Origin: Patiria miniata
Lineage: Eukaryota
NCBI RefSeq assembly: GCF_015706575.1
Contig: NW_024037061.1
Coordinates: 1,043,897 to 1,107,896 of the forward strand
DNA length: 64,000 nucleotides
Direction: 5' to 3'
Shown here: positions 1-64,000 of the stretch, one piece after another
Position numbering within the stretch: position 1 is the first letter of the stretch
Layout of the letters: the number at the start of each line of letters is the position of its first letter
Translations under genes and position numbers: made by a program
Notes under the pieces: generated by a model
Seen by the model: only the letters and a program-made list of their open reading frames with translations
What the model was told of the DNA's origin: nothing
Database searches by the model: none

Positions 1-239
1 GCACACAAAACCCTAAACTGAAGAGTATGTACCAAAAATGACATCACAGCAAAAGCTTTAAATATTTAAAAAAATGAGAACACAATTTTGAACCCCCCCC
101 CCCAAACAAAACATGTTTACTAGTTTCACACCTTTCTGAAGAATGGAAATTACACAAAATTTGTTCTAGTGAAAATTCATGTTATGATCCCTTTAAATCT
201 ATTCTCCATTGACATGTGTTTTTAGTTTTGAAGACTCAC

Positions 240-2247
240 GTGCATGAGATTATAGTAATTAGGTTTCCCGGTGTAAAACAGAGTGTCAAACGGCCGGCCG
301 TCTGACGCAAACTGCGCAGCCTTCTGCGGTGGGTAGTAATCTGTCGGTGGCTGCATGAGGGGACGGGCTCTCTTCTCAAACAGGCCTGACGGAAACAGGT
401 AACGGATTGACCTCTGTGAAAAGAAAAACAATGTAGTGATTTTTTTTTAACATTTTTTTTTTAACAATTGAAATAAGGATGGTTTGCGGTTTGGAATCTT
501 CACATTTCGGACAGTCTTAAAGAGAGTTTCGTCTTTGCACTGATTGGCTCACTCATTGACTGAGCTGGTCACTTGTGAGCTGGGCAGTGCTATTGTATAG
601 GATGACAAAAGTACACCGTAATGCAAATACTGGGCTAAATCTGGCCCACTTGTCTAGACCAGTGACTAGCCATGCTGAACCAATTTTTAGCAATCTCAAA
701 CCATCTTTACCTGATGGTCTTGGAATAAATCATAGTTTTTTTTTATCAGTCCAAATACAAAAATAAAAACTACTTTTTCACCCGACTTTTTGAGAAAAAA
801 AAGGACGTGGGCACTTTTTGTTTGTTGTTGCCAATGACGGATTCAAGATGGCCGATGGTCAATTTTCAAAACATCCGCCCCATTCCTGAGATTTTTTTCC
901 AAGACAGCAGATGTTTTTTTTTCTCAAAAGTGCATTAACTTTTCTAAGATTAGCCTTTTAACTTTAAAATGGCAACTCAGTCCTGCTGGCAACAAATATT
1001 AAGACATAAGATGATTCTTACTGTGAAAACATCAGAAAATACGGCAGATTTTGCTTTCAAAAAGTGAAAAGTAAAAATTGTTTTGAATGATTCGGCGGGA
1101 AAAAACAGGATGTGGGCGGGGACTGCAAACTTTTTTTGCCTAAACTACAACAAGGTCTGGTTTCTCACGTTGACATCGTCCTGCGTGAATGTCTCCGGAT
1201 CCTCACCCATCATATTGGCAAGGTGACGGCGCCCTCGCTCGTATTCTTCCTGCTGTCGTTGAATCAGAGCATCTGTGCCAAAAAAAGTTTAGAAATGTAA
1301 AAGGTTTTCTCAGCAAAGGCTCTTGGCTTCAATTTTAAGTCATAAAAATGATAATTAATTTTCACTAGTGATTAAAGGTTTTGCTATTGTTTAGGGCTGT
1401 CCTCTTTCGAATAATTTTGTATTTGATTATTAGAATCTGCACTTGAGCGAATATTCGAATATTCGAAACTTGCCGATCATGTTTAACACAAGCCAGTTAA
1501 AGCTGCCTTCAAAAGCTGCCTTCAAAAGTTTTTTAAAGTTCTGTCCACAGATCACAAAACAAAAAGTGTTCTTTGAGCAAAATGAAAACAATTCTCACAG
1601 GGATGCGTGTGAATTGTTCTCGTTTTTCTAAAAGAACACGCACCTTTTTTGAAAGTGCTACAGGCAAAACTTCATTTGGGATGCTTTTTTTTTACTCACC
1701 CTGTAGGTGCCTGATTTAACACAGAATATCTTACAACTAGCTTGAGACTTTGAGTGCATAAAACCTGCAATCATATAAAATCAGGCCACTAACTTTACTC
1801 CCTCTTAACCGGACAATTTCTGTTTGTAGGCAGACCCTATCAAGCTTAAAAACAGTGCCATGCTGAACTCAATTTGCCAAACCTTCTAATCATGTGTCCC
1901 AACTATGGCAGTGGTCCCAACTACAGTTGGGGAAGTCCGGATCCGATCCTCATTGTAGTTGGGAACATCCAGGCTGTAGTTGGGTCCATCCAGCATGTCC
2001 AGACTGTAGTTGGGATCATTCCGACTGTAGTTGGGACAATGACGTAGTTGGGGCGTAACATCGCCATGCCATAAAGAAAAGCTTGACATAGAAGAAGCAA
2101 GGCGTTTAAGCAGTCCTTACCGAAAGCTGTTCGTCTGTCTTGCGCTGCGGCTATCATTGCCGACATCAGGTCCGTGGCTTCCTGAGGTTCCTCTTTAGGG
2201 GGCGTGGCCGAAGATGCTGCTCTACAGGCATGATGAATGGATGGACA
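240..2247 (-). CDS. Unidentified multi-exon gene fragment; continues beyond the window start. Exons (minus strand): 2247-2121, 1272-1169, 413-240.
   Basis: Three exons with canonical acceptors (ggtgcag|, ggcacag|, ttttcttttcacag|) and donors (|gtaagg, |gtgaga, |gtgagt). Phases are continuous: TTC G + AT gives ..TAF|[35 protein letters not shown]|[58 protein letters not shown]. No family recognised. Confidence 0.5.
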
Positions 2248-2724
2248 CTGCACCCCCCAAAAGAAAAATAGAACAGTGTTAATGTCTGCATAGGACAAAA
2301 GAGGGCGCTGTTGCTTGAAATTAATATAGAGTGTTTTCAAGTGATTTCTGGAAAATAGTGTTTCAGTGATTTTTTTTTTTTTTTTTCGGGGCTATCGTTA
2401 CAGCAGTCTACTATCTGGTTCCCTGACCTGACAAAATTCAATGTCAGAATCTTTGGCTCTTGGAACCAGACTACCGAACAGTTCTGACTTTAATGTTCTT
2501 TTAAAAAATCCTCAAAAAGACATGGACTAGGCCTATTAAGAAAAAAGTAAGTAACTACTTCACATTAAAAAGTAGACTTTGATTGAAAACATAAAACTTA
2601 CATACTTATGTAGGTAAAGAAAACTATTGTATTAAAGAACAAAATTTGAAGTAGAAAAAAAAACATTCTCACTGCACGGATTTGATCCTGGGATCTTTGG
2701 TATGGTCATGATGGTAGTGTTACA

Positions 2725-5457
2725 CACATGTACCGGTGTCGTGCCAAAAACCGTCCGGTGCCAAATAGTGTCCGCTAATTAGCATAATGCAATCTGATTG
2801 GCCACATGCGTCCATGACGTCACATTGTTTACGGAAGCTTGCAAATAGTGTCCGCGCTTAGCGTGCATCCTATTGCATGCCTTGTCGAGATGTCAAGGCG
2901 TCGTATAGATAAGATCTCTTTTCACCTGAATTTACATTTTACAATCTGTTTTAACGTTTTCCTTGTTATCTGTGATAACTATTAGACTAAGATTCCCTAA
3001 TAGTGTAAACATTATATTTGTGCAAAATGTTTGTTTTTTTCGTGTCAGTTCACCTGTTTGAAACACATGCAGTACGTACGAATAGGCCTAAAGTAACGCC
3101 GTAGTGTGTGTAGTTAGCTCTACTGAGTGGAGCGTTGAATTACGGGTACCCCTCCATACAAACGCTCCACCGATTTGCCATACTTTGGTGACGGCGTCAC
3201 AGTAGCATATAGTCACATACCCACGCGAGGACAAAAAGACCCCCCAAAAAACCGGTAAAGAGAATACAAATGAGAGAGACAGTTACCCTGGATTGATCTA
3301 CACATTCATGACATTCCATCAGACCCCTTACATTGTTCCCAAACAGCGAAAATTTTGAAGAAAAACAGCAAAATAGTCTGAAAACTTACAGCTCAATGAC
3401 TCGCCGTGAGGCTCAATCCTTGCACCGGTTTGCCGAATGAGGGCATCTGACGTGACGTCACCGTCGTTGCTCGATCGAAGAAAAACAAGTCGCGCTTTAT
3501 CAACGACTGTTTCGTGTAATGATACGTGCTCCTTGGGTGTGTTCAAAGCCCGTACTGTCGTACGGCGCGGATCGGAGCACGTATCATTGAATGACACGAA
3601 CAGTCGTTGATAAAGCGCGACTTGTTTTTCTTCGATCGAGCAACGACGGTGACGTCACGTCAGACGCCCTCATTCGGCAAACCGGTGCAAGGATTGAGCC
3701 TCACGGCGAACACATGAGGCTGTAAGTTTTCAGACTATTTTGCTGTTTTTCTTCAAAATTTTCGCTGTTTGGGAACAATGTAAGGGGTCTGATGGAATGT
3801 CATGAATGTGTAGATCAATCCAGGGTAACTGTCTCTCTCATTTGTATTCTCTTTACCGGGTTTTTGGGAGGTCTTTTTGTCCTCGCGTGGGTATGTGTCT
3901 ATGCTACTGTGACGCCGTCACCAAAGTATGGCAAATCGGTGGAGCGTTTGTATGGAGCGGTACCCGTAATTCAACGCTCCACTCAGTAGAGCTAGTGTAG
4001 TATAGTACTGTTCCGTGTAGCATTATAACCAACATTATTTCTGTTTGGTCAAAATCTAGAGGTCAAGATGCGGTTGTCTTGTACAATTAATCAGCGAATC
4101 TGAATGTCCATGGTCTATTGCATAGACTAGTCTGTGTGAGGGTTGCGCTTTAAAAGGTCTGAAACCCTGCAACTTTTTAAGAAGCTTGATCGAAGCACGC
4201 ATCGCCGACACCTATCAATGTCTCCAACGACAAGATAAATCATAATCATAAGCATAACACGAACATTTACATCTTTGCGTGCGTTTTAATCATCAATCAT
4301 TCGAAGACAATTCTCCCCCGCTGCTTTCCCCGTCATTGGCCCATGAACTTCGAGGTCATCGGTCGTATCGAAGGGACTTTCCCCAACTTTTACCGTTGGG
4401 TGATCAGTTGATAAAGCTCAGGCCACCAACCTCCAATTCCTCCGCATATGGTTTACAAAAACAAATCGAACCTCTGTTCTGAAACTATGTGTCATAGTGG
4501 ATTAATTTTGCTTTGTAATAATTCCTTCATTTTTAACCTGAAAGCATCTGAAAAATACAAATCATCAGGGCCATAGCCTGTCGATTGAAGGTGGTTTTAT
4601 GAGGTGGACCTTTTCATGTCTTATAAACAGCGGTTGAATAGGAAACATTTAGTCAAACTGAAATGTCAATCGCGAGGAAAAAGTGGACGTGCAGTTGATG
4701 TGTTTTTTTTAGGGGGGGTTCTTCTGACCCCCCCCCCTTCTCAAGTCCAGTGCTCGTGGCACAATTTAAATTTTCTGTCCTAATAACAATGACAATAGGT
4801 TCTCTTCTAATATCCCTTTTTGTTACAGTGATTAACAACAACAAAACAAACCAAACAAATTCAAGACTCAATGTCTTCCACTTTCAAGAGGATACAAAAC
4901 TTGAACACAATTTACCAGGAACAAAAAGTCAATATAACGAAAAATATATTATACACATAGACTGGCAATATGAGGTCACTAGTCTTTGTGCCCTGAGAGA
5001 CTGTGAGTGACCAGAAGAGGGTCCTATAATAGGACCCTAGCTCTTCCGGTCACTCACAGGCCCGAGGGGGCATAGACGTGCACTGAGGACCGAATTAATA
5101 TGCCAGATCCATGTTTTATAACTCATCTCTGTCCAAAATATTAAATAAGAAAAGAAACCTTTCAGTGTTTTATTCTTGAACTGTTTTAATTCAACAATTA
5201 ACTCCTAAGCAATTCAACTGTCAGCAATTCAACAATTTAAGGAACTTCACTTTTAGTTTCCCTAGATTACATTTTTGAATTTGAGTTTTGTCAGAGGGCG
5301 CTGTTACCAGTCAAACGTGCTCGATCAGGGGCTATATACTCTGGAAATTACGCGCGCGCGATGTCTCGACGCGCGTCTAGTTTCACACACTAGCCCATAT
5401 TAAGTGAATCACATGTGACCGCGTTTCAGCCAACCAGGATAATGAACAAGCAGGAGA
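2725..5457 (+). repeat. Left inverted-repeat arm of the composite element. Components: terminal motif, A segment, palindrome P, B segment, unit U.
   Basis: Reverse complement of 9521-12263. Sub-terminal direct repeats caaatagtgtccg occur three times near the terminus. Confidence 0.6.
3115..3993. repeat. Internal perfect palindrome P (arms about 435 bp, centre about 3557) within the left arm.
   Basis: tagctctactgagtggagcg...cgctccactcagtagagcta. The centre ccgtactgtcgtacgg is itself palindromic. It contains tgacgtca motifs. Confidence 0.7.
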
Positions 5458-5527
5458 TGACCAATCAGATCGCATTATGCTAGTAAGTGGACACTATTTG
5501 GCACCGGACAGTTTTTGGCACGACACC
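4279..5527 (+). repeat. Tandem sub-unit U1 (1.25 kb) of the left arm. It ends in a copy of the element's terminal motif.
   Basis: Starts taatcatcaatcattcgaagacaattctccc. Ends gaccaatcagatcgcattatgctagtaagtggacactatttggcaccggacagtttttggcacgacacc. Confidence 0.65.
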
Positions 5528-6777
5528 TGTCTTAATCATCAATCATTCGAAGACAATTCTCCCCCGCTGCTTTCCCCGTCATTGGCCCATGAACTTCGAG
5601 GTCATCGGTCGTATCGAAGGGACTTTCCCCAACTTTTACCGTTGGGTGATCAGTTGATAAAGCTCAGGCCACCAACCTCCAATTCCTCCGCATATGGTTT
5701 ACAAAAACAAATCAAACCTCTGTTCTGAAACTATGTGTCATAGTGGATTAATTTTGCTTTGTAATAATTCCTTCATTTTTAACCTGAAAGCATCTGAAAA
5801 ATACAAATCATCAGGGCCATAGCCAGTCGATGGAAGGTGGTTTTATGAGGTGGACCTTTTCATGTCTTATAAACAGCGGTTGAATAGGAAACATTTAGTC
5901 AAACTGAAATGTCAATCGCGAGGAAAAAGTGGACGTGCAGTTGATGTGTTTTTTTGGGGGGGGGGGTTCTTCTGACCCCCCTCCTCAAGTCCAGTGCTCG
6001 TGGCACAATTTAAATTTTCTGTCCTAATAACAATAACAATAGATTCTCTTCTAAAATCCCTTTTTGTTACAGTGATTAACAACAACAAAACAAACCAAAC
6101 AAATTCAAGACTCAATGTCTTCCACTTTCGAGAGGATACAAAACTTGAACACAATTTACGAGGAACAAAAAGTCAATATAACGAAAAATATATTATACAC
6201 ATAGACTGGCAATATGAGGTCACTAGTCTTTGTGCCCTGAGAGACTGTGAGTGACCAGAAGAGGGTCCTATAATAGGACCCTAGCTCTTCCGGTCACTCA
6301 CAGGCCCGAGGGGGCATAGACGTGCACTGGGGACCGAATTAATATGCCAGATCCGTGTGTTTTATAACTCATCTCTGTCCAAAATATTAAATAAGAAAAG
6401 AAACCTTTCAGTGTTTTATTCTTGAACTGTTTTAATTCAACAATTAACTCCTAAGCAATTCAACTGTCAGCAATTCAACAATTTAAGGAACTTCGCTTTT
6501 AGTTTCCCTAGATTACATTTTTGAATTTGAGTTTTGTCAGAGGGCGCTGTTACCAGTCAAACGTGCTCGATCAGGGGCTATATACTCTGGAAATTACGCG
6601 CGCGCGATGTCTCGACGCGCGTCTAGTTTCACACACTAGCCCATATTAAGTGAATCACATGTGACCGCGTTTCAGCCAACCAGGATAATGAACAAGCAGG
6701 AGATGACCAATCAGATCGCATTATGCTAGTAAGTGGACACTATTTGGCACCGGACGGTTTTTGGCACGACACCTGTC
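5528..6777 (+). repeat. Tandem sub-unit U2, near-identical to U1.
   Basis: ORF 5994..6254 is 96% identical to ORF 4750..5010. Ends with the same terminal-motif copy (6706-6777). Confidence 0.65.
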
Positions 6778-6910
6778 TTAATCATCAATCATTCGAAGAA
6801 AATTCTCCCCCGCTGCTTTCCCCGTCATTGGCCCATGAACTTCGAGGTCATCGGTCGTATCGAAGGGACTTTCCCCAACTTTTACCGGACGGTTTTTGGC
6901 ACGACACCGG
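6778..6910 (+). repeat. Truncated third unit (6778-6884) joined to a partial terminal motif (6885-6910), immediately upstream of the core gene's TATA box.
   Basis: The unit sequence breaks at ..ccaacttttaccg | gacggtttttggcacgacaccgg. Confidence 0.6.
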
Positions 6911-6948
6911 GCTTCGAGGTGAGCCAGTTGGAATCCTAGTTGCAATCC

Positions 6949-6956
6949 TATAAATA
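6949..6956 (+). promoter_or_regulatory. TATA box (tataaata) for the core Cys-rich gene.
   Basis: 126 bp upstream of the ATG at 7082. About 40 bp downstream of the inner terminal-motif copy. Confidence 0.45.
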
Positions 6957-7081
6957 CGGCACACTGGTTGTGGAGCTGGCACAGAACGGCCAAGAAAGTT
7001 AAGGGAAGCGACTTCAACTGCCGAACAGACGATTTCAAGTTGAGAGAAGCCGACACTTCATAGTTGCAATAATTCGACAAG

Positions 7082-7158
7082 ATGAATGCCTGTCATGTCA
7101 TCTTTGTTGTCGCCATTTCGGCCATCATGATCCTCGGTGCAAATGCAAACCGTAAATA
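7082..7158 (+). CDS. Exon 1 of the Cys-rich secreted protein gene (signal peptide).
   Basis: ATG; hydrophobic core; donor TA|gtaagt. Confidence 0.55.
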
Positions 7159-9156
7159 GTAAGTTCCGATTAAAGACTTGATTTAAAGCAAAGCAAAACA
7201 AAACAAATCTCCTGTTTCTGGTACACGCGCACATCGCCGTGGAACTTTTTTTCAATGTAAGATGATGTCTCAAAATAGGTTGACGGGAATCCTGCTGCCG
7301 CACAATTTTAACGTGTTTTTAGATGAGGTTACGTTCGAGTATAGGCTAAATTTATGTGGCCCCTCTGGGCTGCCATATATTTTGCACTAAATTTAGTCGG
7401 GCACCATTTTGCAGCCGGTATTGTAAATGTTTTAATTCAACCTCGTCCCCAGTGCTTACTTTATTTCCAACCGCGTTTCCAATAGTAAACCCTGGATAGG
7501 AAACTTTCTTCCTGTATCCTGATTGGATACCGCAATTGGCTAGTAATGGATATTTATCGTGTACTTGGTGCTATTATTCACAACGTGCAGTACGTGTTTT
7601 CGCGATCATTCGTCCCCGCCTTCTCGAAAATACTAATTTCCTTTCCAATTTGCTCATATTAATATGAACTATGATACTGCATGTTGTCTCGATAAGATCG
7701 TAACAGTTTGATTTCAAAAATCGTGTTTTCGTAACTCACGCCGTGCTCGCGCTGCTACGAATTGACTCTGTTTTTACCCCAGACACCGCATACAAAAACA
7801 AACGCTAATGTGTAACGCATATCCAGGCACCAGACTGTTCCTCATTTGCATACATGTGCACAAATCTTGCACATGCAAATGATCCAATACCAGGGTGAGA
7901 GAGCAGGTAGTGGTGGGCGCGTACTGCTCGACACCCTGGGAACGAGGTTGGTTTTAATTGTGCCAGACTGAGAGAGCGATGGTCGTGTATATCTGGAACC
8001 TGTAAACGCTTTAAAGAGGCGCAATATGTAAGGGAGCAGACTAATAACCAGCCTGACAGCACATGCACGATGTCGATGTCGCTGTTTGGTCTGACGTTAC
8101 CGTTTTCTCTGATTTTTGTCTTGACTTTCCAAATTTCCCAAAGAATGTTCGGGTCGGTCGAGATTGTTATGGGTGCAAAATTCTCAAGCCTTATGGCCTT
8201 ACCGAGGTCATCGCAGGTTGCACCCTGAGGGCTATTTTTGAGAGTTTTGGGGGGATAGGGGCGACCAAAATCCCCCAAAATGCCAGCCGTGGATATTCAT
8301 TCAAAGGGGGAGGGAGGGGGGGGGGGGCGTGGACAACACCATTACACTAGGGGCGTTGTTCATAATACAGCACATACATCTTTAACAAATGTATACATGT
8401 GCGTACGCGCCTTAAACATCAACACATTAAAACGGCGCATTTAATTAGAAACATCTCATTTTTCGATTGATGACATTCTGGTTGATGGGAAGCTTAGAAA
8501 AAAACCCCTGAAAATCCACATTTTTTTCTCAACACGAAAAAGTGCGAGGGGTGGGAGATCCAATTGCCCATCCCCACCCCCCCCCCCAGTCAAAAACTGG
8601 CCGGGGATGTATACCCCCCCTTCCCGGATTAACGCCCCTGCCTCCGACTTCCGTCATTTAAAGGGGAAAACTACTAACAAGTTAGTATGCAGTTCGAATC
8701 ATTACATTACCACTGAGCTTTGTATGTTTTGTTTTTCTTTGATGCAGCTGTTATTGCGATCTTCGATGGAGCACAACCCAGCTAAGAGCAGGGCAGAGCA
8801 CCAATGGTTTATGGTTCTTGGAGGACCTACCTAACCCGAGCTACCACCACTGGCTCGTCGTGGGCTGCCAGGCGGTCCATCGAAACTGCCCCACCGACTG
8901 CCTGGATGAGGCCCATGACTGGATGGGCGGGTCTAGGTTCACCAACACGGCGGGCCAGCTGGCCTGCGAGAGCGTGCGGAGGAACGCGCCTCCAGGCAGT
9001 CCGATCTACGTGTACGCAACGTACGACAGCGTGTGCGGCGATCGCACGTGGCAGTATGTGGCCCCGCTCTGCTGCTGGAAGATCACGCTCCCTGGCTACG
9101 GCAACACCTTTGTGTACAACCACAGATGTGAAAATTCGAGTCCACCAAGATACTGA
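7082..9156 (+). CDS. Two-exon gene (exons 7082-7158 and 8748-9156) for a small secreted cysteine-rich protein, about 161 aa. Family not recognised.
   Basis: Exon 1 ATGAATGCC... encodes the signal-peptide-like MNACHVIFVVAISAIMILGANANRK and ends phase 2 (..AAA TA) at a consensus donor |gtaagt. Exon 2 follows a pyrimidine-rich acceptor ttttgtttttctttgatgcag| and restores the frame: TA+C gives Y, then CYCDLRWSTTQLRAGQSTNGLWFLEDLPNPSYHHWLVVGCQAVHRNCPTDCLDEAHDWMGGSRFTNTAGQLACESVRRNAPPGSPIYVYATYDSVCGDRTWQYVAPLCCWKITLPGYGNTFVYNHRCENSSPPRY*. 10 Cys. TGA at 9154-9156. Confidence 0.55.
8748..9156 (+). CDS. Exon 2 of the Cys-rich secreted protein gene.
   Basis: Acceptor gatgcag|. Open frame to TGA at 9156. 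Corresponds to ORF 8818..9156 extended upstream. Confidence 0.55.
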
Positions 9157-9283
9157 GTTGTTTCTAGTTACTACCATACACATGATGGTTGGTGCCATGA
9201 TGCTGACTAGCGAAGCTTCAACTTCATGTGAACTCATACACAGACTGCATGGCGCTGACGCTGTAACATTGCTATTGCGAAAC

Positions 9284-9289
9284 AATAAA
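9284..9289 (+). terminator. Poly(A) signal AATAAA for the core gene. A second one lies at 9339-9344.
   Basis: 128 bp and 183 bp downstream of the stop codon. Confidence 0.4.
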
Positions 9290-9520
9290 TTGTTGCAAAG
9301 TTTATTTTCAGATTTAAGTCAAAGTACCAAACTACTTCAATAAACGGTATTTTGGAAGTTGTAGTACTCAGAACATATACTTGTTACACCCCCTAATTCG
9401 CTTGAACTCTGTCCCGTTAAAATTTAGAAAACAGTAGTCATAATTACCGATTTTTTTATTGATTTACTTAACGTGCAGTAAACGTAATAAATTAACATTG
9501 TGAGGCTATTTTCGTTTTTA

Positions 9521-12263
9521 ACACATCTCCTGCTTGTTCTTTATCCTGGTTGGCTGAAACGCGGTCACATGTGATTCACTTAATATGGGCTAGTGTGTGA
9601 AACTAGACGCGCGTCGAGACATCGCGCGAGCGTAATTTCCAGAGTATATAGCCCCTGATCGAGCACGTTTGACTGGTAACAGCGCCCTCTGACAAAACTC
9701 AAATTCAAAAATGTAATCTAGGGAAACTAAAAGCGAAGTTCCTTAAATTGTTGAATTGCTGACAGTTGAATTGCTTAGGAGTTAATTGTTGAATTAAAAC
9801 AGTTCAAGAATAAAACACTGAAAGGTTTCTTTTCTTATTTAATATTTTGGACAGAGATGAGTTATAAAACATGGATCTGGCATATTAATTCGGTCCCCAG
9901 TGCACATCTATGCCCCCTCGGGCCTGTGAGTGACCGGAAGAGCTAGGGTCCTATTATAGGACCCTCTTCTGGTCACTCACAGTCTCTCAGGGCGCAAAGA
10001 CTAGTGACCTCATATTGCCAGTCTATGTGTATAATATATTTTTCGTTATATTGAGTTTTTGTTCCTCGTAAATTGTGTTCAAGTTTTGTATCCTCTTGAA
10101 AGTGGAAGACATTGAGTCTTGAATTTGTTTGGTTTGTTTTGTTGTTGTTAATCACTGTAACAAAAAGGGATTTTAGAAGAGAATCTATTGTCATTGTTAT
10201 TAGGACAGAAAATTTAAATTGTGCCACGAGCACTGGACTTGAGGAGGGGGGTCAGAAGAACCCCCCCTAAAAAAAACACATCAACTGCACGTCCACTTTT
10301 TCCTCGCGATTGACATTTCAGTTTGACTAAATGTTTCCTATTCAACCGCTGTTTATAAGACATGAAAAGGTCCACCTCATAAAACCACCTTCCATCGACT
10401 GGCTATGGCCCTGATGATTTGTATTTTTCAGATGCTTTCAGGTTAAAAATGAAGGAATTATTACAAAGCAAAATTAATCCACTATGACACATAGTTTCAG
10501 AACAGAGGTTCGATTTGTTTTTGTAAACCATATGCGGAGGAATTGGAGGTTGGTGGCCTGAGCTTTATCAACTGATCACCCAACGGTAAAAGTTGGGGAA
10601 AGTCCCTTCGATACGACCGATGACCTCGAAGTTCATGGGCCAATGACGGGGAAAGCAGCGGGGGAGAATTGTCTTCGAATGATTGATGATTAAAACGCAC
10701 GCAAAGATGTAAATGTTCGTGTTATGCTTATGATTATGATTTATCTTGTCGTTGGAGACATTGATAGGTGTCGGCGATGCGTGCTTCGATCAAGCTTCTT
10801 AAAAAGTTGCAGGGTTTCAGACCTTTTAAAGCGCAACCCTCACACAGACTAGTCTATGCAATAGACCATAGACATTTGAGCAGATTCGCTGATTAATTGT
10901 ACAAGACAACCGCATCTTGACCTCTAGATTTTGACCAAACAGAAATAACGTTGGTTATAATGCTACACGGAACAGTACTATACTACACTAGCTCTACTGA
11001 GTGGAGCGTTGAATTACGGGTACCGCTCCATACAAACGCTCCACCGATTTGCCATACTTTGGTGACGGCGTCACAGTAGCATAGACACATACCCACGCGA
11101 GGACAAAAAGACCCCCCAAAAACCCGGTAAAGAGAATACAAATGAGAGAGACAGTTACCCTGGATTGATCTACACATTCATGACATTCCATCAGACCCCT
11201 TACATTGTTCCCAAACAGCGAAAATTTTGAAGAAAAACAGAAAAATAGTCTGAAAACTTACAGCCTCATGTGTTCGCCGTGAGGCTCAATCCTTGCACCG
11301 GTTTGCCGAATGAGGGCATCTGACGTGACGTCACCGTCGTTGCTCGATCGAAGAAAAACAAGTCGCGCTTTATCAACGACTGTTTCGTGTCATTCAATGA
11401 TACGTGCTCCGATCCGCGCCGTACGACAGTACGGGCTTTGAACACACCCAAGGAGCACGTATCATTACACGAAACAGTCTTTGATAAAGCGCGACTTGTT
11501 TTTCTTCGATCCAGCAACGACGGTGACGTCACGTCAGACGCCCTCATTCCGCAAACCGGTGCAAGGATTGAGCCTCACGGCGAGTCATTGAGCTGTAAGT
11601 TTTCAGACTATTTTGCTGTTTTTCTTCAAAATTTTCGCTGTTTGGGAACAATGTAAGGGGTCTGATGGAATGTCATGAATGTGTAGATCAATCCAGGGTA
11701 ACTGTCTCTCTCATTTGTATTCTCTTGAACGGTTTTTTGGGGGGTCTTTTTGTCCTCGCGTGGGTATGTGACTATATGCTACTGTGACGCCGTCACCAAA
11801 GTATGGCAAATCGGTGGAGCGTTTGTATGGAGGGGTACCCGTAATTCAACGCTCCACTCAGTAGAGCTAACTACACACACTACACACTACGGCGTTACTT
11901 TAGGCCTATTCGTACGTACTGCATGTGTTTCAAACAGGTGAACTGACACGAAAAAAACAAACATTTTGCACAAATATAATGTTTACACTATTAGGGAAAC
12001 TTAGTCTAATAGTTATCACAGATAACAAGGAAAACGTTAAAACAGATTGTAAAATGTAAATTCAGGTGAAAAGAGATCTTATCTATACGACGCCTTGACA
12101 TCTCGACAAGGCACGCAATAGGATGCACGCTAAGCGCGGACACTATTTGCAAGCTTCCGTAAACAATGTGACGTCATGGACGCATGACCAATCAGATCCC
12201 ATTATGCTAATTAGCGGACACTATTTGGCACCGGACGGTTTTTGGCACGACACCGGTACATGT
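9521..12263 (-). repeat. Right inverted-repeat arm of the composite element.
   Basis: Reverse complement of 2725-5457. It lacks the extra tandem units and the inner terminal-motif copy. Confidence 0.6.
10990..11879. repeat. The same palindrome P within the right arm.
   Basis: Mirror copy of 3115-3993. Confidence 0.7.
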
Positions 12264-12406
12264 AACCAATCGAGTTGCCAAAGCGCTCTGGTTGAAAGGG
12301 CAGTTATACATGTGATATATATTGACAATGGGTTTTTTTGCAATGCCATAACGACAACATTGACCAGCAGTTGAAAATCGCCATTTTTGACAGCTTCCAA
12401 GTTCCT

Positions 12407-12884
12407 AGCCCCATAAATGTGGCCTATTTACTGGACTACCTCCGTAAACATAGGCCACACATCCACATGTACAAAAACGTGTCGCACTTTGCCAAATTTT
12501 GATTTTCACATTTTAGGCTTAGTTGAAGGGTTTTTTTGGCTTTAGAAGCATACTCACCCTCTTTATAGGCTAATCAGAAAGTGCTGCCTTTTTCAGATGT
12601 CTAATTTTTGTGAAATTTCATGTTGAAATTTTGATACGCAAACGTGTGCAAATAAATCTGGAAATTTCACGAAAAATAGACATCTGAAAAAGGCAGCACT
12701 TTCTGATTAGCCTATAATTATAAAGAGGGTGAGTAGCCTATGCTTCTAAAGCCAAAAAAACCCTACAAACTAAGCCTAAATGTGAAAATCAAAATTTGGC
12801 AAAGTGCGACACGTTTTTGTACATGTGGATGTGTGGCCTATGTTTACGGAGGTAGTCCAGTAAATAGGCCACATTTATGGGGCT
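12407..12884. mobile_element. Foldback or hairpin MITE-like element: a perfect palindrome with arms about 215 bp and a central loop about 12625-12662.
   Basis: agccccataaatgtggcctatttactggac...gtccagtaaataggccacatttatggggct. A possible 9-bp TSD CCAAGTTCC sits at 12397-12405 and 12899-12907. Confidence 0.55.
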
Positions 12885-13252
12885 ACCAAGACTAAGTACC
12901 AAGTTCCATAACCACCATGACCACCATGACCACTGATAACGATAACCACTATGTAGGCCTAACGAGGCCCATTTAATTTGGCGATTGTGTACATGTAGTT
13001 ACAGGCCCCTCTTTAGTTTCGATCAAATTAGACTAGAGTCGCGTGTGATTTTTATCATTCTGTACGTACGTCATGTACGTTGCGTATGCGCTGCACTTTA
13101 CCGATCCGTAAAATTTGGGGACTTTCGACCTGTCTTTCTTTTCATTTTCAAGACATTTTTAAACGAACAAGTTATCATGTTGTCAAATGTCAATGTGGTT
13201 ACTTGATTTAACCCTTGATAAATAATCTCGTCTGAATTAAAATGAACCTTAC

Positions 13253-13342
13253 CAATAACGCCGCATGGGCTTTATCCGTGGGGAAAACGTGGTATTTCTG
13301 TCGAAGACGTCTCAAAAGTTGTCGCCCCATGCACGCCGCCAT
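13253..13342 (-). CDS. Candidate first coding exon (MAACMGRQLLRRLRQKYHVFPTDKAHAALL) of the same minus-strand gene. It would splice across about 11 kb to the exon at 2247.
   Basis: ATG in reasonable Kozak context (caatcATGg). 30 codons, then donor |gtaagg. Arg-rich N-terminus resembles a mitochondrial presequence. Phase 0 is compatible with the phase-0 acceptor at 2247. Only phase and position support the link. Confidence 0.25.
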
Positions 13343-15804
13343 GATTGCTTGGCCAAAAGTGGACGCTTGGTGGCGCTATATTTCCCGGGAATTCTTGCAC
13401 TTTTGGCATTTGGCGTGGCGCGCTCTAGCTAGCTGATCTGGCCAGCAGACCTTGACTCGACTCAAGGCTTGAAGTCATGCTCACAGTACTATGAAGAATA
13501 AATCCTTGATCGTACTGCTGATGTGTGAAATTTGATCCTTGAAACTGCCGATAACTTAATCAGGAGTCATCAGCGATCGTCGAGTTAAAAAAAGTGAATG
13601 GTGATGATATTTCCGCACTGACGTCTGTCCTCCAAGTTCCGGATCAAGCATTCAGCAAGCAAGCGCGAGTATGGCGGGCGTGGGCCGGTCGTGCAAGGGT
13701 GACATTTAGCAGCGTGATTCGGCTGGGCAGTTCAGGCCTAACGTCACTGCCAGACATTTTCAATGGCAACCAGCTCGTTAAATGGATCCTCGTCTGACTC
13801 TGAACTTCAGATAGACACTGAAAATGTTCAATTCAGGTAGGCATGTGGTGGTATGTTTTGTTTAGCCTAAAGTAAACCTAGGCGTAGGTGATTTCATTTT
13901 GTGTAAATCATGAATCAGTGTTTAGCTAATAAGTTTAACCATCCTTGTACTTAAAAGTTGTAGCATGTGCCAGATGAAAAAAATGTTGACTATGTAAATT
14001 AATCACAACAATGTTGGATGATGGCACGATTATTCTGATGAGAATTGCACATCTTGATTTTTGTGTGTTTTTTATCTGCGGAATGTTTTGCGGATTTCCT
14101 AATCTTAATCTTCATCTAGACTCTAGGCCTATGGGTAAAATCTGCTAAATACAAGTATATTACACCACAGCAGGCACCCAACTTAATTTTTTTTTTACAG
14201 AACAGTACCAACTACATGCCAAGCACTTGAGAAACATGTTGAGACGATCCCATCTTATAAAAAGTGTAGGCCATTGCCATAGTTTTTTTTAATAAATAAT
14301 AAGAATCAGATGGCTTTTTTTCTTCTTTTTTTCCACAACTAGTTTCAATAGAATTATGGTACAAATACAATACTCAGTAGCTCAAAACACTGGGAAGTGA
14401 ACAATGTAAAATTGTTTTTTCCTCGATATACTTTTTTTTGGAAAAAATGTTGCAACCTGACGCCCCTTGTTTCTTTCATTTTTAAGATAGCCAACAACCG
14501 TTGGTTTTTACACTGTTCAAAGATACAAATAATGAAACAGACATGCTGGACAAGAGAATTAAATATATTTACAGTGTTTTTAATAGTTTCCAGCATGGTT
14601 TTACAAGAATTAAAAAACACTGCGGCGCAGGCATTCTTGTCCACGTCAAGGCTGGTTTGGAGATCGCAGGGTCGACTGCATGCATGCCATGAGGTGACCA
14701 ATACAGTCTAGAATTAGAAGTTCCAACTTGCAAGTATTTGATTTTACGATGGATCGGTCGACATTTTTGCTTTTTTTTCAAAAAAAAGAGGAGTTGGCCT
14801 CCAAAAAGGAAGCGAGGGGGGACGCTAAACATGTTTTTAAATTTTTTTTTATTTGGCCGTATCAATGGAAACATTTTATTTTAAATGCTACCATTTTGCA
14901 ACGGGGCCCAGCATCAAAACCATGGCAAGTACATCACTGATGTATACATGTACTAAAAATCCCCACAGCTACATGGAGAATATTCAGATCCTTTTTGAAA
15001 TTTGAGTTAAATAAAAAAAAAAAATTAATCACTCATCAAAAAACTGGTACATGATGTACAATTTTAATATTAAAAACACTGTATACATGTACATGTACAC
15101 ACTCATTTTATATATATTGTTGAGGTTGAGCCGGTGTCATATGAAAATCGGACTCGTATGAAAATCGGACTCTTTTCCCCTTTTATTGGTTAAACCCTCT
15201 CACGTGACCGGTCCCTCTCCTAATTAGCAATGCATAAGCATGCGCAATACCACCAATGAGTCCGTATTTCATAAAACCTAAATTCATGCTACACCGGTAC
15301 ACCACATGAACAATGTGCACTGCAGCAAATTTGTGCAAAATATTGTACTACTGTAATTCATTATTTATAATTGATGAACATGTACACATGTACTACCCGA
15401 TACATGTATTTGTACTTGCTCATCATGTATGCAGACTGTACATGTACGTATGTGGTTATGTGTAGTGTATACCTGCACGTGTGCTTTGGTCTAGGATTTG
15501 GTTCCCGAAATTCAAGCCCAGATTTCTAAAATCTCTCAACCTAAGAAAAATCATAAACCACTGAATGATGAAAAATGAATTTGAAAACTGTACATGTACA
15601 TGTATCACATTTGCACATTGCACATTGTACATAGTTGGATTGATTTAAGTGTACACATGTACATGTGTATACATGTATGGCTGAGGCATTTATTATGGAA
15701 GTGATGTGTTTTAATTAAAACTAAATGTGTGAAATGTACACATATGTCAGTTTAGTATAATATTTTTTTTGCTGTAATTAACAGTCACAAATTTACTGAC
15801 ATTA

Positions 15805-16182
15805 GGCCCAAAAAAAAGAATAGTCGGTCTCTGGTCAGATCGAAGTTCCGGAATTGATGCGGCGACGCGTTTTTTTTTTTTTTGGTGGCTTTTTTTTTTT
15901 TTTTTCAAGCTTGAATTGTACAGACAAGGTGGGTATTATTTTGCTTTTTTGTGTCCTCATTATACATTGGTGTCTTCCATAATGTGCCTTGGTGCCCTTT
16001 ATCATTTGCCTTGGTGCAATTTCCCCATTCCTTGGTGCTCCTTGGTACAAAAATTTGAGGAGGTGCGGCAATAGAGGGCGCTGTTGTAGCTTCCGTGTTA
16101 ATTTGAAGGAAAAAAAAGGTTGCCGCGCATGATTAAAATCGACGCACGCGCTGACCAGAGACCGAGTATTTTTTTTTTGGCC
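15805..16182. mobile_element. MITE of about 378 bp with roughly 35-bp imperfect TIRs (ggcccaaaaaaaagaatagtcggtctctggtcag / ctgaccagagaccgagtatttttttttttggcc) and a TTA target-site duplication.
   Basis: The TIRs are readable directly. Flanks are atTTA|ggccc and ggcc|TTAcatg. A 3-bp TWA TSD is typical of PIF/Harbinger-type elements. Confidence 0.55.
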
Positions 16183-16926
16183 TTACATGCAGTTTGACCT
16201 ACCCCCCCCCCCACCCACCCCCATGCATATTTTCCTAATAAAGATATCAATGTTTATCACTAAAGATTTTTATGGTTTATTTGATAGAATTTGAATGAAA
16301 CTTTTGAATACGTTTGTAAAATTAAAAACATATATTTACAAACTGTATACAGGCTTGACATTGTTGTAAATTCACATTTATTGTATATTGAAACAAGATT
16401 TTTTTTTTTTACAAATTAATTAAAATGCTGGGGTTTAGTGACTTTTGGCTACCTGAAGTCAAATTGAAATGCAAGTTTTATTCGTCATTTTACAAGTTTA
16501 CCATTTGGACAAAATTTTGGTCAATTTGCACACCCGCAAATCTTACTCTAGTCTCTTGATCAATATTGAGTTGCACTCTGTCACCGGCCATGCATGTACT
16601 TTACATACAATTGTAAGTAGTAGTGCATTTATGTACAGTGTTAATATAGTGAACACATACCGGTACGGACAACTGTACAATGTCAGTTGCATTCCAACAG
16701 ATGCAAACATTGGTTGAATATCATTTGACCAGGTACCACTGAGTGAACTCTGACTTTTAAATTGCATAAGAAGGGCCCTAACCGACTGGCCCCGGTGGAA
16801 TTCATCAATACGGCGCGGGGGATGACGCAAACCCGCCTCCGCGGAAACTACATTTCAGCAGATGGGGTGGGGGGGGGGGGGGGGAGGACCACTGGGAAAT
16901 GGATAGGAGTAATAATGACGACTTAC

Positions 16927-17154
16927 GGAGGTTGCACTGTGGAGTAAAGAGGAGGGCGTGTAAGAGCATCGAGTTGCTCTTGGGATATCCCAGGTATCCA
17001 TGTTCAACATTTTGATCAGCAGGGTCGGACCGAGGCCTGTCCACATTCTTGTCGGATGGATTGCACCATGATCTCCAGGAATTTGGAAACCAGTTGCTAG
17101 CAAGATAAATTACCTTATGGAAATCAAGACATGGCATGTACTCTGTTACTGCTT
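16927..17154 (-). CDS. Candidate internal coding exon of an unidentified gene (EAVTEYMPCLDFHKVIYLASNWFPNSWRSWCNPSDKNVDRPRSDPADQNVEHGYLGYPKSNSMLLHALLFTPQCNL).
   Basis: Open 76-aa frame between acceptor ctttgcttcag| and donor |gtaagt. No family assignment. A competing internal donor exists (CATAAG|gtaatt). Confidence 0.2.
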
Positions 17155-17275
17155 CTGAAGCAAAGGAACAAAACGTCAGTTTCAAAAAATAAAAAATGTA
17201 CAGTAGGCCTATGTGATTAACAGTATGTAAAGTATGTATCTGAAAGGAAATTTTTTTATTAAAAACTGACATCTT

Positions 17276-17590
17276 TAACCCATAGGCCCTTTTTGCTAGG
17301 AACCATCCTCAAACCGTCAAAATCCTCCAAAACTTTGCACTTATGTTCAAATGAAGGATACAGCGCCTCAATCCTTCAAAATCGTCAGACAGTCCTGCCT
17401 CTCAAATTGCATTCATCCTCAATCCTCCAAAATCCTTCATTCATCCCAAATCCTTTAAAATCTCCTCTTCTTCAAACACCACTCAATCCTTCAAAATCCT
17501 CATGTGCTTCAACACCATCCATCCTCAATCCTCCAAAAATCCTCCGAAACCGCCATGAGGATTTTGGAGGATTGAGGAGAGTTAGGGTTA
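17276..17590. mobile_element. TTAA-flanked MITE family 1, copy A (partly diverged).
   Basis: Termini ttaaccc.../...gttagggttaa. Internal catcctcaatcctccaaaatcctc sub-repeats and the inverted ggaggattttggagg. Homologous to 28625-29021 and 35264-35703. Confidence 0.5.
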
Positions 17591-19866
17591 ATATCAGCTA
17601 AAATAATAATCCTTGTTTAAAATTTATTGTCCCACCCTCCCCCTTCTTGCTACGCCCCTGTGGGGTCTGTCGTACAATTAATAGGTGCATAAAGAGCCTA
17701 CTTACATGTATCATCAGAAAGTCTTAGAGAGAATTCAGCTGTCTGATACATGTTCATTGACCCAATGTTTTCAACAGCTCATTGCCGGGATAATTAAAAC
17801 GGAAAAATGAATTAATCAAAATTCTTCAGATTCACTATCAGAAACTGACTCTGAGTGAAACAAGCTGGCGCATGCAGCTAAACATTCCTTCCTGTGAAAA
17901 CGACAGATTTTAATGACGCACAATTATGGAATAGGTCATGAAATAGTTTACACTGATTAGGGGTTGCAGTTGTAGGACATGTGAATGGACATGGACACAA
18001 CTTAAAGGGGCACTGCGTCCTGAAATTCCCAAAAATTTCATATGGATTGTTTACTTATCCTATTTCAAACATTTGGTTGAAAGGAAACCAACCTAATGTT
18101 TTACCGTTCCCGAGAAAATGGGGCAGTATTTGAAAAAAAAGGTCAGTTTTTTTTCCAACGATGGTCAGCCAACCATCATTGGAAATTGATTCCACTTTTC
18201 TTGAAAATGACAGCACACCAGGTGCCATGATTTGTCAGGATGCTTGAGACCATTATTCGTACTGTCAAGTAAAGTACCGGTACTTCAGAATAATTTGGTC
18301 ATTTTGTTTTTTGATGTTTGAAAATGTATTATTACCTTTAAACTCAGTGGCAGGGTAGCAAATCTGAGGTTGTTTCGATGCCCAGATAACTCCCATACAT
18401 GTGTACTGTTGTGTGAAATGATTAATCTTAACAGTCGACCACCTTCGTGTATGTGCAGCTGTCTTTCAATGCATTCCAAGGCCTGAAACTTTTGAGGTGT
18501 TAATGCAATCAAAATAAAATTAATGCATGAACAATTTATTGATTTGAGGCAGGTGAATTTTTTGTTGGTGTGCTTATGAATGCTTTATTTTTGTCTTTGG
18601 AATGTTTGCTGATTGAAGAATATCCCTGTTTGCAAATATTGATCTAGTTCTATCCGGTAATTAGTCTGGTTGACGTACTTTGGCCACTCGTTAAAATTTT
18701 CAATATTGACTCAACGTTTTTCGTTAGGAGAATAGTGAAATTTAAACAAACCCTTATTAGTAACGCACAAAACACCTCCAAAAAGAAGATAGAATAACAT
18801 TCAGAAGGACTGACATAAGATCCAAAAACGAACTTTTTCAAAGGCAAAATAAAAACAACTAACACGACTAGGCAAGCCTTACAAGTAATAAAGCTGGTCC
18901 CAGAGTCCACTATTCAATAGGGAGGATTCACATCACCACTAAACTGTCGCTAGAGGGCTAAAATCCAGAGAAAATTGCGCTGCATTTGTGGAAAAAAGTC
19001 AACATTGCGCGACTCCGTTACATGCAAATGTAGCGATCATGCACAGTTCTTAAAACTTAATTATACCTTGTTCACGCTTTCATTCAAATCTTGTAACTTA
19101 ACTCCCTCTTCTTGTTACTACATGGCATGTCACGATCATTCAAAAATTTCTTCAGTTCGTCGACTCACGTCGATATGTTCTTGCTGGATGTCTGCCGTCT
19201 TCAAAGCGCAGTAACATGTCGCGTAGGCCCTACCAATGTCCACCCGCTAGCCGGAAATGGACCTTTTTGGAAATAAACTTTGGGGCACACCGTATTCCGA
19301 ATCGCCTCTTTTTATTCAGAAGGTAAGAGGGTGGCCCTATATAATAGTATTGCGCGACTCTCTCCCCCACTAGTGTACAACCATTCTACAAATAAATCAA
19401 GAGTGAAAGTTACATGTAGTTTCATTCAGTCAGTCAGTCCGTTCGTCAATCAGTCACTGAGTCAGATAGACCTGTACAAAGAGGACAGTATGTAGGCTGG
19501 CCTTCTGGGACTAGCAACAACTTTTTAAAAAGACACAAATTGATTTGGTAGAATCTTCCCTTTGAAACAATTTGTAGAGTATGACCCTTTTTTTGGAATG
19601 ATTTGTAGACTTTTCCTCACATAGCCTGTTCTGTTTTTGTTTGTTTGCATGCCCAACAGATAGCGTCCAGTAACTGGACATGTTTTCAGCATCAACTTTT
19701 CAACATCAAGTTCACTAACCTGAAAGTGCAACACTAATTTGACCCCAAAGACATTCGCAAGATTGTCGTCAAACCAAGCAAGTGGCATGGTACGTGTAGT
19801 CCCCCGTCTCCAGGTACTTTGATAACAGTGCATGCTGATGTGAGCCCTTGACTAACAATAACCGCG

Positions 19867-20127
19867 ATGCTTTTTACGGTGTGCTACGCTTATCTGACGT
19901 TCTCCACGGCTTGGCGTGACTACAGGCAGAAGGCCAAGGTGATGAACGCACTGCGTTGCCATGGCAGCAAGGCCAGCATCGCATTTCGCAAGATCCTCCA
20001 GGAGGGCGTGGTCAGCGAGGGAGACAAGACGAGGGCGTCGTTTCTTTGCGAGATTGGAGAACAGCCTGTCATCTCTCAGCTTCTCGGCGAGAAGAGAGGC
20101 AAACAGATGCTTGTGGTTCATCCGAAG
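19867..20127 (+). CDS. HLCS: HLCS putative first coding exon.
   Basis: ATG at 19867. Open 87 codons. Donor AAG|gttggt. Phase 0 matches exon 2. The N-terminus is poorly conserved, so the link is weaker than for later exons. Confidence 0.4.
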
Positions 20128-23100
20128 GTTGGTAAATTTTCTCATACACTAAGTATGATCACCATTTACGTGAAATTAAATGAAATATCCTAAATTTAAC
20201 AAAAATGTAAGTATTTTTTGTAGTATACATGTCCCAGCTGCTATCATAACGTGCGCATTGTACAGTTGTAGGGGGCATGCGTGGCGTCTGACATGTACTG
20301 CGTACTTATGTATGAATATATGCAACTGCTTTACTGAACATTGTTGGAACTTCAAATCTGAAGGTTTCGGGTAGAAATGCTAAGGGAATAAAATGCGCAT
20401 TACCCCTTTTAGATGATCACTGCATGCGGTACATGTAGGCCCAGTGAAGGTCCCCATATGCAAAAATGCTTGGGAAAGACCGTGACATCCCCCCCCCCCC
20501 CACGTTTTCTAATAGTACTCGGTATGAAGTGCTTTTTACTGTTAGATTTTGTGTTTTGTATATGAGGAACAAATCAAGTCTCTTTTTCTGAAATGAAGAT
20601 GGTGATTATTGTCCGTTTTCCTTTGCATGTTTTCATTTATTCATGGAGGTAGAAAAAAAACCATGGTTCATTGTATACATGTACAAATCATCTGTACATG
20701 ATGCAGTGGTGGACAGATGAATGTTGTGGTATTTCTTTTTAAATAAAGATGCCCAACTTGTGATGAGAGTATGCAAATAACCTTAAATTTTCACAGTTAC
20801 TAGTCAATAACACGTATTTTCTACTAAATGGAGCGATCGCCACATATTTTAAAATATGTTTTTTTCAAACTCGGTCACTTTAATTTTTACTCCCTGTGAT
20901 GAGATAAGGACTGGCCAGCCAACCTTGGTGGCCCAGTTCTTGTAATTAAGGTGTCTGCACTTCATACAGTGCAAGTTCTCCGACAGTGAACGGCGCTAAT
21001 TTCATTACGTTGGTGAAGGGCGAAACTTAAACCATAAACTCATCATATTCAACGATCAAATTAGTCAATATTTGTTGGTACTCTATCACTGTCCCCAAAA
21101 CCCATCCAAACTAATATTGACAGGTCTGTCTGTCTGCAGATCAGCTTGACCTTTAGACAAGTATCTATTTTAAGCTGGTATAAGTGTAGATCTAGGTCAT
21201 CAATTATTGGCCAGGACAAACGTTAATGATTGTACCAGGCATGCATTGAGCTCTTAAGTGATTGGCCAGTTCTGCTCAAATGCCCCAGACTGCAGAATCT
21301 CATTGGTCAACAGCTGGGTACCTCATTGATGAGCTCTTATGTGATTGGCCAGTTCTGCTCAAATGGCCAGACTGCTGAATCTCATTGGACAACAGCTGGC
21401 TACCTCATTGATGAGCTCTAAAGTGATTGGCCAGTTCAGCTCAAATGGCCAAACTGCATAAACTCATTGGTCAACAGCTGGCGACCTCATTGAGGAGCTC
21501 TTAAGTGATTGGCCAGTTCTGCTCAAATGCCCCAGACTGCTGAATCTCATTGGACAACAGCTGGCGACCTCATTGATGAGCTCTAAAGTGATTGGCCAGT
21601 TCTGCTCCAATGCCCCAGACTGCAGAATCTCATTAGACAACAGCTGGTGACCTCGTTGATACAAATTTGGGGGTTACAACGGGAGGTCACTGGCTGTTTT
21701 TCAATAACAAGTATTTGGTGACCCTGGAGCACTTAGTTCCTCAAGGACCAAGGATTACTGGATTTGCACAGTACTACTGTAGGATAACCTCCAGTGCTTG
21801 TGCAGTGTAAGCTGTGCACGTACTGTATGTATACATATGTACAATGTGCTGTATACGTACAGTATCTGTACTCGTGGAGGAAGTGGATTGTTTCTGTTGG
21901 CAGCTATAGAAATTAGAAGGGTAAGTCTTCAGCTTAAAAATAATTAGGGGGGGGGGGGGGAGGATTCGGCCTACGATTTACAATATTCTTCAATTGAAAA
22001 ATACATGTAAACATCCCAATTTGGTTTTGGCATTTCTGTACACCGGGCTGTGCCCAGGCAAGCCTCATTTTGCCATAAATCCTCACAAATATTTGGAGCT
22101 GTTCAAAATCTTATTAAAAAATGACAAATGGCCTACATTGCACATGTACATGTCCAATGTACCATACATACACGTAGCTGGCCAAAATGCATCTTGTTAA
22201 GAAATGATGAATGGCCTGAACTCTCCTGCTGCATTGCCCTTCTGAACTTTATATCAATAAATTAATATGAAATATGATACTTGTGTAAACCAAAATGTGG
22301 AATTTGAGATGAGTTCATGCCACGAAAATATTCTGCATAATTGGTAAAATATATCCTTAATGTGTATCTCTGTAGGGTTATCATAATTATAGGCTTTTTG
22401 AGAAACTAGCTGCTGACCACGAAGTTCTCGGCGAATTATTTGCGTTGCGCTTGCTAGTTCTGTACAGAATTTAGCTTTTTAGGGATACTTTTTCTCATCT
22501 TTATTTACAGTTTTTATGTCAGATAAAGGGGTTCACTGGAAGTGTGGTCATGGTGGGGAGACTTTGTGTTGTAAGACAACCTTTGACATAAAGTCCAAGT
22601 AGCCTTCTACATTTATGTTCACTGTATGTACTTCCGACCATTTTTCAGTAACTACAGTGTACATACACTTTAGTTTGAATTCATGTCATGGTTGCGTGAA
22701 TTCTTGCAGCTGCTCACATGCAGTAAGTTGAATCATATTTTTCTTACAACTCAGAAGAAATTTACAAGCATGTATTGTACAATGTATCAACGGGAAAATG
22801 AGTTTGTTTTTTGCCAGTGCCAACAGTACAAATCCAAGTGGAATTGAGCAGTATGTAGGTAGGAACTGGAAAACTCAAATCATACAAAATGTTCCCTCTA
22901 GGTAGTGAGAATTTTACTGATCGAGTCCAACAGAAGTAAAAGGTGAGGGAAAATGTGGTGTTCTACCACAGTCTTAAATGTACCGGTATGTATAAAGGGT
23001 AAACATTATAGGAGCTGTACATTGTTGAAAATACAGAGTTTTAAGAGTTCATTTATTTGATGTCCAACAGCAACGTGTCGACCTGTCCAAAGACTGGACG

Positions 23101-26100
23101 TCCTTCATCGGAACCTCAACCCCAAGCCTGTCGCCCTACAAGGATCCAGACCAGGCCGCCTCCTCTTCCTCAAATCCGGACTCCGTCTTTGTTCTCCTGG
23201 AGGCCTCCCCGCCCAAGACGGATCGGCAGGGTCGCCTGAATCTGCGCAAGGTGGCCCGGGAGCGAGTCGTGAAGCTCTCCGGGCTGACCACTCCACTGGC
23301 GTGGAAATCAGGCGAGCCGTTTGGCATTCTGGTCCAGGCCTCTGCCAACAACTTTGGGCTGGTGGGCTCTGCCTATCTGGAAGGGGTGCTGGAGCTTGAC
23401 GACGGCCTGCTGGTAGAGCAGATAGTCTGTGAGTACATGTGAAACATTGTAGTGATTGGACCGATAGCATGTTGAATATGTTGAATAATAAACCAGCCAA
23501 GCATGTCAATCACGGGGGTTCCCCAGTCGCCACCCGCGATACGGCAGTCTTGTATGCAGTGTGAAACCGTGAAGTCGTGTCCCTCTCTGATGTGTGGCTG
23601 ACTCTGCGCTGCCTCACGACTCCGCGCTGCTATAGCTCTAGACTCCCATAGTACTGCTGTACTACAACATCAGGTTTGGCAAAGGTAGTGAGAGAGTGCA
23701 TGGGTGAGAGTTGTTAGTACCGGTAGGAGACTGTCTCAAAATTGAAAGCATACAAGGTTCATTCAGAATATAGTACAGTCTTGATGACATTTCACTGGTG
23801 AGATTATTTTGGATTTGTGATATAGAAAATGGCAAATTTCAGCTGTGACAGCTTACTCTGTGTACAATCATTTTTCAGGTGTTGATACAATTGGGGAGCC
23901 GTTCAACCTCGTCAATCAAGACCCCAAGACTCCTTCGCCTTCCCCCTTCCCACCCGGTTCCCCCTTCCACCGTTCTCCCTCCGGAAACAGCCTCCTCCAA
24001 AGATCAGGTTCGTCCAAAAAGGAGGTAAAACCGCTGCGCCGGAAACACTCTCAGGAATTCCTCAAGAAATTGGAGGAGCAGCATCAGAGAATTTCCCGCA
24101 AATCCTCGTCGGAGTCGAGCGACCTGGGTGGCATCTCGGTCGAAATGGCCGGTCAGGGACTAGATGATGAAGTACTGGTGGACATTGAAGGGAGTCCGAA
24201 ATTTCATCTAGGAGGAGCCACAATCGACGTTGGAGGCACATCCTCGGGAGATGCCAGCAATGTCTCAAGGAAGCCTCCCAATCTTCTTGTGTATACGGGA
24301 AGTGACGACACGGACAAATCCAGATACAAGTCCTCGGTGGCTTTTCTGGAGAAATTCCTGCACCGGGATCGCTATGTCATCTACCATTTGGAGCAAGAAC
24401 AAGCTTTGAAACATCCGTGGGCCGAAAACTGCAAGCTTCTTCTCCTAATGACGGGCAAAGAACCCATTCCCGAGAACACACTGAAGAAGTTTACCGATTA
24501 CGTTAAGAGTGGCGGATTTCTTTTCGTACTTGATGGCCAAAGTGCCAACTCTGAAACACCTGCGAGCGTGAGCGCTATTAAGTACTCGGAAATGCTCGGA
24601 GGGGAGATGCTGTCCTTTCAAGGCCTTTGTTCTGAGGATCCCCTAAAGAGGGACTTGTTTCCTGGGGGACAAATGAAGGTGCTGGCAGAGAGTCAAGGAA
24701 ACGCTGTCATTACCGAAACTTCCTTCAAAGGTAGCGCAGGAAAAATCATATCTTCTCAAGTAAGTCACTAAAATCTACATGTATCAATACACTTACATGT
24801 AGTATTCCGGAGTTTGCAAGTTCAAACCTCGCTCAATGCAATTTCTTTGTTCGAGCTTTAAATTACAAAAATGCATCATGTTTGTTGTCTTGTTGTGGTT
24901 CATTTGAAGATGTATATCATTGTATAACCAGTTCACGCCGGATGACTAGTATACCAGCAAATTGGTTTTGCGGTATTCGGAACAAATGACTGATAAACAC
25001 GCAGGGAGCGATGCCGGAAATATCTGTCAGAGACCCGCTCGTAGCGAGCAAGGTCGGGAATATGAGTGTGCTGCCCGAGGGTGATGGTTTCAACCCGCCT
25101 GGCTTGAGATCGCGTGAAAAGTAATCCCGCACCTCGTTCCGTTTTTGTCAAAATAATCCCGCGCCAACTGGTTAACATTTAGGAATAATTTTTTACATCT
25201 GTAATTGCGATATTTCCACATTGAAATGAAAAAAAAAAAGTTCAAATTTTTTGATGTCAAGATTTGGGCTGTGAGGTTGAACTAACATGTTCATGTAGTC
25301 ATGACTCATTCCCTGTACAATTTACAAGATGCATGCTCGTCATGTCATTCGTCACATTAGCATTTCAGTCCATGGAAACATGTGCATATGATTACTACCA
25401 GATAACGTGACACTGTGACGATATTAACAACTGCCCGTCTGAAGTTAGATTCCTATCTATCACATTTCAAAATGAGAAAAGAACATGTGATGCTGAGTCT
25501 CATTAGTGAACAGAACAAAAAACCACAAGGGAATGTGACCATGCTACATTGAACATTTGTTGACTGCTGTGATGTGGGTTATGGTGTTTTAACACCCAAG
25601 GGGCGCATAGCACCCGAAGCGAATTATGGAACAAAGTGATTGACTGGAGTGGGGTTTGAACCTGCGACCTCCGGATTGGTGTTCCGGTGCTCTACCAACT
25701 GAGCTATCCAGCCCAATGTTGGCAGTTACCTATTTTGTCAATGTCTTTGTTCAAGGGGCGCTAGTCAGAAGCCATGAACTATATGCCATGCATGTATCCA
25801 GGGATCACGCCCAAAGTCACGATGCTAGCAACATTAACAATGCTGCAAACCTGGAAAATATGTAGAAAACAGTGATCACTCAAAGAGGATACATCTTTTT
25901 ATTGCAAATATTCAAATAAACAACATTTTAATCAAATATGTGCATAAATTTTCATGTTTTTATGGTAACAGGTCCAGCTTCAACTCATCTCCCCAGAGAG
26001 TCTGGTTCCGGACACCGAAGCCTTTACTGAACTTAAACAGTCCAATGAGGTCCGACACCAGGTCATCTTTGACCTTCTGGGCCGGCTGGGGTTAAAGTGC

Positions 26101-29100
26101 GCGACCTCCGAGCTACCAGATCTGACTGCCGGCTACCTGCTTGGTGTTAATGAGGTAAAACTGAAAAAAATGCTGCTAAATTATGTTTTAGTTAAACATG
26201 GGGAAGGTATTTTAGAAAAATATCTGGTTGATTAAGTTTCAGAAAACTTGCATCAAACATGCAATACACTGTTTTGAAATAAATTAGAATAAAAAAAATT
26301 GACTAATTTCTTGCTTGGCTTTTCACTTTATTGATACATACCATCGTACACATTTCATCTTTTCATAATGTGTTACCCTCACATTTAAAAATGCCATACT
26401 ATTATTTTGTTAATTATTTTTTTCAACATTATTTTATCAGTGTCTATTCAATCAAGATTTAAAAAGAGGTCATTTTTCCTCCCTCTGGAAGTGACCCTTT
26501 TGATTCATTGCAGAAATTAGAAAATTATGGTATTAACAACAACACAGGAAAACATTACCGTTCTTGTGTAATAAGAATCTGCCTTCAAAGATTTTTTTTT
26601 ATTTTTCAAATATCTGAAGTACTTAAGAAGATTTTTTTTTATGTGTATGTTTGGTGAGAAAGTACACAAAGTATATTCTTACGGTAGGGACAATTGTAAT
26701 GATGAGAATACAGGATACCTTACAGATGCAGCTCTGACTAAAAGGCGCTTGTTAAATCACTATTTTGTCTGGTTATTTTATCAGGCAGTTTATAGTGGAA
26801 TCCGGCGACCAGAATTTGAAGTTTTTTCTGCGGTGGTGTCATGCTCACGCGCATGCTGCAGGCATTCTTAAAGACGAGGCGCACGCGCATTTTGGTATTC
26901 CTATTGGTTGAAGGCGCCTGGAGTGCATGTGTACTACCTGAGGGCGACTCGCGCGAGTCTGGTGCCACCGTAGAAAATTGCTGCCGCCTGATTTGTCTAT
27001 TGGCAATGTGGATCTCGTGTGAAAATGTAGATATTCGGGTCTGGCCGCATTTGTCACATTAACGTATATTGTTTCTCATGGTCCCTATTCGAACGACGGA
27101 TGTGAATCAAGTTTTAATATTTTACACTTCTGAAAAGATATCCATCTTTGTTTTATGATTGATGATGGTTGTGTCATCAAGTGACATTGTTTATCGCAGG
27201 GCAGGACCTCCATGGAATGCGGGCTAGCGCGATATGGGCGCGTGCAGGACTTGCGTTGACTTGTATGTGTATCACACGGAATGTGACGGTCTGCCAACAT
27301 GTAAAAATGACAAGAATCTGCGAATCCATTAATTTTTTTTTATCCTGACTGGCTGTAGTTTCTTTCAGTTTGTTTATCACTCATCAGAAAGCAATCCGTT
27401 TGATTTCTAGTCATGCAAGACACAAGATGAGTATTTATTTTTTTGACAGCTTGCCTGTACATAACTTCGAGCAGGTTTCGTATTCCATATATTCCACACA
27501 TGCACGGGCATCTGTTTGGAGCATGCTGTTTCTCCTGCTCACTTTGAGCTTAAATTACAAGTACATGTACATGTCGTGAAGAATACTTAGTCATATAGTT
27601 AAAGGGAATATACAACATTTACAAACATCGAAAAACAAAACTACCAAGTGTTTACGAAATACCTTACTAGGATGTTGGTAAATGACAGTCTAAAGCATCC
27701 TGTAAAGTTATGTCACCTGGTGTGAAGTCATTTTCAAGAAAATGGTATTTTTGTATACATTTCCAACGGTGGTCAGCCGACCACTATTGGAAAAACCTAA
27801 CTATTTTTCAACTATTGCTCCAAATTTACAAATGTTTTTTTCAGTCAAAATGTTGTTTGCTATTGGTTACATGTTCATGAATGGGTGCAGGCCAGCTAGA
27901 CTGGTTCCCTTACCTTACAATTTTCCAGCATCTATAAATTGATCCATTTTATTTTTACTGGAGTCAGGGAACCAGACTACTTGAGCTTTTTTGTTTTTCT
28001 TGGTTTTTCCAGCATTTTCGAACACAAAACTTCAAACATGTCAGTGTAACAATATTTGATCTATTATACTAACCCCTCAAATACCGTAGTTCATTTCTGA
28101 AAATTAGAGCAAACATTCCCTTTAAATGAAGCATGTGTCTACATGTGTTGAATCCAAACCCTGATATTTCAAATTGTTTGCTGTCACATGGATTTTAAAG
28201 TGTAAGAAATTCACATGGTTTAAGAATGTACAGTTGAATTTGCACACGACATGTATTTTTTTTTTTGGGTAGCTTTTATGTACCGGTACATGTACATGTA
28301 CATGTACATGATGTAGCTTTTTTTTTTGTTTTTTTGTTTTTTAATATCTACTATAATACATGAACATGTATGTTGGCTAGAAGTATACAATACATACATG
28401 TGCACTGCCTCACAATTAAAAATTGAATAAAAAAACTAGCTCCCTGTATTGCTCTTCTAAAGGGGCCACACGGGCAGATACAAGGGGGTGGTTTGGTGCA
28501 CCCCCCCCCCTTCCTCACCTTCCAGCTGGGCAAGTTAAAAAAAAATTAATAAAAAAACCCACCAAAATTCCTTAATTCTCCTGATTAACACCATCACTCA
28601 ATATTGCAAATCGTGATTCATTGCTTAACCCTAACCCCCTAGGCCCTTGTTGCTTACAACCATCCTCAATCCTCCAAAATCCTCCAAAATTTTGCAACTC
28701 TGCCTAAATTTTTCAAAATTGTCAGACAGTCCTGCCTCAAAATGCATTCATCCTCAATCCTCCAAAATCCTCCTCATCCCAAAACTTTGCACTCGTGTTT
28801 AAATGAAGGATAACCAATGCCAAATCCTTCAAAATCATCAGACAGTCCTGCCTCAAAATGCATTCATCCTCAATCCTCCAAAATCCTCTTGTGCTTCAAT
28901 CACCATTCATCCTCAATCCTCCAGAACCCTCATTTGATTCAATCACCATTCATCCTCGATCCTCTAGAATCCTCCAAAACCGCCAGGAGGATTTTGGAGG
29001 AGTGAGGTGGGTTAGGGTTAAGGCCTTTCAGTCTGTTTATGCATTGACGGCAACGTCTTGTCCACCCTTTCCCCCCCCCCCCTTGAAAAAAGTCAACACC

Positions 29101-32100
29101 CCAACCATCCCCTTTGGAACATCCTGGACCCTCACTGGGCCATTATTTACCCATTTTGACTTGGAGCGTGCTTCGGTGTATTTGACTCATGAATATTGAT
29201 ATTTCTTTCAATATGCAAATTGGAATACTGTATATTTTTTGGTTAATAGGCCTATGATTTTTTAATGCTTTAGATTTTTGTCTACTGAAAAAAATTTAAC
29301 ATTGCCTCTAATCAGGACTCAGAACTTTAAACAGACATCTATAAGACAAAGACTACAATGTGCCAGTACTGGTACCTAGGAAAGGTTTGCATGCACAATC
29401 TGAATATTGGACTTAAACAAATTGAAATCAATTTTCAAAACAAAAATTCCTTTTTTATATACAGCAAGTGGCAAGTGCCTTCTTGACGTCCATCCAGCCA
29501 AACCTTAAAGACAGTCAGCTGGCAAGTCGCTATCTCACTATGCAGTTTAACAGCGACCCGGACAAGGTCGGCCAAGCGACCCCCGACCTTCTGCCGGTCA
29601 TCACGGGTCAAAGTTCACCGCGGGGCGGAGCATTCGACTTCGAAGTTTACAAGAAACATTTGACTAGCAAGAGACTTGGGAATGTTGTGCTGTACACGGA
29701 GGTCGTTCCAACAACTATGGTTCTATTTGAAAGGTAAAGATATGTACATCCACACTAGTAGAGAGCTCTATTAAATGGAACTAGAGCTATATTAAATTCA
29801 TACACAGGCATGCAACTTTTCCTCGGATCAGCTGATTTCCTCTTTTTTTACTTCCCATGTGTTCCATTGAAAATAGAAAAACACTGTACAAAGTCTGGGA
29901 AAAATTTGAATTTCCTCTTTTTTTGTGATTTCCCAGTTGCATGCCTGCATACAATGTACGTTCATTCATTACTTTTACCGCAAGTTGAGAAAACAGAGTA
30001 ACAAGAGTATGGAAAACTCCAAAGTTTGTATAGTTTTTGTATCGCTTTTAGCATCTGGGTCTGTATTTGAAAATTGATTCATAAGTAAAGTCAATATGCC
30101 CAAAACCAAAAAGCACAATTAGTAAATTATTCCACTCTGTGATAGATGTAATACTTTTGATTTTACGGTCTTGTGAAACTGTACCCATATGCGTATTGAA
30201 TACAGCCGAAATGTTTTTTTTGGTGGAATTCGGAGTTTTCAGCTGTGAAATTCCATTACATGAATGTTCAACAGTCGCGTTCAAAATGTTCGCACCAAGA
30301 ACGTGTACAAGAGCGTTCAGCATAAAGGAATAAAGAGTTGGTGCTGTAGTCATTTCACTCGAATCGTGCTCAATCCAACAAGATTCTGCATAATTCAAAT
30401 GAACCCTCGACTCCTTACCTTGAGGGAAAGGGAAAATGTTGTCTCTTTTGCATGAAGCAGTAAACAGGTTCATCCATCATGGCTGCAATATTTGAAAACG
30501 CTGGTGACCCTTAGTAACCAGTTCACGTCGGACGACATACATGCAATGTTTTGCGGTATTCGGAACGCATGACGGATAAACACGCAACGAGCGAGGCTGG
30601 AAATATCTGTCAGCGACCCGCTTGCAGCGAGCGAGGCCGGAAATATCAGGGTGTGCTACCCACAGATGACGGCTTGAACCAGTCTGGCATCAAGGTTCGT
30701 TAAAACAATCCCTTGCTGGGTCTGGTCAATGTCAAAATAATCCCGGCGCAAACTGGTTAAGAACTTGTTTTTTCATAATTGCCATATCCTGTGCACTTAC
30801 ATTTGAGCTCATTTCAGTTCGCGTATCTTCATGCTACATTTTTTCAGAGGTTCACCTTGAATGACATTTTGTTGATTATTCCATACGATTTGACTATAGT
30901 ACAACCCATTTAAGTTAGCGCGATGGCACCAGTTATACCACCAAGCGCCAATGTAAGACGCGGCACAATTGTATACAGATGCATCATTGTCTTGATCGTA
31001 AGTGGTGAACGGCCAGCCATTGTGATACTCCAATGCATTACCAGCCGTACTCAGCTCAACGTATGCCTCAACGCGAAGAGTATACTTGTCTCCTTCGATG
31101 CGAAACTCGCCGTACTTGGCCCATGCCGTAGTGCCGTTCAGTGCCTCTAATTCGACCAGCAGCTCCCATCCGCACGCCAACTCCGTCAATTGACGTACCA
31201 TGTCGTTTCCCAGCCAGAACTCGCCGGCCAGGTCTCCGAACCCTGCTCGGTACACCGCCCAATTGCGGTAGAAGTTGACACTGCCGTCCTGACGTCGCTG
31301 AATGGTCACCCAGCCTCCTCCGTCGGTGGTCATGTCGCAGTAGGCCTGGAAGTTGCGTTGAGCTACGGTGAGGTTGTAAACCCCGCTCGCCCGTTCCCCA
31401 GCCTCAAACAAAGTCCTGCAGGTGACAGCATCAGGTACAGCCAGGAGATCGCTGCCATCGTAGTAGACGAACCCCAGCATCTGTTTGAAATCCCCGGGTT
31501 TTTGAGCCTGATCAGCATCATTCAAGACACACAACTGTCTGTGCGAGCAGTAATTGACTGAGTGACACCGAGGATCTGAATGACAGTCGCGTACGCAGAT
31601 TACGGACGACGCCGTCTTCCTCCATGCATAATCGCTGTATACAAGTCCGTGATTACTGGCAGCTCGAAAAATAGCTCCTAGATGCTTGCCACTGCCTCGT
31701 GGCAGAAGGACACTGACAACAAAAATCAAAAGTCTGACGGTAGTCGCCTCCCATTGTGTCTTTGGATACATGATTCTTATGCACCCGTAGTAATCAAAAG
31801 ACGTTGAAACTTAATTGATTCGAGTAAACTACCACAAGCCTGAAGCATTTGTTCAATATCCTTTGAAGCGCAGTGTACAAAAGGTTGTCGTTTCGCCGGT
31901 CCTCACTTTCTGGTGACCACAACCACACTGCGCCTTTCCTCGTACTGATATACACGTACATGCACCAACTAAAACTGACACAAGTCTGATTGGGTATGCA
32001 CACAGAGCGCTGAAGATATTGGGAGTGGGGTAATTACCCTGTACGGCTATCAATTTTGGTAGTGTAATATAAAAACTTGCAAAATTGCCAATTACGGTAA

Positions 32101-35100
32101 TTAGGCTCGGGTTGTTTTATAATATATCACGTGCCTGCTTGGAGCCGTGCAAGGTCTTTGGCCAATAAGTGAATATTTATTACAGGATGCTTTAATTAGT
32201 TGCCATTGTAACAAAGCCTCCTGCGATACAATTAAAGGGCGTCCCTTTTTATTTCTATGGCTCTCATATTTTATTTTTTGCCTTTGAAGTTCACCTAGGG
32301 TCGGTCAAGACAAAACAAAACTCTGAACAATAAAACAGAAATTGCAGTTGCAACCGTATAGATTGCTAAATTAAATGATCCCAAGTGCTATTGTCTCTAG
32401 TTTTGTTTTTCGCCATGAGTTTATTAGCAGTTGATCACTGAAAAGAATAATAAAAGCGTATTTGGCAAGATGTAGTTGACTTATATTGTATCTGCACCTA
32501 GCAGCTCACTAACGTCAGATGTTTTGGCCATAGTGATAGCCATGACATACCAGTAAAGTTTTACCATAGATTGACACCTAATATGATGAGAGGCAACATC
32601 CTCTCATCTTCTGAAATTCCACTAGTTGCTATACGTGTACGTCGTTCTTAGCAAAGCAAAATAATGTGGTATTATTAATAGCTTTTCAAATAACACCAAG
32701 CCTGGTTGCCTGAATTTTGTTTTATTATTTTTGTTTTTTTCGTTTGTAATTGTTTTATTTCTTAATGGGGTTCCAGACAGGTTCGACGGTAATGAAACAG
32801 TTTTTTTTTTCCTTGGGTTGGGATTCTAAAATAGGGTCAGCCGGAAATGAGAACCAGTTGAGCTTCAAAGATGTTGAAATTGAACTGATTTAAGAAAACT
32901 ACGGCAAACCTGATTTACTTGTTCAACATACATGTACGTGTATTAGCACAGTGCAATCACCACCACAGCGCACCAACTATTAAACTGACACAAGTCTGAT
33001 GGTATCTACACAGCACTGAAAAATACCTGAGTAGGATAATTAGACAGTGTGTGCATGTACATGTATATGGCCGTTAGCTTTTGGTAGTTTAATTTTAAAA
33101 AATAATGGAGGAAAGAGTAATCACCTTGAGACCGGGATTAAGCCTGTTTGGTCCATAGGTTATTGCCAATTAATTAGGCTCGAGCTTGTTTTAGTCGTAA
33201 ATTACGCGCCTGCTTGGAGCCGTGCAGGATTATTGGCCATCACAACAAGGCCTTTGGTGCAATTACTTTGGGATATAAGAAGATATTAAAGGGAATATAC
33301 AACATTTGCAAACATCAAAAAATAAAACTAACAAGTTTTTACAAAATACCTTACTAGTATGTTGGTAAATGACAGTCTCAAGTATCTTGTAAAATTATTG
33401 CACCTGCTGTGAAGTCATTTTCAAGAAAATTTTATTTTTGTAAACATTTCCAACGGTGGTCGGCCGACCAGCGTTGGAAAAACCTAACTATTTTTCAACT
33501 ACTGCTCCAAATTTACCTTTTTTTTTCAGTCCAAATTTTGTTTGCTATTGGTTACATGTTCATGAACGGGTGCAGGCCAGCTAGACTGGTTCCCTTGCCT
33601 TACAATTTTCCATCATCTATAAATTGATCCATTTTATCTTTTGTGGAGTCAGGGAACCAACTACCTGAACATTTTTGTTTTTCTTGGTTTTTCCAACCTT
33701 TACGAACACAAAACTTCAAAAATGTCAGTGTAACAATATTTGATCTATTATACATGTACTAACCCCTCAAATAGTTCATTTCTGAAAATTACAGCAAAAG
33801 CCAATGATGTACATTCCCTTTAAACGCTGCTGCGTGAATTTGATGAATTTAACAGATCCAAAACTCACATTTCCCCCTTTTTTGTACAGTTTGATGTTCA
33901 AGGTTCCAGGGGACGTCGGTGTTGTTGCTATAGCAACCCGCATGACAGCAGGAAAAGGTGAGAACGTAAATTCTTTGAGTAGCTGTTAACTGTTCCTTTG
34001 CCTTGTAAATTTTCCGTCTTTTGTTTTATGGTAAATTTGTAATTATTATTATTATTAATTATTTCTGGTAATGAAACTAAGGATTCTTCAAAAGCGCCTT
34101 AGGCACTGAAGCTCGCAAGCATGAATAAACCTTAGAAGACGATGAGAATTAATTACAGTTTTAGGTGGGAGGTAGACCCCAGAAGAATATTGGGGGGGGG
34201 GGGGGGGAACCGACGGAATCGGGCAGGGACTCAAATCCAACCTGGCGGGATTAGAGCTCGAATCACAGGGTGTAAACTGCAACTATTGCGAGCGTTATCT
34301 GTTGTGCGTTAAAATGCACATAACACGTGAAATCTGTTTTGGCTTTCCATGTAGCCTGGTGTTCAGTTTGATATTCCCCACAAATGGCATGCAAAACTTT
34401 TCTGTTTCATTGTCTGAGACGTTACTAAGTAATTGTAAAGTTGGTTACGGGTACCCGATCCGGTAATCTGGAACCGGTTCCTGACATCAGCGGTCGGGTA
34501 CTTGGGTATCGGTTCCGATGCACACCCTTAGTGTTAAGGTGTTATTTGTTTATGGAATCCATTTGTGATATTGTGTTAGGACGTGGTGGCAACAAGTGGC
34601 TAGGACCCATAGGCTGTGCCATGTTCTCCTTGCACGTGCGGATTCCCTTCGGTTCAGAGCTTGCCGACAAGCTCCCGTTCTTACAGCACATTGCTTCGGC
34701 TGCCGTTGTTGAGGCTGTCAGATCCATAAATGGCTATCAGGTAAGCTCTGCTTAACAGAATGCTAAGTAATTTTCTAAGCAGAATTGTTTTTTTTGTTGA
34801 GTGTCTGAACTTGAATATTACTGCAAGTTTTTGAGTACATTCGTTTTAAGAGCATGCTGAACATGGTTACAAGAATGTCTCAGAAAGGGTGAATAATGAA
34901 GAAGTACAAACAAGAACATTGGTTTAAGTGTTGGCTCTGAAACAGGCCCTTCGCGTGAAACATTTGCATGAGCATTCATAGATGTTCAACTATTTGTGTA
35001 TTGACTACGTATTTTTCAACAAGACAAACTCTCCAAATTGCGTCTAAAATTTGTGTGGACATTACAGGACATAGATCTGCGACTGAAGTGGCCCAACGAC

Positions 35101-37451
35101 ATCTACTACGGTGACAAGATGAAGCTAGGTGGAGTCATTGTCAATTCAAGTGCATTGGACAATGTGTTCCATGCAATTATTGGTAAGATCGCATCATGAT
35201 CACATGAGGGAAAAAAGTGGTAGGACTGTAACACTTGGTGAGTCTGTCATTGAAGAGACAGGCTTAACCCTAACCCCCTAGGCCCTTGTTGCTTACAACC
35301 ATCCTCAATCCTCCAAAATTTTCCAAAATTTTGCAACTCCGCCTAAATTTTTCAAAATTGTCAGACAGTCCTGCCTCAAAATGCATTCATCCTCAATCCT
35401 CCAAAATCCTCCTCATCCCAAAACTTTGCACTCGTGTTTAAATGAAGGATAACCAACGCCAAATCCTTCAAAATCATCAGACAGTCCTGCCTCAAAATGC
35501 ATTCATCCTCAATCCTCCAAAATCCTCTTGTGCTTCAATCACCATTCATCCTCAATCCTCCAAAATCCTCATGCGCTTCAATCACCATTCATCCTCAATC
35601 CTCCAGAATCCTCATTTGATTCAATCACCATTCATCCTCAATCCTCTAGAATCCTCCAAAACCGCCAGGAGGATTTTGGAGGAGTGAGGTGGGTTAGGGT
35701 TAATAAGAAAAATTATTCTAAAGATTAGTACATGAAAAACTCAGTGTTTGAAACAGTACGACGTCATCTCATTTATCTGGGATAAGTTGCAGACAGGTGT
35801 ATCTGCAATAGGCAAATTGTATCAGATAAGAAGAAGAAGACTTTTTTGGGGGGAGGATGGAGGCTAGTCATCCTTACATCTAGCTGAGAAGCTGAATTGT
35901 GAGGGACGCAGCTACAACGTGATCGAGCCGAAGGCATGTAAAGGTGCCTTAGGGAGTCACCATACGACCCATGTCTGACCACAGAGCACAGCCAGATCCA
36001 AAGTGTTGATTTTTGCAGAGGGAGGACAACCGGAGAGCCCGGAGAAAAACCCTGTACTCTACTCAAATATGGCCCAAGCCGGGAATCGAACCCGGGCCAC
36101 AGTGGTGAGAGACGAGCACTTTATGCTCTAGCCACCCGTGCCATCAGTGGCAAGAGTCTGAGATTAATTGAAATGTAGATTAATGTAGATTAATTTAAAA
36201 GTTAATTTGTCTTTCAATATTTGGTTTTGCCCTTCGCCAATGTAATTTGATGCCGTCTGAGAGTCCATACTTAATACACACGGACTCGAATCCATGACCT
36301 CCTGCTTACTAGTGCAGACATCTTTCTACTCAACCACAGAGCTTGCTGAGGTCGGCTGGCTGGTTCGAATGCGACTAATTTGTTCTGTCTTCCTAGGCTG
36401 TGGTTTCAATGTTGACAACAGCGACCCAACGATTTGCATCAACGACCTAATCCGGCTTCACAACAAGCAGACCAATGCAAACCTGGCGTTGTTGACCATA
36501 GAAGAGCTCATCGCGAGGACCATCAGCCAAATTGAAAGCATCATCCAGGTTTTCCAGAACAAAGGAGCAGAGCCATTTCTGGAGATGTACTATAGGAGAT
36601 GGTTGCACAGGTAAATATATGGGGTCAGAAGTGGGATTAAATTCAGATCTGGCGTTGTCGCCCCATGGTTTTCCAGAGGGAAGGGGCAGAGTCGTTTCTG
36701 GAGATGTAGTATAGAAGATGGCTGCATAGGTTAATATATGGGGTTAGAAGTAGGATTAAATTCAGATCTGGTCTTTGTATCAGGTGTTGTCGCCAAAGGT
36801 TTCCAGAGGGAAGGAGCTGAGTCATTTCTGGAGACTATAGTCATTTCTGGTACTATAGGAGGTGGTTGCATAGGTAGTTATTGGGGGTACGGTCAGAAGT
36901 GGGATTAAATTTAGACCTGGTCTTTGAATTAGGGGTTGCCGCCCAAGATGTCTAGAGGGAAAGAGCTGAGTACAAGTACAATAGGAGGTAGCACATGTAC
37001 GTATTTGGGGTCAGAAGTGGGATTAAATTAAGATGTGGTCTTTGTCGTGGGCGTTGAAGCCAATGCATAAAACCAAGCACTGTGTATAGGATTCACAGTG
37101 TTTGCACCATAGAGCTATAATCAAATAATAGAGCTCTTTAATTTGCACGCATTTGGAAATTGTTTTTTCTGAACTAAACATGTTCTTGAAATGCACACGC
37201 AAAGATGGAATACTGATCTACTGACTAATTCCTATATTCCAGTGTCTTAATGGCCCTTTCTTGTATTTGGCAGTGGCTGTAAGGTGCGTCTCGAGAACGA
37301 GTCCGGGCCTGAAGTAACAGTGGAAGGCTTAGACAGGTCTGGTTTCCTCTCGGTGAGAGACCAACAGGGGGCGCTTCGCAGCGTCCAACCCGACGGCAAC
37401 ACCTTTGACATGACCAAGAACCTGGTGCTGATGAAGGAGAGACGGGAGTGA
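19867..37451 (+). CDS. HLCS: Holocarboxylase synthetase / biotin-protein ligase gene, 10 coding exons: 19867-20127, 23071-23428, 23879-24759, 25972-26154, 29465-29733, 33890-33957, 34580-34740, 35068-35182, 36397-36610, 37274-37451.
   Basis: All junctions are GT-AG with continuous phase. Diagnostic BPL motifs: [19 protein letters not shown] (catalytic GRGxxxW loop), [44 protein letters not shown], and a C-terminal domain ending MKERRE*. The exon-3 segment [48 protein letters not shown] matches the conserved N-domain of human HLCS. AATAAA at 37662-37667. Confidence 0.85.
21230..21665. repeat. Minisatellite: about 5 tandem copies of an 88-90 bp unit (HLCS intron 1).
   Basis: Unit gagctcttaagtgattggccagttctgctcaaatgccccagactgcagaatctcattggtcaacagctgg..acctcattgat. 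Confidence 0.7.
23071..23428 (+). CDS. HLCS: HLCS exon 2 (low-complexity Ser/Pro-rich N-region).
   Basis: Acceptor tgtccaacag|. Donor T|gtgagt. GC-rich. Confidence 0.7.
23879..24759 (+). CDS. HLCS: HLCS exon 3 (large N-terminal domain exon).
   Basis: Acceptor tttttcag|. Donor CAA|gtaagt. ORF 23845..24771. Confidence 0.85.
24925..25175. mobile_element. MITE with TIR TAACCAGTT.../...AACTGGTTA, copy 1 (HLCS intron 3).
   Basis: taaccagttcacgccgg ... gcgccaactggttaa. 80-85% identical to 30515-30760. Confidence 0.5.
25641..25713 (-). tRNA. tRNA-like sequence (degenerate). Probably a tRNA pseudogene or a SINE head, not a functional tRNA.
   Basis: The reverse complement GGGCTGGATAGCTCAGTTGGTAGAGCACCGGAACACCAATCCGGAGGTCGCAGGTTCAAACCCCACTCCAGTCA has good D- and anticodon arms. 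Position 33 is C, and the acceptor and T stems are mismatched. Confidence 0.35.
25972..26154 (+). CDS. HLCS: HLCS exon 4.
   Basis: ggtaacag|GTCCAG ... AATGAG|gtaaaa. 61 codons. Confidence 0.85.
27599..28125. mobile_element. TTAA-flanked MITE family 2, copy 1 (TTAA|agggaatatacaac ... cattccct|TTAA).
   Basis: 11-bp TIR agggaatatac / attccct. Internal hairpin ccaacggtggtcagccgaccactattgg. In HLCS intron 4. Partial relatives at 2395-2470, 18000-18230 and 57395-57470. Confidence 0.55.
28625..29021. mobile_element. TTAA-flanked MITE family 1, copy B (TTAA|ccctaaccccctaggcc ... ggtgggttagggt|TTAA).
   Basis: TTAA at both boundaries. About 30-bp TIRs plus internal tandem sub-repeats. Located in HLCS intron 4. 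Confidence 0.6.
29465..29733 (+). CDS. HLCS: HLCS exon 5.
   Basis: tatatacag|CAAGTG ... GAAAG|gtaaag. Protein [19 protein letters not shown]. Confidence 0.85.
30515..30760. mobile_element. MITE with TIR TAACCAGTT.../...AACTGGTTA, copy 2 (HLCS intron 5, 50 bp from the FReD stop codon).
   Basis: taaccagttcacgtcgg ... ggcgcaaactggttaa. Confidence 0.5.
30809..31771 (-). CDS. Intronless fibrinogen-related domain (FReD) protein, 320 aa, with signal peptide and Cys-rich N-region. Nested antisense in HLCS intron 5.
   Basis: Single ORF with a real ATG. The C-terminal fibrinogen domain is unmistakable: [48 protein letters not shown] ... [42 protein letters not shown]. Confidence 0.85.
   Translation of the reverse strand: MYPKTQWEATTVRLLIFVVSVLLPRGSGKHLGAIFRAASNHGLVYSDYAWRKTASSVICVRDCHSDPRCHSVNYCSHRQLCVLNDADQAQKPGDFKQMLGFVYYDGSDLLAVPDAVTCRTLFEAGERASGVYNLTVAQRNFQAYCDMTTDGGGWVTIQRRQDGSVNFYRNWAVYRAGFGDLAGEFWLGNDMVRQLTELACGWELLVELEALNGTTAWAKYGEFRIEGDKYTLRVEAYVELSTAGNALEYHNGWPFTTYDQDNDASVYNCAASYIGAWWYNWCHRANLNGLYYSQIVWNNQQNVIQGEPLKKCSMKIRELK
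33286..33823. mobile_element. TTAA-flanked MITE family 2, copy 2.
   Basis: atatTTAAagggaatatac ... acattccctTTAAacg. Ends 66 bp upstream of the HLCS exon-6 acceptor. Confidence 0.55.
33890..33957 (+). CDS. HLCS: HLCS exon 6.
   Basis: tttgtacag| ... AAAAG|gtgaga. Protein [23 protein letters not shown]. Confidence 0.8.
34580..34740 (+). CDS. HLCS: HLCS exon 7 (catalytic GRGGNKW loop).
   Basis: tgtgttag| ... TATCAG|gtaagc. Confidence 0.9.
35068..35182 (+). CDS. HLCS: HLCS exon 8 (KWPNDIYY).
   Basis: attacag| ... ATTATTG|gtaaga. Confidence 0.9.
35264..35703. mobile_element. TTAA-flanked MITE family 1, copy C.
   Basis: ggcTTAAccctaacccc ... gggttagggTTAAtaag. Located in HLCS intron 8. Confidence 0.6.
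36069..36155 (-). mobile_element. tRNA-derived SINE fragment.
   Basis: The reverse complement carries a tRNA-like head with the B-box GGGTTCGATTCCCGG. Confidence 0.45.
36397..36610 (+). CDS. HLCS: HLCS exon 9 (GCGFNV).
   Basis: tcttcctag| ... CACAG|gtaaat. Confidence 0.9.
36590..37035 (+). repeat. Tandem array of about 4 units (about 125 bp each). It duplicates the 3' end of HLCS exon 9 plus its donor site and the start of the intron. Copies 2-4 are degenerate.
   Basis: ggagatgtactataggagatggttgcacaggtaaatatatggggtcagaagtgggattaaattcagatctgg is followed by ggagatgtagtatagaagatggctgcataggttaatatatggggttagaagtaggattaaattcagatctgg and two more decayed units. Confidence 0.65.
37274..37451 (+). 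CDS. HLCS: HLCS exon 10 (C-terminal domain, stop TGA).
   Basis: tatttggcag| ... TGA at 37449-37451. Confidence 0.9.
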
Positions 37452-40400
37452 GCCCCCTCTTGGCCAGATATAGCCAGCTTAGAGACCAAGATCAAATTAA
37501 TTTGAATTGGAGAGCTGTACATCAAAGTCTAATGTAAATATTAGATAATTGGATTTTTTTAAACCAAAGACGCTGAGAACAGTAATCGCACATTTTTTTT
37601 ATAATCTGGCTTCCTTAGTTCTTTGATTTTTCAGTATTCATTTGTTTGTCAGGAAACCATGAATAAACCTACTTTCTAAAGATATAATCATTGTGCAGGT
37701 TTTTACCCCCACCTTAACCCTTAGTCCTTGTATCGTCCCAAACCATCCCAGCACTGTATGATTTTATATTAATCAGGAAATAAGTACATTGTTATACAAT
37801 GTATACAATGTATACAATGTATTACAGGTGCGAACGGGTTAAATATAAACTAATTGACACAGTACATTTATGTAACAAACACAATAATTGCCTTGTAAAA
37901 TGCAGCTTCTAATTACAATAAAAGTATAGCCTAAAATGTAGCATAAATAACAATAATTATAAGTACTAAACATGAGGAAGTGAGGGCATGCAATTTATGT
38001 ATATTATGTAATATACAAATAATGAATGTTTATGAGTGCAACATTTGGTAAAAATAATTTCTTGAGGTGACAGATTCCACAAGGCAAAACCGAGTGGAAT
38101 GGAACGTTGCATTCGCCTCGTGTAGTGGAACATTCCATCTGTCACCGAATGAAATTATTCTTTCCATTGCACGAATGTGAAACATTGACTATTTGTTTTA
38201 TACAACACCTGAATGAATCCTCGTCATCTGATTGGTCAGAGCCACCAACATGTGATACCTGTGCCATGGAACTTCTATTTATTGTGGAATGGAACTCCTG
38301 TTTTTGCGGTGCAGCTGCGTCGTGCGTTCGGACGAATAATTCAAGGGCATATGATCAACCACTGACCAATCAGATGGCGGGGATGTATTCAGGCGTTTAC
38401 ATTAGAATATTATTAACAATGTTTTGACCAAGCCACATTAGTGCTGCCATGTGTCTACTGCCAGTTTCTTCCATCTTTCCAACCACAAAGTATCTTCCAT
38501 TTGCCTCCGTTTTTGGTTGAGTTTTCAGAAATCTAGCTTTTACAGAAACAAAACCTGAATTCAGGATTTTTTTTCTTCGAAATGTAAATCACATATTTGC
38601 TTCTATATCAGCGTCCCGATTTTGCTTTTTAAAACTCTATATCCCCTTACAATCTGCCACTCTGCACCCCGGCTACACCACTAGCATTCGGGTTCATATA
38701 GTTTGGACAGAGAATACCGTAACGGGCGAGTGTTTGCCAAAAGTGTCTTCACAACAAGAAGAAGGCCCTCATAACAGTTGCAGTTGGCCACTGCTCAGTC
38801 AACCGTAAATGTAATGACATGACCAGGGTGTCATTTTAAAGAGGAGATTAAACCCTAATAGAAGATATCTCCTTTTGATTCACATGTGCCCTACTTCTGT
38901 TCCAATTAGCAATAATATCTCGGTTTCGGTTTTTTTTTATCCACCCTGTATAGACGTCGTTGTCCATATGGGTCTGTATGATACAGGGTGACAAACCGCA
39001 TTTCGGGGCGGTTTCGGGCGCACAAGGACCGCAGTAGGGGGACAACTTGTCCTGGTAAAACATCCAGCAACTCTGCCTCCTACGAACCGCCCAAGCCGGG
39101 TAAAACCGTCTAGTTGTAAATATTAAAGAAAGGTCACTTGAAACAATTTATAACAAAGGGTTGTCTCATTGATTTCATACAGTAGAGGAGTGGGCATTTG
39201 CACAGATATTTTGTTGTTGGAAGTTATGTCTAGGTGTTTGTTTTTTGTTTGGTTTGGGGCCTTTTTTTGGTTGAACTTTTTTTTCATTTTATGACCACTT
39301 TATAAGTAATCACTGGATAAGATGTTTGTAGTTGTTTGCAGATTCACTATACACAAATGTGTGCAGACAATTTCCGCTTGTGATTATTACATGAATTACT
39401 TGCGAAACCTACTCGGTAAATTAAAAAGGTATATAAACGAAATGCATGAAAAGTCAATGTATCCTGTATAAAGCTTGTGAGCAGTGTGCCTCAAAGAATC
39501 GAATACCAGTTCACTTTATCCACAATTAAAAACAAAACACGTTCTTTTCTTTTCAGAGACTTTAGCTCCTAATGTAACTTTTATCCGGTAAATTTGAATG
39601 GAAAAATGTAAAAGGAATTGTAAGTTTATGGAATGTTACTTAGGAAAGAATATATATTTCGAGGTGAATTTTTGCGAGTGTTGTGCTGATGTTTTTTTTT
39701 TTTAATTTAATCCAGAACCGAAAGTTGGACACATTATAGTAATATCAAATAAAACACAGTTGCTGGTAGATTTGAGTTGATTTCTTCATTATTGAATAGA
39801 TGCTTATCTCTGATTGTATCTCTTTCCCTGGTACTTTAATGTTTTCCACGTTTTGTAGTTTGTACTTTCATTTTTTTCAGACTATTATTTGTTAACTTGT
39901 AGTACCTGAAGGTGTTTATACAATTCCGTAATTCGTGGCACATTTCGGCCATAAGCAATAATAAAAGAAAAACACGAACGCCCCATCAAGAAAGGTTGTC
40001 TAAGCCCATAAGTTGGAGTACACGTGCTTTGGGGTGTAGCACCTTGAAAAATAGATTTTCAAATTGAATTGATAATTCTCTAGCATTACATTAGTCATGA
40101 GTTTTATAATGTTAAAGTTGAAAGAAAAGTGTTATTCAGAAGCAATGGTCTATGCCCCGGCGCGGCCCAGCGACAATAAATTAACTAAAATTAATGGCAT
40201 ATTAATGAGCATCCTATCCTGTATATTTTACCGGATATTGTTTTACGTCGGAAAACTCCATCGCATGATCGTAAGTTACATGTTTGTAGCTGATTTTCCT
40301 CTAATTGTTCAAGAGTTGTTATTATAATTGTTGCGTAATCGCGGCCATTGGAAGAGGGCGCTTTACCCCTTTTCCATTGTTTTAACTGGGGCTACAGGGT

Positions 40401-41039
40401 CTATTTAACGATGGAGCAGGGAAAGAAATTTTGTTCCCAAATTTGGCTAAAAATACAGTAATATATTGTGGCAAGAGTAATGAAAGAAACGAACAAAAAT
40501 ACATGTACGTGAAAATTCGTTATAATTTATGTGATATATAACATTTCATATTTCCAAAAAAGAAAAGGAAAAAAAGGCTCTACATTCTTACAGCGGCACA
40601 AAAAAATCAAGGAATCCATCGAATGCAAGTTGGGGGATGAAAATAATACAAAGCATCGGACGGTGTCCGTTGCTACGCGCAGCATGACGGAGGTCGAACC
40701 TGCTTGTATGGATGCTTGATTATGTGCTTTAGAAAATCCATGCGCATAAGCTGGATATATTATGCGAGTAAGGTTGCAACACCATTGTGTATTTGCGTTG
40801 TCTGGTCTCTCCAACGTTCCCTTTTTATATCACAAATTCACAATTAAAATCTTGCATTGGTCAACGAGTCACGACTTTTGTCCTTGGTGGAAAGAGTGCA
40901 CATTGCAGGTCAGTTTGCGTAAAGGATATATCGTGCCTGTGACATGTAGTTATGTCACGATGGTCGTGCATTGAACTGAAGTGGATGCCAAACGCAAGAC
41001 ATGGTAGTGCACTGGTGAATCCTTCTGTCGTATTTTGAC

Positions 41040-41230
41040 ATGGGGAGATCGCAGGATGGCGGCTGGGCTTGGGTCGTGCTGCTCGGTGCACATGTCGGTA
41101 CCATGCTGAGCAATGGCTATCTGCTAACACTCGGAGTATTCTACACAGAATGGAAGGAAGTGTTCGAGTTGTCTGCTACGAATGCAAGTTGGCTTGTCAG
41201 CATGCCCATGCTGGTGGCAAGCCCTTTGTG
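41040..41230 (+). CDS. MCT-like exon 1.
   Basis: ATG 41040. Donor T|gtaagt. Confidence 0.8.
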
Positions 41231-44200
41231 TAAGTACTTCTTGGTTGGGATGGATAGTTGTTTTGTTAGTTTGGGTACTGTAGGTTTATCAAGTTGTATA
41301 TTTGCCTATGTTGCTTATAAAGGATTTAAGCTTGGCGTAGCGGTACTTAATTTCCTGTCTCCCACCGCTGTGACCCGGGTTCGATTCCTGCCTGAGCCAA
41401 TATGTGGATTGGGTTTTCAGTCCCTATAAAATTGATTCTTTGGGTTTTCCTCTAAAATTAATATTCTGGGTTTTTTTCCTGCCTCTAAAGCTGATTTCCC
41501 ATGATGGGAGACCAGTTGATTCCATAACAGGGCCTATTATGGAGCTGAATTGGCTGCAGTTGAAATAATATTTAAAAAAAATTATGTCCTGTTCTGTTGG
41601 ATTGTTTTTAATTATAAACAAATATTCATAAATACCTCAGACAGTTTACGCATTCCTATTGGTCGAGAACCCGTCACGTGGCCGGTCTTAAACGGATGAT
41701 AAAGACATGGCTAGCTGGTCTTAAACGCTTTTCCAGTGTCACATGAAATTTGGACTCCTATGAAATCCGGTGCCTTTTAACGTTTCATTGGCTGAACGTT
41801 CACTTTCCTCCCGTATGCATGCGCAATGTACTAGTGAATCAGTATTTCATGGTCCAAAATTCACACTTCACCAGCCCAGCTGCGTTTTGCGCGACATCGC
41901 GCAGTACGCGCGACGCGCACGCCAATGTCCCTATTAGGTAACGAGTTGTGGAGGGGCATTCCATATTATAGTCAGAGGGGTGTTTCTAAAAACATGATGT
42001 AAAATTGTTGAACAAAATGGTTGGCAACGTCTAGTTTTTGACATTTTTTTATATTGGACCGAAAAGGTAATTATGAATGGGAATAAATGTGTGTTCGGTC
42101 AGTATTAAACACTCTGTTTAAGACCGGTTTGAGTCTGGATGGGCGATAATTACCCTCGGCTTCGCCTCGGGTAATTATCGCCCATCCAGACTCAAACCGG
42201 TGTTAAACAGAGTGTTATAATACCTCCCAAACACACATTTATTCCCTAAATAATACACTTTAATCTATCAGGAGGGCTGTGTGGCATTCATGGGCGTCGC
42301 CAGGATTTTTTCCGGGGGGGGGGTGGGCAAAGCAGATTTTCCCCAAAATTCCTTAACTTTTTCATTATATTCTCAATTTATCATATTTCCGAGCGTGAGC
42401 AGTGGAGCATTTGCCCCCCCCCCCCACCCCCATCAAATTAACAGCAATATGGCTTCGGTCCTCATTTTCTTTTTTTCCCCCCTTTTCCCCCGTTTTCCGA
42501 AGGGGGGGGGGGGAGTGCCACTCTTGCGCCCCCCCCCCCCCTCTCGCGACGCCCATGGTGACACTCGTGCTCCCCCTTGGACAATAGGCCAGTTCGCTAA
42601 CAAAATGAAAGGACCCTGTCCTTATCAAAGAGTTCGCTAATACTATTATTTGCACTGAAGAAGACAAGGTAATAGAGATTTGACTGCGACAAACAGTTGA
42701 TAACGATCGACATACGTCGGTGGCATGGGTGGCTTGTGCGTATTAAAAGCGCTCGCCTCTCAGCAAGGTGACCACGGTTCGAATCCTGGCCGCGAATCAC
42801 ATGTGAGTAGAGTTGTGCGTTGGTTCTCTCCTGTACCATGAGGGTTTTTATCCGGGCTCTCCGGTTTTCCTCCCTCTGGAAAAATCAAACATTTTCGATC
42901 TCAGGCCGGCAGCCATAGGCGGCGCCTTTATGTGCCAGCGGCCCGTCCACGTTGTAGACGCGTCCTTCGCACAGCATACCAGCTGCGAGTAAGGATGATT
43001 AGCCTCCCAAATTATTTATTATTACGTAACAGACGAAAACTAAAGGCGGTTAAACTTAACGCTATATGGAAGGGCACAATTACGTAACAATGAGGTTAAA
43101 CTATAAAGAAAGACGAAAATAGAAATCAATGTGATGATTTTAATCCCCTTTTTCAAATAAAAGCAAACTGGAAATAATTATGTAGGTCTTATGGTCTATC
43201 GGATCTATCTAATGGTCTATCCAGCTGCTGGCCATAGGTTGCGTCCTTGCGGGGCAAGCCACTTCATCCCCACTTGCCTCTCTCCACCTAGCTAGGAGTA
43301 GCGGCATTAGCTGGGGAGTAACCTAGGACTGGCATCCCATCCAGGGGGAATAGACATCAGTCGTTTCATGCCACTGAAATCGGAGATAAACGCCGGCCTG
43401 ATTGGCCATTGGCTCGAGACATTACTTTACTATACATGTATCTATAACCCCCCTTTTCTTTATAATATGTTTCCATTGAGGAAATGAATCAGCGGTTTTA
43501 ATGGAGGGAGCTGCATCCCTCCCGAAACAAATTGTTGCTCCACTGCTTTTGTTGATCACACAATTTTGTTATTTCGGTCAGGCTTTTTTGTCGGCGTTCT
43601 GGCGTCTCGGGTCGGCATACGCCGTGTGTCCATGCTCGGAGCAGCAGTCACTGGACTTGCAACGATACTGGGATCAAAAACCTCCCACATTGGCCAGCTC
43701 TACGTCTGCAATGGGTTGCTCGGTGAGTCAGTTTCAGCTGTATATATTTGGAGGGACGGGCTTTGAATTGACTGAGGGCTTGCTTAGAGCGCCCTCAATG
43801 TGGGCATGTTTCGTTAATTAAGTGACAATGAGAGTACAACGTGTCTGCTCATGCGCATTGCAGAGGAACAAAGACCTGTTGACAATGAGGGCGCTCTGCG
43901 CAGGAAGAGACTATAAAAATGTCCTTTGACCATAAATGTTTATGAATAGTGATAACAGTCTTAATGTCCTGATGTTTCACGTTTGCATAAGTCAAATCAC
44001 AATTTCCTTGCAAGCCAAGTTACAGTAATAATTATAAAGATACAGATATGTCTTTGTCACAGCCCACTCACTTGTAATTGACTTGTGAACGCCGATCGGC
44101 TCCAACTCAGTTTTAAAGGCTCGTACGAACATTAGTTTCGGAGACAAAACTGCCGATTTAAAGTGAAAACCGATTGTTCAAAGTCAAGACATTATAACTG

Positions 44201-46553
44201 GTACCACATTTGATACCCTGCGAACTTAATCCGCCTGTAATAGTATCGCTCAGAATATAACAATCATTAATAGGGAAAGAAAGTATAGTATCCAGACGCC
44301 ACTTCTTCGGTCATGTACCAAGTCTATGGAGAATTAAGAAACTTTTCTCTAAATAAGTATTTCCTAACAAAATTTGAAAGGTTTCTCAGTCCCAGATTCA
44401 TGTCGTCTTAATTTTCAACATTTTTGCAATGACTGACCTTCATTGAGATGATATATGAAGGAAACAGAGGCGTCAGGTTGCAACATTCCTTCCACTAGTA
44501 GAACTTTGACGTCAGGTATACACTTACCGGCTGAATGAGAATCACGTCCGAAGTGTTGAACTTGAAGGTAACTTTTGAATTGGAAGACCAATTAACATTT
44601 TAAAACTTTGTTCAGGTGTTGGAGCTGTAATGACCGTATCGCCAAGCATGATCATGATCTCACACTACTTCAAGAGACGCTACGTATTGGCCAATGGGCT
44701 AGCTGTGCTTGGACTGAACGTTGGTCAGATGGTCTTCCCGCCCTTAATCCGTCTCCTGGTCGTCAGCTACGGGTGGAGGGGCGCCATGTTTATCATTGGA
44801 GCGTTGCAGTTGCACGGGGTTGCCGCTTGCGCCCTCTTCCGGCCGCTCAAGGCCAGCCTCAGTAAAACCCCTCAGCACGAAGACATTGGAACTAGTAATA
44901 AAGAAAGAACCAATTCAGCCAACGCTTTTCTAGAGTATCTTAGATGCTTCCAGATCTTCGCGAACGTCAAAGCGATGTTAGTTCTGATCTCCAACAGTTT
45001 GCACTCAATGGCGATAATGGTAAACCTTATTCATCTACCGGAGCGGTCGAGGGAAGCTGGCTGGTCGCGTGACCAGAGCGCCATGTTGGTTTTCGTCTAC
45101 GGTCTGGTATCCGTAGTCACGCGCTCCACCCACGGTTGGTTCGTGGACAGGAACCACATTGGCTCCTTCAAGCTCCAGTTGCTGGTGATTCTCGGGGCGA
45201 CTGTCACTTCTTCCTTGAACCCCGTGTCGGACAGCTACGTTTTCTTGGTCGGCTACACTGTCGTTTTGGGAGCTTTCCTCGGTGCATCCACTCCTCTGTT
45301 GATCGTGAACATGAAGAATGTTGCCAGTGCGTCGCAGGTGCCGGCTGCTCTGAGTTTGGTATGGGCTTCCATATACCTCTTCAATGGCATTGGATCGGTT
45401 GTTGCTGGTGAGTACGCATATTTTATAGGCCTACATTGTAATAACAGTTGAATGTTCACATGGTAAATTCCTCTATACGATTATCTCCTGACGATGGGCA
45501 GGGCGCATTGTTCGAAACATTCAGTTTCTGCCTTTTTAATCGTCACAACATCAATTTTATTCAATTCAATTCAATTCAATTTAATTCAATCAATTCAATT
45601 CAATTCTGTTTATTGTCTACGTTAAAAACATAGAAATTTGATGCCCACTGACAAATCTGATAACACACTTAAAAACCACACACTAATTCACAGATAACCA
45701 AACAATACAATTAAATACTAATGTACCACGTGTTTCTAAAAGAGAAAATCCACGTTAAACAGTATATGTTAATTCCCAATAAAAACTACTTTATCTTCAT
45801 GATAGACCACAAGAAAAAGAGAAAAACAGGCTAAGAAGTATTAAAAAGAGATTTCTTGTAACATAGTGCATAAAATTAAGTTACCCTTATCTACGTGTTC
45901 ACATTATGTTGAAGACCAAACTCCATCGAGTTTTTAAGCAGATATGCTTAGCATGTTTTGGGCCATGCAAAAATCACTGGGGATCGACCAGTCTTAAGCA
46001 GCATACATAGCATGGCATTCGGCTAGTAACCTGTATTTTCTAAACCAGTATATGTTCAACACATAACACATTACTGTGCTATTAAGCTCCAAGATATTGA
46101 CCGCAAGTTATAATGCGCATGTGTGACGTTTAGACTTGAAAGACTTTTTATCTTGAAAGGCAAACATTTGGGAAAAAACACCCAATGGTGAATGTCCCAA
46201 TACCACTTTTTCCACTGTCAAGATGATCAAGATCACAATTCTTCTCAGTCATTGAAGTCAATTTATTTTTCATTTGGTGTAATTTTGCTGCAAAAGAAAG
46301 GTGCGTACACGACCTATTGGTTACTTTCGAGTGTTGTTTTGCATTTTCAGGTAAGATCTACGACGCCACTGGGAATTACGTAGCGCCTTTCCTGACGAGT
46401 GGTGCGATGTTTCTGTCCGCGTTTCTCGTTTTTGCTATAGTGACATTCATGAAGCGGAGAGAAGACAGGACGCAAGACAAAAACAAGATGAACACCTCGG
46501 GCGCTTTACGGTACCATACTGCGGCCGACGGCTTGGAGGAAAATAGTCTCTGA
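41040..46553 (+). CDS. Monocarboxylate transporter (SLC16 / MCT family) gene, 4 coding exons: 41040-41230, 43582-43722, 44616-45407, 46351-46553.
   Basis: N-terminal signature DGGWAWVVLLGAHVG..YTEWKEVFE..ASWLVSMPM (compare MCT1 DGGWGWAVVIGAF..FFKEIE..VSWISSIML). Also YFKRRYVLANGLAVLGLNVGQMVFPPLI and GWRGAMFIIGALQLHGV. All junctions are GT-AG (T|gtaagt, tcag|GC, ttcag|GT, G|gtgagt, tttcag|GT) with continuous phase. TGA at 46551-46553. Confidence 0.85.
41331..41570 (+). mobile_element. tRNA-derived SINE (MCT intron 1).
   Basis: Head gcttggcgtagcggtac...gacccgggttcgattcctgcc. Confidence 0.5.
42079..42246. mobile_element. Perfect palindromic foldback element, arms about 78 bp (MCT intron 1).
   Basis: gggaataaatgtgtgttcggtcagtattaaacactctgtttaagaccggtttgagtctggatgggcgataattaccc | tcggcttcgcctcg | exact reverse complement. 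Confidence 0.55.
42289..42558. mobile_element. Short element with 12-bp TIR (catgggcgtcgc / gcgacgcccatg). It encloses several G10-14 / C10-14 homopolymer tracts arranged as inverted pairs.
   Basis: Sequence read directly. A related G/C-tract block sits at 8250-8640. Confidence 0.4.
42722..43010 (+). mobile_element. tRNA-derived SINE (MCT intron 1).
   Basis: Head gcgctcgcctctcagcaaggtgaccacggttcgaatcctggcc. Confidence 0.5.
43582..43722 (+). CDS. MCT-like exon 2.
   Basis: Protein CFFVGVLASRVGIRRVSMLGAAVTGLATILGSKTSHIGQLYVCNGLL. Donor G|gtgagt. Confidence 0.8.
44616..45407 (+). CDS. MCT-like exon 3.
   Basis: ORF 44630..45451. Donor GCTG|gtgagt. Confidence 0.85.
46351..46553 (+). CDS. MCT-like exon 4 (C-terminal tail, stop).
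   Basis: Acceptor ttttgcattttcag|. ORF 46317..46553. Confidence 0.8.
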
Positions 46554-47640
46554 TTACTTTGATGAAGAATATGTGGTGTAACTATTTAAGTGCATTTGTC
46601 TTCAAGCAAAATTGAAACCTGGATCCTGATTGGTCGATCTATGCATGGCAACGGCAGTGTGATATCCCATCTTGCGTGGTCCATAGTGCACTTCGCGAGT
46701 CGCCTTGTGGCACATGGGACACAAGTTCACACAACGGACTATTGTTCCCGGTTCCCGTCGCGCTCGTGGGACAACCACTAGGGCCAACCCTTCACAAAGC
46801 AAATTTGAATCCTCAATCAAGATACTGCAACAGAATGCAAGTCCCGCTTGATAGGTATGAGGTTTTACCTCTCACGTACATGTAGGCCAGTGCCTGTGTG
46901 CTCATAAGGAGAACCATCAATCTAACTATAAATCACAACGCACTCTGATCGCCTAAATCCACACACTAACTCACAGATATCCAAGACAATACAATAAAAT
47001 ACTAATGTACCACGTGTTTCTAAAAAGAAAAATCCACGTTACACAGTATATGTAAATTCCCAATAAAAACTACTGTATCGCGTTGCGTTTGTATTAGTCT
47101 CTTAATACACTAACATCCGTCTTGTAACAAATCCATCGCGAGACTGGCAATCGGGCGGCCATTGGAGCAAAGACTATTTGCACCGAGCGATTACGGTCAC
47201 TGTCTACTGGTAGTCTCTGCTCAATTCGCCTCGTGGCTCCGCTTTGCCGTGTGGCTCCACTTCGCCGGGACATAGTCTACTATACTACTTGTTCCATTAG
47301 GAAACAGTTTACAAAATTTGTTTATTAATGCAGTGTCTTATTGTTTGCATTATTATGTTACTGAGTAAAATAAAGCATTCTTTGGATAACAAGTTTCAAA
47401 CGGTTTGGTATTATAAAGCCTTTGTTTACTTGTTTTAAATTTTATTTTTTGGTTACTAAAACATTCAAGATTCAGAATTTATTGTCATCTGTATAAACAT
47501 ACATAGAAATTTAGTCTTGCGAGCATTAAAAATTCATTAAGTGCCCCCAATATATGTCCCCGTGCAAATTGGACCTTTGTTCGGCCTGTCGGCCTCTGAT
47601 ACGTGGTGCAATCATTATCGGACTATGTATATGTCCAGGT

Positions 47641-48825
47641 TTACTTGCCAGAGCATGCCCTGGTGACAAACTTCTTCTTGTCGAAGACGGGCATCTTGCA
47701 CATGAAGCCGCGGCGTAGGGTCTTACTGTCGCCATTGGTGTCGTTCCATTCTCTGGTAGAGCTCATCTCCGCCTGGTCCTCACTCCTACCAGACCCTCCG
47801 TCGTCTGGGCTGCCTGATCTCCAGTTTTTGTACGGAGTGGGGCTACCGTCTGTCCAGACAAATGTTCCTTCGGGTTTTGTAAACAAATAATACAAATATA
47901 ACAATGGAGCTATACACCACGTCTCCTATCGTAATAAAAGTGTGTGATTGGCCGGTTTTAAACAAGTCCGTTTAAGACTGGAATAGACGCTGCTAATATA
48001 ACAGCCTGAGCCGAAGGCGAGGGGTATCATTGGCGACTATAGCCCCCAGTCGGCCTTAAATGGACTTGTTAAATACCGGCCAAGCACATATGTATTCCAA
48101 TTCATAATACCTTTTTGGTCTAAGAATAGTCAAAACAAGTCAACAATTATAACTTTCCAAAGCTTTTGTTCAACAATTTTAGTCAATGTTTTTGAGCTCG
48201 TTTTGTAGATCGTTTTGATAGATTTCATGCAAGACTTTCATGCAAGACGGCCAGAGGTTATTGCGCACTCGCTCTTGTTTACAGTCAAAATGACTCGCTT
48301 TCTTCACGGTTTGTCTCCTTCAACTGCACAACCAATTTCCAGCATGTAGGCCTATGATTGGGTGCGTCTGTAGTCACTTGGTCCGTTTGTTGGTCTTTTA
48401 AAATTCATAATTGAAAAGTTTACCGGAAATATGACATATTTTATGTTACGTTTAAATTAAATGACGTACTGCGCTTGTGAGTATGGAAATTAAAGTTCTA
48501 TAACTTGAATCTTACCTTCATTCTGGGTATCGGTGAAACCAATCCAAAAGTTTCCACGCATGCCGGCCATCGTGGCTATGTCCAAGATGAAATCGTTCTC
48601 ATCTTGGTCCTGCACTGAAGCTAGGTGGCCCGTCCCGTTTAGGGTGGAGAACCCCTGGCAGTACGCCTCAGCTTCATGGAACGTAACCGACAGCTTACTA
48701 CGGGGCACGAACTTGTAGCAGTGATCTCTGAACTGAACCCAGCCCGGCTCACATTGGCCGATAAAGCACCCGCACGCTGCGGTGCATGACGCCACCATCA
48801 CCGCAAGAATTAAATTTCCCTTCAT
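47641..48825 (-). CDS. Secreted single-CTLD C-type lectin, about 180 aa. Two exons: 48825-48516 and 47867-47641.
   Basis: MKGNLILAVMVASCTAACG signal peptide. CEPGWVQFRDHCYKF..AEAYCQG..HLASVQDQDENDFI..NFWIGFTDTQNEG | TFVWTDGSPTPYKNW..PDD..EDQAEMS..REWNDTNGDSKTLRRGFMCK. Donor GAAG|gtaaga. Acceptor cccgaag|GAACA. Phase 1 on both sides. Confidence 0.75.
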
Positions 48826-51059
48826 GGTCAAAATGAAATATGACGATGCTTTCGTGTGAATTGCTTATCAAGTTTGGTGTTTTGAAATCAGATTAAGAAC
48901 TAGTAGTTTGATTTAGAACTGAGATCAGGCCGATAGTTGTACTGCCTTGACTCAGTCTCACTCGAACACGTAGGTAGATCTTTGCTAAATAGCAAGCAGA
49001 CGGGAACCATTTGCGAAATAGGCCTCGTATAAAAACAAAATCAATTGTCATATGAGACCAGCAATATTACGCTGCTTGCCTGTTTGTTATCACAGCGCTA
49101 CCGAGACAGGGAACCAATATATTTTACCATGGAAACAAATTTACGTCGTACGTGTAATTCAGCGTTCGCACAACAGAAACATGTTTGGACTGCATCGATT
49201 TCTTTTCACTATTTAACAATCACAACGGCCTACAAACATTATGCCAGAAATTGAAGGTTAATAAATGTCCAATAAGGAATTGCTTGTCCATAGACCGACT
49301 TCGCTTAGGCCTATGCATATTGAAAAAAATTATATTGGGCCTGTTTCAAGAGTATTGTTGTCTAATGGTGTTTCCAAACGGTTGCATCACTATTTTGGAT
49401 GGTGGAATGCATGTGCTTCCGTCAATCGGCCGGTAGAAATTATTTTAATATCACGTCATTGGGCTGCGCTGAAGACAACCGCATTAATGCGGTTTGCTGC
49501 GTTTTTACTCATGTTGGTTAAAATATTATACTTTTGGCATATTACATTTAAGTCATATGCATTTCAGTTTGGTTCAAACAGTCTTGGGGTTGATACAATA
49601 TATATTCATCCACTGCAATCGAACGACCTTTGGCACCTAACGCACCGCTAGAGGGCGTTATACCTGCTGGAGGAGGGGCCCAATCAAAATGTTTAATACC
49701 GATGCCACTGAAAGGCTTTAGTATTTTCATGGTTTCACGTGTGAAAACTATTCGCAGCGTGACAACACATCCCTTTCCCAGCTAAAAAACACTTAACTGA
49801 AGACGGATATAACCTCACAAAACGCAAGAAAGTCACGACGATGTCTCTTTAAACGTCAACAGTTAAGTTGGCGTTGCGATTAACAAATTACTTCGATTGA
49901 AAAATGTCTCAGTTAAAAGGGCAATGTCCGATTTTGTGCGGAACTTAAAGAGGGCAATGGATATGTATCGCTAGAGGCGCAAATAAACCTGTTGTGTATT
50001 CATTTTTAGTAAATTAAAATAAACAAAGAATAGAGACACCTCCAACATGTAGAAATCTATTACATTTCTCCTGGATTTTGATCCGTTTTTGTTTATTCGG
50101 CACAAACAGTACACTCGCCTTTTAAAGGCAAAAATCTTATGTCATTTAAAGAAAATAAAGGTATATTATTTATGTTTACAAAACAGATGACCTTACTAAT
50201 GATATTGCATATGTAGTAACGACTTTCTTTTTAATAACTTCATAATATTGCCTAGGTTTAACTTACAGAAAAAAATAGGGCTTTCCATGACCAATTCCTA
50301 TGCTGTTTTGGCTTCATAGGAACCAATTTATAATACACTAGCCAGTCATCATGCTAAAATAAATACTGCGCTTCATCACATATGAGTTGTGCAGGACTTG
50401 CCTTTGTTCTTGGAAAATTATCTTTCCATGAAAAAAACAACAAAAAATTCCACGACTTTTCGATGACTTTCCACGATAACTTTAAAGGGTTCATTAAATG
50501 AAGCTGAAGAAAATATTTTGTGTAACTTTCTACTCCTTTTAAATGTTTGAAAAATATTTTACATCCCTTTTTGGTTAATTTTATTCAAAAGTGAAATTTT
50601 TTTAAACTTTTAAAATTTTCCATGTTTTTCCGGACAAACGAGGGCGCTGTTGCTGTGATGTCATTTCAGGACGACACTGTTCACTTAAGGGTTTTCTGTT
50701 CAAACTGTGAACCAAAAAAATTGATAATTGAAAATATTTGTGAGAAAAGTTTGCTCACTGGCCTACTGCCATGTACTTACATTACAAATCACCAAATAAA
50801 AGAAAATTTAGGACAGTGAAATATCCAAAAATCTGGAACTTTTGGTGCTGAAATAGCTGTCATATTGAGGTTCCTAACTGAAATGACATCACACATTTGC
50901 CCATGAAAATGGAAATTTGCCTTAGCATAAAAAAGGGCACCTAAATTCCCTTGAAAATGGCACTAACGGAAATTGAAACTTGGATCAAATGGTGCACAAA
51001 GGTGTATGTCCAAGGATTGCATTAAAAAAATTACATTGCATATGGGCCCTTTCAATATT

Positions 51060-51230
51060 CCACAATTTTTTCCATGATTTTCCATGATAGCTTTAAATTC
51101 CATGATTTTTCCATGGGTTTCCATGATAGCTTTAAATTCCATGATTTTTCCATGGGTTTCCATGATAACTTTAAATGCCATGATTTTTTCCAGGACTTTT
51201 CCATGACTGTATGGAACCCTGTATACAGTC
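51060..51230. repeat. Minisatellite of about 48 bp x 3.5, just downstream of the RO60 3' end.
   Basis: Unit ccatgatagctttaaattccatgatttttccatgggtttc. Confidence 0.65.
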
Positions 51231-51264
51231 TTTATAGGATGAGACTTCATTCTGTATTCAATCC

Positions 51265-51559
51265 TCAGACCACCAACTTCTCCATAGCTTGCTTCAGCCC
51301 CTCATCCCGGATTTCGGCTTCGATAGCCTGGACGTTGGCGTTGAAGTCCTGGCTTTCCATGGAGAGGAGTCCAAGTAGTTTGTTGAGCTTGAGCAGATCG
51401 GGGCGCTGCTCGTCCAAGCGGAACTGAATCGGCCGGAAGCCTCTGGCCTGGAGCTTCCGAACCATCTTGCCGGTGGAGTGCTGCTGCTTCAGGAAGGAGA
51501 CGAAGACCAACTTGGCCGGGTAGACTTCCCTGTGGTACTTCTCAAACACATCGTCGAAA
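51265..51559 (-). CDS. RO60: RO60 exon 9 (terminal).
   Basis: ttctccag|TTTCGAC. ORF 51265..51549. Confidence 0.8.
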
Positions 51560-54500
51560 CTGGAGAAGCAAAACGGAAGAGCAAAAGTGGTTACTTTGAC
51601 AACAAGTTTGGGGGTTCGTGTGGTCTAGCCACAGGATTCATGATCGTGAAGTTGTGGGTTCGAGCCCCGCCATGGTCATGCGTGTTGTGCCCTTGAGTAA
51701 GGCGCTTTACCTCAATTACTCCTCTCGACCCAGGTGTTAAATGGGTACCTGCATTATTCAATGTTGGGAAGGTAACAGACTGGCTGTGGAGATCCCCCTA
51801 CAGCAGCATATGAGTCTGGCCCAATCGCTTCGAAAGAGAGATGGGCACTCCGTTCCTGTGCACACAGGTTCGTCCCCTTTACCTTGGGGATCTGTATTTC
51901 TGCTGGTCTACATCAGGTGTAAGTGCTTCTAGCAGCTTTCCCAGTTAGGGCCTGTAAACTCGGAAAGATTACAGTACTTCTAGTGGTACACTCTTATCTT
52001 GTTAATCCCTTTGTCAACAAACTATCAGATACTGCTGCTAATCCCCTGCACTTGTCAATATCAGCTGTGTGACAGCACGTGGCTTTATTACACTAATTGT
52101 TAGGGATTATAAAGCCACTCTTTGAACAAAGGATTAAGATAGATTAGAGGGCTGGCCAGTTTACAGTTAGATTGGCTGTTTTCTCTCAGAAGTGTCTAGT
52201 GGCGGTTACTCGCAATGAAGTGTCTCTTTGTGCCTATTGATATTTCACAAGTTACTCACTCAAACATAAGCGAATAACATGGTGTAGCCCCTTTCACCTG
52301 TGCTGAAGTATTGACCCTGACAAGCCTAGCCAAACACCCACCCCTCTGACAAGAACCGCAGGGTTGAATTGAACAACAACAGCACAAGGTACAACAGCGT
52401 CTTGTTTCTCTGAAACTTACTACTTTGCCATGTGGTTGATCATGAGGGGATCATTCTCTTCCTCGTCGGTGACAACGATGAAAGTCTTGACCACTTTCTT
52501 GGCCTGGTAATAAGGATACAGGCTGGCAGCAGGGGCCGTGCCTCCTACGGCAGTCATTGTTGTGGCCAGATGAAGCGCCTGAAGAAAAATTATAACAAAA
52601 AGCTTTATTTTAAAATTTCTTTTGATAGTGAAACAAGGGGATTCTCTAAAAATGTCCTTAATCTTATCCTGCTTAATGCAACGGAAAACAAAAGTGGTAA
52701 AAATTGCTGCATACTACTGCACTTAACAGTCAACTTAAGTCCCACACTTGGTTGCATCTTGTTGCATTTAGCATGGTAACTGCATAGTGCCACGTCAATA
52801 CAACAAAATCCACTGTTGCATCTTGTTGCATTTAGCATGGGAACTGCATAGTGCCCCAGCCATACAACAGAATCCACTGTTGCATCTTGTTGCATTTAGC
52901 ATGGTAACTGCATAGTGCCAAGATGATATAACAGAATCCACCGTTGCATCTTGTTGCATTTAGCATGGTTACTGCATAGTGCCATGGGGATACAACAGAA
53001 TCCACTGTTGCATCTTGTTGCATTTAGCATGGTAACTGCATAGTGCCACGGGGATACAACAGAATCCAATGTTGCATCTTGTTGCATTTAGCATGGTAAC
53101 TGCATAGTGCGAAGGCGATACAACAGAATCTACTGCTGCCTCTTGTTGCATTTAACTGATGCATCACTGGTTACCAAAAGCATCAAGCATCATTATACAT
53201 AGCAGGGAGCAACACGTTAACAAAGTTGCCATAAGTGTGCTATCGTCAGAAATGTCATGAACTTTTAACGATTAGTTGTTTATAGTCTTCACCCGAACTT
53301 GCTTGTAGTGAGATTTATTACGGCTTTGTCTAACAACCAAACTTTACCTCCTCAACAGTCCTTGGCAAGTGCGGAGGCGTGTGGTTGGAACGATTGAAGA
53401 AGCATAGCTCTGCCTTGGAGATGGCACACAGCAGGCTGGCGATGATGGTACTGGTCTGCACCGCCACACTCATGGACTGCGAACGGTCTCCGATCACGAC
53501 CACAGGTGCATCAATTGTAACACTGCAAGGATGTCAAGAAAGGAGAAATGATGAAGAACAGATGAAGAGGATTCTGTGATGACCAAACGTTAAGAATGTG
53601 CTGGTTTATTTTGGTTTCAACTCTGCACAAGTATCTCCTCCTGAAGATGGACGGAGCACACTGTCTGAAACGTTGAGTTCTACACTCAACCAACCAGTTC
53701 TTTTCAGAACCAGACTTCTTCCAAGAAGAGTTACTTTCCACATGGTGCTACCTGCAATCTTTCTACTTTAAGTATCTCCTCACCGCTGCAAAGACAGAGA
53801 GACGTGACGGCATATTATTGCTACCTTGCCTTTCTGGAACCCCCACAAAGACAGTCCAGATTTTGATGCATTTGATACAAAATTAGTTGGGAAATCTCTA
53901 AGCCAAAAAATGCCAAACTTGTCCAACTGCCACCAACAGTAACAAAACATCCCAAATATCCTCAATTAAAGTGTGACAGAATGCTGATCAAAAACTTACT
54001 TAATCTCTGACAGCCTGTGCTCTGCAATCGGTAGAAGGATCTGATAGAACTCGGCAATGGTCTTCTTCTGAGTTGCCATCATTTCTATAATCAGAAAAAA
54101 AAAAAGAGAACGGAAAATCATAACTTGCATCTGGTGACACATCAATGGTGTTTTCTAATGTTTTTTTTTAATCGTACAGCTCAGGCTATGCAGCTGTATC
54201 TCCACCTGTTAGATCTAAGATCATCTGCCACCAATTTTATGGCGCACAGATGCTTACTTAGTATAAAAAAAACCCCAATTTCTGACAAGACAGCCCTTTC
54301 GTGAAAGTAGCGGCACTCTGAACAAGATTTGTGTCTCACCCTCTCTCATGACCTTGATGATAAGAAGACGCTCCATGAGTTTCCCGTAGGGAAGATTCAC
54401 TGGTTCGCCTGCCATGATTCTGTGCATGATCACTGCGTCGACAGCGGGGCAGCTCAGATCTTCATAGTACCTATAAAATCAAGAGACAATTTCTAATCAC

Positions 54501-57500
54501 CTTTTGATGGGAAGGCACGGAAAATATAAAAATGTTCACGCAAATGTTTTCACATCGGACAAAGTTTCATCGCGAAAGGATTCAACGTACAAGTCATTAA
54601 GCTGTAACAGATCGGAACTGGCTAGCTGAGTATACGGTGACTTAAAGGTCCATTACACTTGTAATCGAGGGGTCACAATGAAACAGTTGTTGACGTCATG
54701 AAATTTGTTCCGCTTTTGCTTTCGCGTGAAGTACAAACTGGTCTTAACCCTTTCATTACCACATTGTTTATTGACTTAGCTCTCCCCAGGACCAAATTGT
54801 TTGCTCAGTTGTGCGGAATTCACTAGAGCATGAAAAAATGACCACAAGTTGAAAACTCACTTTTTTCCAACCCAGATTTTCACTGCCAACGAGTGATTAA
54901 AATCGTGGGTGTTTTGTGTAAAGTTTGTTCCTTGAACCTTACTCGTTTATGTGATGTAAAAATAAAGTCAAAATGTGCAAATAATACGAAAGTTATGCCT
55001 TTTTGTTCATCTGGCCCCATTTATCAAACTGCAAGCCATTTCACCACATGACCAAATGGCACTCCATACCTCAAGTTGTGCGTGGATACTTCTGAAGCAG
55101 TTTTTTTAAGAAGCTTTGTAATGGTGACACCAGAATAAACTACACCATTAGAACGATCCGATGTTGATGTATGGGCGGCCAAACACACCAACATGCCGCC
55201 TTTCTGAGAAGTAGTGAATAAATCTGTGTTGAGGGTGTACTTTGTGTGGTTTCCTGATTGACTAAAGTCGCCTATGGTGAGCAGCAGGGGGCAGTTCCTT
55301 GTCAACAAAAGTTGCCCCTGGTAAGGAAAGGGTTAAAGCTTATTCATTTTTCTTTAAATAGCTGGTCCTCTTAGACTCACCATAGCACTGTGTCCAACTT
55401 CTCCTTCCCACTAATCAGCTCCTTGGATTCCTCGGTCAGCACCTGCTTGAACCGCTTGACATGTGCGTACGGGATGTCGTACAGCCGCAGCAAGTTGTTG
55501 ACGTTGCGTTCGCTGAGGTTACTGCAGTTGTACACGGTCGAGTCATAGGGGGCGCTCTTACCGTAGCAGTACGGCAGGAACCAGGGCACGCTGGGGAAGT
55601 CCTGAGAAGATTTTCAATAAGCGTGGAATGGTTCATGCAATAGCAGTCGTATGCATCCAGAGACAACTTTGATGAAAGAAACTCCCTCATTCTACAGAGT
55701 GGTCGAAAAAACCGCAGCCCAATTTCTGGGCTCTATTTACCATTACTAGTGAAAAATCCTTGCTTACTTTAGCAGAAAATTCCGTGCTTACGGTAAGCGC
55801 ATTACAAGGAAAAGCAAGGAATCATGCGCATGCGTACATCCGGTAACTAAGGATTCTGTGCTTAAAAGGGTTACTATGCTAGCGCGGTTAGCACAAACTG
55901 GTGATCATAAGTGCCGAATTCTGTGGTAAGAGGAACCATGAAGTTAGGCCCAGAGGTAGCGGGCATCGCTAGAGGAGGAGGGGTGGTGTCAGTAAAATCG
56001 TCCCGTCGGCAAAAATTGAGTGTCCGTTAGCATATATTACACGATGAAGACCGCCACCTATACTTGATTGTCCTATGGGGGGTGGGTGGGGGGGGGGGGG
56101 GGGTGGGGGGTGGGGGTGGGGGGAATCTCACCTTGCAAGGATTGAAGTGCACAAGGTCAGCTAGCTTCTGCCATGGCTCCTTGGGCATGTGCAGGGCAAA
56201 GAACTCCAGATCACGAGTGGCAACGCTAGTCATCCAGCGCTTGATACGACGCACCACCGCACCGCTCAATGACCCAGCCTGAAAAAACAAAGACAGGCTC
56301 TTTATCAATCGGGATTAGCATGTAAACTGTTCACTTTCTATTTGTACGTTTTGACTTTTGTCGCATTTAACCACTTTGCGCCGGGATTATTTTGGCTGAA
56401 AATTTTGATTTTTGCAAAAGGCAAGATTTTCCTCCCAACTTCTGATATACAGCTTAACGCCACAAACACTGACGCATGAGTTGTTTCAACATTATTTGTA
56501 CGATCTTTCCTGCTGAAACCTCATATGTTTCAATACTCTGAGCTTTGCAGGCCATGCACAGTGGCCAATTCAAGATCAACACACGGTCCACCTCCACAGA
56601 CTTCACGGACTTTGTGTGTGTACAAGAGACATGAGGGATAAGCATTTTTAGATGTCACCCAGAGGCGAGTCAACGCAATCTTGACGTTTTAAACCGTCCG
56701 CCGTGCCTGTGTATGAAAACAGCCAGTGCCTGTTATCACGTTCTCCGATGCAATCTTGTTAAATGCATGTCTAAGTAACACCGCAAGTTTGTACTTTTGC
56801 ACAAGTCACTGACTATAATGCACCGCAAACATTTGTGAAATTTGTCCTACATGTAACTTAAGCGTACAATCTATACATCAAAATTCCTGGAACAAATAAA
56901 CAAGAGATTTGACTTGACACAAATTTCTGGGAAGAATTCAACCGACCTTGGGCTTGTTGCTCGTCAGGTTCTTAATCACAGACTTGATCTTGCCCACCGC
57001 CTGGTTCTGCTTGCGCGGCAGTTTCTTGGGGTGCATCTGCAGACGCTTCAGCTTGCGTTCCCACTCCCGGATCCTGCGGCTCGTATCCAGCAAGGTTGCT
57101 GCCTTGAGGACCTCCACCAGGCCGAACTCGTTGGAGTTATGACCGAGCAGGGAGTTGGCAAGTTCATTGTCACTGTGGGCCCAGGCTGCTGCCAGGGCAT
57201 GAACCTTTGAGGCTGTAAAAGTATGCATAGACATATTGAAAAAAAACTTGTTTTACTTAATTTTAATGAGTCAACTCTGAGGAGAGAAGTTTATCCTCCT
57301 GTGGTCTTATAAACAAATTTCAATGCGAATAGACTGATTTGGTGTTCATTTCCGCAGGTATATGTAGTATGAACGCACTTCGCGATTCTATAAAGGGGCA
57401 CTGCGTTCTAAAATCTCCGAAAAGGAAACCAACCTTATGTCTTACCACTCCCGAGAGAAAAACAAAACAAAAACGGTTGTTCACAACGGAGTACGCATAC

Positions 57501-58094
57501 GTTTTTCTTGTCATTCTATTCAAAGTACGATACACCTTGTGTGTGTGTCACATTAATATTACACACAGCACATTAGACGTCCGCAAAAGGCGAACCCTTT
57601 TCAGCTGAATTCACAACTATCACAAATAGCCCAACTTTTTCGGGTCGCAAAAGTGGACCCCAATGTCGTTCTCGTGAGAAACATAAAAAAACGCCCAGTT
57701 TTGAAAGGATGGTTATGTGGACGTTTACATATCTTACTTTTGAATGTTCTTTCCGATTTAACATCATTTCGTTCGAAATGCATTTTGTAGCCTTTTTAAT
57801 TAGGCGCTTTCCAGAATGCAGTGTCCCTTTAACCAATACACGAACTGGTTTTTAATACTGTTGGTTCCACTGCAAAAATGTCTTCTAATCTAATTTTGTT
57901 CGCCGAAGTACTTTCATTTTGGCCCTACCATGAGATATTTCAGTGCCAGTTCTCTGCAGCATGGTCAGGACAGCAGCGTACTTGATCCGGTTCTTCGCCA
58001 TGGCGTCATAGTGGCGCTGGAAGGTGCTGTCTTCAAGGAAGAGCTTACGCCCCCTTCCACGCTGCTTGTCCCCTCCCCTTGAAGTGGGCGGCAT
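51265..58094 (-). CDS. RO60: Ro60 / TROVE2 ortholog, 9 coding exons coding for 546 aa. Minus-strand exons: 58094-57929, 57212-56947, 56287-56132, 55601-55381, 54458-54340, 54084-54000, 53522-53348, 52578-52421, 51559-51265.
   Basis: vWA MIDAS VVVIGDRSQSMS. LATTMTAVGGTAPAASLYP..VKTFIVVTDEEEN (compare human Ro60 SQIPAGGTDCSLPM..DVFIVFTDNETF). C-terminal KYHREVYPAKLVFV (compare REYRKKMDIPAKLIV). TROVE-region matches in the exons at 57212 and 56287. All nine junctions are GT-AG with continuous phase. The summed length of 546 aa is close to human 538 aa. Confidence 0.8.
51608..51950 (+). mobile_element. tRNA-derived SINE in the last RO60 intron.
   Basis: Head ggttcgtgtggtctagcc...gtgggttcgagccccgcc. 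Core gtgcccttgagtaaggcgctttacc is shared with 60640-60950. Confidence 0.5.
52421..52578 (-). CDS. RO60: RO60 exon 8.
   Basis: ttcttcag|GCGCTT ... AAAGTA|gtaagt. Confidence 0.8.
52730..53160. repeat. Minisatellite of about 64 bp x 6-7 in RO60 intron 7.
   Basis: Unit ccactgttgcatcttgttgcatttagcatggtaactgcatagtgccacg..atacaacagaat. Confidence 0.7.
53348..53522 (-). CDS. RO60: RO60 exon 7 (MIDAS DxSxS).
   Basis: ccttgcag|TGTTAC ... GAGGAG|gtaaag. Confidence 0.8.
54000..54084 (-). CDS. RO60: RO60 exon 6.
   Basis: ctgattatag|AAATGATG ... ATTAA|gtaagt. Confidence 0.75.
54340..54458 (-). CDS. RO60: RO60 exon 5.
   Basis: tttatag|GTACTATG ... GAGAGG|gtgaga. Confidence 0.75.
55381..55601 (-). CDS. 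RO60: RO60 exon 4.
   Basis: ttctcag|GACTTC ... CTATG|gtgagt. Confidence 0.75.
56132..56287 (-). CDS. RO60: RO60 exon 3.
   Basis: ttttttcag|GCTGGG ... TGCAAG|gtgaga. Confidence 0.75.
56947..57212 (-). CDS. RO60: RO60 exon 2.
   Basis: tttacag|CCTCAAAG ... CCCAAG|gtcggt. ORF 56938..57234. Confidence 0.75.
57929..58094 (-). CDS. RO60: RO60 exon 1.
   Basis: ATG at 58094-58092. Donor CATG|gtaggg. Its phase-1 end matches the CC start of exon 2. Confidence 0.55.
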
Positions 58095-60639
58095 TTTTAC
58101 TGCTTGATTGTCTCGACTTTGTATTTCAGTGAATCATCCTACAAAAGAAAGAGAAAAAGAAAGAAAGAAAAAAAACCGTGTTAACAAATAAATTGTCCCG
58201 CCCCTGTGTTAAGACTGTTTGATACCACACAGCAATTTTGGGCCCTAATTATACAGAACGCACAAATGTGTCCGGCAAATTATATTTCAGAGTTTACTTT
58301 CATCTATGATTGTGTGGTGCAGGGCCCTGTTCCTAGTAATATAACTTATATAATTTATAAGGGAACACAAAATTCACTTTTAAGGTAATTGACTTTAATA
58401 CCAAACTAGTTAGCGACATAACAAACCAACAGGTGTGCTATGGATAGAGGGCAGGGTTTTTTTTGGGGGGGGGGGAAAATTGGGGGGTAAAGCGAGGATG
58501 AAGATGACAAAATTCACAAAAGGCAACACAAAACTGGTGATCACCGGTAAAGCGAGGATGAAGATTGAAGATGACAAAATTCACAAAAGACAGCACTATT
58601 TGAACAGATAGAAATTAGAACTAGGCCTCATTTGATCAAGACAAAAAAGGGACCAGTCACTTCACAATCCACATAATATAACACAGGTTGACATGGTTGA
58701 GTACTGATTTAGAGTATACGCTGCAGTTATTTCGTGATAATTTCATACCGAGCAAAAGTCCAAACTAAAGTAGGCCTATTTGACAATACTCACGTCTAAC
58801 TCTAAAATCAGTCCATGACCAGCTCGTTGTTAGCGTCACCTTGTCATCTTTACAGTGTCATATCCAGAAGGAAATGAGATTTGCTCGGGAAATGACGAAG
58901 ATTTATAAGGAAACAACACACCGACACAGACTTGGAGCTTGACAGTTCAGTGACACAACGTTGTGCAATCATAACATTGCACAAACAAACGAATCGATAG
59001 CGTATCATCATATTAATGCACACGACAATATTGGAGTACACAAATGCCACTGCAACTAAACTGCGCATGACGGATGTGATGATCGGTTATGCAATCACAT
59101 CATCGGAGGGAAAAGTTGAAAATTTCGCGTGGTTGTGCAAGACGTAATACAATAATGCTGCTACCACAATGTGTAACCATGGGTACGTAAACTTGTGTAT
59201 TTACACTTTTCAGTTAAATACTAATATTATGACCTTATGCTTGCAACCTGTTAAACTTTCGCGAGTAATAATATGGTTGAATTTAGTAAATTTCAAAACC
59301 GATGGCGTCCGGAAATTGGGCACAAAATCGGCTGCGCCCGCGTTCCCATACAGAGTCATGTACACGCACGAGGCGCACTTGAAATTTAACAAATTCCCTG
59401 AAGTAAACATTAAAGAATTTCTCTAACATGGACACATTTTGATAAACTATTATTTTCTCCACTCACGTATCCAACTATAGTTTGTCTTTCTATAAGAAAA
59501 TTGATTTTCTAGCGGCCGGCGTATTTTTTTCTACTTAGGCCGGCCCAGGGCAGGCCGGCCGCGTGTTGTGCACCAATCGGCCTATAATATAGTCGTGTTC
59601 CCTAACGTGGCGCACTTCGAAGCTTACCCGACTTTCCTCGTGTAGTGTTGCCAAACCTCTTTGTTGACAAACCTCAAATTCATGCAATGAAATACTAGTA
59701 CTTTTACCTTATCAATGCTTGCTATTTTACCTCTGTGAACAATTTCAGTTTCATAAAATTTAATCCGAAATTCAAAAACGGTGGTGTCCGGAAATTGGGC
59801 ACAAATTGGCGGAGTGTTCCCTAACGTGGCGCACTTGAATAAATCTTGGACAATTCCAAATTAACACTTACGAATTCCTGTAAACTTGATAAATTCTGAT
59901 AAATAATTAATATCTTTACTTACATACCCAGCCAAATGTTTGTCAGAAAATTATTTTCTTATTTTTCAGGGCATTTTCAAAGGGTTCATTTTGCACTTGA
60001 AAATAAAATCGGAAAATCACGCCAAAATAGCTTTTCCTTCTAACTTTGTTACGAGTAAATAAACTCGCGATTTATGAACAGGACCGTTTAGAACTTGATG
60101 AAATTTCACTTTCTGTGAAACTTCAGTTAAAAATTTTGCTCTAGGTAGGCGCTACCGGCGAAAAATCCAAGTGCGCCACGTTAGGGGCCGCGCCACGTTA
60201 GGGTACATCAACAATACATAAATTATTGCGGGGAATTCGCGCCAAACATGCCAAAGTAAAATATCTCTCCGAGTTGTGTAACGGGTGGTGTAAACTCAAA
60301 GACTTATGAGCAGGAATGTTTACAGCTTGATGAAATTTCCTCAAAATTTGAGGTAAAACATTTGCTCTAGTTCAGTAGGCCAAAAATCGGTATGTCATGG
60401 GCATGGGCCGCGCCACGCTTTGAACCAGGTTTAAATGCAGGCCCCGGTTAATAAACACCCGTACATGTAATTATTTTTACACTTTCCAAATTTAAACGTG
60501 CAACATTGCCAGGGAGGGGTATAGGTATCCGGCGAAGTGCCGTAAACGTTCTTTTCATGTACTTTAAAGGGTTTAAGTTTTTTTCTGAGGGTAGCCCTAT
60601 GAGTATGAAAGCTAGTATTAGGCCTATAATGTCTCCCAA

Positions 60640-60950
60640 AAATATGATTACAGAATTGAGTGGGGGCTGTGGTCCGAGGGTTATGGTATTCAACTCGTGT
60701 GCCCTACGTGGTACGTGGGTTCGAATGTTGAGGGGGAACTTGGTGCTGGTGCTCTTGAGCAAGGCGCTAAATTTACCATTATTGCTTCGTCCTTTGGATG
60801 GGACGTAAAGCCGTAGTTCCCGTGTGTTGCGTAATGCAATGCACGTTAAATAACCATAACACTTATCGCAAAGAGAAGGGGTTTGCCCCGGTGTTTCTGG
60901 CAGTGGCACCTTGTGTACCCTTTATAGAACTGCTACACAATGGGTCTCGT
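60640..60950 (+). mobile_element. SINE copy of the same family as 51608-51950.
   Basis: gtgggttcgaatgttgag...ctcttgagcaaggcgctaaatttacc. Confidence 0.45.
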
Positions 60951-61913
60951 ATTTCTCATAGTCATAAACTTCTTTACCTGTCTTTAAAAATAGACATAAT
61001 TATACTAGCGCCTTTATAGTACCTTGTTGGTGGATATGTGTGCTATATAAGACTCCGGTATTATTATTATTATTATTATTATTAGAATAAAAATTAAATT
61101 ATAGAGACTATAGGCCGATTGTAGTATCAGATGTAAATTTATTTGACATGTCATATTCTATCATCTACTACTATTATGTATTAACTTTGTTTGTTTTTCA
61201 TCAGAAGCAAATTTGCATGCACATAGATATATGGTTTAAAGTCTATTTTTTTGGCTAATTTAAACAAAAAGGCATCATTCATAAACTTCATAATAAACAT
61301 TAAACGGCTGAAGGAGTTCGAAAATTATTTTAAAAACTGTTTAATTTTTAAATAACTAAGAAAACACAGAACAGAAAATGTATCTATAAATACACAAGTA
61401 ACGAAATTTGCAACGTGTTTCAACTTTCATCCGTATGTACAATGTATTCATTGAATGAACAATCTATATTTATGTTATTAAATTTTGTATCATTTCAAAA
61501 GCTTACGTTTGTTTATTGGTCATTAAAATACAACTTTAACAAGACCCTGTTTTCTTACCTTAAATAAAAGTTCAGTTTTACCTTTTAAATTTTGAACCGC
61601 ACGTAAGAGTTAGGACTGTATTAACTTGAATTTCCTTTAATTGCGCTTATAATTCTTACAATTTGACTAAGTTGGTGGCGTTTGTGCGCTTATGGTTGAG
61701 ACCAAATTTTAATGATGTCCCAGTCAGCTATTTGTTTTTAATATAGCAGATGGTCATACGTCTGATTGCGTTTCCAACAAGGAAATAATTATTGAAACGA
61801 TTAATGAAAATATAAAATTGGAAACAGTGTCTTTTTGTTTGATATGTATTGTAATTAGTAATATGCCCACCCCCCTGAAATATTTAAGGACAAAAATATA
61901 TCATATGATTGGT

Positions 61914-63650
<1,737 letters not shown>

Positions 63651-64000
63651 CTGTTGAGGAAGATTTGCACAAATCTCGTTAGAGATGCCTGATAACCAAA
63701 CACTTGGGCAAATAGTCGGATTGACGTTTACCTCTTCAAGCCAAGGTAAGATACTTTACATTTTTCCGGATTTTGTATCGTGTACAAGGGGAAGGCCTAT
63801 TCTATTGAATATCTCAGTTTTTTTGTGTACAGGTTTGCAACTGCGTAGGCCCAGTTAATACTATTGGAGTTCAGGGTTTATTTCATGCATATACGCAAGG
63901 AAGTCATTTTTTTGCTAGCATTCACCTACTTGAACACAGATTCGCACATGTTCGAGTCGGGCCCTGTGCTTATGCTATTGCACAATTTCTTTCTGTATGC

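What the first reader, a model, noticed from the sequence alone, without database searches (positions are those of the whole stretch)
2725..12263. 9.5-kb foldback-like composite element whose unique core is a complete gene for a secreted Cys-rich protein
Two roughly 2.7-kb arms are near-perfect inverted repeats, and they terminate in exactly complementary sequences (acatgtaccggtgtcgtgcc... / ...ggcacgacaccggtacatgt). The arms are internally structured into a terminal motif, sub-terminal caaatagtgtccg repeats, a perfect palindrome with 430-bp arms, and 1.25-kb tandem units (2.1 copies on the left, 1 on the right). The only unique DNA between them, 6910-9520, is almost exactly one transcription unit: TATA 6949, ATG 7082, a 1.6-kb intron, stop 9156, AATAAA 9284. 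No transposase is encoded, so this would be a gene-carrying non-autonomous element or a gene embedded in a giant palindrome. Arm identity of about 99% implies recent formation or ongoing homogenisation. The terminal bases acatgt are themselves palindromic, so a TSD cannot be separated from the TIR.
Basis: seen in the sequence. Interest (0 to 1): 0.85.

Follow-up and report, generated by a model that had tools for sequence, protein, structure and literature searches.

The report
Inverted transposon copies bracketing a sea-star gene
In bat-star (Patiria miniata) DNA, two inverted copies of a non-coding cut-and-paste-type transposon enclose one ordinary, intact secreted-protein gene, giving a 9.5-kb foldback-like block that may have been inserted as one piece; this kind of structure is already known, and whether this one moves could not be tested here.

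Summary
Arms 2726-5459 and 9524-12263 are inverted repeats, 98.9% identical. The core holds a complete two-exon gene whose product is 100% identical to Patiria miniata LOC119730529.

Three points change the picture:
- **The left arm is a whole transposon.** It has 71-nt terminal inverted repeats (TIRs) at both ends. Its inner end is amplified as [1,246-bp unit + inner TIR] twice, plus a third copy with an internal deletion. The right arm lacks the inner TIR.
- **The "perfect palindrome" is a nested hairpin element.** It is 880 bp long and has its own 7-bp target-site duplication (TSD) in both arms.
- **The inner TIR copies help locate the TIR tip.** The conserved TIR starts at (A)C[C/A]GGTG. 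The flanking ACATGT / YACATGTA is therefore more likely a 6-8-bp TSD of the whole block than part of the TIR.

The gene belongs to an old host family found in other sea stars, a sea cucumber and amphioxus. The Acanthaster planci homologue has no flanking repeats.

My best reading, at about 0.45, is a foldback-like composite ("macrotransposon") made by transposase acting on two like ends, with the gene as passenger. Formation in place is nearly as likely.

No other copy could be retrieved, so mobility, copy number and superfamily remain untested. I rate it a new member of a known kind, of modest interest.

The parts
2725..2732 (.). Left candidate target-site duplication, CACATGTA (or ACATGT at 2726-2731 if the TIR starts at 2732)
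   Evidence: It matches 12257-12264 (TACATGTA) at 7 of 8 positions. The 6-bp version matches 6 of 6.
2733..2803 (+). Outer left TIR, 71 nt. It holds two 17-nt direct subrepeats (GTGCCAAA-N4-GTCCG at 2741-2757 and 2758-2774). A third, variant subrepeat lies just inside it at 2838-2854.
   Evidence: (I17-I19).
2804..3114 (+). Non-coding body of the left copy, subterminal part
   Evidence: I8, 99% to the right arm; searches found no coding signal.
3115..3994 (.). Nested 880-bp hairpin (foldback-type miniature element) with ends TAGCTCTACTGAG...CTCAGTAGAGCTA. It is flanked by the 7-bp direct repeat GTGTAGT at 3108-3114 and 3995-4001.
   Evidence: (fold z = -92).
3995..4282 (+). Non-coding body of the left copy between the nested element and the tandem array
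   Evidence: I2/I3.
4283..6887 (+). Tandem array of the 1,246-bp unit, 2.09 copies: U1 4283-5528, U2 5529-6774, and the first 113 nt of U3 at 6775-6887
   Evidence: D1-D4.
5457..5530 (-). Inner TIR copy R1, inverted relative to the outer left TIR and 90% complementary to it. Its tip reads ...CACCTGT.
   Evidence: I19, D7.
6703..6776 (-). Inner TIR copy R2, 92% complementary to the outer left TIR
   Evidence: I18, D7.
6887..6910 (-). Remnant of inner TIR copy R3 (tip ...GGCACGACACCGG). It is joined to the start of U3 across an internal deletion of about 1.1 kb at the 4-nt microhomology ACCG. This is the inner end of the left copy, 38 nt upstream of the TATA box.
   Evidence: motif hit at 6886.
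6911..9523 (+). Unique core: one transcription unit with short flanks
   Evidence: Searches found no similarity to the arms or to the rest of the window.
6949..6956 (+). TATAAATA box of the gene
   Evidence: read directly.
7082..7158 (+). Exon 1: ATG, signal peptide, ends in phase 2. A GTAAGT donor follows.
7159..8747 (+). Intron, 1,589 nt, GT...AG
8748..9156 (+). Exon 2 through the TGA stop. Together with exon 1 it encodes 161 aa, 100% identical to P. miniata LOC119730529.
9284..9289 (+). AATAAA polyadenylation signal. A second AATAAA lies at about 9487, close to the arm border.
   Evidence: read directly.
9524..12184 (-). Right copy, body. It is the reverse complement of 2804-5459, with one tandem unit and no inner TIR.
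   Evidence: I1-I8.
10989..11869 (.). Same nested hairpin element in the right copy, flanked by ACTACAC on both sides
12186..12256 (-). Outer right TIR. Its inner 15 nt (ATGACCAATCAGATC) read like the inner-TIR type.
   Evidence: I17, D7.
12257..12264 (.). Right candidate target-site duplication, TACATGTA (or ACATGT at 12258-12263)

Best explanation
**What it is.** The block is a composite made of two inverted copies of one non-coding class II (TIR) transposon that bracket an ordinary host gene.

**The basic element.**
- It is about 2.8 kb long (2733-5530).
- It has 71-nt TIRs, each with two 17-nt direct subrepeats that look like transposase-binding sites.
- An 880-bp hairpin element was already nested in it before it was duplicated.

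**The two copies.**
- The left copy is complete. Its inner end has been multiplied as [1,246-bp unit + inner TIR] twice, plus a third unit with an internal deletion.
- The right copy is the same element inverted, stopping where its inner TIR should begin.

**How it most likely arose.** The two outermost ends are the same kind of end and sit between the same 6-8 bases. The most economical history is one transposase-mediated event that used two like ends and inserted the whole 9.5 kb. This resembles a foldback element, a maize Ac macrotransposon or a composite insertion. The secreted Cys-rich gene, with its promoter and intron, is passenger DNA in the middle domain.

**Internal joints.** The joints at 6886|6887 (4-nt microhomology) and 9523|9524 look like break-repair joints, of the sort aborted replication or repair would leave during such an event.

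**Shown:** the anatomy, the TIRs and subrepeats, the nested element with its TSD, the flanking 6-8-bp match, the intact annotated gene, and the gene's host ancestry.

**Inferred:** that the arms belong to a multi-copy transposon family, that the flanking match is a TSD, that the block moved as a unit, and that the transposase is supplied in trans by an unidentified autonomous relative. An 8-bp TSD and a CAGGTG tip on the inner TIRs hint at a hAT-like element.
For: - **A 71-nt motif bounds a 2.8-kb unit in inverted orientation.** It is 90-92% complementary between the two ends and carries internal 17-nt direct subrepeats (I18/I19). This is the standard layout of a class II transposon end.
- **The outer flanks match.** They read CACATGTA and TACATGTA (7 of 8), or ACATGT (6 of 6).
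- **The inner TIR copies place the tip.** R1-R3 lose similarity to the outer ends just outside (A)C[C/A]GGTG. This argues that ACATGT(A) is target sequence, not TIR.
- **The left copy alone has no TSD.** Its flanks are CACATGTA and GCTTCGAG. If the whole TIR were extended through ACATGT, there would be no TSD of any length from 2 to 10.
- **A hairpin element with a clean 7-bp TSD sits at the same site in both arms**. The arms are therefore copies of one already-compound sequence, and foldback-type elements have transposed in this genome.
- **The duplications look like one burst.** Arms and tandem units are about equally diverged, star-like, with private differences of 9, 6 and 5.
- **The arms have no coding capacity**.
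- **The gene is a host gene under constraint.** It matches the annotated protein at 100%, has homologues in other deuterostomes, and gives dN/dS of 0.23 against the A. planci homologue.
- **The A. planci locus has no such repeats and no shared neighbours**.
- **Known precedents exist.** Foldback elements have a terminal domain, internal tandem repeats that reuse terminal sequence, and a middle domain (PMC4079207). Ac macrotransposons and composite insertions are bounded by transposon termini and 8-bp TSDs (PMC9910405, PMC4270019).
Against: - **Only one copy is known.** Nothing related was found in the other 54 kb of the window, in metagenome or viral contig scans, in 5.8 billion proteins or in the literature. 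Transposon status therefore rests on anatomy alone.
- **The flanking hexamer is palindromic.** The same bases can be read as a TIR extension, or as 7 nt of flank copied along with an inverted duplication.
- **The 8-bp version has a mismatch**, although the arms differ by only about 1%.
- **No near-identical second copy of the gene is annotated.** The closest paralogue is 84% identical and the protein's cluster has one member. There is thus no trace of a donor locus or of copy-number gain.
- **Both outer ends are the same end.** Many transposases need two different ends.
- **The right arm stops within about 3 nt of the inner TIR border.** The model does not predict this.
Confidence: 0.45

Rival explanations
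1. Formed in place. The gene has always been at this position. Either two copies of the transposon landed independently on both sides of it, for example by local hopping into the nucleosome-poor 5' and 3' ends of the gene. Or one resident copy was partly duplicated in inverted orientation by a transposon-induced break or a replication template switch. Under this reading the 9.5-kb block never moved as a unit, and the ACATGT at both ends belongs to the copied end.
For: - The left copy ends 38 nt upstream of the TATA box, and the right copy begins shortly after the poly(A) signals. This fits elements that favour gene ends.
- No near-identical paralogue or donor is annotated.
- The palindromic ACATGT allows the inverted repeat simply to extend 7 nt further than the conserved TIR core.
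- The internal joints show microhomology typical of break repair.
- The right copy lacks an inner TIR, so it is not a clean insertion.
Against: - Neither copy has a TSD of its own, whereas the outermost pair does.
- A template switch would have to begin exactly at a transposon tip.
- Two independent insertions would not be expected to share the same flanking 6-8 bases, roughly a 1 in 4,000 chance for 6 bp. The exception is if those bases are part of the element, and the inner TIR copies argue against that.
Confidence: 0.38
2. Assembly artefact. The inverted arm, the extra tandem units, or both come from mis-joined haplotypes or chimeric long reads in a highly heterozygous genome.
For: - Copy-to-copy differences of 0.5-1% are in the range I would expect for allelic variation in a broadcast-spawning echinoderm. 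This expectation rests on my own knowledge and was not tested.
- No independent assembly or reads could be examined.
Against: - There are no Ns or gaps in the window.
- The arms are asymmetric and separated by 2.6 kb of unique, correctly spliced gene that NCBI annotated. Missed-adapter palindromes would be symmetric with no spacer.
- Haplotype duplication gives direct copies, not inverted ones.
- The junctions show ordinary microhomology.
Confidence: 0.07
3. A maintained palindrome with a function of its own. Possibilities are arm-to-arm gene conversion protecting the locus, recombination between the arms flipping the gene, or read-through transcripts of both arms forming a long hairpin RNA that feeds small-RNA silencing of the transposon family (as Mu killer does in maize; this comparison is from my own knowledge).
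For: - 2.7-kb arms at 98.9% identity can recombine.
- One 15-nt patch looks converted.
Against: - The divergence of about 1% is spread evenly and is star-like, so there is no sign of sustained homogenisation.
- The gene sits in the spacer, not in the arms.
- The A. planci homologue has no such arms.
- No expression or small-RNA data are available.
Confidence: 0.1

Closest known systems
Foldback elements (Drosophila FB, Galileo, Tetris; sea-urchin TU elements)
   Same: - Long inverted arms make up most of the element.
- The arms are modular: a terminal domain, then internal tandem repeats that contain a copy of terminal sequence, then an inner domain.
- A non-repeated middle domain lies between the arms.
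- There is no transposase in most copies.
- They are prone to rearrangement.
The Tetris description, and the citations for Galileo and the sea-urchin elements, are in PMC4079207.
   Different: - The tandem unit is very long, at 1,246 bp against 10-220 bp.
- It is amplified in one arm only.
- Its copy of the terminal motif is inverted relative to the nearby outer end. The arm is thus itself a TIR-bounded element.
- The middle domain is a complete host gene.
- The candidate TSD is 6 or 8 bp, against 7 bp for Galileo and 8-10 bp for Tetris.
- Multi-copy status is unknown.
Ac/Ds macrotransposons and composite insertions from alternative transposition in maize (hAT superfamily)
   Same: - Host DNA, including whole regulatory or genic segments, lies between two transposon termini.
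- The whole is flanked by one 8-bp TSD.
- Internal junctions are made by break repair.
- Tandem and inverted duplications arise next to the termini.
Sources: PMC9910405 and PMC4270019.
   Different: - The maize cases use a 5' end and a 3' end of two elements. Here both outer ends are the same end.
- The superfamily is unknown.
- No excision or reinsertion has been observed.
- The host is an animal, not a plant.
Bacterial composite transposons (two IS copies, often inverted, flanking passenger genes)
   Same: Two copies of one element bracket a passenger gene, and the outer ends define the mobile unit (background in PMC9587614).
   Different: The flanking copies here encode no transposase. The host is a eukaryote. 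The passenger gene has an intron.
KolobokP composite-like transposons (reported in P. miniata among other animals)
   Same: - Terminal repeats that carry their own short TIRs.
- Multimer arrays of the form (repeat-internal)n-repeat.
- Solo units.
- The same host species is listed.
Source: PMC9587614.
   Different: - KolobokP has direct terminal repeats of about 450 or 660 bp, not inverted ones.
- Its TSDs are TTAA-type, 3-5 bp.
- It encodes a transposase and a His-Me nuclease.
None of these features is seen here.
Pack-MULEs and other transduplicating elements
   Same: Host sequence is carried between TIRs of a non-autonomous element (my own knowledge).
   Different: - Those carry gene fragments, usually without promoter or full structure.
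- They have 9-bp TSDs and short arms.
- Here the gene is complete and the arms are 2.7 kb.

Membership tests
Foldback-type class II elements | Long terminal inverted repeats forming most of the element, around a non-repeated middle domain | tested here: met
   The arms are 2,734 nt each (the left one extends to 4.2 kb) around a 2.6-kb core.
Foldback-type class II elements | Modular arms with internal tandem repeats that reuse terminal sequence | tested here: met
   Each 1,246-bp unit ends in a 74-nt copy of the terminal motif (D7). There are also 17-nt subrepeats. Only the left arm is amplified.
Foldback-type class II elements | Target-site duplication of fixed length at the outer ends | tested here: inconclusive
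   The match is 6 of 6 (ACATGT) or 7 of 8 (YACATGTA). The sequence is palindromic, so a TIR extension cannot be excluded from one copy.
Foldback-type class II elements | Several dispersed copies with the same ends; insertion polymorphism | not testable with these tools
   The P. miniata genome is not searchable here. There are no copies in the rest of the window, none in the metagenome or viral scans, and the gene look-ups failed.
hAT superfamily (non-autonomous) | 8-bp TSD | tested here: inconclusive
   CACATGTA against TACATGTA, 7 of 8.
hAT superfamily (non-autonomous) | TIR tips of the YARNG type (CAG.../TAG...). This criterion is recalled from my own knowledge. | tested here: inconclusive
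   Inner TIRs R1 and R2 start CAGGTG. The outer ends and R3 start CCGGTG.
hAT superfamily (non-autonomous) | Related autonomous element with a hAT transposase sharing the ends | not testable with these tools
   The arms contain no coding sequence, and a genome-wide search is not possible.
Macrotransposon / composite insertion (alternative transposition) | Host DNA between two transposon termini, with the whole flanked by one TSD | tested here: inconclusive
   The termini are present. The TSD is probable but ambiguous. The left copy alone has no TSD.
Macrotransposon / composite insertion (alternative transposition) | Demonstrated excision or reinsertion, or a retained donor locus | not testable with these tools
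   No near-identical paralogue is annotated. No population or genome-wide data are available.
KolobokP composite-like transposons | Long terminal direct repeats of about 450 or 660 bp with short TIRs; TTAA-type TSDs of 3-5 bp; internal transposase plus His-Me nuclease | tested here: not met
   The arms are inverted, not direct. There is no TTAA at the ends. No ORFs or domains were found. The criteria come from PMC9587614.
Large genomic palindromes kept uniform by arm-to-arm gene conversion | Arm identity far above neutral expectation (99.9% or more) with genes in the arms. This criterion is recalled from my own knowledge. | tested here: not met
   The arms are 98.9% identical, with differences spread along their length. 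The gene lies in the spacer.

The most novel reading that the evidence does not exclude
The block is one member of an active foldback-type transposon family in asterinid sea stars. The family would move complete, promoter-bearing, intron-containing host genes as passengers, making it an animal counterpart of bacterial composite transposons. Other copies would carry other cores. Each passenger gene would also receive new upstream regulatory sequence from the inner TIR array, which carries a CCAAT-box-like sequence (gaccaatcag) and a TAATTA palindrome.
Probability: 0.12. Interest if true: 0.65.

Novelty: new member of a known kind. Interest (0 to 1): 0.33.

Why it matters
If the block did move as a unit, it would be a clean animal example of a DNA transposon relocating a whole functional gene, with promoter, intron and poly(A) signal. 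Most documented eukaryotic cases involve gene fragments.

The locus also keeps the repair joints, and its tandem and inverted duplications are of about equal age. It could therefore serve as a natural record of alternative transposition outside maize.

If it formed in place, it is an ordinary example of transposon-driven local rearrangement. Its practical value is then limited to two points:
- Such inverted arms are hotspots for inversion and for assembly error.
- The gene's proximal upstream region is now transposon sequence.

Tried and rejected
**Fetching paralogous loci.** I tried to see whether the P. miniata paralogues carry the same arms. Four P. miniata proteins are not on record in the contig index. 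Only the A. planci homologue could be fetched.

**Pattern scans.** The 28-nt TIR core found nothing in metagenome contigs or viral contigs.

**Arm reading frames as a protein query.** I joined all stop-free arm frames into one 640-aa query to catch spurious ORFs called on other copies. It gave no hit among 5.8 billion proteins and no Pfam domain.

**Literature string search.** The TIR sequence appears in no held paper.

**Sensitive search of the rest of the window.** nhmmer and blastn with word size 7 found only chance-level matches. The flanks are unique, so no empty-site paralogue exists in the window.

**RNA families and tRNAs.** Rfam and ARAGORN found nothing in the arms. The only Rfam hits are sub-threshold plant-miRNA matches to the neighbouring hairpin, which I treat as spurious.

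**Structure of the Cys-rich protein.** The model has mean pLDDT 37 and is unusable, so I did not run a fold search. In the representative search, three long multi-stretch hits (Elysia crispata and two unnamed ENA proteins) look like low-complexity noise.

**KolobokP membership.** Considered because P. miniata is a listed host, and rejected on orientation, TSD and coding content.

**Helitron-like end arrays.** Considered for the tandem inner ends, and set aside because of the clear TIRs.

**Transib/RAG-like ends.** Considered, and rejected because no 5-bp TSD solution exists.

**Sustained gene conversion between arms.** Rejected because of the evenly spread, star-like differences.

Full report

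Yes. Chained inverted matches cover 2726-5459 against 9524-12263. Across the whole 64-kb window the only other inverted repeats longer than 62 nt belong to a 480-bp hairpin next door, at 12406-12885. A global alignment of the left arm with the reverse complement of the right arm shows 29 mismatches and 5 small indels over 2,734 nt, about 98.9%.

The termini are exactly complementary. A 39-nt core of the terminal motif occurs four times in the window where none is expected. CAAATAGTGTCCG occurs six times where 0.1 is expected.

The tandem unit is 1,246 bp. There are 2.09 copies on the left (4283-6887) and about 0.94 on the right. The internal palindrome (3115-3994 and 10989-11869) folds as a single long hairpin (z = -92). 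It is not perfect: 417 of 454 arm columns are identical. The window has no N.

**2. The core gene.**

Joining 7082-7158 to 8748-9156 (GTAAGT donor, cag acceptor) gives a 161-aa protein with a signal peptide and 10 cysteines in the mature part. It is 100% identical to NCBI's "uncharacterized protein LOC119730529 [Patiria miniata]".

- The protein has no Pfam domain.
- It has three P. miniata paralogues (84, 78 and 57% identity) and an Acanthaster planci homologue (62%).
- An exhaustive search adds distant relatives of similar length in Branchiostoma, Apostichopus and a barnacle.
- dN/dS against the A. planci homologue is 0.23.
- An AlphaFold model was unusable, with pLDDT 37.

The A. planci locus, the only related locus I could fetch, has the same two-exon structure. 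It has no flanking inverted repeats, no similarity to the arms and no shared neighbours with the window. The gene is therefore an old host gene, not something the repeat invented. The repeat structure is specific to this copy or this lineage.

**3. What the arms are.**

Three observations change the picture.

*(a) The terminal motif also faces inward.* It occurs three more times inside the left arm, inverted relative to the outer left end:
- R1 at 5457-5530
- R2 at 6703-6776
- a 24-nt remnant, R3, at 6887-6910 (I18/I19/D7)

So 2733-5530 is a complete 2.8-kb unit bounded by 71-nt inverted repeats that are 90-92% complementary. Each TIR holds two 17-nt direct subrepeats (GTGCCAAA-N4-GTCCG), with a third variant about 80 nt further in. 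That is the usual layout of a class II transposon end with transposase-binding sites.

The "tandem repeat" is therefore [3' part of the element + inner TIR] repeated. The outer tip of each inner TIR is joined directly to position 4283 of the same element. The third unit is reduced to its first 113 nt plus the last 24 nt of the TIR, joined at the 4-nt microhomology ACCG. R3 ends 38 nt upstream of the gene's TATA box.

The right arm is the same element inverted. Its homology stops at 9524, which corresponds to 5459. That is within about 3 nt of where the inner TIR would begin.

*(b) The palindrome is a nested element.* The 880-bp palindrome has ends TAGCTCTACTGAG.../...CTCAGTAGAGCTA. In both arms it is flanked by the 7-bp direct repeat GTGTAGT. 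It is a nested hairpin-type miniature element that inserted before the arms were duplicated.

*(c) Nothing codes.* The arms have no ORF over 108 codons, no Pfam domain, no relative among 5.8 billion proteins, and no Rfam family or tRNA.

**4. TIR or target-site duplication?**

The inner TIR copies give some leverage. Reading from the outside inward:
- the outer ends read ...T-ACCGGTGTCGTGCC
- R1 and R2 read ...G-ACAGGTGTCGTGCC
- R3 reads ...G-CCCGGTGTCGTGCC

Nothing further out is shared. The conserved end therefore starts at (A)C[C/A]GGTG.

With the tip at CCGGTG, the flanks are CACATGTA and TACATGTA, an 8-bp match at 7 of 8 positions. With the tip at ACCGGT, they are ACATGT and ACATGT, 6 of 6. 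If ACATGT is instead counted as TIR, no TSD of 2-10 bp exists. The left copy taken alone (flanks CACATGTA and GCTTCGAG) has none either.

I put about 70% on the TSD reading. A single copy cannot settle it, because an inverted duplication that carried 7 nt of flank along would look the same.

**5. Age and history.**

The three copies of the 1,246-bp unit differ in a star-like way, with private differences of 9, 6 and 5. The outer arm parts differ by about 1%. The tandem and inverted duplications are therefore about equally old, which fits a single episode.

Sustained homogenisation is not needed to explain this. The only cluster of differences (2790-2804) makes the right outer TIR read like the inner-TIR type, which suggests a short conversion patch.

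**6. Most likely mechanism.**

The structure has the following features:
- it is bounded by two like transposon ends
- it is flanked by one short duplication
- it contains host DNA
- it has internal joints with little or no microhomology
- it shows tandem duplication whose junction is a transposon tip

This is what transposase-driven "alternative transposition" produces in maize. There, macrotransposons and composite insertions consist of transposon termini flanking duplicated host segments, with 8-bp TSDs and repair joints (PMC4270019; PMC9910405).

It also fits the general description of foldback elements: a terminal domain, internal tandem repeats that reuse terminal sequence and may add transposase-binding sites, an inner domain and a middle domain. 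Such elements are usually non-autonomous and rearrangement-prone, and they have been reported from sea urchins among others (PMC4079207).

My preferred account is that transposase supplied in trans engaged two left ends and inserted them at YACATGTA. Replication or repair then copied inward from both ends, and the two broken ends were joined at 9523|9524. This left the transposon's neighbour, the gene, as the middle domain.

The stop of the right arm at the inner TIR border could reflect stalling at a transposase-bound or stem-paired TIR. That is inference only. I give this account 0.45.

**7. Rival explanations.**

*Formation in place, 0.38.* Either two insertions occurred at the two ends of a resident gene, or a resident copy was duplicated in inverted orientation. 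This is nearly as likely as my preferred account.
- For it: the arms abut the promoter and the poly(A) region, no donor or near-identical paralogue is annotated, and the palindromic flank is ambiguous.
- Against it: neither copy has its own TSD, while the outermost pair does.

*Assembly artefact, 0.07.* This is unlikely, given the asymmetric arms, the unique annotated core, the absence of gaps and the fact that the copies are inverted rather than direct. It could not be tested with reads.

*A selected palindrome, 0.10.* The function could be conversion, gene flipping or a hairpin-RNA source. There is no positive evidence for it.

**8. Comparison with known systems and novelty.**

- The block works like a foldback or composite element. 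Membership in any superfamily is untested, because the defining evidence (other copies, TSD length across copies, an autonomous partner) is out of reach here.
- KolobokP, a composite-like family reported in P. miniata, is excluded. Its repeats are direct, its TSDs are TTAA-type and it is coding (PMC9587614).
- hAT-like features (an 8-bp TSD and a CAGGTG tip on R1 and R2) are hints only.

I rate it a new member of a known kind. What sets it apart is that the middle domain is a complete, constrained host gene, and that the arm is itself a TIR-bounded element with a 1.25-kb amplified inner end. I score interest at 0.33. It would rise to about 0.65 if a genome-wide search showed a family of such elements carrying different genes, to which I give a probability of about 0.12.

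**9. What failed.**

Every attempt to find further copies outside the window drew a blank or was impossible. The central question, whether this is a mobile unit or a local rearrangement, therefore remains open. It is directly answerable by a BLAST of the TIR against the P. miniata assembly and a search for an empty site.

Noticed in passing
window 12406-12885: A 480-bp hairpin (ends TAGCCCC...GGGGCTA, arms 95-96% complementary) lies 143 bp to the right of the element. It is probably another foldback-type miniature element. CCAAGTTCC abuts its left end and recurs 13 nt beyond its right end. Its only Rfam hits are sub-threshold plant-miRNA families, which I take to be spurious.
   Followed up: partly
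window 17449-17525, 28861-28974, 35500-35656; L001 6473-6513: Minisatellites with a 43-bp unit (36-bp in one case) occur at three places. Each lies next to a 30-40-nt block that also matches the A. planci locus at 84-97%. This is probably a dispersed repeat family shared by the two sea stars.
   Followed up: no
window 21247-21660 and 52751-53154: Two further tandem arrays: 83 bp x 5.0 and 64 bp x 6.3, each about 90% matching. They are unrelated to the element.
   Followed up: no
window 25641-25713 (-): ARAGORN calls a tRNA-Gly with anticodon ACC. That anticodon seems unusual to me for a nuclear gene (my own knowledge), so this may be a tRNA-derived repeat or a pseudogene.
   Followed up: no
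window 30809-31771 (-), 41040-41429 (+), 44630-45451 (+), 48490-48831 (-), 23845-24771 (+): Neighbouring host genes: a single-exon PAN + fibrinogen-C protein (Pfam E = 6e-59), exons of an MFS transporter, an exon that looks like a C-type lectin (read by eye, not scanned against Pfam), and an ORF with a weak biotin-protein-ligase N-terminal hit. None of them is shared with the A. planci locus.
   Followed up: partly
L001 4010-4177: The A. planci locus holds an extra partial copy of the last third of exon 2 of the Cys-rich gene. It is 84% identical in protein to the full gene and lies 8.5 kb upstream of it.
   Followed up: no
window 9121-9156 (C-terminus of the protein): The window's protein and its closest paralogue have lost the C-terminal cysteine pair (CPP...C) that the other three family members keep. 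All other cysteines are invariant.
   Followed up: no
window 6841-6849 and 6912-6920: The 9-mer CTTCGAGGT occurs inside the tandem unit and again immediately after the last inner TIR remnant, at the start of the unique core. It may be chance, or a trace of an end-joining target.
   Followed up: no

Follow-up and report, generated by a model that had tools for sequence, protein, structure and literature searches.

In a 64-kb window (the whole stretch of DNA that was analyzed) from the sea star Patiria miniata, a 9.5-kb inverted-repeat element spanning positions 2726–12263 encloses a complete host gene, LOC119730529, and a terminal block of 72–75 bp, denoted here as T, is found at both of its outer ends and also in the interior of its left arm. 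The internal T is probably the older, imperfect second terminal inverted repeat (TIR) of a 2.8-kb sub-element, the inner part of which would later have been duplicated and partly deleted. The broader model in which this interpretation is embedded, namely that of a short-TIR element with T as its TIR, is given about an even chance of being right as a whole. The element was examined at this one locus only.

Organization of the Locus

The left terminus begins with the hexamer ACATGT (2726–2731), a candidate 6-bp palindromic target-site duplication (TSD) or else the outermost 6 nt of the inverted repeat, and continues with the left-terminal block T' (2732–2806, minus strand), an inverted copy of the motif recovered by pattern search, repeat finding and blastn-short. 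It is followed by segment A of the left arm (2807–4282), which is non-coding and ~99% identical to the inverted stretch 10697–12183, and by the unit body U1 (4283–5456, plus strand), which represents the inner 1.17 kb of the arm and is contiguous with A in both arms. The first internal copy of T (5457–5530, plus) is inverted with respect to the left terminus and precedes a second unit body, U2 (5531–6702, plus), which differs from U1 by 15 mismatches and 8 gap positions. A second internal T (6703–6776, plus; pattern search, repeat finding and alignment) leads to a truncated U3 that retains the first 113 nt of U (6777–6887, or from 6775 in unit phase, plus; repeat family and alignment), and the left side closes with a deletion junction and the terminal 22–25 nt of a third T (6884–6910, plus), where the microhomology ACCG occupies 6884–6887. 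The core (6911–9523, plus) contains the host gene, placed by comparing its spliced translation with the P. miniata protein. Beyond it, repeat pairs and alignment define the right arm (9524–12183, minus), an inverted A+U made of a single unit and devoid of an inner T, which is followed by the right-terminal block T (12184–12257, plus; pattern search, repeat finding and blastn-short) and by a second ACATGT (12258–12263), the candidate TSD partner.

Both arms are ~2.7 kb long and together, as judged by repeat finding, they constitute 57% or more of the unit, the tandem array being confined to the left one. The right arm ends at 9524, the equivalent of position 5459 and no more than 3 bp from the start of T, so that the inner T is absent from it; the initial annotation had already described this single unit as lacking T at its inner end, which is borne out. 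No degenerate remnant of T was found in 6911–9523. An assembly artefact of the missed-adapter palindrome type could be ruled out, as the arms are ~1% divergent with indels, are asymmetric and enclose a unique core.

Similarity between the flanks breaks off sharply at 2725/12264. ACATGT abuts both termini and does not accompany the internal T copies. Since the hexamer is palindromic, it could equally well be the inverted repeat prolonged by 6 nt; the flanks are compatible with a TSD of 6 nt, but also of 2, 4 or 8 nt (8 nt only if one mismatch is allowed), as well as with ACATGT belonging to the TIR. Because of this ambiguity in TSD length, a superfamily assignment based on terminal nucleotides and TSD was rejected. 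Considered alone, the 2.8-kb sub-element is bordered by ACATGT on the left and GCTTCG on its inner side, that is, it has no TSD. A search within the window with the empty-site sequence obtained by joining the flanks gave no match.

Concerning additional features of the arms, segment A carries a cAMP-response element (CRE), TGACGTCA, at 2815–2822, as well as a nested foldback MITE of 880 bp (3115–3994), delimited by its inverted-repeat pairs and by reading its flanks, and bordered by the 7-bp direct repeat GTGTAGT (3108–3114 and 3995–4001). A second small foldback MITE lies in the window at 12406–12885. The six frames of 2726–5530 yielded no match to Pfam domains, and no Rfam or tRNA genes were found in the arm. 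Among the ORFs of at least 180 aa in the whole window, which were not run against Pfam, none lies in the element and none is transposase-like; a protein search with the ORF that crosses the right terminus returned no candidates. The only gene in the 9.5-kb unit encodes a 161-aa secreted host protein without any Pfam domain. The element has no transposase coding capacity and can be labeled as non-autonomous on that basis.

The Terminal Block

Copies of T were located by pattern searches (allowing up to 3 mismatches), repeat finding and blastn-short, with concordant results, and 0 matches would be expected by chance in shuffled sequence. The initial annotation had stated that the motif recurs internally in the orientation of the right end, and the copies at 5457–5530 and 6703–6776, together with the partial one at 6884–6910, confirm it; the coordinates then given (5455–5527, 6702–6777 and 6885–6910) were off by only 1–3 bp. 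No further copy of T, or of any part of 2726–12263, was found elsewhere in the 64-kb window, and a motif scan of metagenome, viral and prokaryote-contig collections, from which the P. miniata genome is absent, produced 0 matches.

The two complete internal copies differ at 1 of 72 positions, while the 25-nt tail at 6884–6908 (plus strand) is perfect over its 22–25 nt, with GG continuing to 6910. T' on the left and T on the right are separated by 3 mismatches and a 2-nt indel, and the complete outer ends (2726–2806 versus 12184–12263) align with 76 matches, 3 mismatches and 1 gap position. The internal T and the left terminus constitute a 73-nt inverted pair that is 90% complementary. The identity of the internal T to either outer block is only 92–93%, compared with ~99% between the arms, indicating that the internal copies are not recent copies of the terminus. 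On these identities, the possibility that the right terminus was freshly copied to give the internal T was rejected, and the derivation of the internal blocks from that terminus is not supported.

The proposal that the motif is a discrete terminal block of an inverted-repeat unit fared better. The similarity to the outer ends runs from ATGACC to GACACC(G)G in three of three internal contexts (T|U twice and T|host once), and in the alignment the sequences on either side of the internal copies show no relationship with those of the outer ends. All five copies of T in the window sit at outer ends or at unit/host junctions and, as the boundary of the tandem unit lies within 3 bp of the terminal base of T, a generic satellite or a simple slippage repeat was rejected at the scale of the window. 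T holds two 17-bp subterminal direct repeats, GGACACTATTTGGCACC and GGACGGTTTTTGGCACG. The box GGACACTATTTG has 6 exact occurrences, which are confined to the element and include a third box in segment A (2842–2853), and the degenerate motif TTTGGCACSR occurs 9 times versus 0.86 expected. Judging by their sequence, the 17-bp repeats and the third inner box look like transposase-binding sites.

The Tandem Array and Its Junctions

The array has a period of 1246 bp and is composed of U1+T (4283–5528), U2+T (5529–6774) and the truncated U3 (6775–6887). The right boundary of the duplicated segment reads ...GGCACGACACC|tgtc|TTAATC, versus ...GGCACGACACCGGT|ACATGT at the true end. According to our rough estimate, a random duplication breakpoint would land at the terminal base of T with a chance of ~0.2–0.5%, and because the observed breakpoint falls within ~3 bp of it, the first duplication more likely originated in association with the end than by simple slippage. 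The initial annotation had favored repeated end-associated events over slippage, and this notion must be divided: the end-associated character is likely for the first duplication, but the repetition is not supported, since the U1/U2 junction matches the U2/U3 junction completely, down to the additional TGTC. This points to one event that was subsequently amplified, for example, by unequal crossing-over. Similarly, the partial T, once taken as a separate end event, is accounted for by a 1111-bp deletion in a formerly complete third unit; the U3|T junction shows a 4-nt ACCG microhomology, expected by chance in ~1.6% of cases.

Pairwise comparisons of U1, U2 and the right-arm unit give equal distances, with 12–15 mismatches each, and the order of duplication is unreadable because of this equidistance and because, among only three sequences, each variant is a singleton. 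The T|U junction presents an ambiguous TGTC / CTTAAT, with no demonstrable TSD. Short filler or microhomology of 3–4 nt is found at the internal junctions: ATG at 9524, ACCG at 6884 and TGTC at 5528.

The Host Gene and Its Promoter

Within the core, the TATA element TATAAATA (6949–6956) lies upstream of the two coding exons of LOC119730529 (7082–7158 and 8748–9156), which are separated by an intron at 7159–8747, all on the plus strand, and AATAAA signals are present in the 3' flank. When spliced, the two coding exons yield a product that matches the P. miniata protein at all 161 aa (100% identity), and the nearest paralogue proteins are 84% and 78% identical. Among the paralogous genes are LOC119730776 and LOC119730839. 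The TATA block is kept in the Acanthaster planci orthologue, at which neither the arms of the element nor the T motif were found; the TATA region of the core promoter is host sequence, conserved in Acanthaster. The element/host boundary after the partial T reads GACACCGG|GCTTCGAGG, and the partial T ends 39–41 bp upstream of TATAAATA, in agreement with the ~40 bp reported initially.

The same could not be said of the suggestion that the CCAAT box of the motif serves the core promoter. The promoter-proximal copy consists only of the terminal GGACGGTTTTTGGCACGACACC(GG) and lacks the gaccaatcag part, and therefore no T-borne CCAAT box adjoins the promoter. The T-borne RRCCAATSR sites are found at 6705–6713 and 5459–5467, the nearest of them 236 bp (~240 bp) upstream of the TATA at 6949; promoter CCAAT boxes are usually located within about 100 bp upstream of the start site. 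U3 itself carries a reverse NF-Y-type box (6825–6833) and, as a sequence match, a kappaB-type GGGACTTTCC (6865–6874). The internal T also contains ATG...TA|GTAAGT, a candidate for an alternative first exon.

A Model for the Origin of the Long Arms

In the model that we favor, T would be the TIR of a non-autonomous cut-and-paste (class II) DNA transposon, and the left arm would contain a complete short-TIR element, S, with the structure T'(2732–2806)–A–U–T(5457–5530) and a length of ~2.8 kb (2726–5530). The inner end of S would have been placed ~40 bp upstream of the TATA of the host secreted-protein gene, with a second, inverted T'–A–U copy, 99% identical, just downstream of the gene. The presence of inverted T'–A–U copies on both sides of the gene would make the outer T' ends bracket a composite, foldback-like unit of 9.5 kb. 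The inner 1246 bp of S (U+T) would then have been duplicated once, when a DNA end located at or within 3 bp of the terminal base of T was joined to ~4283–4286 of another copy, either because the inner end was cleaved and then processed by end-joining or aberrant gap repair, or because a nested self-insertion was followed by recombination. Unequal exchange would have expanded the array to three units and, in a last microhomology-mediated step, 1111 bp of the third unit would have been lost, fusing U3(1–113) to the last 22 nt of T. We infer this order and mechanism of the rearrangements from the structure of the locus, as we do the use of T as a transposase substrate and the movement of S or of the 9.5-kb unit.

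Several observations count against this model. The stop of the right arm, at most 3 bp from the start of T, would mean that the inner TIR was lost with odd precision. The equal distances between units, the lack of a TSD belonging to S itself, the palindromic nature of ACATGT and the absence of a second copy of T, S or the 9.5-kb unit from the window and from the viral, metagenome and prokaryote collections searched also weigh against it. An ancestral perfect foldback, T'–A–U joined to U'–A'–T, with a central insertion was entertained as an idea only: it fits the stop of the right arm, but fails on the T|U junction.

Three other scenarios deserve consideration. The locus might belong to a single long-TIR, foldback-type family, without any independent 2.8-kb element, whose TIRs would be the 2.7-kb arms. 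In that case the internal T copies would represent duplicated terminal modules that serve as extra transposase-binding sites within a tandemly repeated TIR domain, a role already suggested in Galileo and Tetris, and the host gene would be a captured middle domain. The sheer length of the arms, the array inside one arm with its pair of terminal boxes in each unit and the small foldback MITEs within the window (3115–3994 and 12406–12885) are in keeping with this possibility, as is the fact that foldback elements are on record from a sea urchin, and internal repeats of Tetris and Galileo share terminal sequence or binding sites (PMC4079207). However, the internal T is inverted, not direct, with respect to the adjacent left terminus and is far more diverged from the outer T than arm is from arm; the array occupies one arm only; its 1246-bp period greatly exceeds the published ~220 bp of Tetris; and the coincidence of the unit boundary with the terminal base of T is left unexplained. 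On balance, we deem this scenario unlikely. Somewhat more doubtful still is a composite insertion generated in one episode of alternative transposition, re-replication and repair, as in maize Ac/Ds, with the ends of two nearby copies used together, the flanking DNA, gene included, re-replicated and the aborted forks end-joined. Both the mechanism and this type of product are documented (PMC4270019, PMC3744419), termini border a host segment with a candidate TSD, and the internal junctions have 3–4 nt of microhomology or filler. The rough equidistance of U1, U2 and the right arm would also fit a single episode, although gene conversion between repeats could explain it equally well. Against it, no donor locus is known, the 84% and 78% identity of the nearest paralogue proteins gives no sign of a recent gene duplicate, and the identical T|U junctions would still require a separate amplification.

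A mobile element could be dispensed with altogether if a local inverted segmental and tandem duplication had arisen by template switching or palindrome formation, T being a short repeat such as an NF-Y regulatory module. The unit is single-copy in all the sequence searched and contains no transposase, T includes a consensus NF-Y-type site with CRE sites beside it, and microhomology junctions are typical of replication-based rearrangement. Nevertheless, T is bordered by three independent breakpoints, namely those of the outer ends, of the tandem junction and of the transition from T to host sequence; both arms stop at exactly the same base and are followed by an identical hexamer, the direct subterminal repeats of T are arranged as in transposon ends, and T' and the internal T form an inverted pair, all of which renders this explanation quite improbable.

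Comparison with Known Systems

As in Tetris, Galileo, FB and the sea-urchin long-TIR elements, the P. miniata element is non-autonomous and combines long inverted arms, a tandem array within an arm and a middle without transposase, and, like those of Tetris and Galileo, its repeats have sequence in common with the terminal domain. What sets it apart from foldback-like elements is that the end-like block in its interior points the opposite way from the end next to it, that the limit of the tandem unit falls at the terminal base of this block, and that a complete and apparently functional host gene occupies the middle. Tandem repeats, which characterize both long TIRs of foldbacks, are here found in the left arm only, and the unit of 1246 bp, present in one arm, differs from the ~220-bp unit of Tetris. 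The TSD of Galileo is 7 bp long. The TSD may be of 6 bp here, versus 8–10 bp in Tetris (PMC4079207). In Tetris, from Drosophila virilis, a stretch of 37 bp is common to the TIR-220 repeats and the terminal domain, the Galileo repeats (P superfamily) carry secondary transposase-binding sites according to the Tetris paper, and repeat number in foldback-like elements is altered by unequal crossing-over (PMC4079207).

The locus also resembles composite transposons, such as the bacterial IS-flanked ones and KolobokP, in that two copies of a smaller short-TIR element enclose the cargo and their outer ends define the unit. Relatives of the composite type include the maize Ac/Ds macrotransposons and the Drosophila FB-flanked 'TE' elements. 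Only the left module has both ends, the right one lacking the inner T, whereas in a composite both modules are complete; furthermore, the cargo here is a host gene, and the case is known from the sequence of one locus. KolobokP, for which the literature names P. miniata, has direct long terminal repeats of ~450 or 660 bp, TIRs of up to 18 bp and genes for a transposase and a His-Me nuclease, and forms multimers by unequal crossover, while elements of the Kolobok superfamily generate TTAA target-site duplications (PMC9587614). Membership in KolobokP was rejected: the P. miniata arms run in inverted orientation, the ends of the element lack TTAA, and it contains no transposase or His-Me genes. 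Alternative (reversed-ends) Ac/Ds transposition produces tandem direct duplications and composite insertions with end-joined internal junctions (PMC3744419, PMC4270019). The P. miniata locus shares with these products the transposon termini at duplication junctions and the segmental duplications bordered by transposon ends. Yet maize Ac/Ds breakpoint junctions carry 8-bp TSDs (PMC3744419), for which the T|U junction offers no demonstrable counterpart, and the duplicated DNA is the element's own interior instead of flanking host DNA.

The most far-reaching reading of the sequence would regard the 9.5-kb unit as a mobile composite of the bacterial Tn type in an animal, with two inverted 2.8-kb elements carrying a host effector gene together with its promoter, the element supplying the canonical kappaB-type GGGACTTTCC and NF-Y boxes no more than 125 bp from the TATA, and the internal T ends recording transposase cleavage that reshaped the arms. 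We consider it quite improbable.

Significance

The P. miniata locus is a structural curiosity and not a new kind of system; with one copy in hand, it stands at present as an annotated curiosity that makes no finding about mechanism. If the short-TIR model is true, the locus would offer a compact and datable case (~1% divergence) of the conversion of a short-TIR transposon into a long-arm foldback or composite around an intact gene, in which a transposon end would serve as the breakpoint for an internal duplication. It would also represent an instance in which transposon sequence replaces everything upstream of approximately −40 from the TATA in a lineage-specific secreted-protein gene, and would bear on the origin of foldback elements and of transposon-borne gene duplicates in echinoderms.

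The Inverted-Repeat Unit and Its Terminal Block

The 9.5-kb unit (2726-12263) is bounded by a left arm (2726-5459) and a right arm (9524-12263) that, according to repeat searches and alignment, are ~99% complementary, the similarity breaking off sharply both on the outside (2725/12264) and on the inside (5459/9524). The divergence of ~1% is illustrated by arm segment A, with 13 mismatches in 1478 bp. The left-arm tandem array has a period of 1246 bp and comprises a first unit (U1+T, 4283-5528), a second (U2+T, 5529-6774) and, at its end, a third cut short after 113 nt (U3, 6775-6887), U being the unit body and T the 72-75-bp terminal block. The right arm contains a single unit and, as the initial annotation had stated, no inner T.

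Pattern searches located full copies of T at the right end (12184-12257) and at two internal positions (5457-5530 and 6703-6776), all on the forward strand, a full copy on the reverse strand at the left end (T', 2732-2806), and a remnant at 6884-6908, perfectly matching the last 22-25 nt and followed by GG to 6910. The motif had thus been placed and described correctly to within 1-3 bp. These 4-5 matches, against 0 expected, are far above chance, and in the remaining 54 kb of the window neither T nor any other segment of the unit recurs. T contains an NF-Y-type box (GACCAATCAG), an AT-rich stretch and two 17-bp direct repeats (GGACACTATTTGGCACC and GGACGGTTTTTGGCACG), and a third GGACACTATTTG box is found ~65 bp further inward at each outer end; the motif TTTGGCACSR occurs nine times (0.86 expected), always within T copies. 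Such repeated subterminal boxes resemble, by analogy, the transposase-binding ends of cut-and-paste transposons, although we can only infer this role for T because no transposase is present: the window contains no transposase-like long ORF, and the six-frame translations of 2726-5530 gave 0 Pfam family matches. Searches for RNA families and tRNAs also found none. The left and right terminal T copies show 4-5 differences within 20 nt, above the arm average. At both outer ends a perfect CRE (TGACGTCA; 2815-2822 and 12169-12176) lies 12 bp inside the CCAAT box and, with the NF-Y box and a TAATTA palindrome in the terminal 100 bp, makes up what looks like a compact promoter-like module.

Several other repeats were found in the window. 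The left arm carries a nested 880-bp foldback MITE (3115-3994; 3108-4001 with flanks) with near-perfect arms, an 87-bp loop and two CRE sites (TGACGTCA), flanked on either side by the 7-bp direct repeat GTGTAGT; its mirror copy in the right arm (~10983-11890) is edged by an additional 7-bp repeat, GTAGTGT. Immediately beyond the unit on the right there is a further foldback-type palindrome of ~480 bp (12406-12885), whose 147-nt arms are 95% complementary. Two minisatellites are present, with five 83-bp units, each containing two or three CCAAT boxes (21247-21660), and with six 64-bp units (52751-53154). A dispersed direct duplication (28623-29021 vs 35262-35703 and 27599-28016 vs 33286-33701; spacing ~5.7-6.6 kb) contains 43-bp tandem repeats, and a fibrinogen-like 320-aa ORF lies between its copies on the reverse strand (30809-31771). 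Finally, an inverted pair at 38210-38393, with ~32-nt arms ~125 bp apart that each contain CTGACCAATCAGATG (a 13-mer also found in T), may represent either CCAAT boxes arranged bidirectionally or a tiny inverted-repeat element.

The Host Gene and Its Promoter

In this window of sea-star DNA, the middle of the unit is occupied by a two-exon gene (7082-7158 and 8748-9156; donor GTAAGT at 7159, acceptor at 8747), whose predicted translation matches the Patiria miniata protein LOC119730529 at all 161 residues (100% identity). This protein is secreted and cysteine-rich, and no Pfam domain was found in it. It has paralogues with 84%, 78% and 57% identity and an orthologue in Acanthaster planci (62%). 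About 6 kb upstream of this orthologue, the Acanthaster locus has another fragment (4029-4144) that shares 75% identity with exon 2, indicating that the gene family is locally duplicated in that species too.

The Patiria TATA block (TCCTATAAATACGGCACA) matches TCTTATAGATACGGCACA, found in the same place in the Acanthaster orthologue, whose locus contains neither the T motif nor flanking long inverted repeats; judged from its sequence, the block is host DNA. The T remnant was indeed found close to the promoter, ending 39-41 bp upstream of TATAAATA (6949-6956). The proposal that the CCAAT box of T serves the core promoter is not supported, since the remnant lacks this box and the nearest T-borne one (6705-6713) is ~240 bp upstream of the TATA box. 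The 113 nt of U3 that were kept do lie near the promoter; they include a reverse NF-Y-type box (6825-6833) and would be the better candidate for any input of the element to regulation. The canonical kappaB decamer GGGACTTTCC occurs four times in the whole window (0.1 expected), only in U copies: at 4373-4382, 5619-5628 and 6865-6874 on the forward strand, the last in U3, 75-84 bp upstream of the TATA box, and at 10597-10606 on the reverse strand. The Acanthaster locus has no GGGRNWYYCC sites. The decamer in U3 is a possible regulatory input to the gene from the putative transposon.

The internal T copies (5457-5488 and 6703-6734) read ATGACCAATCAGATCGCATTATGCTA followed by GTAAGT, that is, an ATG and then a consensus splice donor (TA/GTAAGT) in the same phase as the exon 1 donor of the host gene (7157-7164), and the outer copies have the palindrome GCTAATTAGC at this position instead. 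This combination could provide a putative cryptic alternative first exon; a single LOC119730529 protein isoform was found.

Origin of the Tandem Array and of the Unit

The internal T copies have the opposite orientation to the left terminus, and 2726-5530 is therefore a 2.8-kb unit of its own (S, with the order T'-A-U-T), with 73-nt inverted repeats that are 90% complementary. Of 72 positions, 5-6 differ between internal and right-terminal T, and left-terminal T departs from the internal copies at 7 positions and by one gap; the U units show 12-15 mismatches among themselves in 1174 bp. Being more diverged than the arms and units, internal T is therefore no recent copy of the terminus; judged by its sequence, it looks like an older TIR, the imperfect partner of T' in a short-TIR element, S. 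The 9.5-kb unit would then be made of S, the host gene and, on the far side of the gene, another T'-A-U copy in inverted orientation.

At the T/U junction, internal T tracks the true end through GGCACGACACC, then reads tGT where the end reads GGT, and continues as TGTC/TTAATC, corresponding to arm position 4283-4286. The duplicated segment therefore has its right edge at the terminal base of T, within ~3 bp; we estimate the chance of a random breakpoint in 2.8 kb falling there at 0.2-0.5%. Of the initially suggested repeated end-associated events, the involvement of the element end in the founding duplication is thus supported, but not the repetition: the U1/U2 junction is the same as the U2/U3 junction, down to the extra TGTC, which argues for a single founding event. 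This might have occurred by joining of a transposase-cut inner end elsewhere, by aberrant gap repair, or by nested self-insertion and subsequent recombination between direct repeats. The third unit would have been made by copying, most simply by unequal exchange. The U3/T junction (ttttACCG/GACGG) has ACCG at both parental sites (unit positions 110-113 and 1221-1224) and, in sequence, is exactly what would be expected of a 1111-bp microhomology-mediated deletion within a complete third unit; microhomology of at least 4 nt has a ~1.6% probability by chance. The third T is flush with host sequence (GACACCGG/GCTTCGAGG). The 9-mer CTTCGAGGT is common to U3 (6843-6851) and the first host-side bases past the remnant (6912-6920), which could be coincidental or a remnant of another rearrangement.

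The composite model demands that the right arm lost its inner TIR with unexpected precision, as its end matches the start of T in the left arm within 3 bp (9524 being the counterpart of 5459) and the two overlap by ATG. A perfect foldback as ancestor, into whose centre material was inserted, would account for the symmetry of the arms, but leaves the T/U junction unexplained. In the alignment, U1, U2 and the right-arm unit are all equally far from one another; therefore, either the tandem and inverted duplications are about equally old or gene conversion has homogenised the units. A single complex episode is also possible, for instance one yielding alternative-transposition and re-replication products such as those described for maize Ac/Ds (PMC3744419, PMC4270019).

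Relation to Known Elements and Possible Mode of Insertion

The nearest published patterns are those of foldback-like elements: their long TIRs include tandem repeats with sequence in common with the terminal domain (a 37-bp stretch in Tetris, secondary transposase-binding sites in Galileo), and the number of repeats changes by unequal crossing-over (PMC4079207). In contrast to these examples, the internal block here is inverted, the repeated unit is 1.25 kb long and restricted to one arm, its boundary coincides with the terminal base, and the middle segment is an intact host gene. KolobokP, a composite-like eukaryotic transposon reported in P. miniata, is similar in that a small element bounded by TIRs of its own serves as the flanking module and in that it forms multimers (PMC9587614). 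Identity with KolobokP was rejected, as its direct repeats, its transposase and nuclease genes and the TTAA target-site duplications made by Kolobok elements (PMC9587614) are all absent here. From this one locus, the unit is filed as a class II element that is non-autonomous and foldback- or composite-like.

The sequence ACATGT adjoins both outer ends (2726-2731 and 12258-12263) and none of the internal T ends examined, which favours a 6-bp target-site duplication over an extension of the TIR. Being palindromic, it could also stand for a duplication of 2 or 4 nt, of 8 nt if one mismatch is allowed, or for none. S alone has no target-site duplication. If ACATGT is a target-site duplication, the whole 9.5-kb unit would have been inserted in one piece.

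What the first reader, a model, noticed from the sequence alone, without database searches (positions are those of the whole stretch)
7082..9156. Uncharacterised two-exon gene for a small secreted 10-Cys protein in the element core
The signal-peptide exon MNACHVIFVVAISAIMILGANANRK ends in phase 2 at a perfect donor TA|GTAAGT. The downstream exon after a ttttgtttttctttgatgcag| acceptor restores the frame: TA+C gives Tyr. It then reads CYC...GCQAVHRNCPTDCLDEAHDW...LACE...VCGDRTWQYVAPLCCW...HRCENSSPPRY*. I cannot place the Cys spacing in a family (not CTLD, FReD, EGF or Kazal). The ORF table offers two overlapping plus-frame ORFs (8804.., 8818..) and a minus ORF, but only the spliced model explains the TATA box, signal peptide, splice sites and poly(A) signals together.
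Basis: partly seen in the sequence, partly recalled or inferred. Interest (0 to 1): 0.7.

Follow-up and report, generated by a model that had tools for sequence, protein, structure and literature searches.

The report
Bat-star gene for unclassified secreted protein
This is a real two-exon gene of the bat star Patiria miniata, already in RefSeq as an "uncharacterized protein", which encodes a small secreted cysteine-rich protein from a family with no name, no Pfam model and no match among solved structures.

Summary
Joining 7082-7158 to 8748-9156 gives a 161-aa protein with a signal-peptide-like N-terminus and 10 Cys in the mature part. It is 100% identical over its full length to RefSeq XP_038059424.1, "uncharacterized protein LOC119730529", of Patiria miniata.

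- **Gene model.** The same phase-2 intron, one base before the first Cys codon, is present in the Acanthaster planci gene and in a sea-cucumber genomic contig. dN/dS against A. planci is 0.24.
- **Family.** It has at least 13 loci in P. miniata and one in A. planci. More distant members occur in sea cucumber, amphioxus, a barnacle and krill. All are unnamed and none matches Pfam.
- **Function.** No polar residue is invariant across phyla, so I infer a non-enzymatic extracellular binding or ligand protein. It may be trimmed at a conserved basic site just before the first Cys.
- **Context.** The gene fills the unique core between 98%-identical inverted repeats (2726-6705 and 9524-12263). These arms have no coding capacity, no target-site duplication and no counterpart at the A. 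planci locus.

The gene model is already known, the family is undescribed, and the interest is moderate.

The parts
6703..6776 (+). 74-nt upstream segment with a CCAAT box (6707). It is the last part of the 1246-bp repeat unit and probably part of the proximal promoter.
   Evidence: CCAAT at 6707. The same segment lies at each arm junction: 2732-2804 (inverted), 5457-5530 and 12184-12257. A promoter role is inferred, not tested.
6949..6956 (+). TATA box (TATAAATA), about 130 nt upstream of the ATG.
   Evidence: The block TATA(A/G)ATACGGCACA is conserved upstream of the A. planci gene.
7082..7158 (+). Coding part of exon 1. It holds the signal peptide (residues 1-22, 7082-7147), then N-R-K and the first two bases of Tyr26. 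It ends in phase 2.
   Evidence: tblastn gives 100% identity for residues 1-25. It is identical to the N-terminus of XP_038059424.1. AlphaFold places a helix at 3-22, and the Kyte-Doolittle maximum is 3.1 over residues 6-17.
7159..8747 (+). Intron of 1589 nt, phase 2, GTAAGT...polypyrimidine tract-CAG.
   Evidence: The same position and phase occur in A. planci (2217-nt intron) and in a holothurian genomic contig (L001, tttcag|T TGC TGG TGT).
8748..9156 (+). Coding part of exon 2, including the stop codon. It encodes the whole cysteine-rich domain (residues 26-161, 10 Cys).
   Evidence: tblastn gives 100% identity for residues 27-161. Homologues were found at E from 1e-112 down to 1e-4. dN/dS is 0.24 against A. 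planci. The AlphaFold model has pLDDT 82.9.
9157..9345 (+). Probable 3' UTR, with AATAAA at 9284 and 9339. The exact poly(A) site is unknown.
   Evidence: Similarity to the A. planci 3' flank continues to about 9350. The extent is inferred.
2726..6705 (.). Left arm of the long inverted repeat. It contains about 2.1 copies of a 1246-bp tandem unit (4283-6887) and a nested palindrome (3115-3994). It is non-coding.
   Evidence: No ORF is longer than 89 aa.
9524..12263 (.). Right arm of the long inverted repeat. It is the reverse complement of 2726-5459 at 98.3% identity.
   Evidence: Read outward from the repeat ends, the two flanks share no target-site duplication.

Best explanation
The feature is an intact, ordinary nuclear protein-coding gene of the bat star Patiria miniata (RefSeq LOC119730529). 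It is one recent paralogue of a multigene family.

**How it most likely works**
- Transcription starts about 30 nt downstream of a conserved TATA box.
- A single phase-2 intron separates a signal-peptide exon from an exon that encodes the whole domain.
- The 161-aa precursor enters the ER. Signal peptidase cuts after Ala22 (ANA|NRK).
- The 139-aa, roughly 16-kDa product folds into one compact domain: an antiparallel beta-sheet packed against two helices, held by five disulfides. It is then secreted as a soluble protein.
- It may be trimmed further at the conserved basic pair (RK here; KR, RR or xR in other phyla) that sits just before the first Cys.

**Function**
- Across phyla only cysteines, one glycine and a few aromatic or small residues are conserved. 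No His, Asp, Glu, Lys or Ser constellation is conserved.
- I therefore infer a non-enzymatic extracellular binding protein or ligand, not an enzyme.
- The near-neutral pI argues against a classical cationic antimicrobial peptide.

**Shown versus inferred**
- Shown: the gene model, its conservation and purifying selection, the family's distribution, and the lack of any known domain or solved-structure neighbour.
- Inferred: secretion, the disulfide count, processing at the basic site, and a binding rather than catalytic role.

The inverted repeats that flank the gene are a feature of this locus, not of the family.
For: **Gene model and conservation**
- The spliced product is identical to XP_038059424.1.
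- Intron position and phase are conserved in A. planci and in a holothurian. The TATA block is conserved in A. planci.
- dN/dS is 0.24, with a third-position excess of substitutions.

**Family**
- At least 13 P. miniata loci lie on three scaffolds, and A. planci has one.
- Distant members occur in Branchiostoma, Apostichopus, Amphibalanus and Meganyctiphanes.
- A spliced transcript contig encodes a full-length homologue, L006.

**Protein features**
- All full-length homologues with a complete N-terminus have a hydrophobic leader and a small-residue cleavage motif.
- The Cys core is conserved: C27, C66, C73, C99, C122, C134, C135, C153.
- C29 and C77 are lost together in two homologues. The C-terminal Cys pair is lost together here and in the two closest paralogues, LOC119730776 and LOC119734046. 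That is the behaviour expected of disulfide partners.
- The AlphaFold model has pLDDT 82.9 and pTM 0.73.
- A sea-cucumber paralogue carries a propeptide of about 95 aa ending ...FRR directly before the domain.
- Mature pI ranges from 4.7 to 9.4 across the family and is 7.7 for this copy.
Against: - I could obtain no transcript evidence for this particular paralogue. Its 90% cluster holds only the RefSeq/UniProt entry, and exact look-ups found no contig.
- This copy has lost the sixth disulfide and one Pro codon relative to most paralogues, so it could be a decaying copy.
- SignalP was not available. Cleavage and secretion rest on sequence rules.
- The structural model rests on only 14 sequences, and its coordinates could not be inspected, so disulfide pairing is indirect.
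- Nothing tested here bears directly on function.
Confidence: 0.8

Rival explanations
1. This particular copy is a recent, silent or decaying duplicate: a pseudogene in the making inside a rearranged, repeat-rich locus. It would not be a working gene.
For: - It has lost the C-terminal Cys pair through an 11-nt deletion and a TGT>AGT change, and it lacks the Pro before SVC.
- Its promoter-proximal region is built from the tandem repeat unit.
- No transcript-derived sequence for it was found in the protein collection.
- It shares no microsynteny with the A. planci locus.
Against: - The ORF is intact, the splice signals are canonical, and the TATA box is conserved.
- dN/dS is 0.24.
- Loss of the sixth disulfide is shared with two other full-length paralogues, LOC119730776 and LOC119734046. 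The amphioxus homologue P0014 also lacks that Cys pair. It is therefore a tolerated state.
Confidence: 0.12
2. The gene is cargo of, or belongs to, a foldback-type mobile element. On this reading the 2.7-4 kb inverted repeats are the element's termini, and mobilisation of the cassette explains the family's expansion in P. miniata.
For: - Long inverted arms at 98% identity are built from tandem sub-repeats and nested palindromes. They enclose a unique core that is essentially just the gene, from promoter to poly(A) signal.
- The family has at least 13 loci dispersed over three scaffolds.
- The same 74-nt segment marks every arm junction.
Against: - There is no target-site duplication at the outer ends.
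- The arms contain no transposase or any long ORF.
- No other copy of the arms lies in the 64-kb window.
- The A. planci gene has no such repeats.
- Homologues in other phyla look like ordinary host genes with signal peptides.
Confidence: 0.1
3. The inverted-repeat setting is an assembly artefact, for example a chimeric or foldback long read, or haplotypes joined head to head. The gene is real but the 'element' is not.
For: - The arms are nearly identical (98-99%) and abut the gene tightly. Such palindromes are a known failure mode of long-read assemblies; this is my own knowledge and was not tested.
- There is no counterpart in A. planci.
Against: - The arms are not perfect copies. They differ by 1.7%, and the left arm has an extra 1246-bp unit.
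- The core is unique and asymmetric, not itself duplicated.
Confidence: 0.12
4. The real gene is one of the other ORFs over exon 2: antisense 8827-9285 or plus-frame 8804-9343.
For: Both are long ORFs of 152 and 179 aa. The antisense frame is also nearly open in A. planci, with one stop.
Against: - Neither has a Pfam match above threshold.
- The +2 frame carries two stops in A. planci.
- The substitution pattern (26/19/45 by codon position) and all homologues from six animal groups follow the Cys frame.
- RefSeq annotates the Cys frame.
- Open antisense frames are a common by-product of GC-rich third positions.
Confidence: 0.02

Closest known systems
RefSeq XP_038059424.1 / UniProt A0A914A7J9, 'uncharacterized protein LOC119730529' (Patiria miniata)
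   Same: Identical 161-aa sequence, so this is the same gene with the same exon junction.
   Different: Nothing differs. The database entry carries no function, domain or family name.
Sea-star paralogues and orthologue: P. miniata LOC119730776, 730839, 730856, 730895, 730919, 734042/046, 733935, 734114, 737077, 737481, 737483; Acanthaster planci LOC110982826
   Same: - 57-84% identity, similar length (158-169 aa for the full-length models) and the same kind of signal peptide.
- Same two-exon structure, intron phase and TATA block in A. planci.
   Different: - Most have 12 mature Cys. This copy and LOC119730776/734046 have 10, having lost the C-terminal pair.
- The A. planci locus has no flanking inverted repeats and different neighbours, DMAP1 and bestrophin-like.
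Distant unnamed homologues: Branchiostoma Hypp687 / BRAFLDRAFT_83020, Apostichopus japonicus XP_071846670 (two domains) and PIK59329 (with propeptide), Amphibalanus amphitrite LOC122375117, Meganyctiphanes norvegica CAL4101649
   Same: - A signal peptide, then a basic residue or residues, then C-x-C.
- The same eight core Cys, including the CC(W) doublet, and the conserved stretch P-x-H-x-Y-A-x-Y-x-x-S-x-C...Y-L-G-E-x-C-C-W.
- The holothurian gene has the same intron position.
   Different: - Identity is 24-38%.
- Some have C-terminal acidic or low-complexity tails, a tandem second domain, or an N-terminal propeptide of about 95 aa. Two lack the C29/C77 pair.
- None has a described function.
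Foldback-type transposons with long, internally repetitive inverted termini (Drosophila FB; sea-urchin TU elements). Recalled from my own knowledge, not checked in a paper here.
   Same: Kilobase-scale inverted arms made of tandem sub-repeats, flanking a unique middle segment.
   Different: - No target-site duplication and no transposase.
- Copy number in the genome is unknown.
- The middle segment is a conserved host-type gene that lacks the arms in A. planci.
Photosystem I PsaC / 4Fe-4S ferredoxin motif
   Same: Local resemblance of GCQAVHRNCPTDCL to C-x-x-C-x-x-x-CP-T-D (E 0.09-2).
   Different: The CxxCxxC part is absent. The match is not significant and disappears with the broader family profile. 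This is a secreted animal protein, so the resemblance is due to chance.

Membership tests
Unnamed LOC119730529-like secreted Cys-rich family (sea stars, sea cucumber, amphioxus, crustaceans) | Significant full-length sequence similarity to other members | tested here: met
   E from 1e-112 to 1e-54 for sea-star members. The profile search gives 4e-25 for amphioxus, 4e-13 for sea cucumber, 6e-10 for barnacle and 4e-5 for krill.
Unnamed LOC119730529-like secreted Cys-rich family | Conserved Cys framework: C-x-C after a basic residue, C-x6-C-x3-C in helix 1, C in helix 2, C in the beta-hairpin, the CC doublet, and a late C | tested here: met
   C27, C29, C66, C73, C77, C99, C122, C134, C135 and C153 are all present. 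The optional sixth pair is absent.
Unnamed LOC119730529-like secreted Cys-rich family | Phase-2 intron one base before the first Cys codon, separating the leader exon from the domain exon | tested here: met
   Window 7158/8748. A. planci 10095/12313. Holothurian contig L001.
Any Pfam-A family (includes C-type lectin, fibrinogen-related, EGF, Kazal, PLA2, IL-17, cystatin, saposin and others) | A match to the family HMM at or near the gathering score | tested here: not met
   No family at E <= 10 for this protein. For 10 diverse homologues there were only chance hits with E >= 0.07.
4Fe-4S ferredoxin (PsaC-like) | CxxCxxCxxxCP cluster-binding motif, with a significant sequence match | tested here: not met
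   Only C-x6-CPxDC is present. E is 0.09 with the 5-sequence profile, and there is no hit at E <= 1 with the 14-sequence profile.
Foldback-type transposable element (as the setting of the gene) | Long terminal inverted repeats composed of sub-repeats | tested here: met
   Arms 2726-6705 and 9524-12263 at 98.3% identity, with a 1246-bp tandem unit and nested palindromes.
Foldback-type transposable element (as the setting of the gene) | Target-site duplication at the outer ends | tested here: not met
   On the plus strand the left flank ends ...GATGGTAGTG and the right flank begins CCAATCGAG... (shown as its reverse complement CTCGATTGG); they share no duplication.
Foldback-type transposable element (as the setting of the gene) | Multiple copies in the genome, or insertion polymorphism | not testable with these tools
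   The P. miniata assembly is not in any searchable DNA collection here. No second copy lies in the window.
Prohormone / proprotein-type secreted ligand | A conserved mono- or dibasic convertase site between the leader or propeptide and the mature domain | tested here: inconclusive
   A basic residue or residues precede the first Cys in all members: RK, KR, RR or xR. A. japonicus PIK59329 has a propeptide of about 95 aa ending FRR|TC. Cleavage has not been demonstrated, and the residues could instead be part of the mature protein.

The most novel reading that the evidence does not exclude
The gene belongs to a so-far undescribed, ancient bilaterian family of secreted five- or six-disulfide proteins, shared by echinoderms, cephalochordates and crustaceans. 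Its alpha+beta fold is not represented among solved structures. The proteins would act as proprotein-derived extracellular ligands. In the bat star the family has recently multiplied, and this copy is packaged as the unique core of a 9.5-kb inverted-repeat cassette that could drive its duplication or inversion.
Probability: 0.35. Interest if true: 0.55.

Novelty: new variant of a known kind. Interest (0 to 1): 0.35.

Why it matters
- **Biologically.** The gene model itself adds nothing, because RefSeq already has it. What is new is that this 'uncharacterized protein' is not a sea-star orphan. It belongs to a compact family shared by echinoderms, amphioxus and crustaceans, with a conserved intron and Cys framework, no Pfam model and no solved structural relative. 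It has expanded to at least 13 loci in the bat star.
- **Possible follow-up.** Families like this are candidates for unrecognised extracellular signalling or defence molecules in marine invertebrates. P. miniata is an experimentally tractable developmental model in which expression and knock-down could be tested.
- **The locus.** The tight packaging of a single gene between 98%-identical inverted repeats is also a small, testable case of how repeats may shape gene-family expansion.

Tried and rejected
**Sequence and family searches that found nothing useful**
- Pfam on the protein, on 10 homologues and on the alternative ORFs.
- PDB sequence search with two family profiles. Only chance PsaC hits appeared, and they vanished with the broader profile.
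- A word-indexed homologue search with the 14-sequence alignment returned only 7 proteins and missed members already in the query. A search with the unidentified-organism homologue P0022 returned only itself.

**Structure**
- The first AlphaFold run, with 5 sea-star sequences, was unusable at pLDDT 37. The run with 14 diverse sequences gave pLDDT 83.

**Locus and expression look-ups**
- Exact-sequence look-ups for P0001-P0003 and for the exon-2 ORF found no contigs. I could not fetch the paralogue loci or any P. miniata transcripts.
- tblastn of the protein against the window found no second copy.
- tblastx of the A. planci locus against the window found no shared neighbours.
- Rfam on the whole window found only an unrelated tRNA.

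**Literature**
- Searches by locus, accession and peptide strings returned no papers.
- A keyword search and two candidate papers, on the H. glaberrima genome and the P. miniata skeletal proteome, contained nothing on this family.

**Ideas rejected**
- Phospholipase A2-like 'HD' site: the His is invariant only within sea stars.
- Cationic antimicrobial peptide: the pI is near neutral or acidic in most members.
- Transposase or TE protein: the arms have no long ORF, and homologues in other phyla are host-type genes with signal peptides.
Full report
**1. The observation.**
The window is eukaryotic DNA.
- The ATG is at 7082. Twenty-five codons (MNACHVIFVVAISAIMILGANANRK) are followed by TA|GTAAGT at 7158/7159.
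- A polypyrimidine tract and CAG end at 8747. TA+C gives Tyr, and the frame stays open to TGA at 9154-9156.
- The product is 161 aa with 11 Cys, one in the leader and 10 in the mature part.
- TATAAA lies at 6949 and CCAAT at 6707. There is no upstream ATG. AATAAA lies at 9284, 9339 and 9486.
- Eighteen of the GT/AG pairs tested (donor GT in 7086-7400, acceptor AG in 8401-8830) keep an intact frame. 7158/8748 gives the longest product and is the pair confirmed independently below.

**2. Identity.**
The spliced protein is 100% identical over 100% of its length to XP_038059424.1 / A0A914A7J9, "uncharacterized protein LOC119730529 [Patiria miniata]". tblastn finds only this one copy in the 64-kb window.

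**3. Independent support for the gene model.**
The Acanthaster planci relative (LOC110982826, locus L005) has the same structure.
- Exon 1 is 10001-10095 and ends ...AAGCA|GTAAGC. A 2217-nt intron follows. Exon 2 starts TTCAG|C TGC TTT TGT. This is the same codon and the same phase 2.
- The TATA block TATA(A/G)ATACGGCACA is conserved upstream.
- A holothurian genomic contig (L001) has tttcag|T TGC TGG TGT at the same place.
- Nei-Gojobori dN/dS between the window gene and the A. planci gene is 0.24 (dN 0.29, dS 1.23).
- Differences over the gap-free part of exon 2 fall 26/19/45 on codon positions 1/2/3.

The plus-frame ORF 8804-9343 is interrupted in A. planci. The antisense frame stays nearly open in both species. 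Neither ORF has a Pfam match above threshold, and I could not search them for homologues. I attribute the open antisense frame to composition.

**4. The family.**
- P. miniata has at least 13 loci on three scaffolds, and A. planci has one plus a partial exon-2 copy.
- A neighbour-joining tree puts the window copy in a P. miniata-specific clade with LOC119730776, 734046 and 730895. A second P. miniata clade (737077, 737481, 737483) branches outside the A. planci gene.
- An exhaustive HMM search of 1.84 billion representative proteins, using the sea-star profile, found ten further proteins at E <= 1e-3. They come from Branchiostoma (4e-25, 1e-17, 4e-9, 7e-7), Apostichopus japonicus (4e-13, a two-domain protein; 1e-4), the barnacle Amphibalanus amphitrite (6e-10), the krill Meganyctiphanes norvegica (4e-5) and an unidentified organism known only from sequencing-run assemblies. 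There was also one low-complexity false positive.
- All are 'uncharacterized' or 'hypothetical'.
- One of them, L006, is a contiguous transcript encoding the full precursor, so at least that homologue is expressed.
- No sea-urchin, vertebrate or insect member appeared in that single search.

**5. Protein anatomy.**
- The alignment shows a hydrophobic leader ending in a small-x-small motif. One or two basic residues follow (RK, KR, RR, xR), and then C-x-C.
- Eight Cys are near-universal: C27, C66, C73, C99, C122, C134, C135 and C153.
- C29 and C77 are both missing in the krill protein and in the unidentified homologue.
- The C-terminal pair (C-P-P-x(1-4)-C) is missing together in this copy, in its two closest paralogues and in the amphioxus protein P0014. 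Here the loss is an 11-nt deletion plus TGT>AGT. Such joint losses are what disulfide partners show, so I infer five disulfides in this protein and six in most paralogues.
- The mature product is 139 aa, 15.9 kDa, with pI 7.7 and one N-x-S sequon at N155. Family pI values range from 4.7 to 9.4.
- The A. japonicus paralogue PIK59329 / XP_071838991 inserts about 95 residues between the signal peptide and ...LFRR|TCWC. This suggests that the conserved basic site may be a convertase site. It does not prove it.

**6. Fold.**
- With five sea-star sequences AlphaFold failed (pLDDT 37). With the 14-sequence cross-phylum alignment it gave pLDDT 82.9 and pTM 0.73.
- The model has a leader helix at 3-22, strands at 24-34, 48-52 and 57-59, helices at 66-85 and 92-102, and strands at 112-120, 123-133, 135-140 and 144-149.
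- The AlphaFold-database libraries were not available.
- Pfam has no model for this protein or for ten diverse relatives.
- PDB sequence searches gave only a chance resemblance of GCxxVxxxCPTDC to the PsaC ferredoxin motif. It disappeared with the broader profile.

**7. Mechanism.**
- Shown: an intact, conserved, selectively constrained two-exon gene with a leader exon and a domain exon.
- Inferred from established rules (signal-peptide h-region and the -3/-1 rule, an even number of conserved Cys, no C-terminal hydrophobic segment): co-translational ER entry, cleavage after Ala22, oxidative folding and secretion as a soluble 16-kDa domain.
- Inferred from conservation: no polar residue is invariant across phyla, only Cys, Gly95 and a few Tyr/Ser positions. 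A catalytic role is therefore unlikely, and a binding or ligand role is the best guess.
- The lineage-specific multiplication in P. miniata is typical of environment-facing or signalling gene families. It does not discriminate among immunity, chemical communication and development.

**8. The 'element'.**
- The gene is the unique core (6888-9523) between inverted arms 2726-5459 and 12263-9524, which are 98.3% identical.
- The left arm is lengthened by a 1246-bp tandem unit to 6705/6887. Each arm contains a nested palindrome.
- A 74-nt CCAAT-containing segment marks each arm junction, and part of it recurs just upstream of the TATA box.
- The arms encode nothing longer than 89 aa. There is no target-site duplication.
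- The A. planci locus has no such repeats and different neighbours.
- Foldback-like mobile cassette, local inverted duplication and assembly artefact therefore all remain possible. The test is to look at the other paralogue loci and at spanning long reads, which I could not do.

**9. Literature.**
Searches by locus tags, accessions and peptide strings returned no papers. A keyword search and two candidate papers mentioned nothing relevant.

**10. Verdict.**
- The gene model is already in RefSeq, so the gene itself is not new.
- The family is undescribed, spans at least three phyla, and has no Pfam model and no solved structural relative. That makes it a modestly interesting target, not a surprise. 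Uncharacterised secreted Cys-rich families are common in marine invertebrate genomes.
- Interest is 0.35.

Noticed in passing
window 2732-2804(-), 5457-5530, 6703-6776, 12184-12257; also 6884-6914: A 74-nt segment sits at each arm junction (the two outer ends, the tandem-unit boundaries and the left arm's inner end). It contains a CCAAT box and a 17-nt doublet, GGACnnTnTTTGGCAC. Part of it recurs about 40 nt upstream of the gene's TATA box. It could be a recombination breakpoint motif or a repeated cis-regulatory module.
   Followed up: partly
window 3115-3994 and 10989-11869: An 880-bp near-perfect palindrome (92%) is nested inside each arm of the large inverted repeat.
   Followed up: no
window 25641-25713 (-): A tRNA gene (Rfam RF00005, 54 bits). 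It was the only Rfam hit in the window.
   Followed up: no
window 30809-31771 (-): A single-exon 320-aa ORF with a signal peptide, a PAN/apple domain and a fibrinogen C-terminal domain (Pfam E 6e-59). It is a fibrinogen-related protein gene. The surrounding sequence is partly duplicated (27599-29021 versus 33286-35703).
   Followed up: partly
window 23845-24771 (+) and 44630-45451 (+): Two long exons. One has a weak biotin-protein-ligase N-terminal match (E 7e-6). The other is an MFS transporter exon (E 1e-19).
   Followed up: partly
window 52687-53198 and 21248-21698: Two tandem arrays: a 64-nt unit in about 8 copies and an 82-83-nt unit in about 5 copies.
   Followed up: no
window 8313-8336 / 8564-8587 (inside the intron): A G-run and a C-run form an imperfect inverted repeat 227 nt apart within the gene's intron. 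It may be a small inserted repeat.
   Followed up: no
L005 4010-4177 (A. planci DF978581.1): A partial second copy of the last 56 codons of the A. planci gene (84% protein identity, 95% DNA identity over 150 nt) lies 8.5 kb upstream of the intact gene. It is likely a gene fragment.
   Followed up: no
P0026 (A. japonicus XP_071838991.1 / PIK59329.1) and P0016 (XP_071846670.1): Sea-cucumber relatives vary the architecture. One has a propeptide of about 95 aa ending FRR before the domain. The other has two tandem domains, each lacking one Cys (C153 in the first, C122 in the second), which hints that C122 and C153 may be partners.
   Followed up: partly
window 8827-9285 (-) and L005 12313-12727 (-): The antisense frame of exon 2 is almost free of stops in both sea stars. 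It has no Pfam match, and I read it as a compositional by-product.
   Followed up: partly

Follow-up and report, generated by a model that had tools for sequence, protein, structure and literature searches.

Results

A single-exon fibrinogen-related gene in an intron of HLCS

The window, by which we mean the whole stretch of 64,000 nucleotides of Patiria miniata DNA that was analysed, carries on its reverse strand, at 30809-31771, an open reading frame of 963 nt that extends from an ATG to a TGA and encodes, in a single exon, a protein of 320 aa. The ORF list, Pfam, PDB sequence matches and an AF2 model characterize the product as a PAN/apple and fibrinogen-related domain (FReD) protein. The gene lies within an intron of HLCS that spans 4156 bp on the forward strand (29734-33889), as defined by its splice junctions and the spliced peptide; HLCS exon A (29465-29733, forward strand; ORF list and splice reading) precedes this intron, and HLCS exon B (33890-33957, forward strand; splice reading and spliced peptide) follows it. 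Exon A ends in a donor site (AG/gtaaag) at 29733/29734, exon B begins after an acceptor site (tgtacag/) at 33889/33890 and ends in a further donor site (G/gtgaga), and exon C starts at about 34571. The reading frame is continuous across exons A and B, and the spliced peptide, which aligns with HLCS proteins and matches the Pfam families BPL_LplA_LipB and BPL_N, is a biotin-protein ligase (HLCS). Only two coding exons can be detected upstream of exon A, and the host intron, labelled intron 5 in the first-pass annotation, is thus at least the third coding intron of the gene. The first-pass annotation had placed a complete FReD ORF antisense in a 4.1-kb HLCS intron; its coordinates, strand and length for the ORF were exact, and the length of the intron fits.

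With regard to the host gene, the best annotated match to a 334-aa HLCS query was approximately 53-56% identical (approximately 53% for Branchiostoma HLCS), and this query returned no echinoderm orthologue. A 166-aa spliced HLCS query matched only two short ENA fragments, one of which led to a distant orthologue on an ENA contig (L001); the intron between exons A and B of this orthologue is 1.55 kb long and holds no FReD, and a blastn comparison between L001 and the complete window aligned exons only, with no intronic conservation. No further FReD copy or fragment was found by tblastn within the 64-kb window. An Rfam search over the window returned one tRNA-like element, located elsewhere, and a scan for sigma-70 promoters and terminators, which is irrelevant to a eukaryotic locus, found nothing.

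Nested antisense genes in metazoan introns are likewise complete, independently promoted genes on the opposite strand of a larger housekeeping gene, and compared with such genes in general there is nothing distinctive about the FReD/HLCS arrangement. Antisense nesting also recurs among the closest relatives of the gene, since two PAN-FReD genes of Asterias amurensis lie antisense inside a gene for a 9617-aa protein. The location in HLCS is not shared; of the paralogues examined in its subclade, none is in HLCS.

Domain architecture and predicted fold of the product

The N-terminus of the protein (aa 1-27; 31691-31771, reverse strand) contains, by inspection, R13, a hydrophobic core of 10 residues and then PRGSG; aa 6-21 were modelled by AF2 as a helix, and the hydrophobic N-termini of paralogues align with this region. 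The N-terminus thus resembles a signal peptide, which suggests that the product may be secreted. The next segment matches PAN_1 at aa 50-105 (31457-31624, reverse strand) with an E-value of 7.6e-08 and 32.5 bits against a gathering cut-off of 21.4; this PAN/apple domain, also delimited by pLDDT and by invariant alignment columns, includes Cys59, Cys63, Cys69 and Cys81, all four of which are invariant in the alignment of the PAN-FReD family. The first-pass annotation had noted a Cys-rich N-region, which is indeed present, but had not recognized it as a PAN/apple domain.

Fibrinogen_C (PF00147) was matched at aa 118-304 with an E-value of 6.4e-59 and a score of 199.9 bits (cut-off 22), covering positions 5-200 of the 221 in the profile, and alignments extend the FReD to aa 118-317 (30821-31420, reverse strand), including YDQDND and the C-terminal motif LKKCSMKIR, which is common to the window protein and the family. 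In an alignment of 65 sequences, Cys118 and Cys145 were invariant and Cys269 and Cys282 nearly so, and the window protein has all four; from known structures we infer that these cysteines form two disulfide pairings, one in the A-subdomain and one in the P-subdomain. PDB sequence matches comprised ficolins (including ficolin-3), tenascins and FIBCD1, with E-values down to 8e-53 (2j5z). The AF2 model had a mean pLDDT of 75.5, with values of about 90 for the PAN domain and 81-93 for the FReD core and with lower confidence for the P subdomain; its best Foldseek matches were recognition domains of ficolins (E approximately 6e-18, TMt 0.76-0.82).

Vertebrate ficolins (H-, L- and M-ficolin), FIBCD1 and tachylectin-5A (TL5A) thus provide the best FReD matches in both sequence and fold (2j5z, E=8e-53; TMt approximately 0.8), and the window protein shares with them both disulfides, the DxDxD region of the Ca site and the Cys-His of the pocket. 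The Ca-site motif YDQDND and the Cys-His, which the structural literature assigns to the acetyl-binding pocket in the FReDs of ficolins, FIBCD1 and tachylectin-5A, are both kept in the alignments. By contrast, the pocket-forming loop, which in FIBCD1 and TL5A carries Tyr-Ala, is largely deleted, and Q replaces W300. This shortened P-subdomain loop (NLNG to IVW; 30884-30907, reverse strand) was delineated by alignment, a loop-length census and lower pLDDT (57-73 across the loop); in the census, which covered 134 FReD domains, it measured 5 residues between the motifs as compared with a mode of 13, and one other domain was equally short. The loop is hypervariable across the PAN-FReD family. We also weighed whether a frameshift had removed the canonical GIxWxxWKG motif and dismissed this, as by inspection the other frames hold a stop or unrelated sequence.

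Ficolins also differ from the window protein in their collagen-like stalk, in place of which the window protein has an N-terminal PAN/apple domain; Pfam gave no match to Collagen (PF01391) in the window protein. The absence of the collagen domain rules out a ficolin label in the strict sense, and with the stalk absent and the pocket loop mostly missing, the ligand specificity of ficolins is not transferable to this protein.

The gene belongs to a large sea-star PAN-FReD family

A word-index search with the window protein yielded 822 matches, the best of which were PAN and FReD proteins of 325-350 aa from P. miniata, Asterias rubens and A. amurensis. An exhaustive HMMER search retrieved 14,224 relatives, among which every named full-length match was a sea-star protein, including proteins of Acanthaster planci. 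The closest relatives are dozens of PAN-FReD paralogues of approximately 325-350 aa from Patiria, Asterias and Acanthaster, with identities of 40-50% (at most approximately 50%). The paralogues of A. rubens, A. amurensis, P. miniata and A. planci have the same order of signal peptide, PAN_1 and Fibrinogen_C as the window protein and a similar length (325-350 aa versus 320 aa), and they likewise have the invariant cysteines, a C-terminal LKKCSMKIR and a single-exon coding sequence; they occur as tandem clusters as well as dispersed singletons, some of them antisense within other genes. Compared with these paralogues, the window protein has a loop after NLNG that is about 8 residues shorter, the substitution W300Q and an extra cysteine, Cys200. 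These paralogues carry automatic names such as "ryncolin-1-like", "ficolin-2/3-like", "microfibril-associated glycoprotein 4-like" and "techylectin-5B-like". Among the open-access papers covered, we found neither a description of the PAN-FReD architecture in sea stars nor functional data for the sea-star family.

A neighbor-joining (NJ) tree, which is a distance tree only and carries no support values, placed the window gene inside the family, in a group with P0007, P0063, P0032 and P0072 that is separate from both outgroups (P0020, P0037); the window gene had the longest branch. At columns conserved in the family, the window protein kept 80 of 95 residues (84%, versus a family median of 96%), with departures that include W300Q, G200C (the extra cysteine), R205L and D210A. 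As judged by these alignments, the window protein is the most divergent member of the family. Nucleotide identities to paralogues at codon positions 1, 2 and 3 were 0.60, 0.67 and 0.36, respectively; given that divergence is concentrated at third positions, that the frame of 320 codons is open and that 80 of the 95 conserved columns are kept, the gene looks selectively maintained.

An analogy with amphioxus had been drawn in the first-pass annotation; it was not supported, as the closest family is the PAN-FReD family of sea stars and HLCS is only approximately 53% identical to Branchiostoma HLCS. An amphioxus origin was rejected on the same two grounds. In the data at hand, the PAN-FReD family appears as an expansion within Asteroidea. 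Lineage-specific expansions of FREP or FReD genes with variable N-terminal partners are also found in other invertebrates (Biomphalaria, oyster, sea cucumber and brittle star), where PAN/apple partners occur in some molluscs, occasional members are single-exon, and links to immunity and regeneration have been made (PMC7588048, PMC5638244, PMC11310086). In particular, echinoderm expansions of FREPs and ficolins are induced in regeneration (PMC5638244, PMC11310086), and molluscs have both PAN/apple-FReD combinations and single-exon FREPs (PMC7588048). Snail FREPs, however, combine IgSF and FReD domains and are mostly multi-exonic, whereas the family of the window gene combines PAN and FReD domains and is uniformly single-exon.

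Intronless structure does not point to retroposition

The first-pass annotation took the intronless structure of the gene as a sign of retroposition. This would make the gene a recent reverse-transcribed copy of the mRNA of an intron-containing FReD parent, inserted in the HLCS intron, as single-exon FREPs of Biomphalaria have been interpreted (PMC7588048); a single-exon coding sequence at a site unrelated to other FReD genes and a short A6 run 35 nt after the stop codon are in line with it. However, all nine paralogues examined were uninterrupted (gene span equal to 3 x (aa + 1) nt); these came from A. rubens, A. amurensis and one ENA contig and included the subclade of the window gene, with Patiria P0007 and P0027 left out. 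Hence there is no intron loss to account for, and the single-exon state of the window copy carries no information on recent retroposition. On these sequences, intronlessness is ancestral to the PAN-FReD family, and the intron-containing parent that a phylogeny had been proposed to reveal was not found among the nine relatives.

The poly(A) remnants or TSDs that had been suggested as traces of an insertion were not found in the flanks of the ORF. The A6 run is the longest A-tract past the stop codon and is preceded by no poly(A) signal; a search for TSDs in the flanks recovered as the longest common word a 9-mer (approximately 0.5 expected by chance) with no adjoining A-tract. Neither AATAAA nor ATTAAA occurs within 1.5 kb downstream of the stop, whether or not the MITE that lies there is excised in silico; the chance of finding no poly(A) signal in that stretch is approximately 0.08 from background, and such a signal is likewise absent within 900 nt in two of the nine paralogues. 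Moreover, with identities of at most about 50% to every known protein, the window copy is not recent. We therefore regard a recent retrogene as very unlikely; RNA copying of a parent that was already intronless would be indistinguishable from DNA-level duplication on these data.

Two unrelated MITEs flank the gene

Two MITEs had been described as bracketing the gene, and both are real, exceed chance expectation and have further copies in the window. The first (30515-30760; approximately 245 bp) has TIRs of 17 nt (TAACCAGTTYRCGYCGG) and a TA TSD, as in Tc1/mariner- or Stowaway-like elements, and was recognized by its inverted repeat, its copies and a TIR scan; it starts 49 nt beyond the FReD stop codon, where 50 bp had been claimed. 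A second, end-to-end copy that is 76% identical lies in another HLCS intron (24925-25175), and further TIR matches at 56368/56761 contribute to a total of 7 in the window, compared with 0.6 expected. The second MITE (33286-33823; approximately 538 bp), recognized by its inverted repeat and copies, has TIRs of 24 nt (AGGGAAT...ATTCCCT) and a TTAA TSD, as in piggyBac-like elements; it lies 1.5 kb upstream of the FReD ATG, with HLCS exon B following after 66 nt, and it has a 90% identical copy in another HLCS intron (27599-28125) as well as a partial copy at 18119-18341. Each family thus has 2-3 copies in the window. An apparent duplication between 31962-32164 and 32970-33239 consists of two short aligned blocks only, with no further copies in the window.

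The presence of two genuine MITEs in the same intron, one on each side of the ORF, could be read as a Pack-MITE-like event, in which the flanking elements captured or duplicated the FReD gene, and MITE-associated duplication had indeed been proposed in the first-pass annotation. However, the two elements belong to separate superfamilies (TA versus TTAA) with different TIRs, both are complete and have their own TSDs, and for each an ordinary copy that carries no cargo exists elsewhere. The TIR scan detected no TIR of the first family upstream of the ORF (between 31772 and 33889), and the second MITE is 1.5 kb from the ATG. As no matching pair of TIRs encloses the gene, MITE-mediated duplication is unsupported; with at least 5-6 MITE copies per 64 kb, chance proximity is unremarkable, and the occurrence of both families in further introns of HLCS within the window indicates that the proximity reflects MITE density. 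Mobilization of the gene by these MITEs is thus effectively refuted and exceedingly improbable, and both elements are unrelated bystanders of the FReD gene.

Discussion

We consider it probable that this ORF represents an intact nuclear gene, that its product is a secreted, lectin-like protein of two domains, and that the gene belongs to the single-exon PAN-FReD family of sea stars and lies in the HLCS intron as a dispersed copy, with the MITEs being later and independent. In this large family, whose members are intronless throughout, it counts as an ordinary dispersed copy. Its origin may be explained by a parent that was already intronless and gave rise to a copy which landed in, or was duplicated into, the 4.16-kb HLCS intron in antisense orientation; this event would be old enough for marks at the junctions (poly(A), TSD or flanking homology) to have disappeared, and the two MITEs would have inserted later, independently of each other, into the same intron.

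A different account of the same ORF, which we regard as unlikely although it deserves more weight than retroposition or mobilization by MITEs, is that of a transcriptionally silent or decaying copy, i.e., a young pseudogene, unprocessed or dispersed, in which no disabling mutation has arisen so far. Such a copy could explain why the 1.5 kb downstream lack a canonical poly(A) signal and a MITE has inserted 49 nt after the stop, why the only TATA-like motif of the gene is at -350, and why the exact 320-aa product has no record in the public gene and transcript index; the lowest agreement at family-invariant sites, the loss of a conserved Trp (W300Q) and the deletion of 8 residues in a loop at the putative ligand site would also fit decay. 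On the other hand, the frame of 963 nt has remained open despite more than 50% protein divergence from all relatives, nucleotide divergence falls mostly at third codon positions, and no structural cysteine has been lost, nor has the Ca-site motif; the short loop belongs to a region that is hypervariable family-wide and in which an equally short version occurs, and a missing database record is to be expected for a species without annotation, HLCS likewise having no close match. As a separate observation, the signals for 3' processing may have been cut off from the ORF by the MITE that sits 49 nt past the stop.

If the ORF is an intact gene, as we favor, its product would, as its domains suggest, be secreted. 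The P-subdomain of the FReD, beside the Ca2+ site, may bind to microbes or damaged tissue through acetylated or carbohydrate ligands, and the PAN domain may provide a second protein- or carbohydrate-binding surface that replaces the collagen stalk of ficolins; the protein could serve as a humoral factor in recognition or in the wound response. We infer this proposal, including secretion, ligand class, expression and a role in immunity or regeneration, from the domains and from general knowledge of ficolins, tachylectin-5, FIBCD1 and invertebrate FREPs.

More speculatively, sea stars might possess, in their single-exon PAN-FReD genes, an undescribed and fast-diversifying recognition repertoire that spreads as compact intronless units and repeatedly enters introns of unrelated genes. 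The window copy, with its extreme 8-residue deletion in the pocket loop and W300Q, would then be not a decaying but a neofunctionalized member whose ligand specificity is new. We hold this broader reading to be doubtful; the hints toward it are the hypervariable pocket loop and young tandem pairs in the family, in which divergence is nearly equal across the three codon positions.

As one more member, unannotated and divergent to an unusual degree, the gene would enlarge a type of lineage-specific FReD expansion that is already known from echinoderms; its importance lies mainly in annotation. Antisense intronic single-exon genes of this type may be missed by gene finders, automatic names such as "ficolin-like" and "ryncolin-like" mask a distinct PAN-FReD architecture, and an intronless state and intronic nesting are habits of the family rather than marks of recent retroposition. 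For comparative immunologists, the hypervariability of the pocket loop and the quick protein evolution in young duplicates could be of interest with regard to the recognition repertoires of echinoderms.

An intronless PAN-FReD gene nested in HLCS

The minus-strand ORF at 30809-31771 comprises 320 codons from ATG to TGA in the ORF list, and Pfam places a Fibrinogen_C domain (the fibrinogen-related domain, FReD) at aa 118-304 (E=6.4e-59) of its product, as the first-pass annotation had it in coordinates, length, and identity. The N-terminal region, described there only as Cys-rich, is indeed present and is a PAN/apple domain (PAN_1, aa 50-105, E=7.6e-08, exceeding the curated cut-off). With an N-terminus that from R13 is signal-peptide-like as judged by inspection, domain assignment shows the gene to code for a PAN plus FReD protein with a predicted secretory-type N-terminus. 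In an AlphaFold2 model built with 64 relatives as input, pLDDT was about 90 for the PAN domain, 81-93 for the FReD core, and weaker, at 57-73, for the P subdomain; fitted onto ficolin recognition domains, the model reaches a target-normalised TM of about 0.8, and in sequence the protein comes closest, among solved structures, to the recognition domains of ficolin-3, tenascin-R, ficolin-1/2, and FIBCD1. Its cysteine count is odd, at 11, so that one of them may be free or engaged in an intermolecular bond; Cys312 is typical of the family, Cys75 also occurs in P0007, a Patiria member of the subclade, and Cys200 is peculiar to this protein, the family having Gly at that site.

The plus-strand host gene, encoding holocarboxylase synthetase (HLCS), was traced from two detected upstream coding exons (about 24250-24771 and 25969-26175) through exon A, ending at 29733 (donor AG/GTAAAG), exon B at 33890-33957 (acceptor TGTACAG/, donor G/GTGAGA), and exon C, starting at about 34571 by splice reading, to exons at about 35065-35187, 36396-36610, and 37251-37445, the last of which closes with a stop. 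The 334-aa spliced C-terminal half has its matches among the biotin-protein ligase / holocarboxylase synthetase proteins of Branchiostoma, vertebrates, Lottia, and Nematostella, at about 50-56% identity, and contains BPL_LplA_LipB; BPL_N lies in one upstream exon. The A-B intron that hosts the FReD gene (29734-33889) measures 4156 bp, in agreement with the 4.1 kb first reported; the two coding exons detected upstream of exon A make it at least the third coding intron, against the fifth in the first-pass annotation. The large 5' coding exon (23845-24771, plus strand) encodes a Ser/Pro-rich N-terminal extension before the BPL_N domain, and a short Branchiostoma HLCS isoform aligns with this exon only from about 24253 on. 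Downstream of the HLCS stop (about 37445), a large plus-strand exon at 44630-45451 with a Major Facilitator Superfamily segment (Pfam MFS_1, E=1e-19) represents an adjacent transporter gene. A minus-strand tRNA-like element at 25641-25713 in an HLCS intron, called as tRNA-Gly with anticodon ACC (Rfam 54 bits; ARAGORN), has C in place of U at anticodon-loop position 33; ACC is an unusual Gly anticodon in eukaryotes, and the element is probably a tRNA pseudogene or a tRNA-derived SINE head.

Two unrelated MITE families flank the gene

Both intronic elements proved to be members of genuine MITE families, with terminal inverted repeats (TIRs), their own target site duplications (TSDs), and further copies in the window. 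MITE1 (30515-30760), 49 nt past the FReD stop, has 17-nt TIRs and TA on both sides; a second full copy at 24925-25175, also flanked by TA, has ends that coincide to the base, and a scan for the family-1 TIR pattern gave 7 matches where 0.6 were expected. A possible third, diverged copy (56368-56761) retains both TIRs, about 394 bp apart. MITE2 (33286-33823) has 24-nt TIRs starting AGGGAAT within TTAA duplications, with copies at 27599-28125 (90% identical) and, in part, at 18119-18341. MITE insertions in the 64 kb number at least five or six, most of them in or near HLCS introns.

That the gene is bracketed by MITEs is therefore literally true and mechanistically empty: MITE1, with its TA TSD (Tc1/mariner- or Stowaway-like), and MITE2, with its TTAA TSD (piggyBac-like), are of different superfamilies, both are complete elements with TSDs of their own, and both families also occur in other HLCS introns. 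The TIR pattern scan found no family-1 TIR between the FReD ORF and exon B; no matching TIR pair thus surrounds the gene, which argues against the proposed MITE-associated duplication.

Intronlessness is a family trait

Retroposition, the other proposed origin, fares no better. For nine of nine relatives (A. rubens P0005, P0008, P0032, and P0072; A. amurensis P0015 with its neighbour, and P0063; two genes on an ENA contig), a set that takes in the subclade of the window gene itself, gene length is 3x(aa+1) nt and the translation is uninterrupted. Intronlessness is thus, judging from these sequences, a family trait, and the absence of introns is uninformative on how or when the window copy arose. 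The poly(A) remnants and TSDs that retroposition might have left were sought in the flanks: the sole A-run in the 500 nt past the stop is an A6 at +35, and the 150 nt following the stop (MITE excised) have no word longer than a 9-mer in common with the 900 nt preceding the ATG, where about 0.5 such matches are expected by chance. No AATAAA or ATTAAA occurs within 1.5 kb past the stop, with MITE1 left in or excised; given a background of 1.69 per kb per strand (P(0) about 0.08), this is mildly unusual, and among the nine paralogues a signal lies within about 520 nt in seven and none appears before about 940 nt in two. About 1 kb upstream of the 5' flank (31962-32164) lies a diverged, patchy direct duplicate of it (32970-33239), aligning in two blocks, one of about 45 nt and one of about 80 nt, that are 80-87% identical, amid short palindromic CATGTACATGTAT-type repeats and no other copies in the window.

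The relatives' loci include tandem pairs or clusters (L004, L005, L006) and singletons between unrelated genes (L003, L007, L008). At L004 (A. amurensis CP134970.1), a tandem single-exon PAN-FReD pair (10001-11035 and 12861-13847) lies antisense inside a giant gene with a 9617-aa product; antisense intronic nesting thus recurs in this family in another species. None of the relatives' loci is in HLCS, and the single HLCS orthologue retrieved (L001, on an ENA contig; exon C 83% and exon A 36% identical) has an A-B intron of 1.55 kb without any FReD, so that the HLCS location appears to be lineage-specific, although the species compared is a distant one. The B-C intron is about 3.5 kb in L001 vs about 0.6 kb in the window, indicating that HLCS intron sizes vary widely between lineages. 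A reverse-transcriptase (RVT_1) ORF occupies 1-1038 of that contig (ERZ25070167), about 4 kb before the HLCS exons.

A sea-star family and its divergent member

A word-index search with the window protein gave 822 matches, headed, among full-length sequences, by PAN+FReD proteins 325-350 aa long from Patiria miniata, Asterias rubens, and A. amurensis; each of these genomes has dozens of paralogues, which are 40-49% identical. When 1.84 billion representatives were searched exhaustively with HMMER, 14,224 FReD relatives were returned, with identity nowhere exceeding about 56%; the named full-length matches, which now included Acanthaster planci, were again from sea stars only. The earlier analogy with amphioxus finds no support in these relatives, and HLCS, 53% identical to its amphioxus counterpart, shows that amphioxus is not the source of the window; of the first-pass annotation, then, the nesting, the FReD identity, and the MITEs stand, and the retroposed or MITE-mediated origin and this analogy lack support. 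Aligned relatives have the same architecture and share with the window protein the four invariant cysteines of the PAN domain, the two cysteine pairs of the FReD, the YDQDND region of the calcium site, and the C-terminal motif (S/P)LKKCSMKIR, which is specific to the family. A neighbour-joining tree places the window protein inside the family, with P0007, P0063, P0032, and P0072, on the longest branch. We found no description of a sea-star PAN-FReD family in the literature searched.

We predict, with reasonable though not strong confidence, that the gene is functional and expressed. Its 963-nt frame is open despite >50% protein divergence from every known relative, and identity to paralogues at codon positions 1, 2, and 3 is 0.59-0.64, 0.63-0.68, and 0.35-0.41, a signature of long-term purifying selection. 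These observations, together with the retention of all structural cysteines and a GC content of 0.51 in the ORF vs 0.38 in the remaining intron, speak against a silent or decaying copy, which we consider rather unlikely even though, of the 95 columns conserved in the family, the protein matches only 80 (84%, vs a median of 96%), with W300Q, G200C, R205L, and D210A among the substitutions. Also in keeping with decay are the missing poly(A) signal, the MITE so close to the stop, an exact look-up in a public gene and transcript index that found no expression record for the product, and a loop between NLNG and the IxW strand of 5 residues vs a mode of 13 (one of 134 FReD domains is equally short). 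This loop, which carries pocket residues in FIBCD1 and tachylectin-5A, is hypervariable among paralogues. In young paralogue pairs (L004; L005 7078-8115 / 12202-13185, ENA; L002/L003, A. rubens), codon-position identities are 0.84/0.90/0.84, 0.94/0.94/0.90, and 0.79/0.81/0.70, and such near-equal values indicate high dN/dS, implying that protein evolution after duplication may be fast or positively selected.

Lacking a collagen domain, the window protein is, strictly speaking, no ficolin. By analogy with ficolin, TL5A, and FIBCD1 biochemistry and invertebrate FREP biology, a functional product would be secreted, its FReD P subdomain would bind acetylated or glycan ligands near the Ca2+ site, and its PAN domain could replace the collagen stalk as a second binding or oligomerisation surface. 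It may act in humoral recognition or in wound/regeneration responses, as reported for the expanded FREP/ficolin families of a sea cucumber and a brittle star (PMC5638244, PMC11310086); for molluscs, single-exon FREPs and the pairing of PAN/apple with FReD are both on record (PMC7588048). The window gene adds a divergent new member to a gene family of a known kind, in a genomic arrangement that is common.

What the first reader, a model, noticed from the sequence alone, without database searches (positions are those of the whole stretch)
36590..37035. HLCS exon 9 donor junction tandemly quadruplicated into the downstream intron
The last roughly 55 bp of exon 9 (..GAGATGTACTATAGGAGATGGTTGCACAG) together with the donor gtaaat and roughly 70 bp of intron are repeated 4 times head-to-tail. 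Copies 2-4 accumulate stops (GTAGTATAG) and mutate the donor (ggttaat, ggtagt). This yields a series of decoy or pseudo-exon ends immediately after the real 5' splice site of an essential gene. It is an unusual micro-duplication that could modulate splicing efficiency.
Basis: seen in the sequence. Interest (0 to 1): 0.5.

Follow-up and report, generated by a model that had tools for sequence, protein, structure and literature searches.

The report
Exon-end and splice-donor repeat inside intron
In the bat star's biotin-ligase (HLCS) gene, the end of exon 9, its splice donor and the start of the last intron were copied head-to-tail to four copies; the three extra copies are decaying inside the intron, so this is a tidy but ordinary relic of tandem duplication with no sign of a function.

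Summary
Four head-to-tail units (119-150 bp) span window 36548-~37065. Unit 1 holds the last 63 nt of coding exon 9, the working donor CAG|GTAAAT and 56 nt of intron. Units 2-4 are degenerate copies (86/82/69% identical to unit 1) lying entirely inside the 663-bp last intron.

The gene is the HLCS orthologue of the sea star Patiria miniata. My 10-exon model translates to 895 aa, 100% identical to RefSeq 'biotin--protein ligase-like [Patiria miniata]', so the annotated mRNA uses the first donor.

The same intron position exists in Acanthaster planci, Asterias rubens and a brittle star, none of which has the array. Units 2-4 keep ancestral exon states (FQREG, Ser) that the working exon has since changed.

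All three pseudo-donors keep GT but score far below the real donor. The donor motif decays no more slowly than the rest of the unit. No RNA structure, Rfam match or other copy in the window was found.

Best reading: an old, lineage-specific tandem duplication across an exon-intron junction, tolerated because splicing from the first donor removes it. The 'decoy' idea is untested and has no support from conservation. This is a new example of a known kind; interest is low to moderate.

The parts
36397..36610 (+). Coding exon 9 of the biotin--protein ligase (HLCS) gene. Its last 63 nt (36548-36610) are the exon-derived part of repeat unit 1.
   Evidence: The spliced 10-exon model gives 895 aa, 100% identical over 100% of its length to the RefSeq P. 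miniata protein P0154. The acceptor is AG at 36395-96 and the donor is GTAAAT at 36611.
36548..36666 (+). Repeat unit 1 (119 bp): 63 nt of exon, the working donor CAG|GTAAAT and 56 nt of intron.
   Evidence: The donor scores about 9.4 bits, the best GT in 36397-37273.
36611..37273 (+). Last intron (intron 9), 663 bp. About 455 bp of it is the array. An in-frame TAA lies at 36612-36614.
   Evidence: tblastn read-through gives '...WLHR*'.
36667..36797 (+). Repeat unit 2 (131 bp), a pseudo exon end. It has an acceptor-like TTTTCCAG|A at 36676/36677, a TAG stop at 36707-09 and the pseudo-donor TAG|GTTAAT (GT at 36730-31).
   Evidence: It is 85.6% identical to unit 1. It translates to [18 protein letters not shown].
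36798..36947 (+). Repeat unit 3 (150 bp). It contains an internal 19-bp micro-duplication (36820-36858) that shifts the frame, and the pseudo-donor TAG|GTAGTT (GT at 36874-75).
36948..37065 (+). Repeat unit 4 (about 118 bp), the most degenerate. It has a 26-nt deletion in the exon-derived part, the pseudo-donor CAT|GTACGT (GT at 36997-98) and an intact intronic core.
   Evidence: Unit 1 matches 36976-37047 at 82.7% (E = 2e-15). The exon-only query no longer detects it.
37066..37273 (+). Unique 3' part of the intron, with the polypyrimidine tract and the acceptor (ttgtatttggcag|T).
37274..37451 (+). Coding exon 10, the last exon (BPL_C region), ending in the stop TGA at 37449-51.

Best explanation
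This is an old tandem duplication specific to the Patiria lineage. The duplicated segment began 63 nt before the end of exon 9 and ended about 70 nt into the last intron of the HLCS gene.

The new material sits downstream of an intact exon 9 and its donor. Splicing from the first donor to the single acceptor therefore removes all extra copies, and the protein is unchanged. That is why the duplication could be fixed.

The first pseudo-copy was then amplified to three, as an ordinary intronic minisatellite. The copies have since decayed by substitutions, a stop and frameshifting indels. The array now makes up about two thirds of a short intron. Most likely it has no function beyond being intron filler that carries weakened cryptic splice sites.

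Shown: the repeat anatomy, the gene model, absence of the array in three orthologues, ancestral states kept in the copies, and weak pseudo-donors. Inferred: the slippage or unequal-exchange origin, neutrality, and exclusive use of the first donor in vivo.
For: Repeat anatomy:
- There are four adjacent units and no other copy in the 64 kb.
- Only exon 9, out of ten exons, has exon-derived copies elsewhere in the window.

Gene model:
- My 10-exon model equals the RefSeq P. miniata protein at 100% identity and 100% coverage, so the first donor gives the annotated product.

Comparison with orthologues:
- Orthologous loci have the same exon 9 / exon 10 junction but no array. These are A. planci L002 (intron about 1.15 kb), A. 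rubens L003 (about 1 kb) and the ophiuroid contig L001 (6.2 kb).
- The start of the A. planci intron (ATGGGATCAGAA) resembles the intronic part of the unit (ATGGGGTCAGAAG). The unit is therefore local sequence and not an insertion.

History of the copies:
- Units 2-4 encode FQREG..ESF, matching A. planci FQREG and the Ser found in A. rubens and the ophiuroid. The working exon now reads FQNKG..EPF.
- At two alignment columns all three pseudo-copies agree with at least two of the three outgroups, against the working exon.
- Units 2-4 also share derived bases and a 13-nt segment that unit 1 lacks.
- Pairwise Jukes-Cantor (JC) distances for the intron part are 0.14-0.30.

No sign of selection:
- The donor motif diverges at 8/27 sites against 63/314 elsewhere (p = 0.23). 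GT would survive in all three copies about 23% of the time by chance.

Background:
- Minisatellites of 36-83 bp are common in this window.
Against: - No transcript data could be examined, so low-level or regulated use of the pseudo-sites is not excluded.
- Each pseudo-copy still has an acceptor-like YAG whose pyrimidine content is within the range of the gene's real acceptors, followed 41-67 nt later by a GT. They are formally possible cassette pseudo-exons.
- A 21-23-nt G-rich intronic core (GGGGTCAGAAGTGGGATTAAATT) is identical in units 1, 3 and 4. It is better kept than the rest of the unit at p of about 0.02-0.05, uncorrected. This could hint at a constrained intronic element.
- Only one assembly of one individual was available.
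Confidence: 0.8

Rival explanations
1. The pseudo exon ends act as decoy or poison splice sites. They bind U1 and U2AF unproductively, or are occasionally spliced in. This lowers or regulates HLCS output through intron retention, an early stop or NMD.
For: - All three copies keep GT at the homologous position, and each has an acceptor-like TTTCCAG|A 41-67 nt upstream.
- Any use of the downstream donors meets TAA at 36612-14.
- Decoy exons that promote intron retention are documented in human cells (PMC6097662).
Against: - The array is absent from A. planci, A. rubens and an ophiuroid, whereas described decoy exons are highly conserved.
- The pseudo-donors score at most 6.1 against 9.4 bits, and the motif decays at least as fast as its surroundings.
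- The intron is 663 bp, whereas the decoy class is enriched in introns longer than 1 kb.
- Only one protein is on record for the gene, and it uses donor 1.
Confidence: 0.08
2. The array is still an active, copy-number-variable minisatellite (VNTR) in P. miniata populations. The four-copy state is one allele among several.
For: - It is in tandem arrangement.
- Units 1 and 2 are the closest pair (JC 0.14), so the latest event is younger than the others.
- Other minisatellites are frequent nearby.
Against: - Units differ by 14-31% and by unit-specific indels. This disfavours frequent unequal exchange.
- No second P. miniata sequence could be retrieved to test the idea.
Confidence: 0.1
3. The array is an assembly artefact, that is, a falsely expanded repeat.
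For: None directly. Only one assembly was seen.
Against: Artefactual expansions give near-identical copies. These units are 69-86% identical to each other and each has its own indels: a 19-bp micro-duplication in unit 3, a 26-nt deletion in unit 4 and a 13-nt gap in unit 1. The units also carry phylogenetically sensible ancestral states.
Confidence: 0.01
4. The repeat is a dispersed element or satellite that landed next to exon 9. The exon end either resembles it by chance or was recruited from it.
For: None found.
Against: - The 63-nt exon end is conserved, coding and in the same position in three species that lack the array.
- There is no other copy of the unit in the window or in loci L001-L003.
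- The core motif is absent from the metagenome contig collection.
Confidence: 0.01

Closest known systems
Internal (intragenic) tandem duplications that include exon sequence and splice signals: the 'tandem genomic duplication' class of Rogers 1989, Gao & Lynch 2009, Hellsten et al. 2011 (PMC3265369), Lehmann et al. 2010 (PMC2891723) and Ma et al. 2016 (PMC4974935)
   Same: A short tandem duplication inside a gene copies exon sequence together with an AG|GT signal. Splicing removes the extra copy, so the protein is unchanged. The duplicated exon piece then decays as intron sequence.
   Different: No new intron was created here. The intron already existed at this position in other sea stars and in a brittle star. 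The duplication crossed an existing donor, so it lengthened an existing intron and multiplied the donor only. The unit was then amplified to four copies.
Tandem arrays carrying repeated 5' splice sites that give alternatively spliced introns in human genes (Zhuo et al. 2007, PNAS 104:882). This is cited from my own knowledge. The reference is listed in PMC3488318, but the paper is not held.
   Same: It is a tandem array in which each unit carries a donor-like site downstream of an exon.
   Different: In those cases transcripts show use of the repeated donors. Use is untested here, the downstream donors are degraded, and any use would be non-productive because of the TAA at 36612-14.
Decoy exons that promote intron retention (Parra et al. 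2018, PMC6097662)
   Same: They are non-coding exon-like segments with a 3' and a 5' splice-site-like sequence inside an intron of an expressed gene.
   Different: Described decoys are highly conserved and lie mostly in retained introns longer than 1 kb. This array is lineage-specific, decaying and in a 663-bp intron. Retention is unknown.
Ordinary intronic minisatellites
   Same: Units of 119-150 bp lie head to tail, are diverged and are confined to one locus. Similar arrays are frequent in the same window.
   Different: The first unit straddles an exon-intron junction. The array therefore contains recognisable pseudo-coding sequence and pseudo-donors, and it preserves ancestral states of the exon.

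Membership tests
Biotin--protein ligase / holocarboxylase synthetase (HLCS) gene | The encoded protein is an orthologue with the BPL_N, BPL_LplA_LipB catalytic and BPL_C regions. | tested here: met
   The spliced model is 100% identical over 895 aa to the RefSeq P. miniata biotin--protein ligase-like protein. It is 82% identical to A. planci and 70% to A. rubens, with PF03099 and PF09825 precomputed. BPL_C is a weak hit on the C-terminus.
Tandem repeat (minisatellite) | Two or more head-to-tail copies without spacers, with similarity beyond chance. | tested here: met
   There are four abutting units. blastn gives E = 2e-33, 1e-17 and 2e-15 against no other hit below 0.2 in 64 kb. TRF scores 357 for the first two units.
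Intron gain by tandem genomic duplication (Rogers model) | The duplicated segment contains exon sequence with an AG|GT site. | tested here: met
   The unit holds the last 63 nt of exon 9 and CAG|GT.
Intron gain by tandem genomic duplication (Rogers model) | The duplication creates an intron at a position that lacks one in relatives. | tested here: not met
   The intron is present at the same codon position (…WLH S|G…) in A. planci, A. rubens and an ophiuroid. This is extension of an existing intron, not gain of a new one.
Intron gain by tandem genomic duplication (Rogers model) | The coding sequence is left unchanged after splicing. | tested here: met
   The model that uses donor 1 is colinear with the orthologues and equals the RefSeq protein. 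This shows the annotated product. It is not direct transcript evidence seen here.
Decoy exons (Parra et al. 2018) | A cryptic exon with both a 3' and a 5' splice site inside the intron. | tested here: inconclusive
   There is an acceptor-like YAG with pyrimidine fraction 0.56-0.72 (real acceptors of the gene: 0.44-0.83), and a GT 41-67 nt downstream. The donors are weak on a rough PWM recalled from memory.
Decoy exons (Parra et al. 2018) | High conservation across species. | tested here: not met
   The array is absent in A. planci, A. rubens and the ophiuroid L001. The pseudo-donor motif is not conserved above background.
Decoy exons (Parra et al. 2018) | The host intron is retained, and junction reads to the cryptic exon appear when NMD is blocked. 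| not testable with these tools
   No RNA-seq data are available here.
Alternative 5' splice sites from tandem arrays (Zhuo et al. 2007) | Transcripts use donors in different repeat units. | not testable with these tools
   No transcript data are available. Only one protein product is on record for the gene.
Assembly artefact (false repeat expansion) | The copies are identical or nearly so. | tested here: not met
   The copies are 69-86% identical to each other, with unit-specific indels.
Structured RNA or miRNA cluster in the repeat | A stable, conserved fold or a match to a known RNA family. | tested here: not met
   Fold z-scores of the four units are -1.8, -1.9, 0.0 and +0.9, and the whole intron gives -0.7. 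There is no Rfam hit in the region.

The most novel reading that the evidence does not exclude
The array of pseudo exon ends, together with its well-kept G-rich intronic core, has been co-opted in Patiria as a splicing regulator of the HLCS gene. It could act as a set of decoy or poison pseudo-exons, or as repeated intronic enhancers that tune removal of the last intron. That would be a young, lineage-specific regulatory element born from a duplication across an exon-intron junction.
Probability: 0.07. Interest if true: 0.5.

Novelty: new member of a known kind. Interest (0 to 1): 0.2.

Why it matters
It is a clear natural example of how a duplication that starts inside an exon can be harmless when it also copies the donor. 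The spliceosome uses the first donor and the extra copies become intron.

The decaying copies act as a small fossil record. They keep ancestral codons (Arg-Glu, Ser) that the working exon has since replaced (Asn-Lys, Pro).

This adds a case to the literature on internal gene duplication and intron growth. It does not change that literature. It would matter more only if transcript data showed that the pseudo-sites are used or regulate the gene.

Tried and rejected
- **Structured RNA or miRNA in the units.** Fold z-scores are unremarkable and there is no Rfam hit. Rejected.
- **Dispersed repeat or transposon.** There is no other copy in the window or in L001-L003, and the core motif is absent from the metagenome contigs. 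Rejected.
- **Independent P. miniata or close-relative sequence, to test artefact and copy number.**
  - The exact look-up of the RefSeq protein found nothing.
  - Look-ups of three ORFs in and around the array found nothing.
  - A second metagenome scan with the exon-end/donor pattern found nothing.
- **Closer relatives of Patiria.** The 90%-cluster protein search returned only P. miniata, A. planci and A. rubens among sea stars. The age of the array within Asterinidae therefore could not be narrowed.
- **First protein search.** The 130-aa C-terminus query returned only 2 hits and missed the identical RefSeq protein, so negative results from that tool are weak.
- **Papers not held.** Gao & Lynch 2009 and Zhuo et al. 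2007 are not in the library and are cited only second-hand or from memory.
- **Donor scoring.** The PWM used frequencies recalled from memory. It supports only the ranking, not absolute strengths.
- **Conservation of the intronic core.** The column-shuffle test is only marginal (p about 0.02-0.05).
Full report
**1. Observation**

Reading 36200-37400 shows a head-to-tail repeat. blastn of the first unit (36548-36666) against the whole window finds three further adjacent copies:
- 36667-36771, 87.6% identical, E = 2e-33
- 36800-36920, 72.7% identical, E = 1e-17
- 36976-37047, 82.7% identical, E = 2e-15

Nothing else in the 64 kb scores better than E = 0.2. TRF sees only the first two units (period 119, 87% matches), because units 3 and 4 carry indels.

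A MAFFT alignment of the four units has 75% mean column identity. The units are 36548-36666, 36667-36797, 36798-36947 and 36948-~37065. Pairwise identities are 85.6% (1-2), 82.2% (1-3), 81.5% (2-3) and 69-73% for unit 4 against the others. The repeat is real and far beyond chance.

**2. Gene and organism**

The ORF ending at the repeat and the one after it translate to the C-terminus of a biotin protein ligase, with a weak Pfam BPL_C hit. A profile-free scan of 1.84 billion representative proteins gave a best hit of 83% identity. That hit is Acanthaster planci 'biotin--protein ligase-like'.

I used it to place the exons. I then built a 10-exon model whose nine introns all begin with GT and end with AG:
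- 19867-20127
- 23071-23428
- 23879-24759
- 25972-26154
- 29465-29733
- 33890-33957
- 34580-34740
- 35068-35182
- 36397-36610
- 37274-37451

The model translates to 895 aa. It is 100% identical over 100% of its length to RefSeq 'biotin--protein ligase-like [Patiria miniata]'.

The window therefore comes from the bat star Patiria miniata, and the gene is its HLCS orthologue. The exon is indeed the ninth coding exon, and the intron that holds the array is the last one (36611-37273, 663 bp). The annotated product corresponds to use of the first donor. The importance of HLCS (human deficiency causes multiple carboxylase deficiency) is established knowledge and was not tested here.

**3. Anatomy**

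Unit 1 consists of the last 63 nt of exon 9, the donor CAG|GTAAAT (GT at 36611-12) and 56 nt of intron.

Units 2-4 lie wholly in the intron and make up about two thirds of it. At the position homologous to the donor they read TAG|GTTAAT (GT at 36730), TAG|GTAGTT (GT at 36874) and CAT|GTACGT (GT at 36997). On a rough donor matrix, with frequencies recalled from memory so that only the ranking counts, the real donor scores 9.4 bits. No other GT between 36397 and 37273 exceeds 6.1 bits.

In the exon-like frame the units are disrupted as follows:
- Unit 2 reads [18 protein letters not shown], with TAG at 36707-09.
- Unit 3 carries a 19-bp micro-duplication (36820-36858) that shifts the frame.
- Unit 4 has lost 26 nt.

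These lesions do not matter for read-through. The frame leaving exon 9 reads CAC AGG TAA, so there is a stop at 36612-14.

Each unit begins with an acceptor-like TTT(T)CCAG|A. Its pyrimidine content (0.56-0.72) is within the range of the gene's real acceptors (0.44-0.83). Units 2-4 are therefore formally possible cassette pseudo-exons of 53, 67 and 41 nt, none a multiple of three.

**4. Comparison with relatives**

Three orthologous loci were retrieved:
- A. planci, L002
- Asterias rubens, L003
- an ENA metagenome contig, L001, whose exons are 88-91% identical at the protein level to the brittle star Amphiura filiformis

All three have exon 9 and exon 10 split at the same codon (…WLH S|G…). 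Their last introns are about 1.15 kb, 1.0 kb and 6.2 kb. None has a repeat of the exon end or donor, either on reading the sequence or by TRF.

The array is thus specific to the Patiria lineage among the taxa available. No closer relative could be found.

The A. planci intron starts GT-ATGGGATCAGAA. This resembles the intronic part of the unit (…ATGGGGTCAGAAG), so that part is native intron sequence and not an insertion. Only exon 9, out of ten exons, has exon-derived copies elsewhere in the window.

**5. History (inferred from the alignments)**

At two alignment columns all three pseudo-copies agree with at least two of the three outgroups, against the working exon.
- One column is the first base of a Ser codon: TCN in the copies, A. 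rubens and the ophiuroid, but CCA (Pro) in the working exon.
- The other column lies in the Arg codon of FQ-R-E-G (the Arg is shared with A. planci and the ophiuroid), which is now Asn in FQNKG.

The founding duplication therefore predates at least two amino-acid replacements in the real exon, and the copies preserve ancestral states.

Units 2-4 also share derived bases and a 13-nt segment missing from unit 1. This fits one founding duplication followed by amplification of the pseudo-copy.

Jukes-Cantor distances for the intron-derived part run from 0.14 (units 1-2) to 0.30. At commonly assumed neutral rates of 1e-9 to 5e-9 per site per year, this means tens of millions of years. That figure is my rough inference, not a measurement.

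The junctions (…CCCAT|GG, …CCAAA|GG, …CCAAG|AT against exon …TCCAG|GT) allow a few bases of microhomology. This is compatible with slippage or unequal exchange but is not proof of either.

**6. Selection and function**

The nine-base donor motif in units 2-4 differs from the real one at 8 of 27 positions, against 63 of 314 for the rest of the unit (Fisher p = 0.23). Survival of GT in all three copies is expected about 23% of the time by chance. There is therefore no sign that the pseudo-donors are maintained.

RNA folding of the four units gives z-scores of -1.8, -1.9, 0.0 and +0.9, and the whole intron gives -0.7. Rfam has no match in the region.

The best-kept part of the unit is an intronic G-rich core, GGGGTCAGAAGTGGGATTAAATT. 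It is identical in units 1, 3 and 4, but the excess is marginal (p about 0.02-0.05, uncorrected).

Minisatellites of 36-83 bp are common in the window, so tandem amplification is ordinary in this genome.

**7. Best explanation and rivals**

The best explanation (confidence about 0.8) is a neutral relic. A tandem duplication crossed the exon 9 / intron 9 junction and placed a second exon end and donor inside the intron. The first donor is contiguous with the intact exon and is the strongest, so splicing removes the rest and the protein is unchanged. The pseudo-copy later amplified and decayed.

The rivals are:
- **Decoy or poison-exon regulator (about 0.08).** This is possible on sequence grounds but is contradicted by the lack of conservation and the weak sites.
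- **Still-variable VNTR (about 0.1).** This is compatible with the main reading but is disfavoured by the divergence between units.
- **Assembly artefact (about 0.01).** This is excluded in practice by the 14-31% divergence and the unit-specific indels.
- **Dispersed element (about 0.01).** This is excluded by conservation of the exon end in species without the array and by the absence of other copies.

**8. Relation to what is known**

The closest known class is internal tandem duplication of gene segments carrying AG|GT. It has been reviewed and demonstrated as a route to intron gain (PMC3443670; PMC3265369; PMC2891723; PMC4974935).

The present case works the same way, in that splicing hides the duplicate. 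It fails that model's defining feature, the creation of a new intron, because the intron predates the duplication. It is extension of an existing intron with multiplication of the donor.

Tandem arrays with repeated donors that yield alternative introns in human genes (Zhuo et al. 2007) are the nearest structural analogue. I cite that paper from memory. The reference is listed in PMC3488318, but the paper is not held. Use of the repeated donors is untested here.

Their conservation criterion is not met.

**9. Verdict**

The structural interpretation is correct, and the functional suggestion is unsupported. This is a new example of a known kind of event. It is neat as a small fossil record of exon evolution, but it would not surprise a specialist. 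Interest is 0.2.

Noticed in passing
window 30809-31771 (-): A single-ORF gene is nested on the opposite strand inside HLCS intron 5. It encodes 320 aa with a PAN_1 domain (7.6e-08) and a Fibrinogen_C domain (6.4e-59), making it a ficolin/FReD-like protein.
   Followed up: partly
window 25641-25713 (-): A tRNA-Gly with anticodon ACC lies in HLCS intron 3 (ARAGORN; Rfam tRNA 54 bits). From my own knowledge, an ACC anticodon is unusual for eukaryotic tRNA-Gly. It may be a SINE-like or pseudo-tRNA copy.
   Followed up: no
window 17449-17525, 28861-28974, 35500-35656: The same 43-bp (or 36-bp) minisatellite consensus (CATTCATCCTCAATCCTCCA.AATCCTCATGTG.TTCAATCAC) occurs at three separate places, two of them in HLCS introns. 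It looks like a dispersed element that carries an internal tandem array.
   Followed up: no
window 21247-21660 and 52751-53154: Two large, well-kept minisatellites are present: 83 bp x 5.0 in HLCS intron 1 and 64 bp x 6.3 downstream of the gene, both at 90% matches.
   Followed up: no
window 35859-36123; L003 9051-9334 (-): A stretch of about 270 bp in intron 8, with tRNA-like motifs, matches a different intron of the A. rubens HLCS locus at 73% on the opposite strand. It is probably a SINE family shared between distant sea stars.
   Followed up: no
L001 1006-1034 and 1174-1203: In the brittle-star contig, a piece of about 30 bp from inside exon 9 (CAGTAACCTTACCCTATGCACAACAGAAC) is copied, with one mismatch, about 30 bp into the same last intron. 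This is an independent small transfer of exon sequence into the intron at the orthologous junction.
   Followed up: no
L002 25575-25657; window 62291-62507: A 'TCACAAG'-type satellite with 11/21-23-bp period occurs both in the last HLCS intron of A. planci and near the end of the P. miniata window.
   Followed up: no
window 44630-45451 (+): A 273-aa ORF with a Major Facilitator Superfamily domain (MFS_1, 1.1e-19) lies downstream of HLCS. It is probably a large exon of a neighbouring transporter gene.
   Followed up: no
window 36623-36645, 36889-36913, 37007-37031: The intronic core GGGGTCAGAAGTGGGATTAAATT is identical in units 1, 3 and 4, although those units are otherwise 18-31% diverged. The column-shuffle p is about 0.02-0.05. 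It could be a G-run intronic element or simply chance.
   Followed up: partly
tool behaviour: The word-indexed protein search with the 130-aa C-terminus missed the 100% identical RefSeq protein, which the full-length query later found. Negative results from that search are therefore weak.
   Followed up: yes
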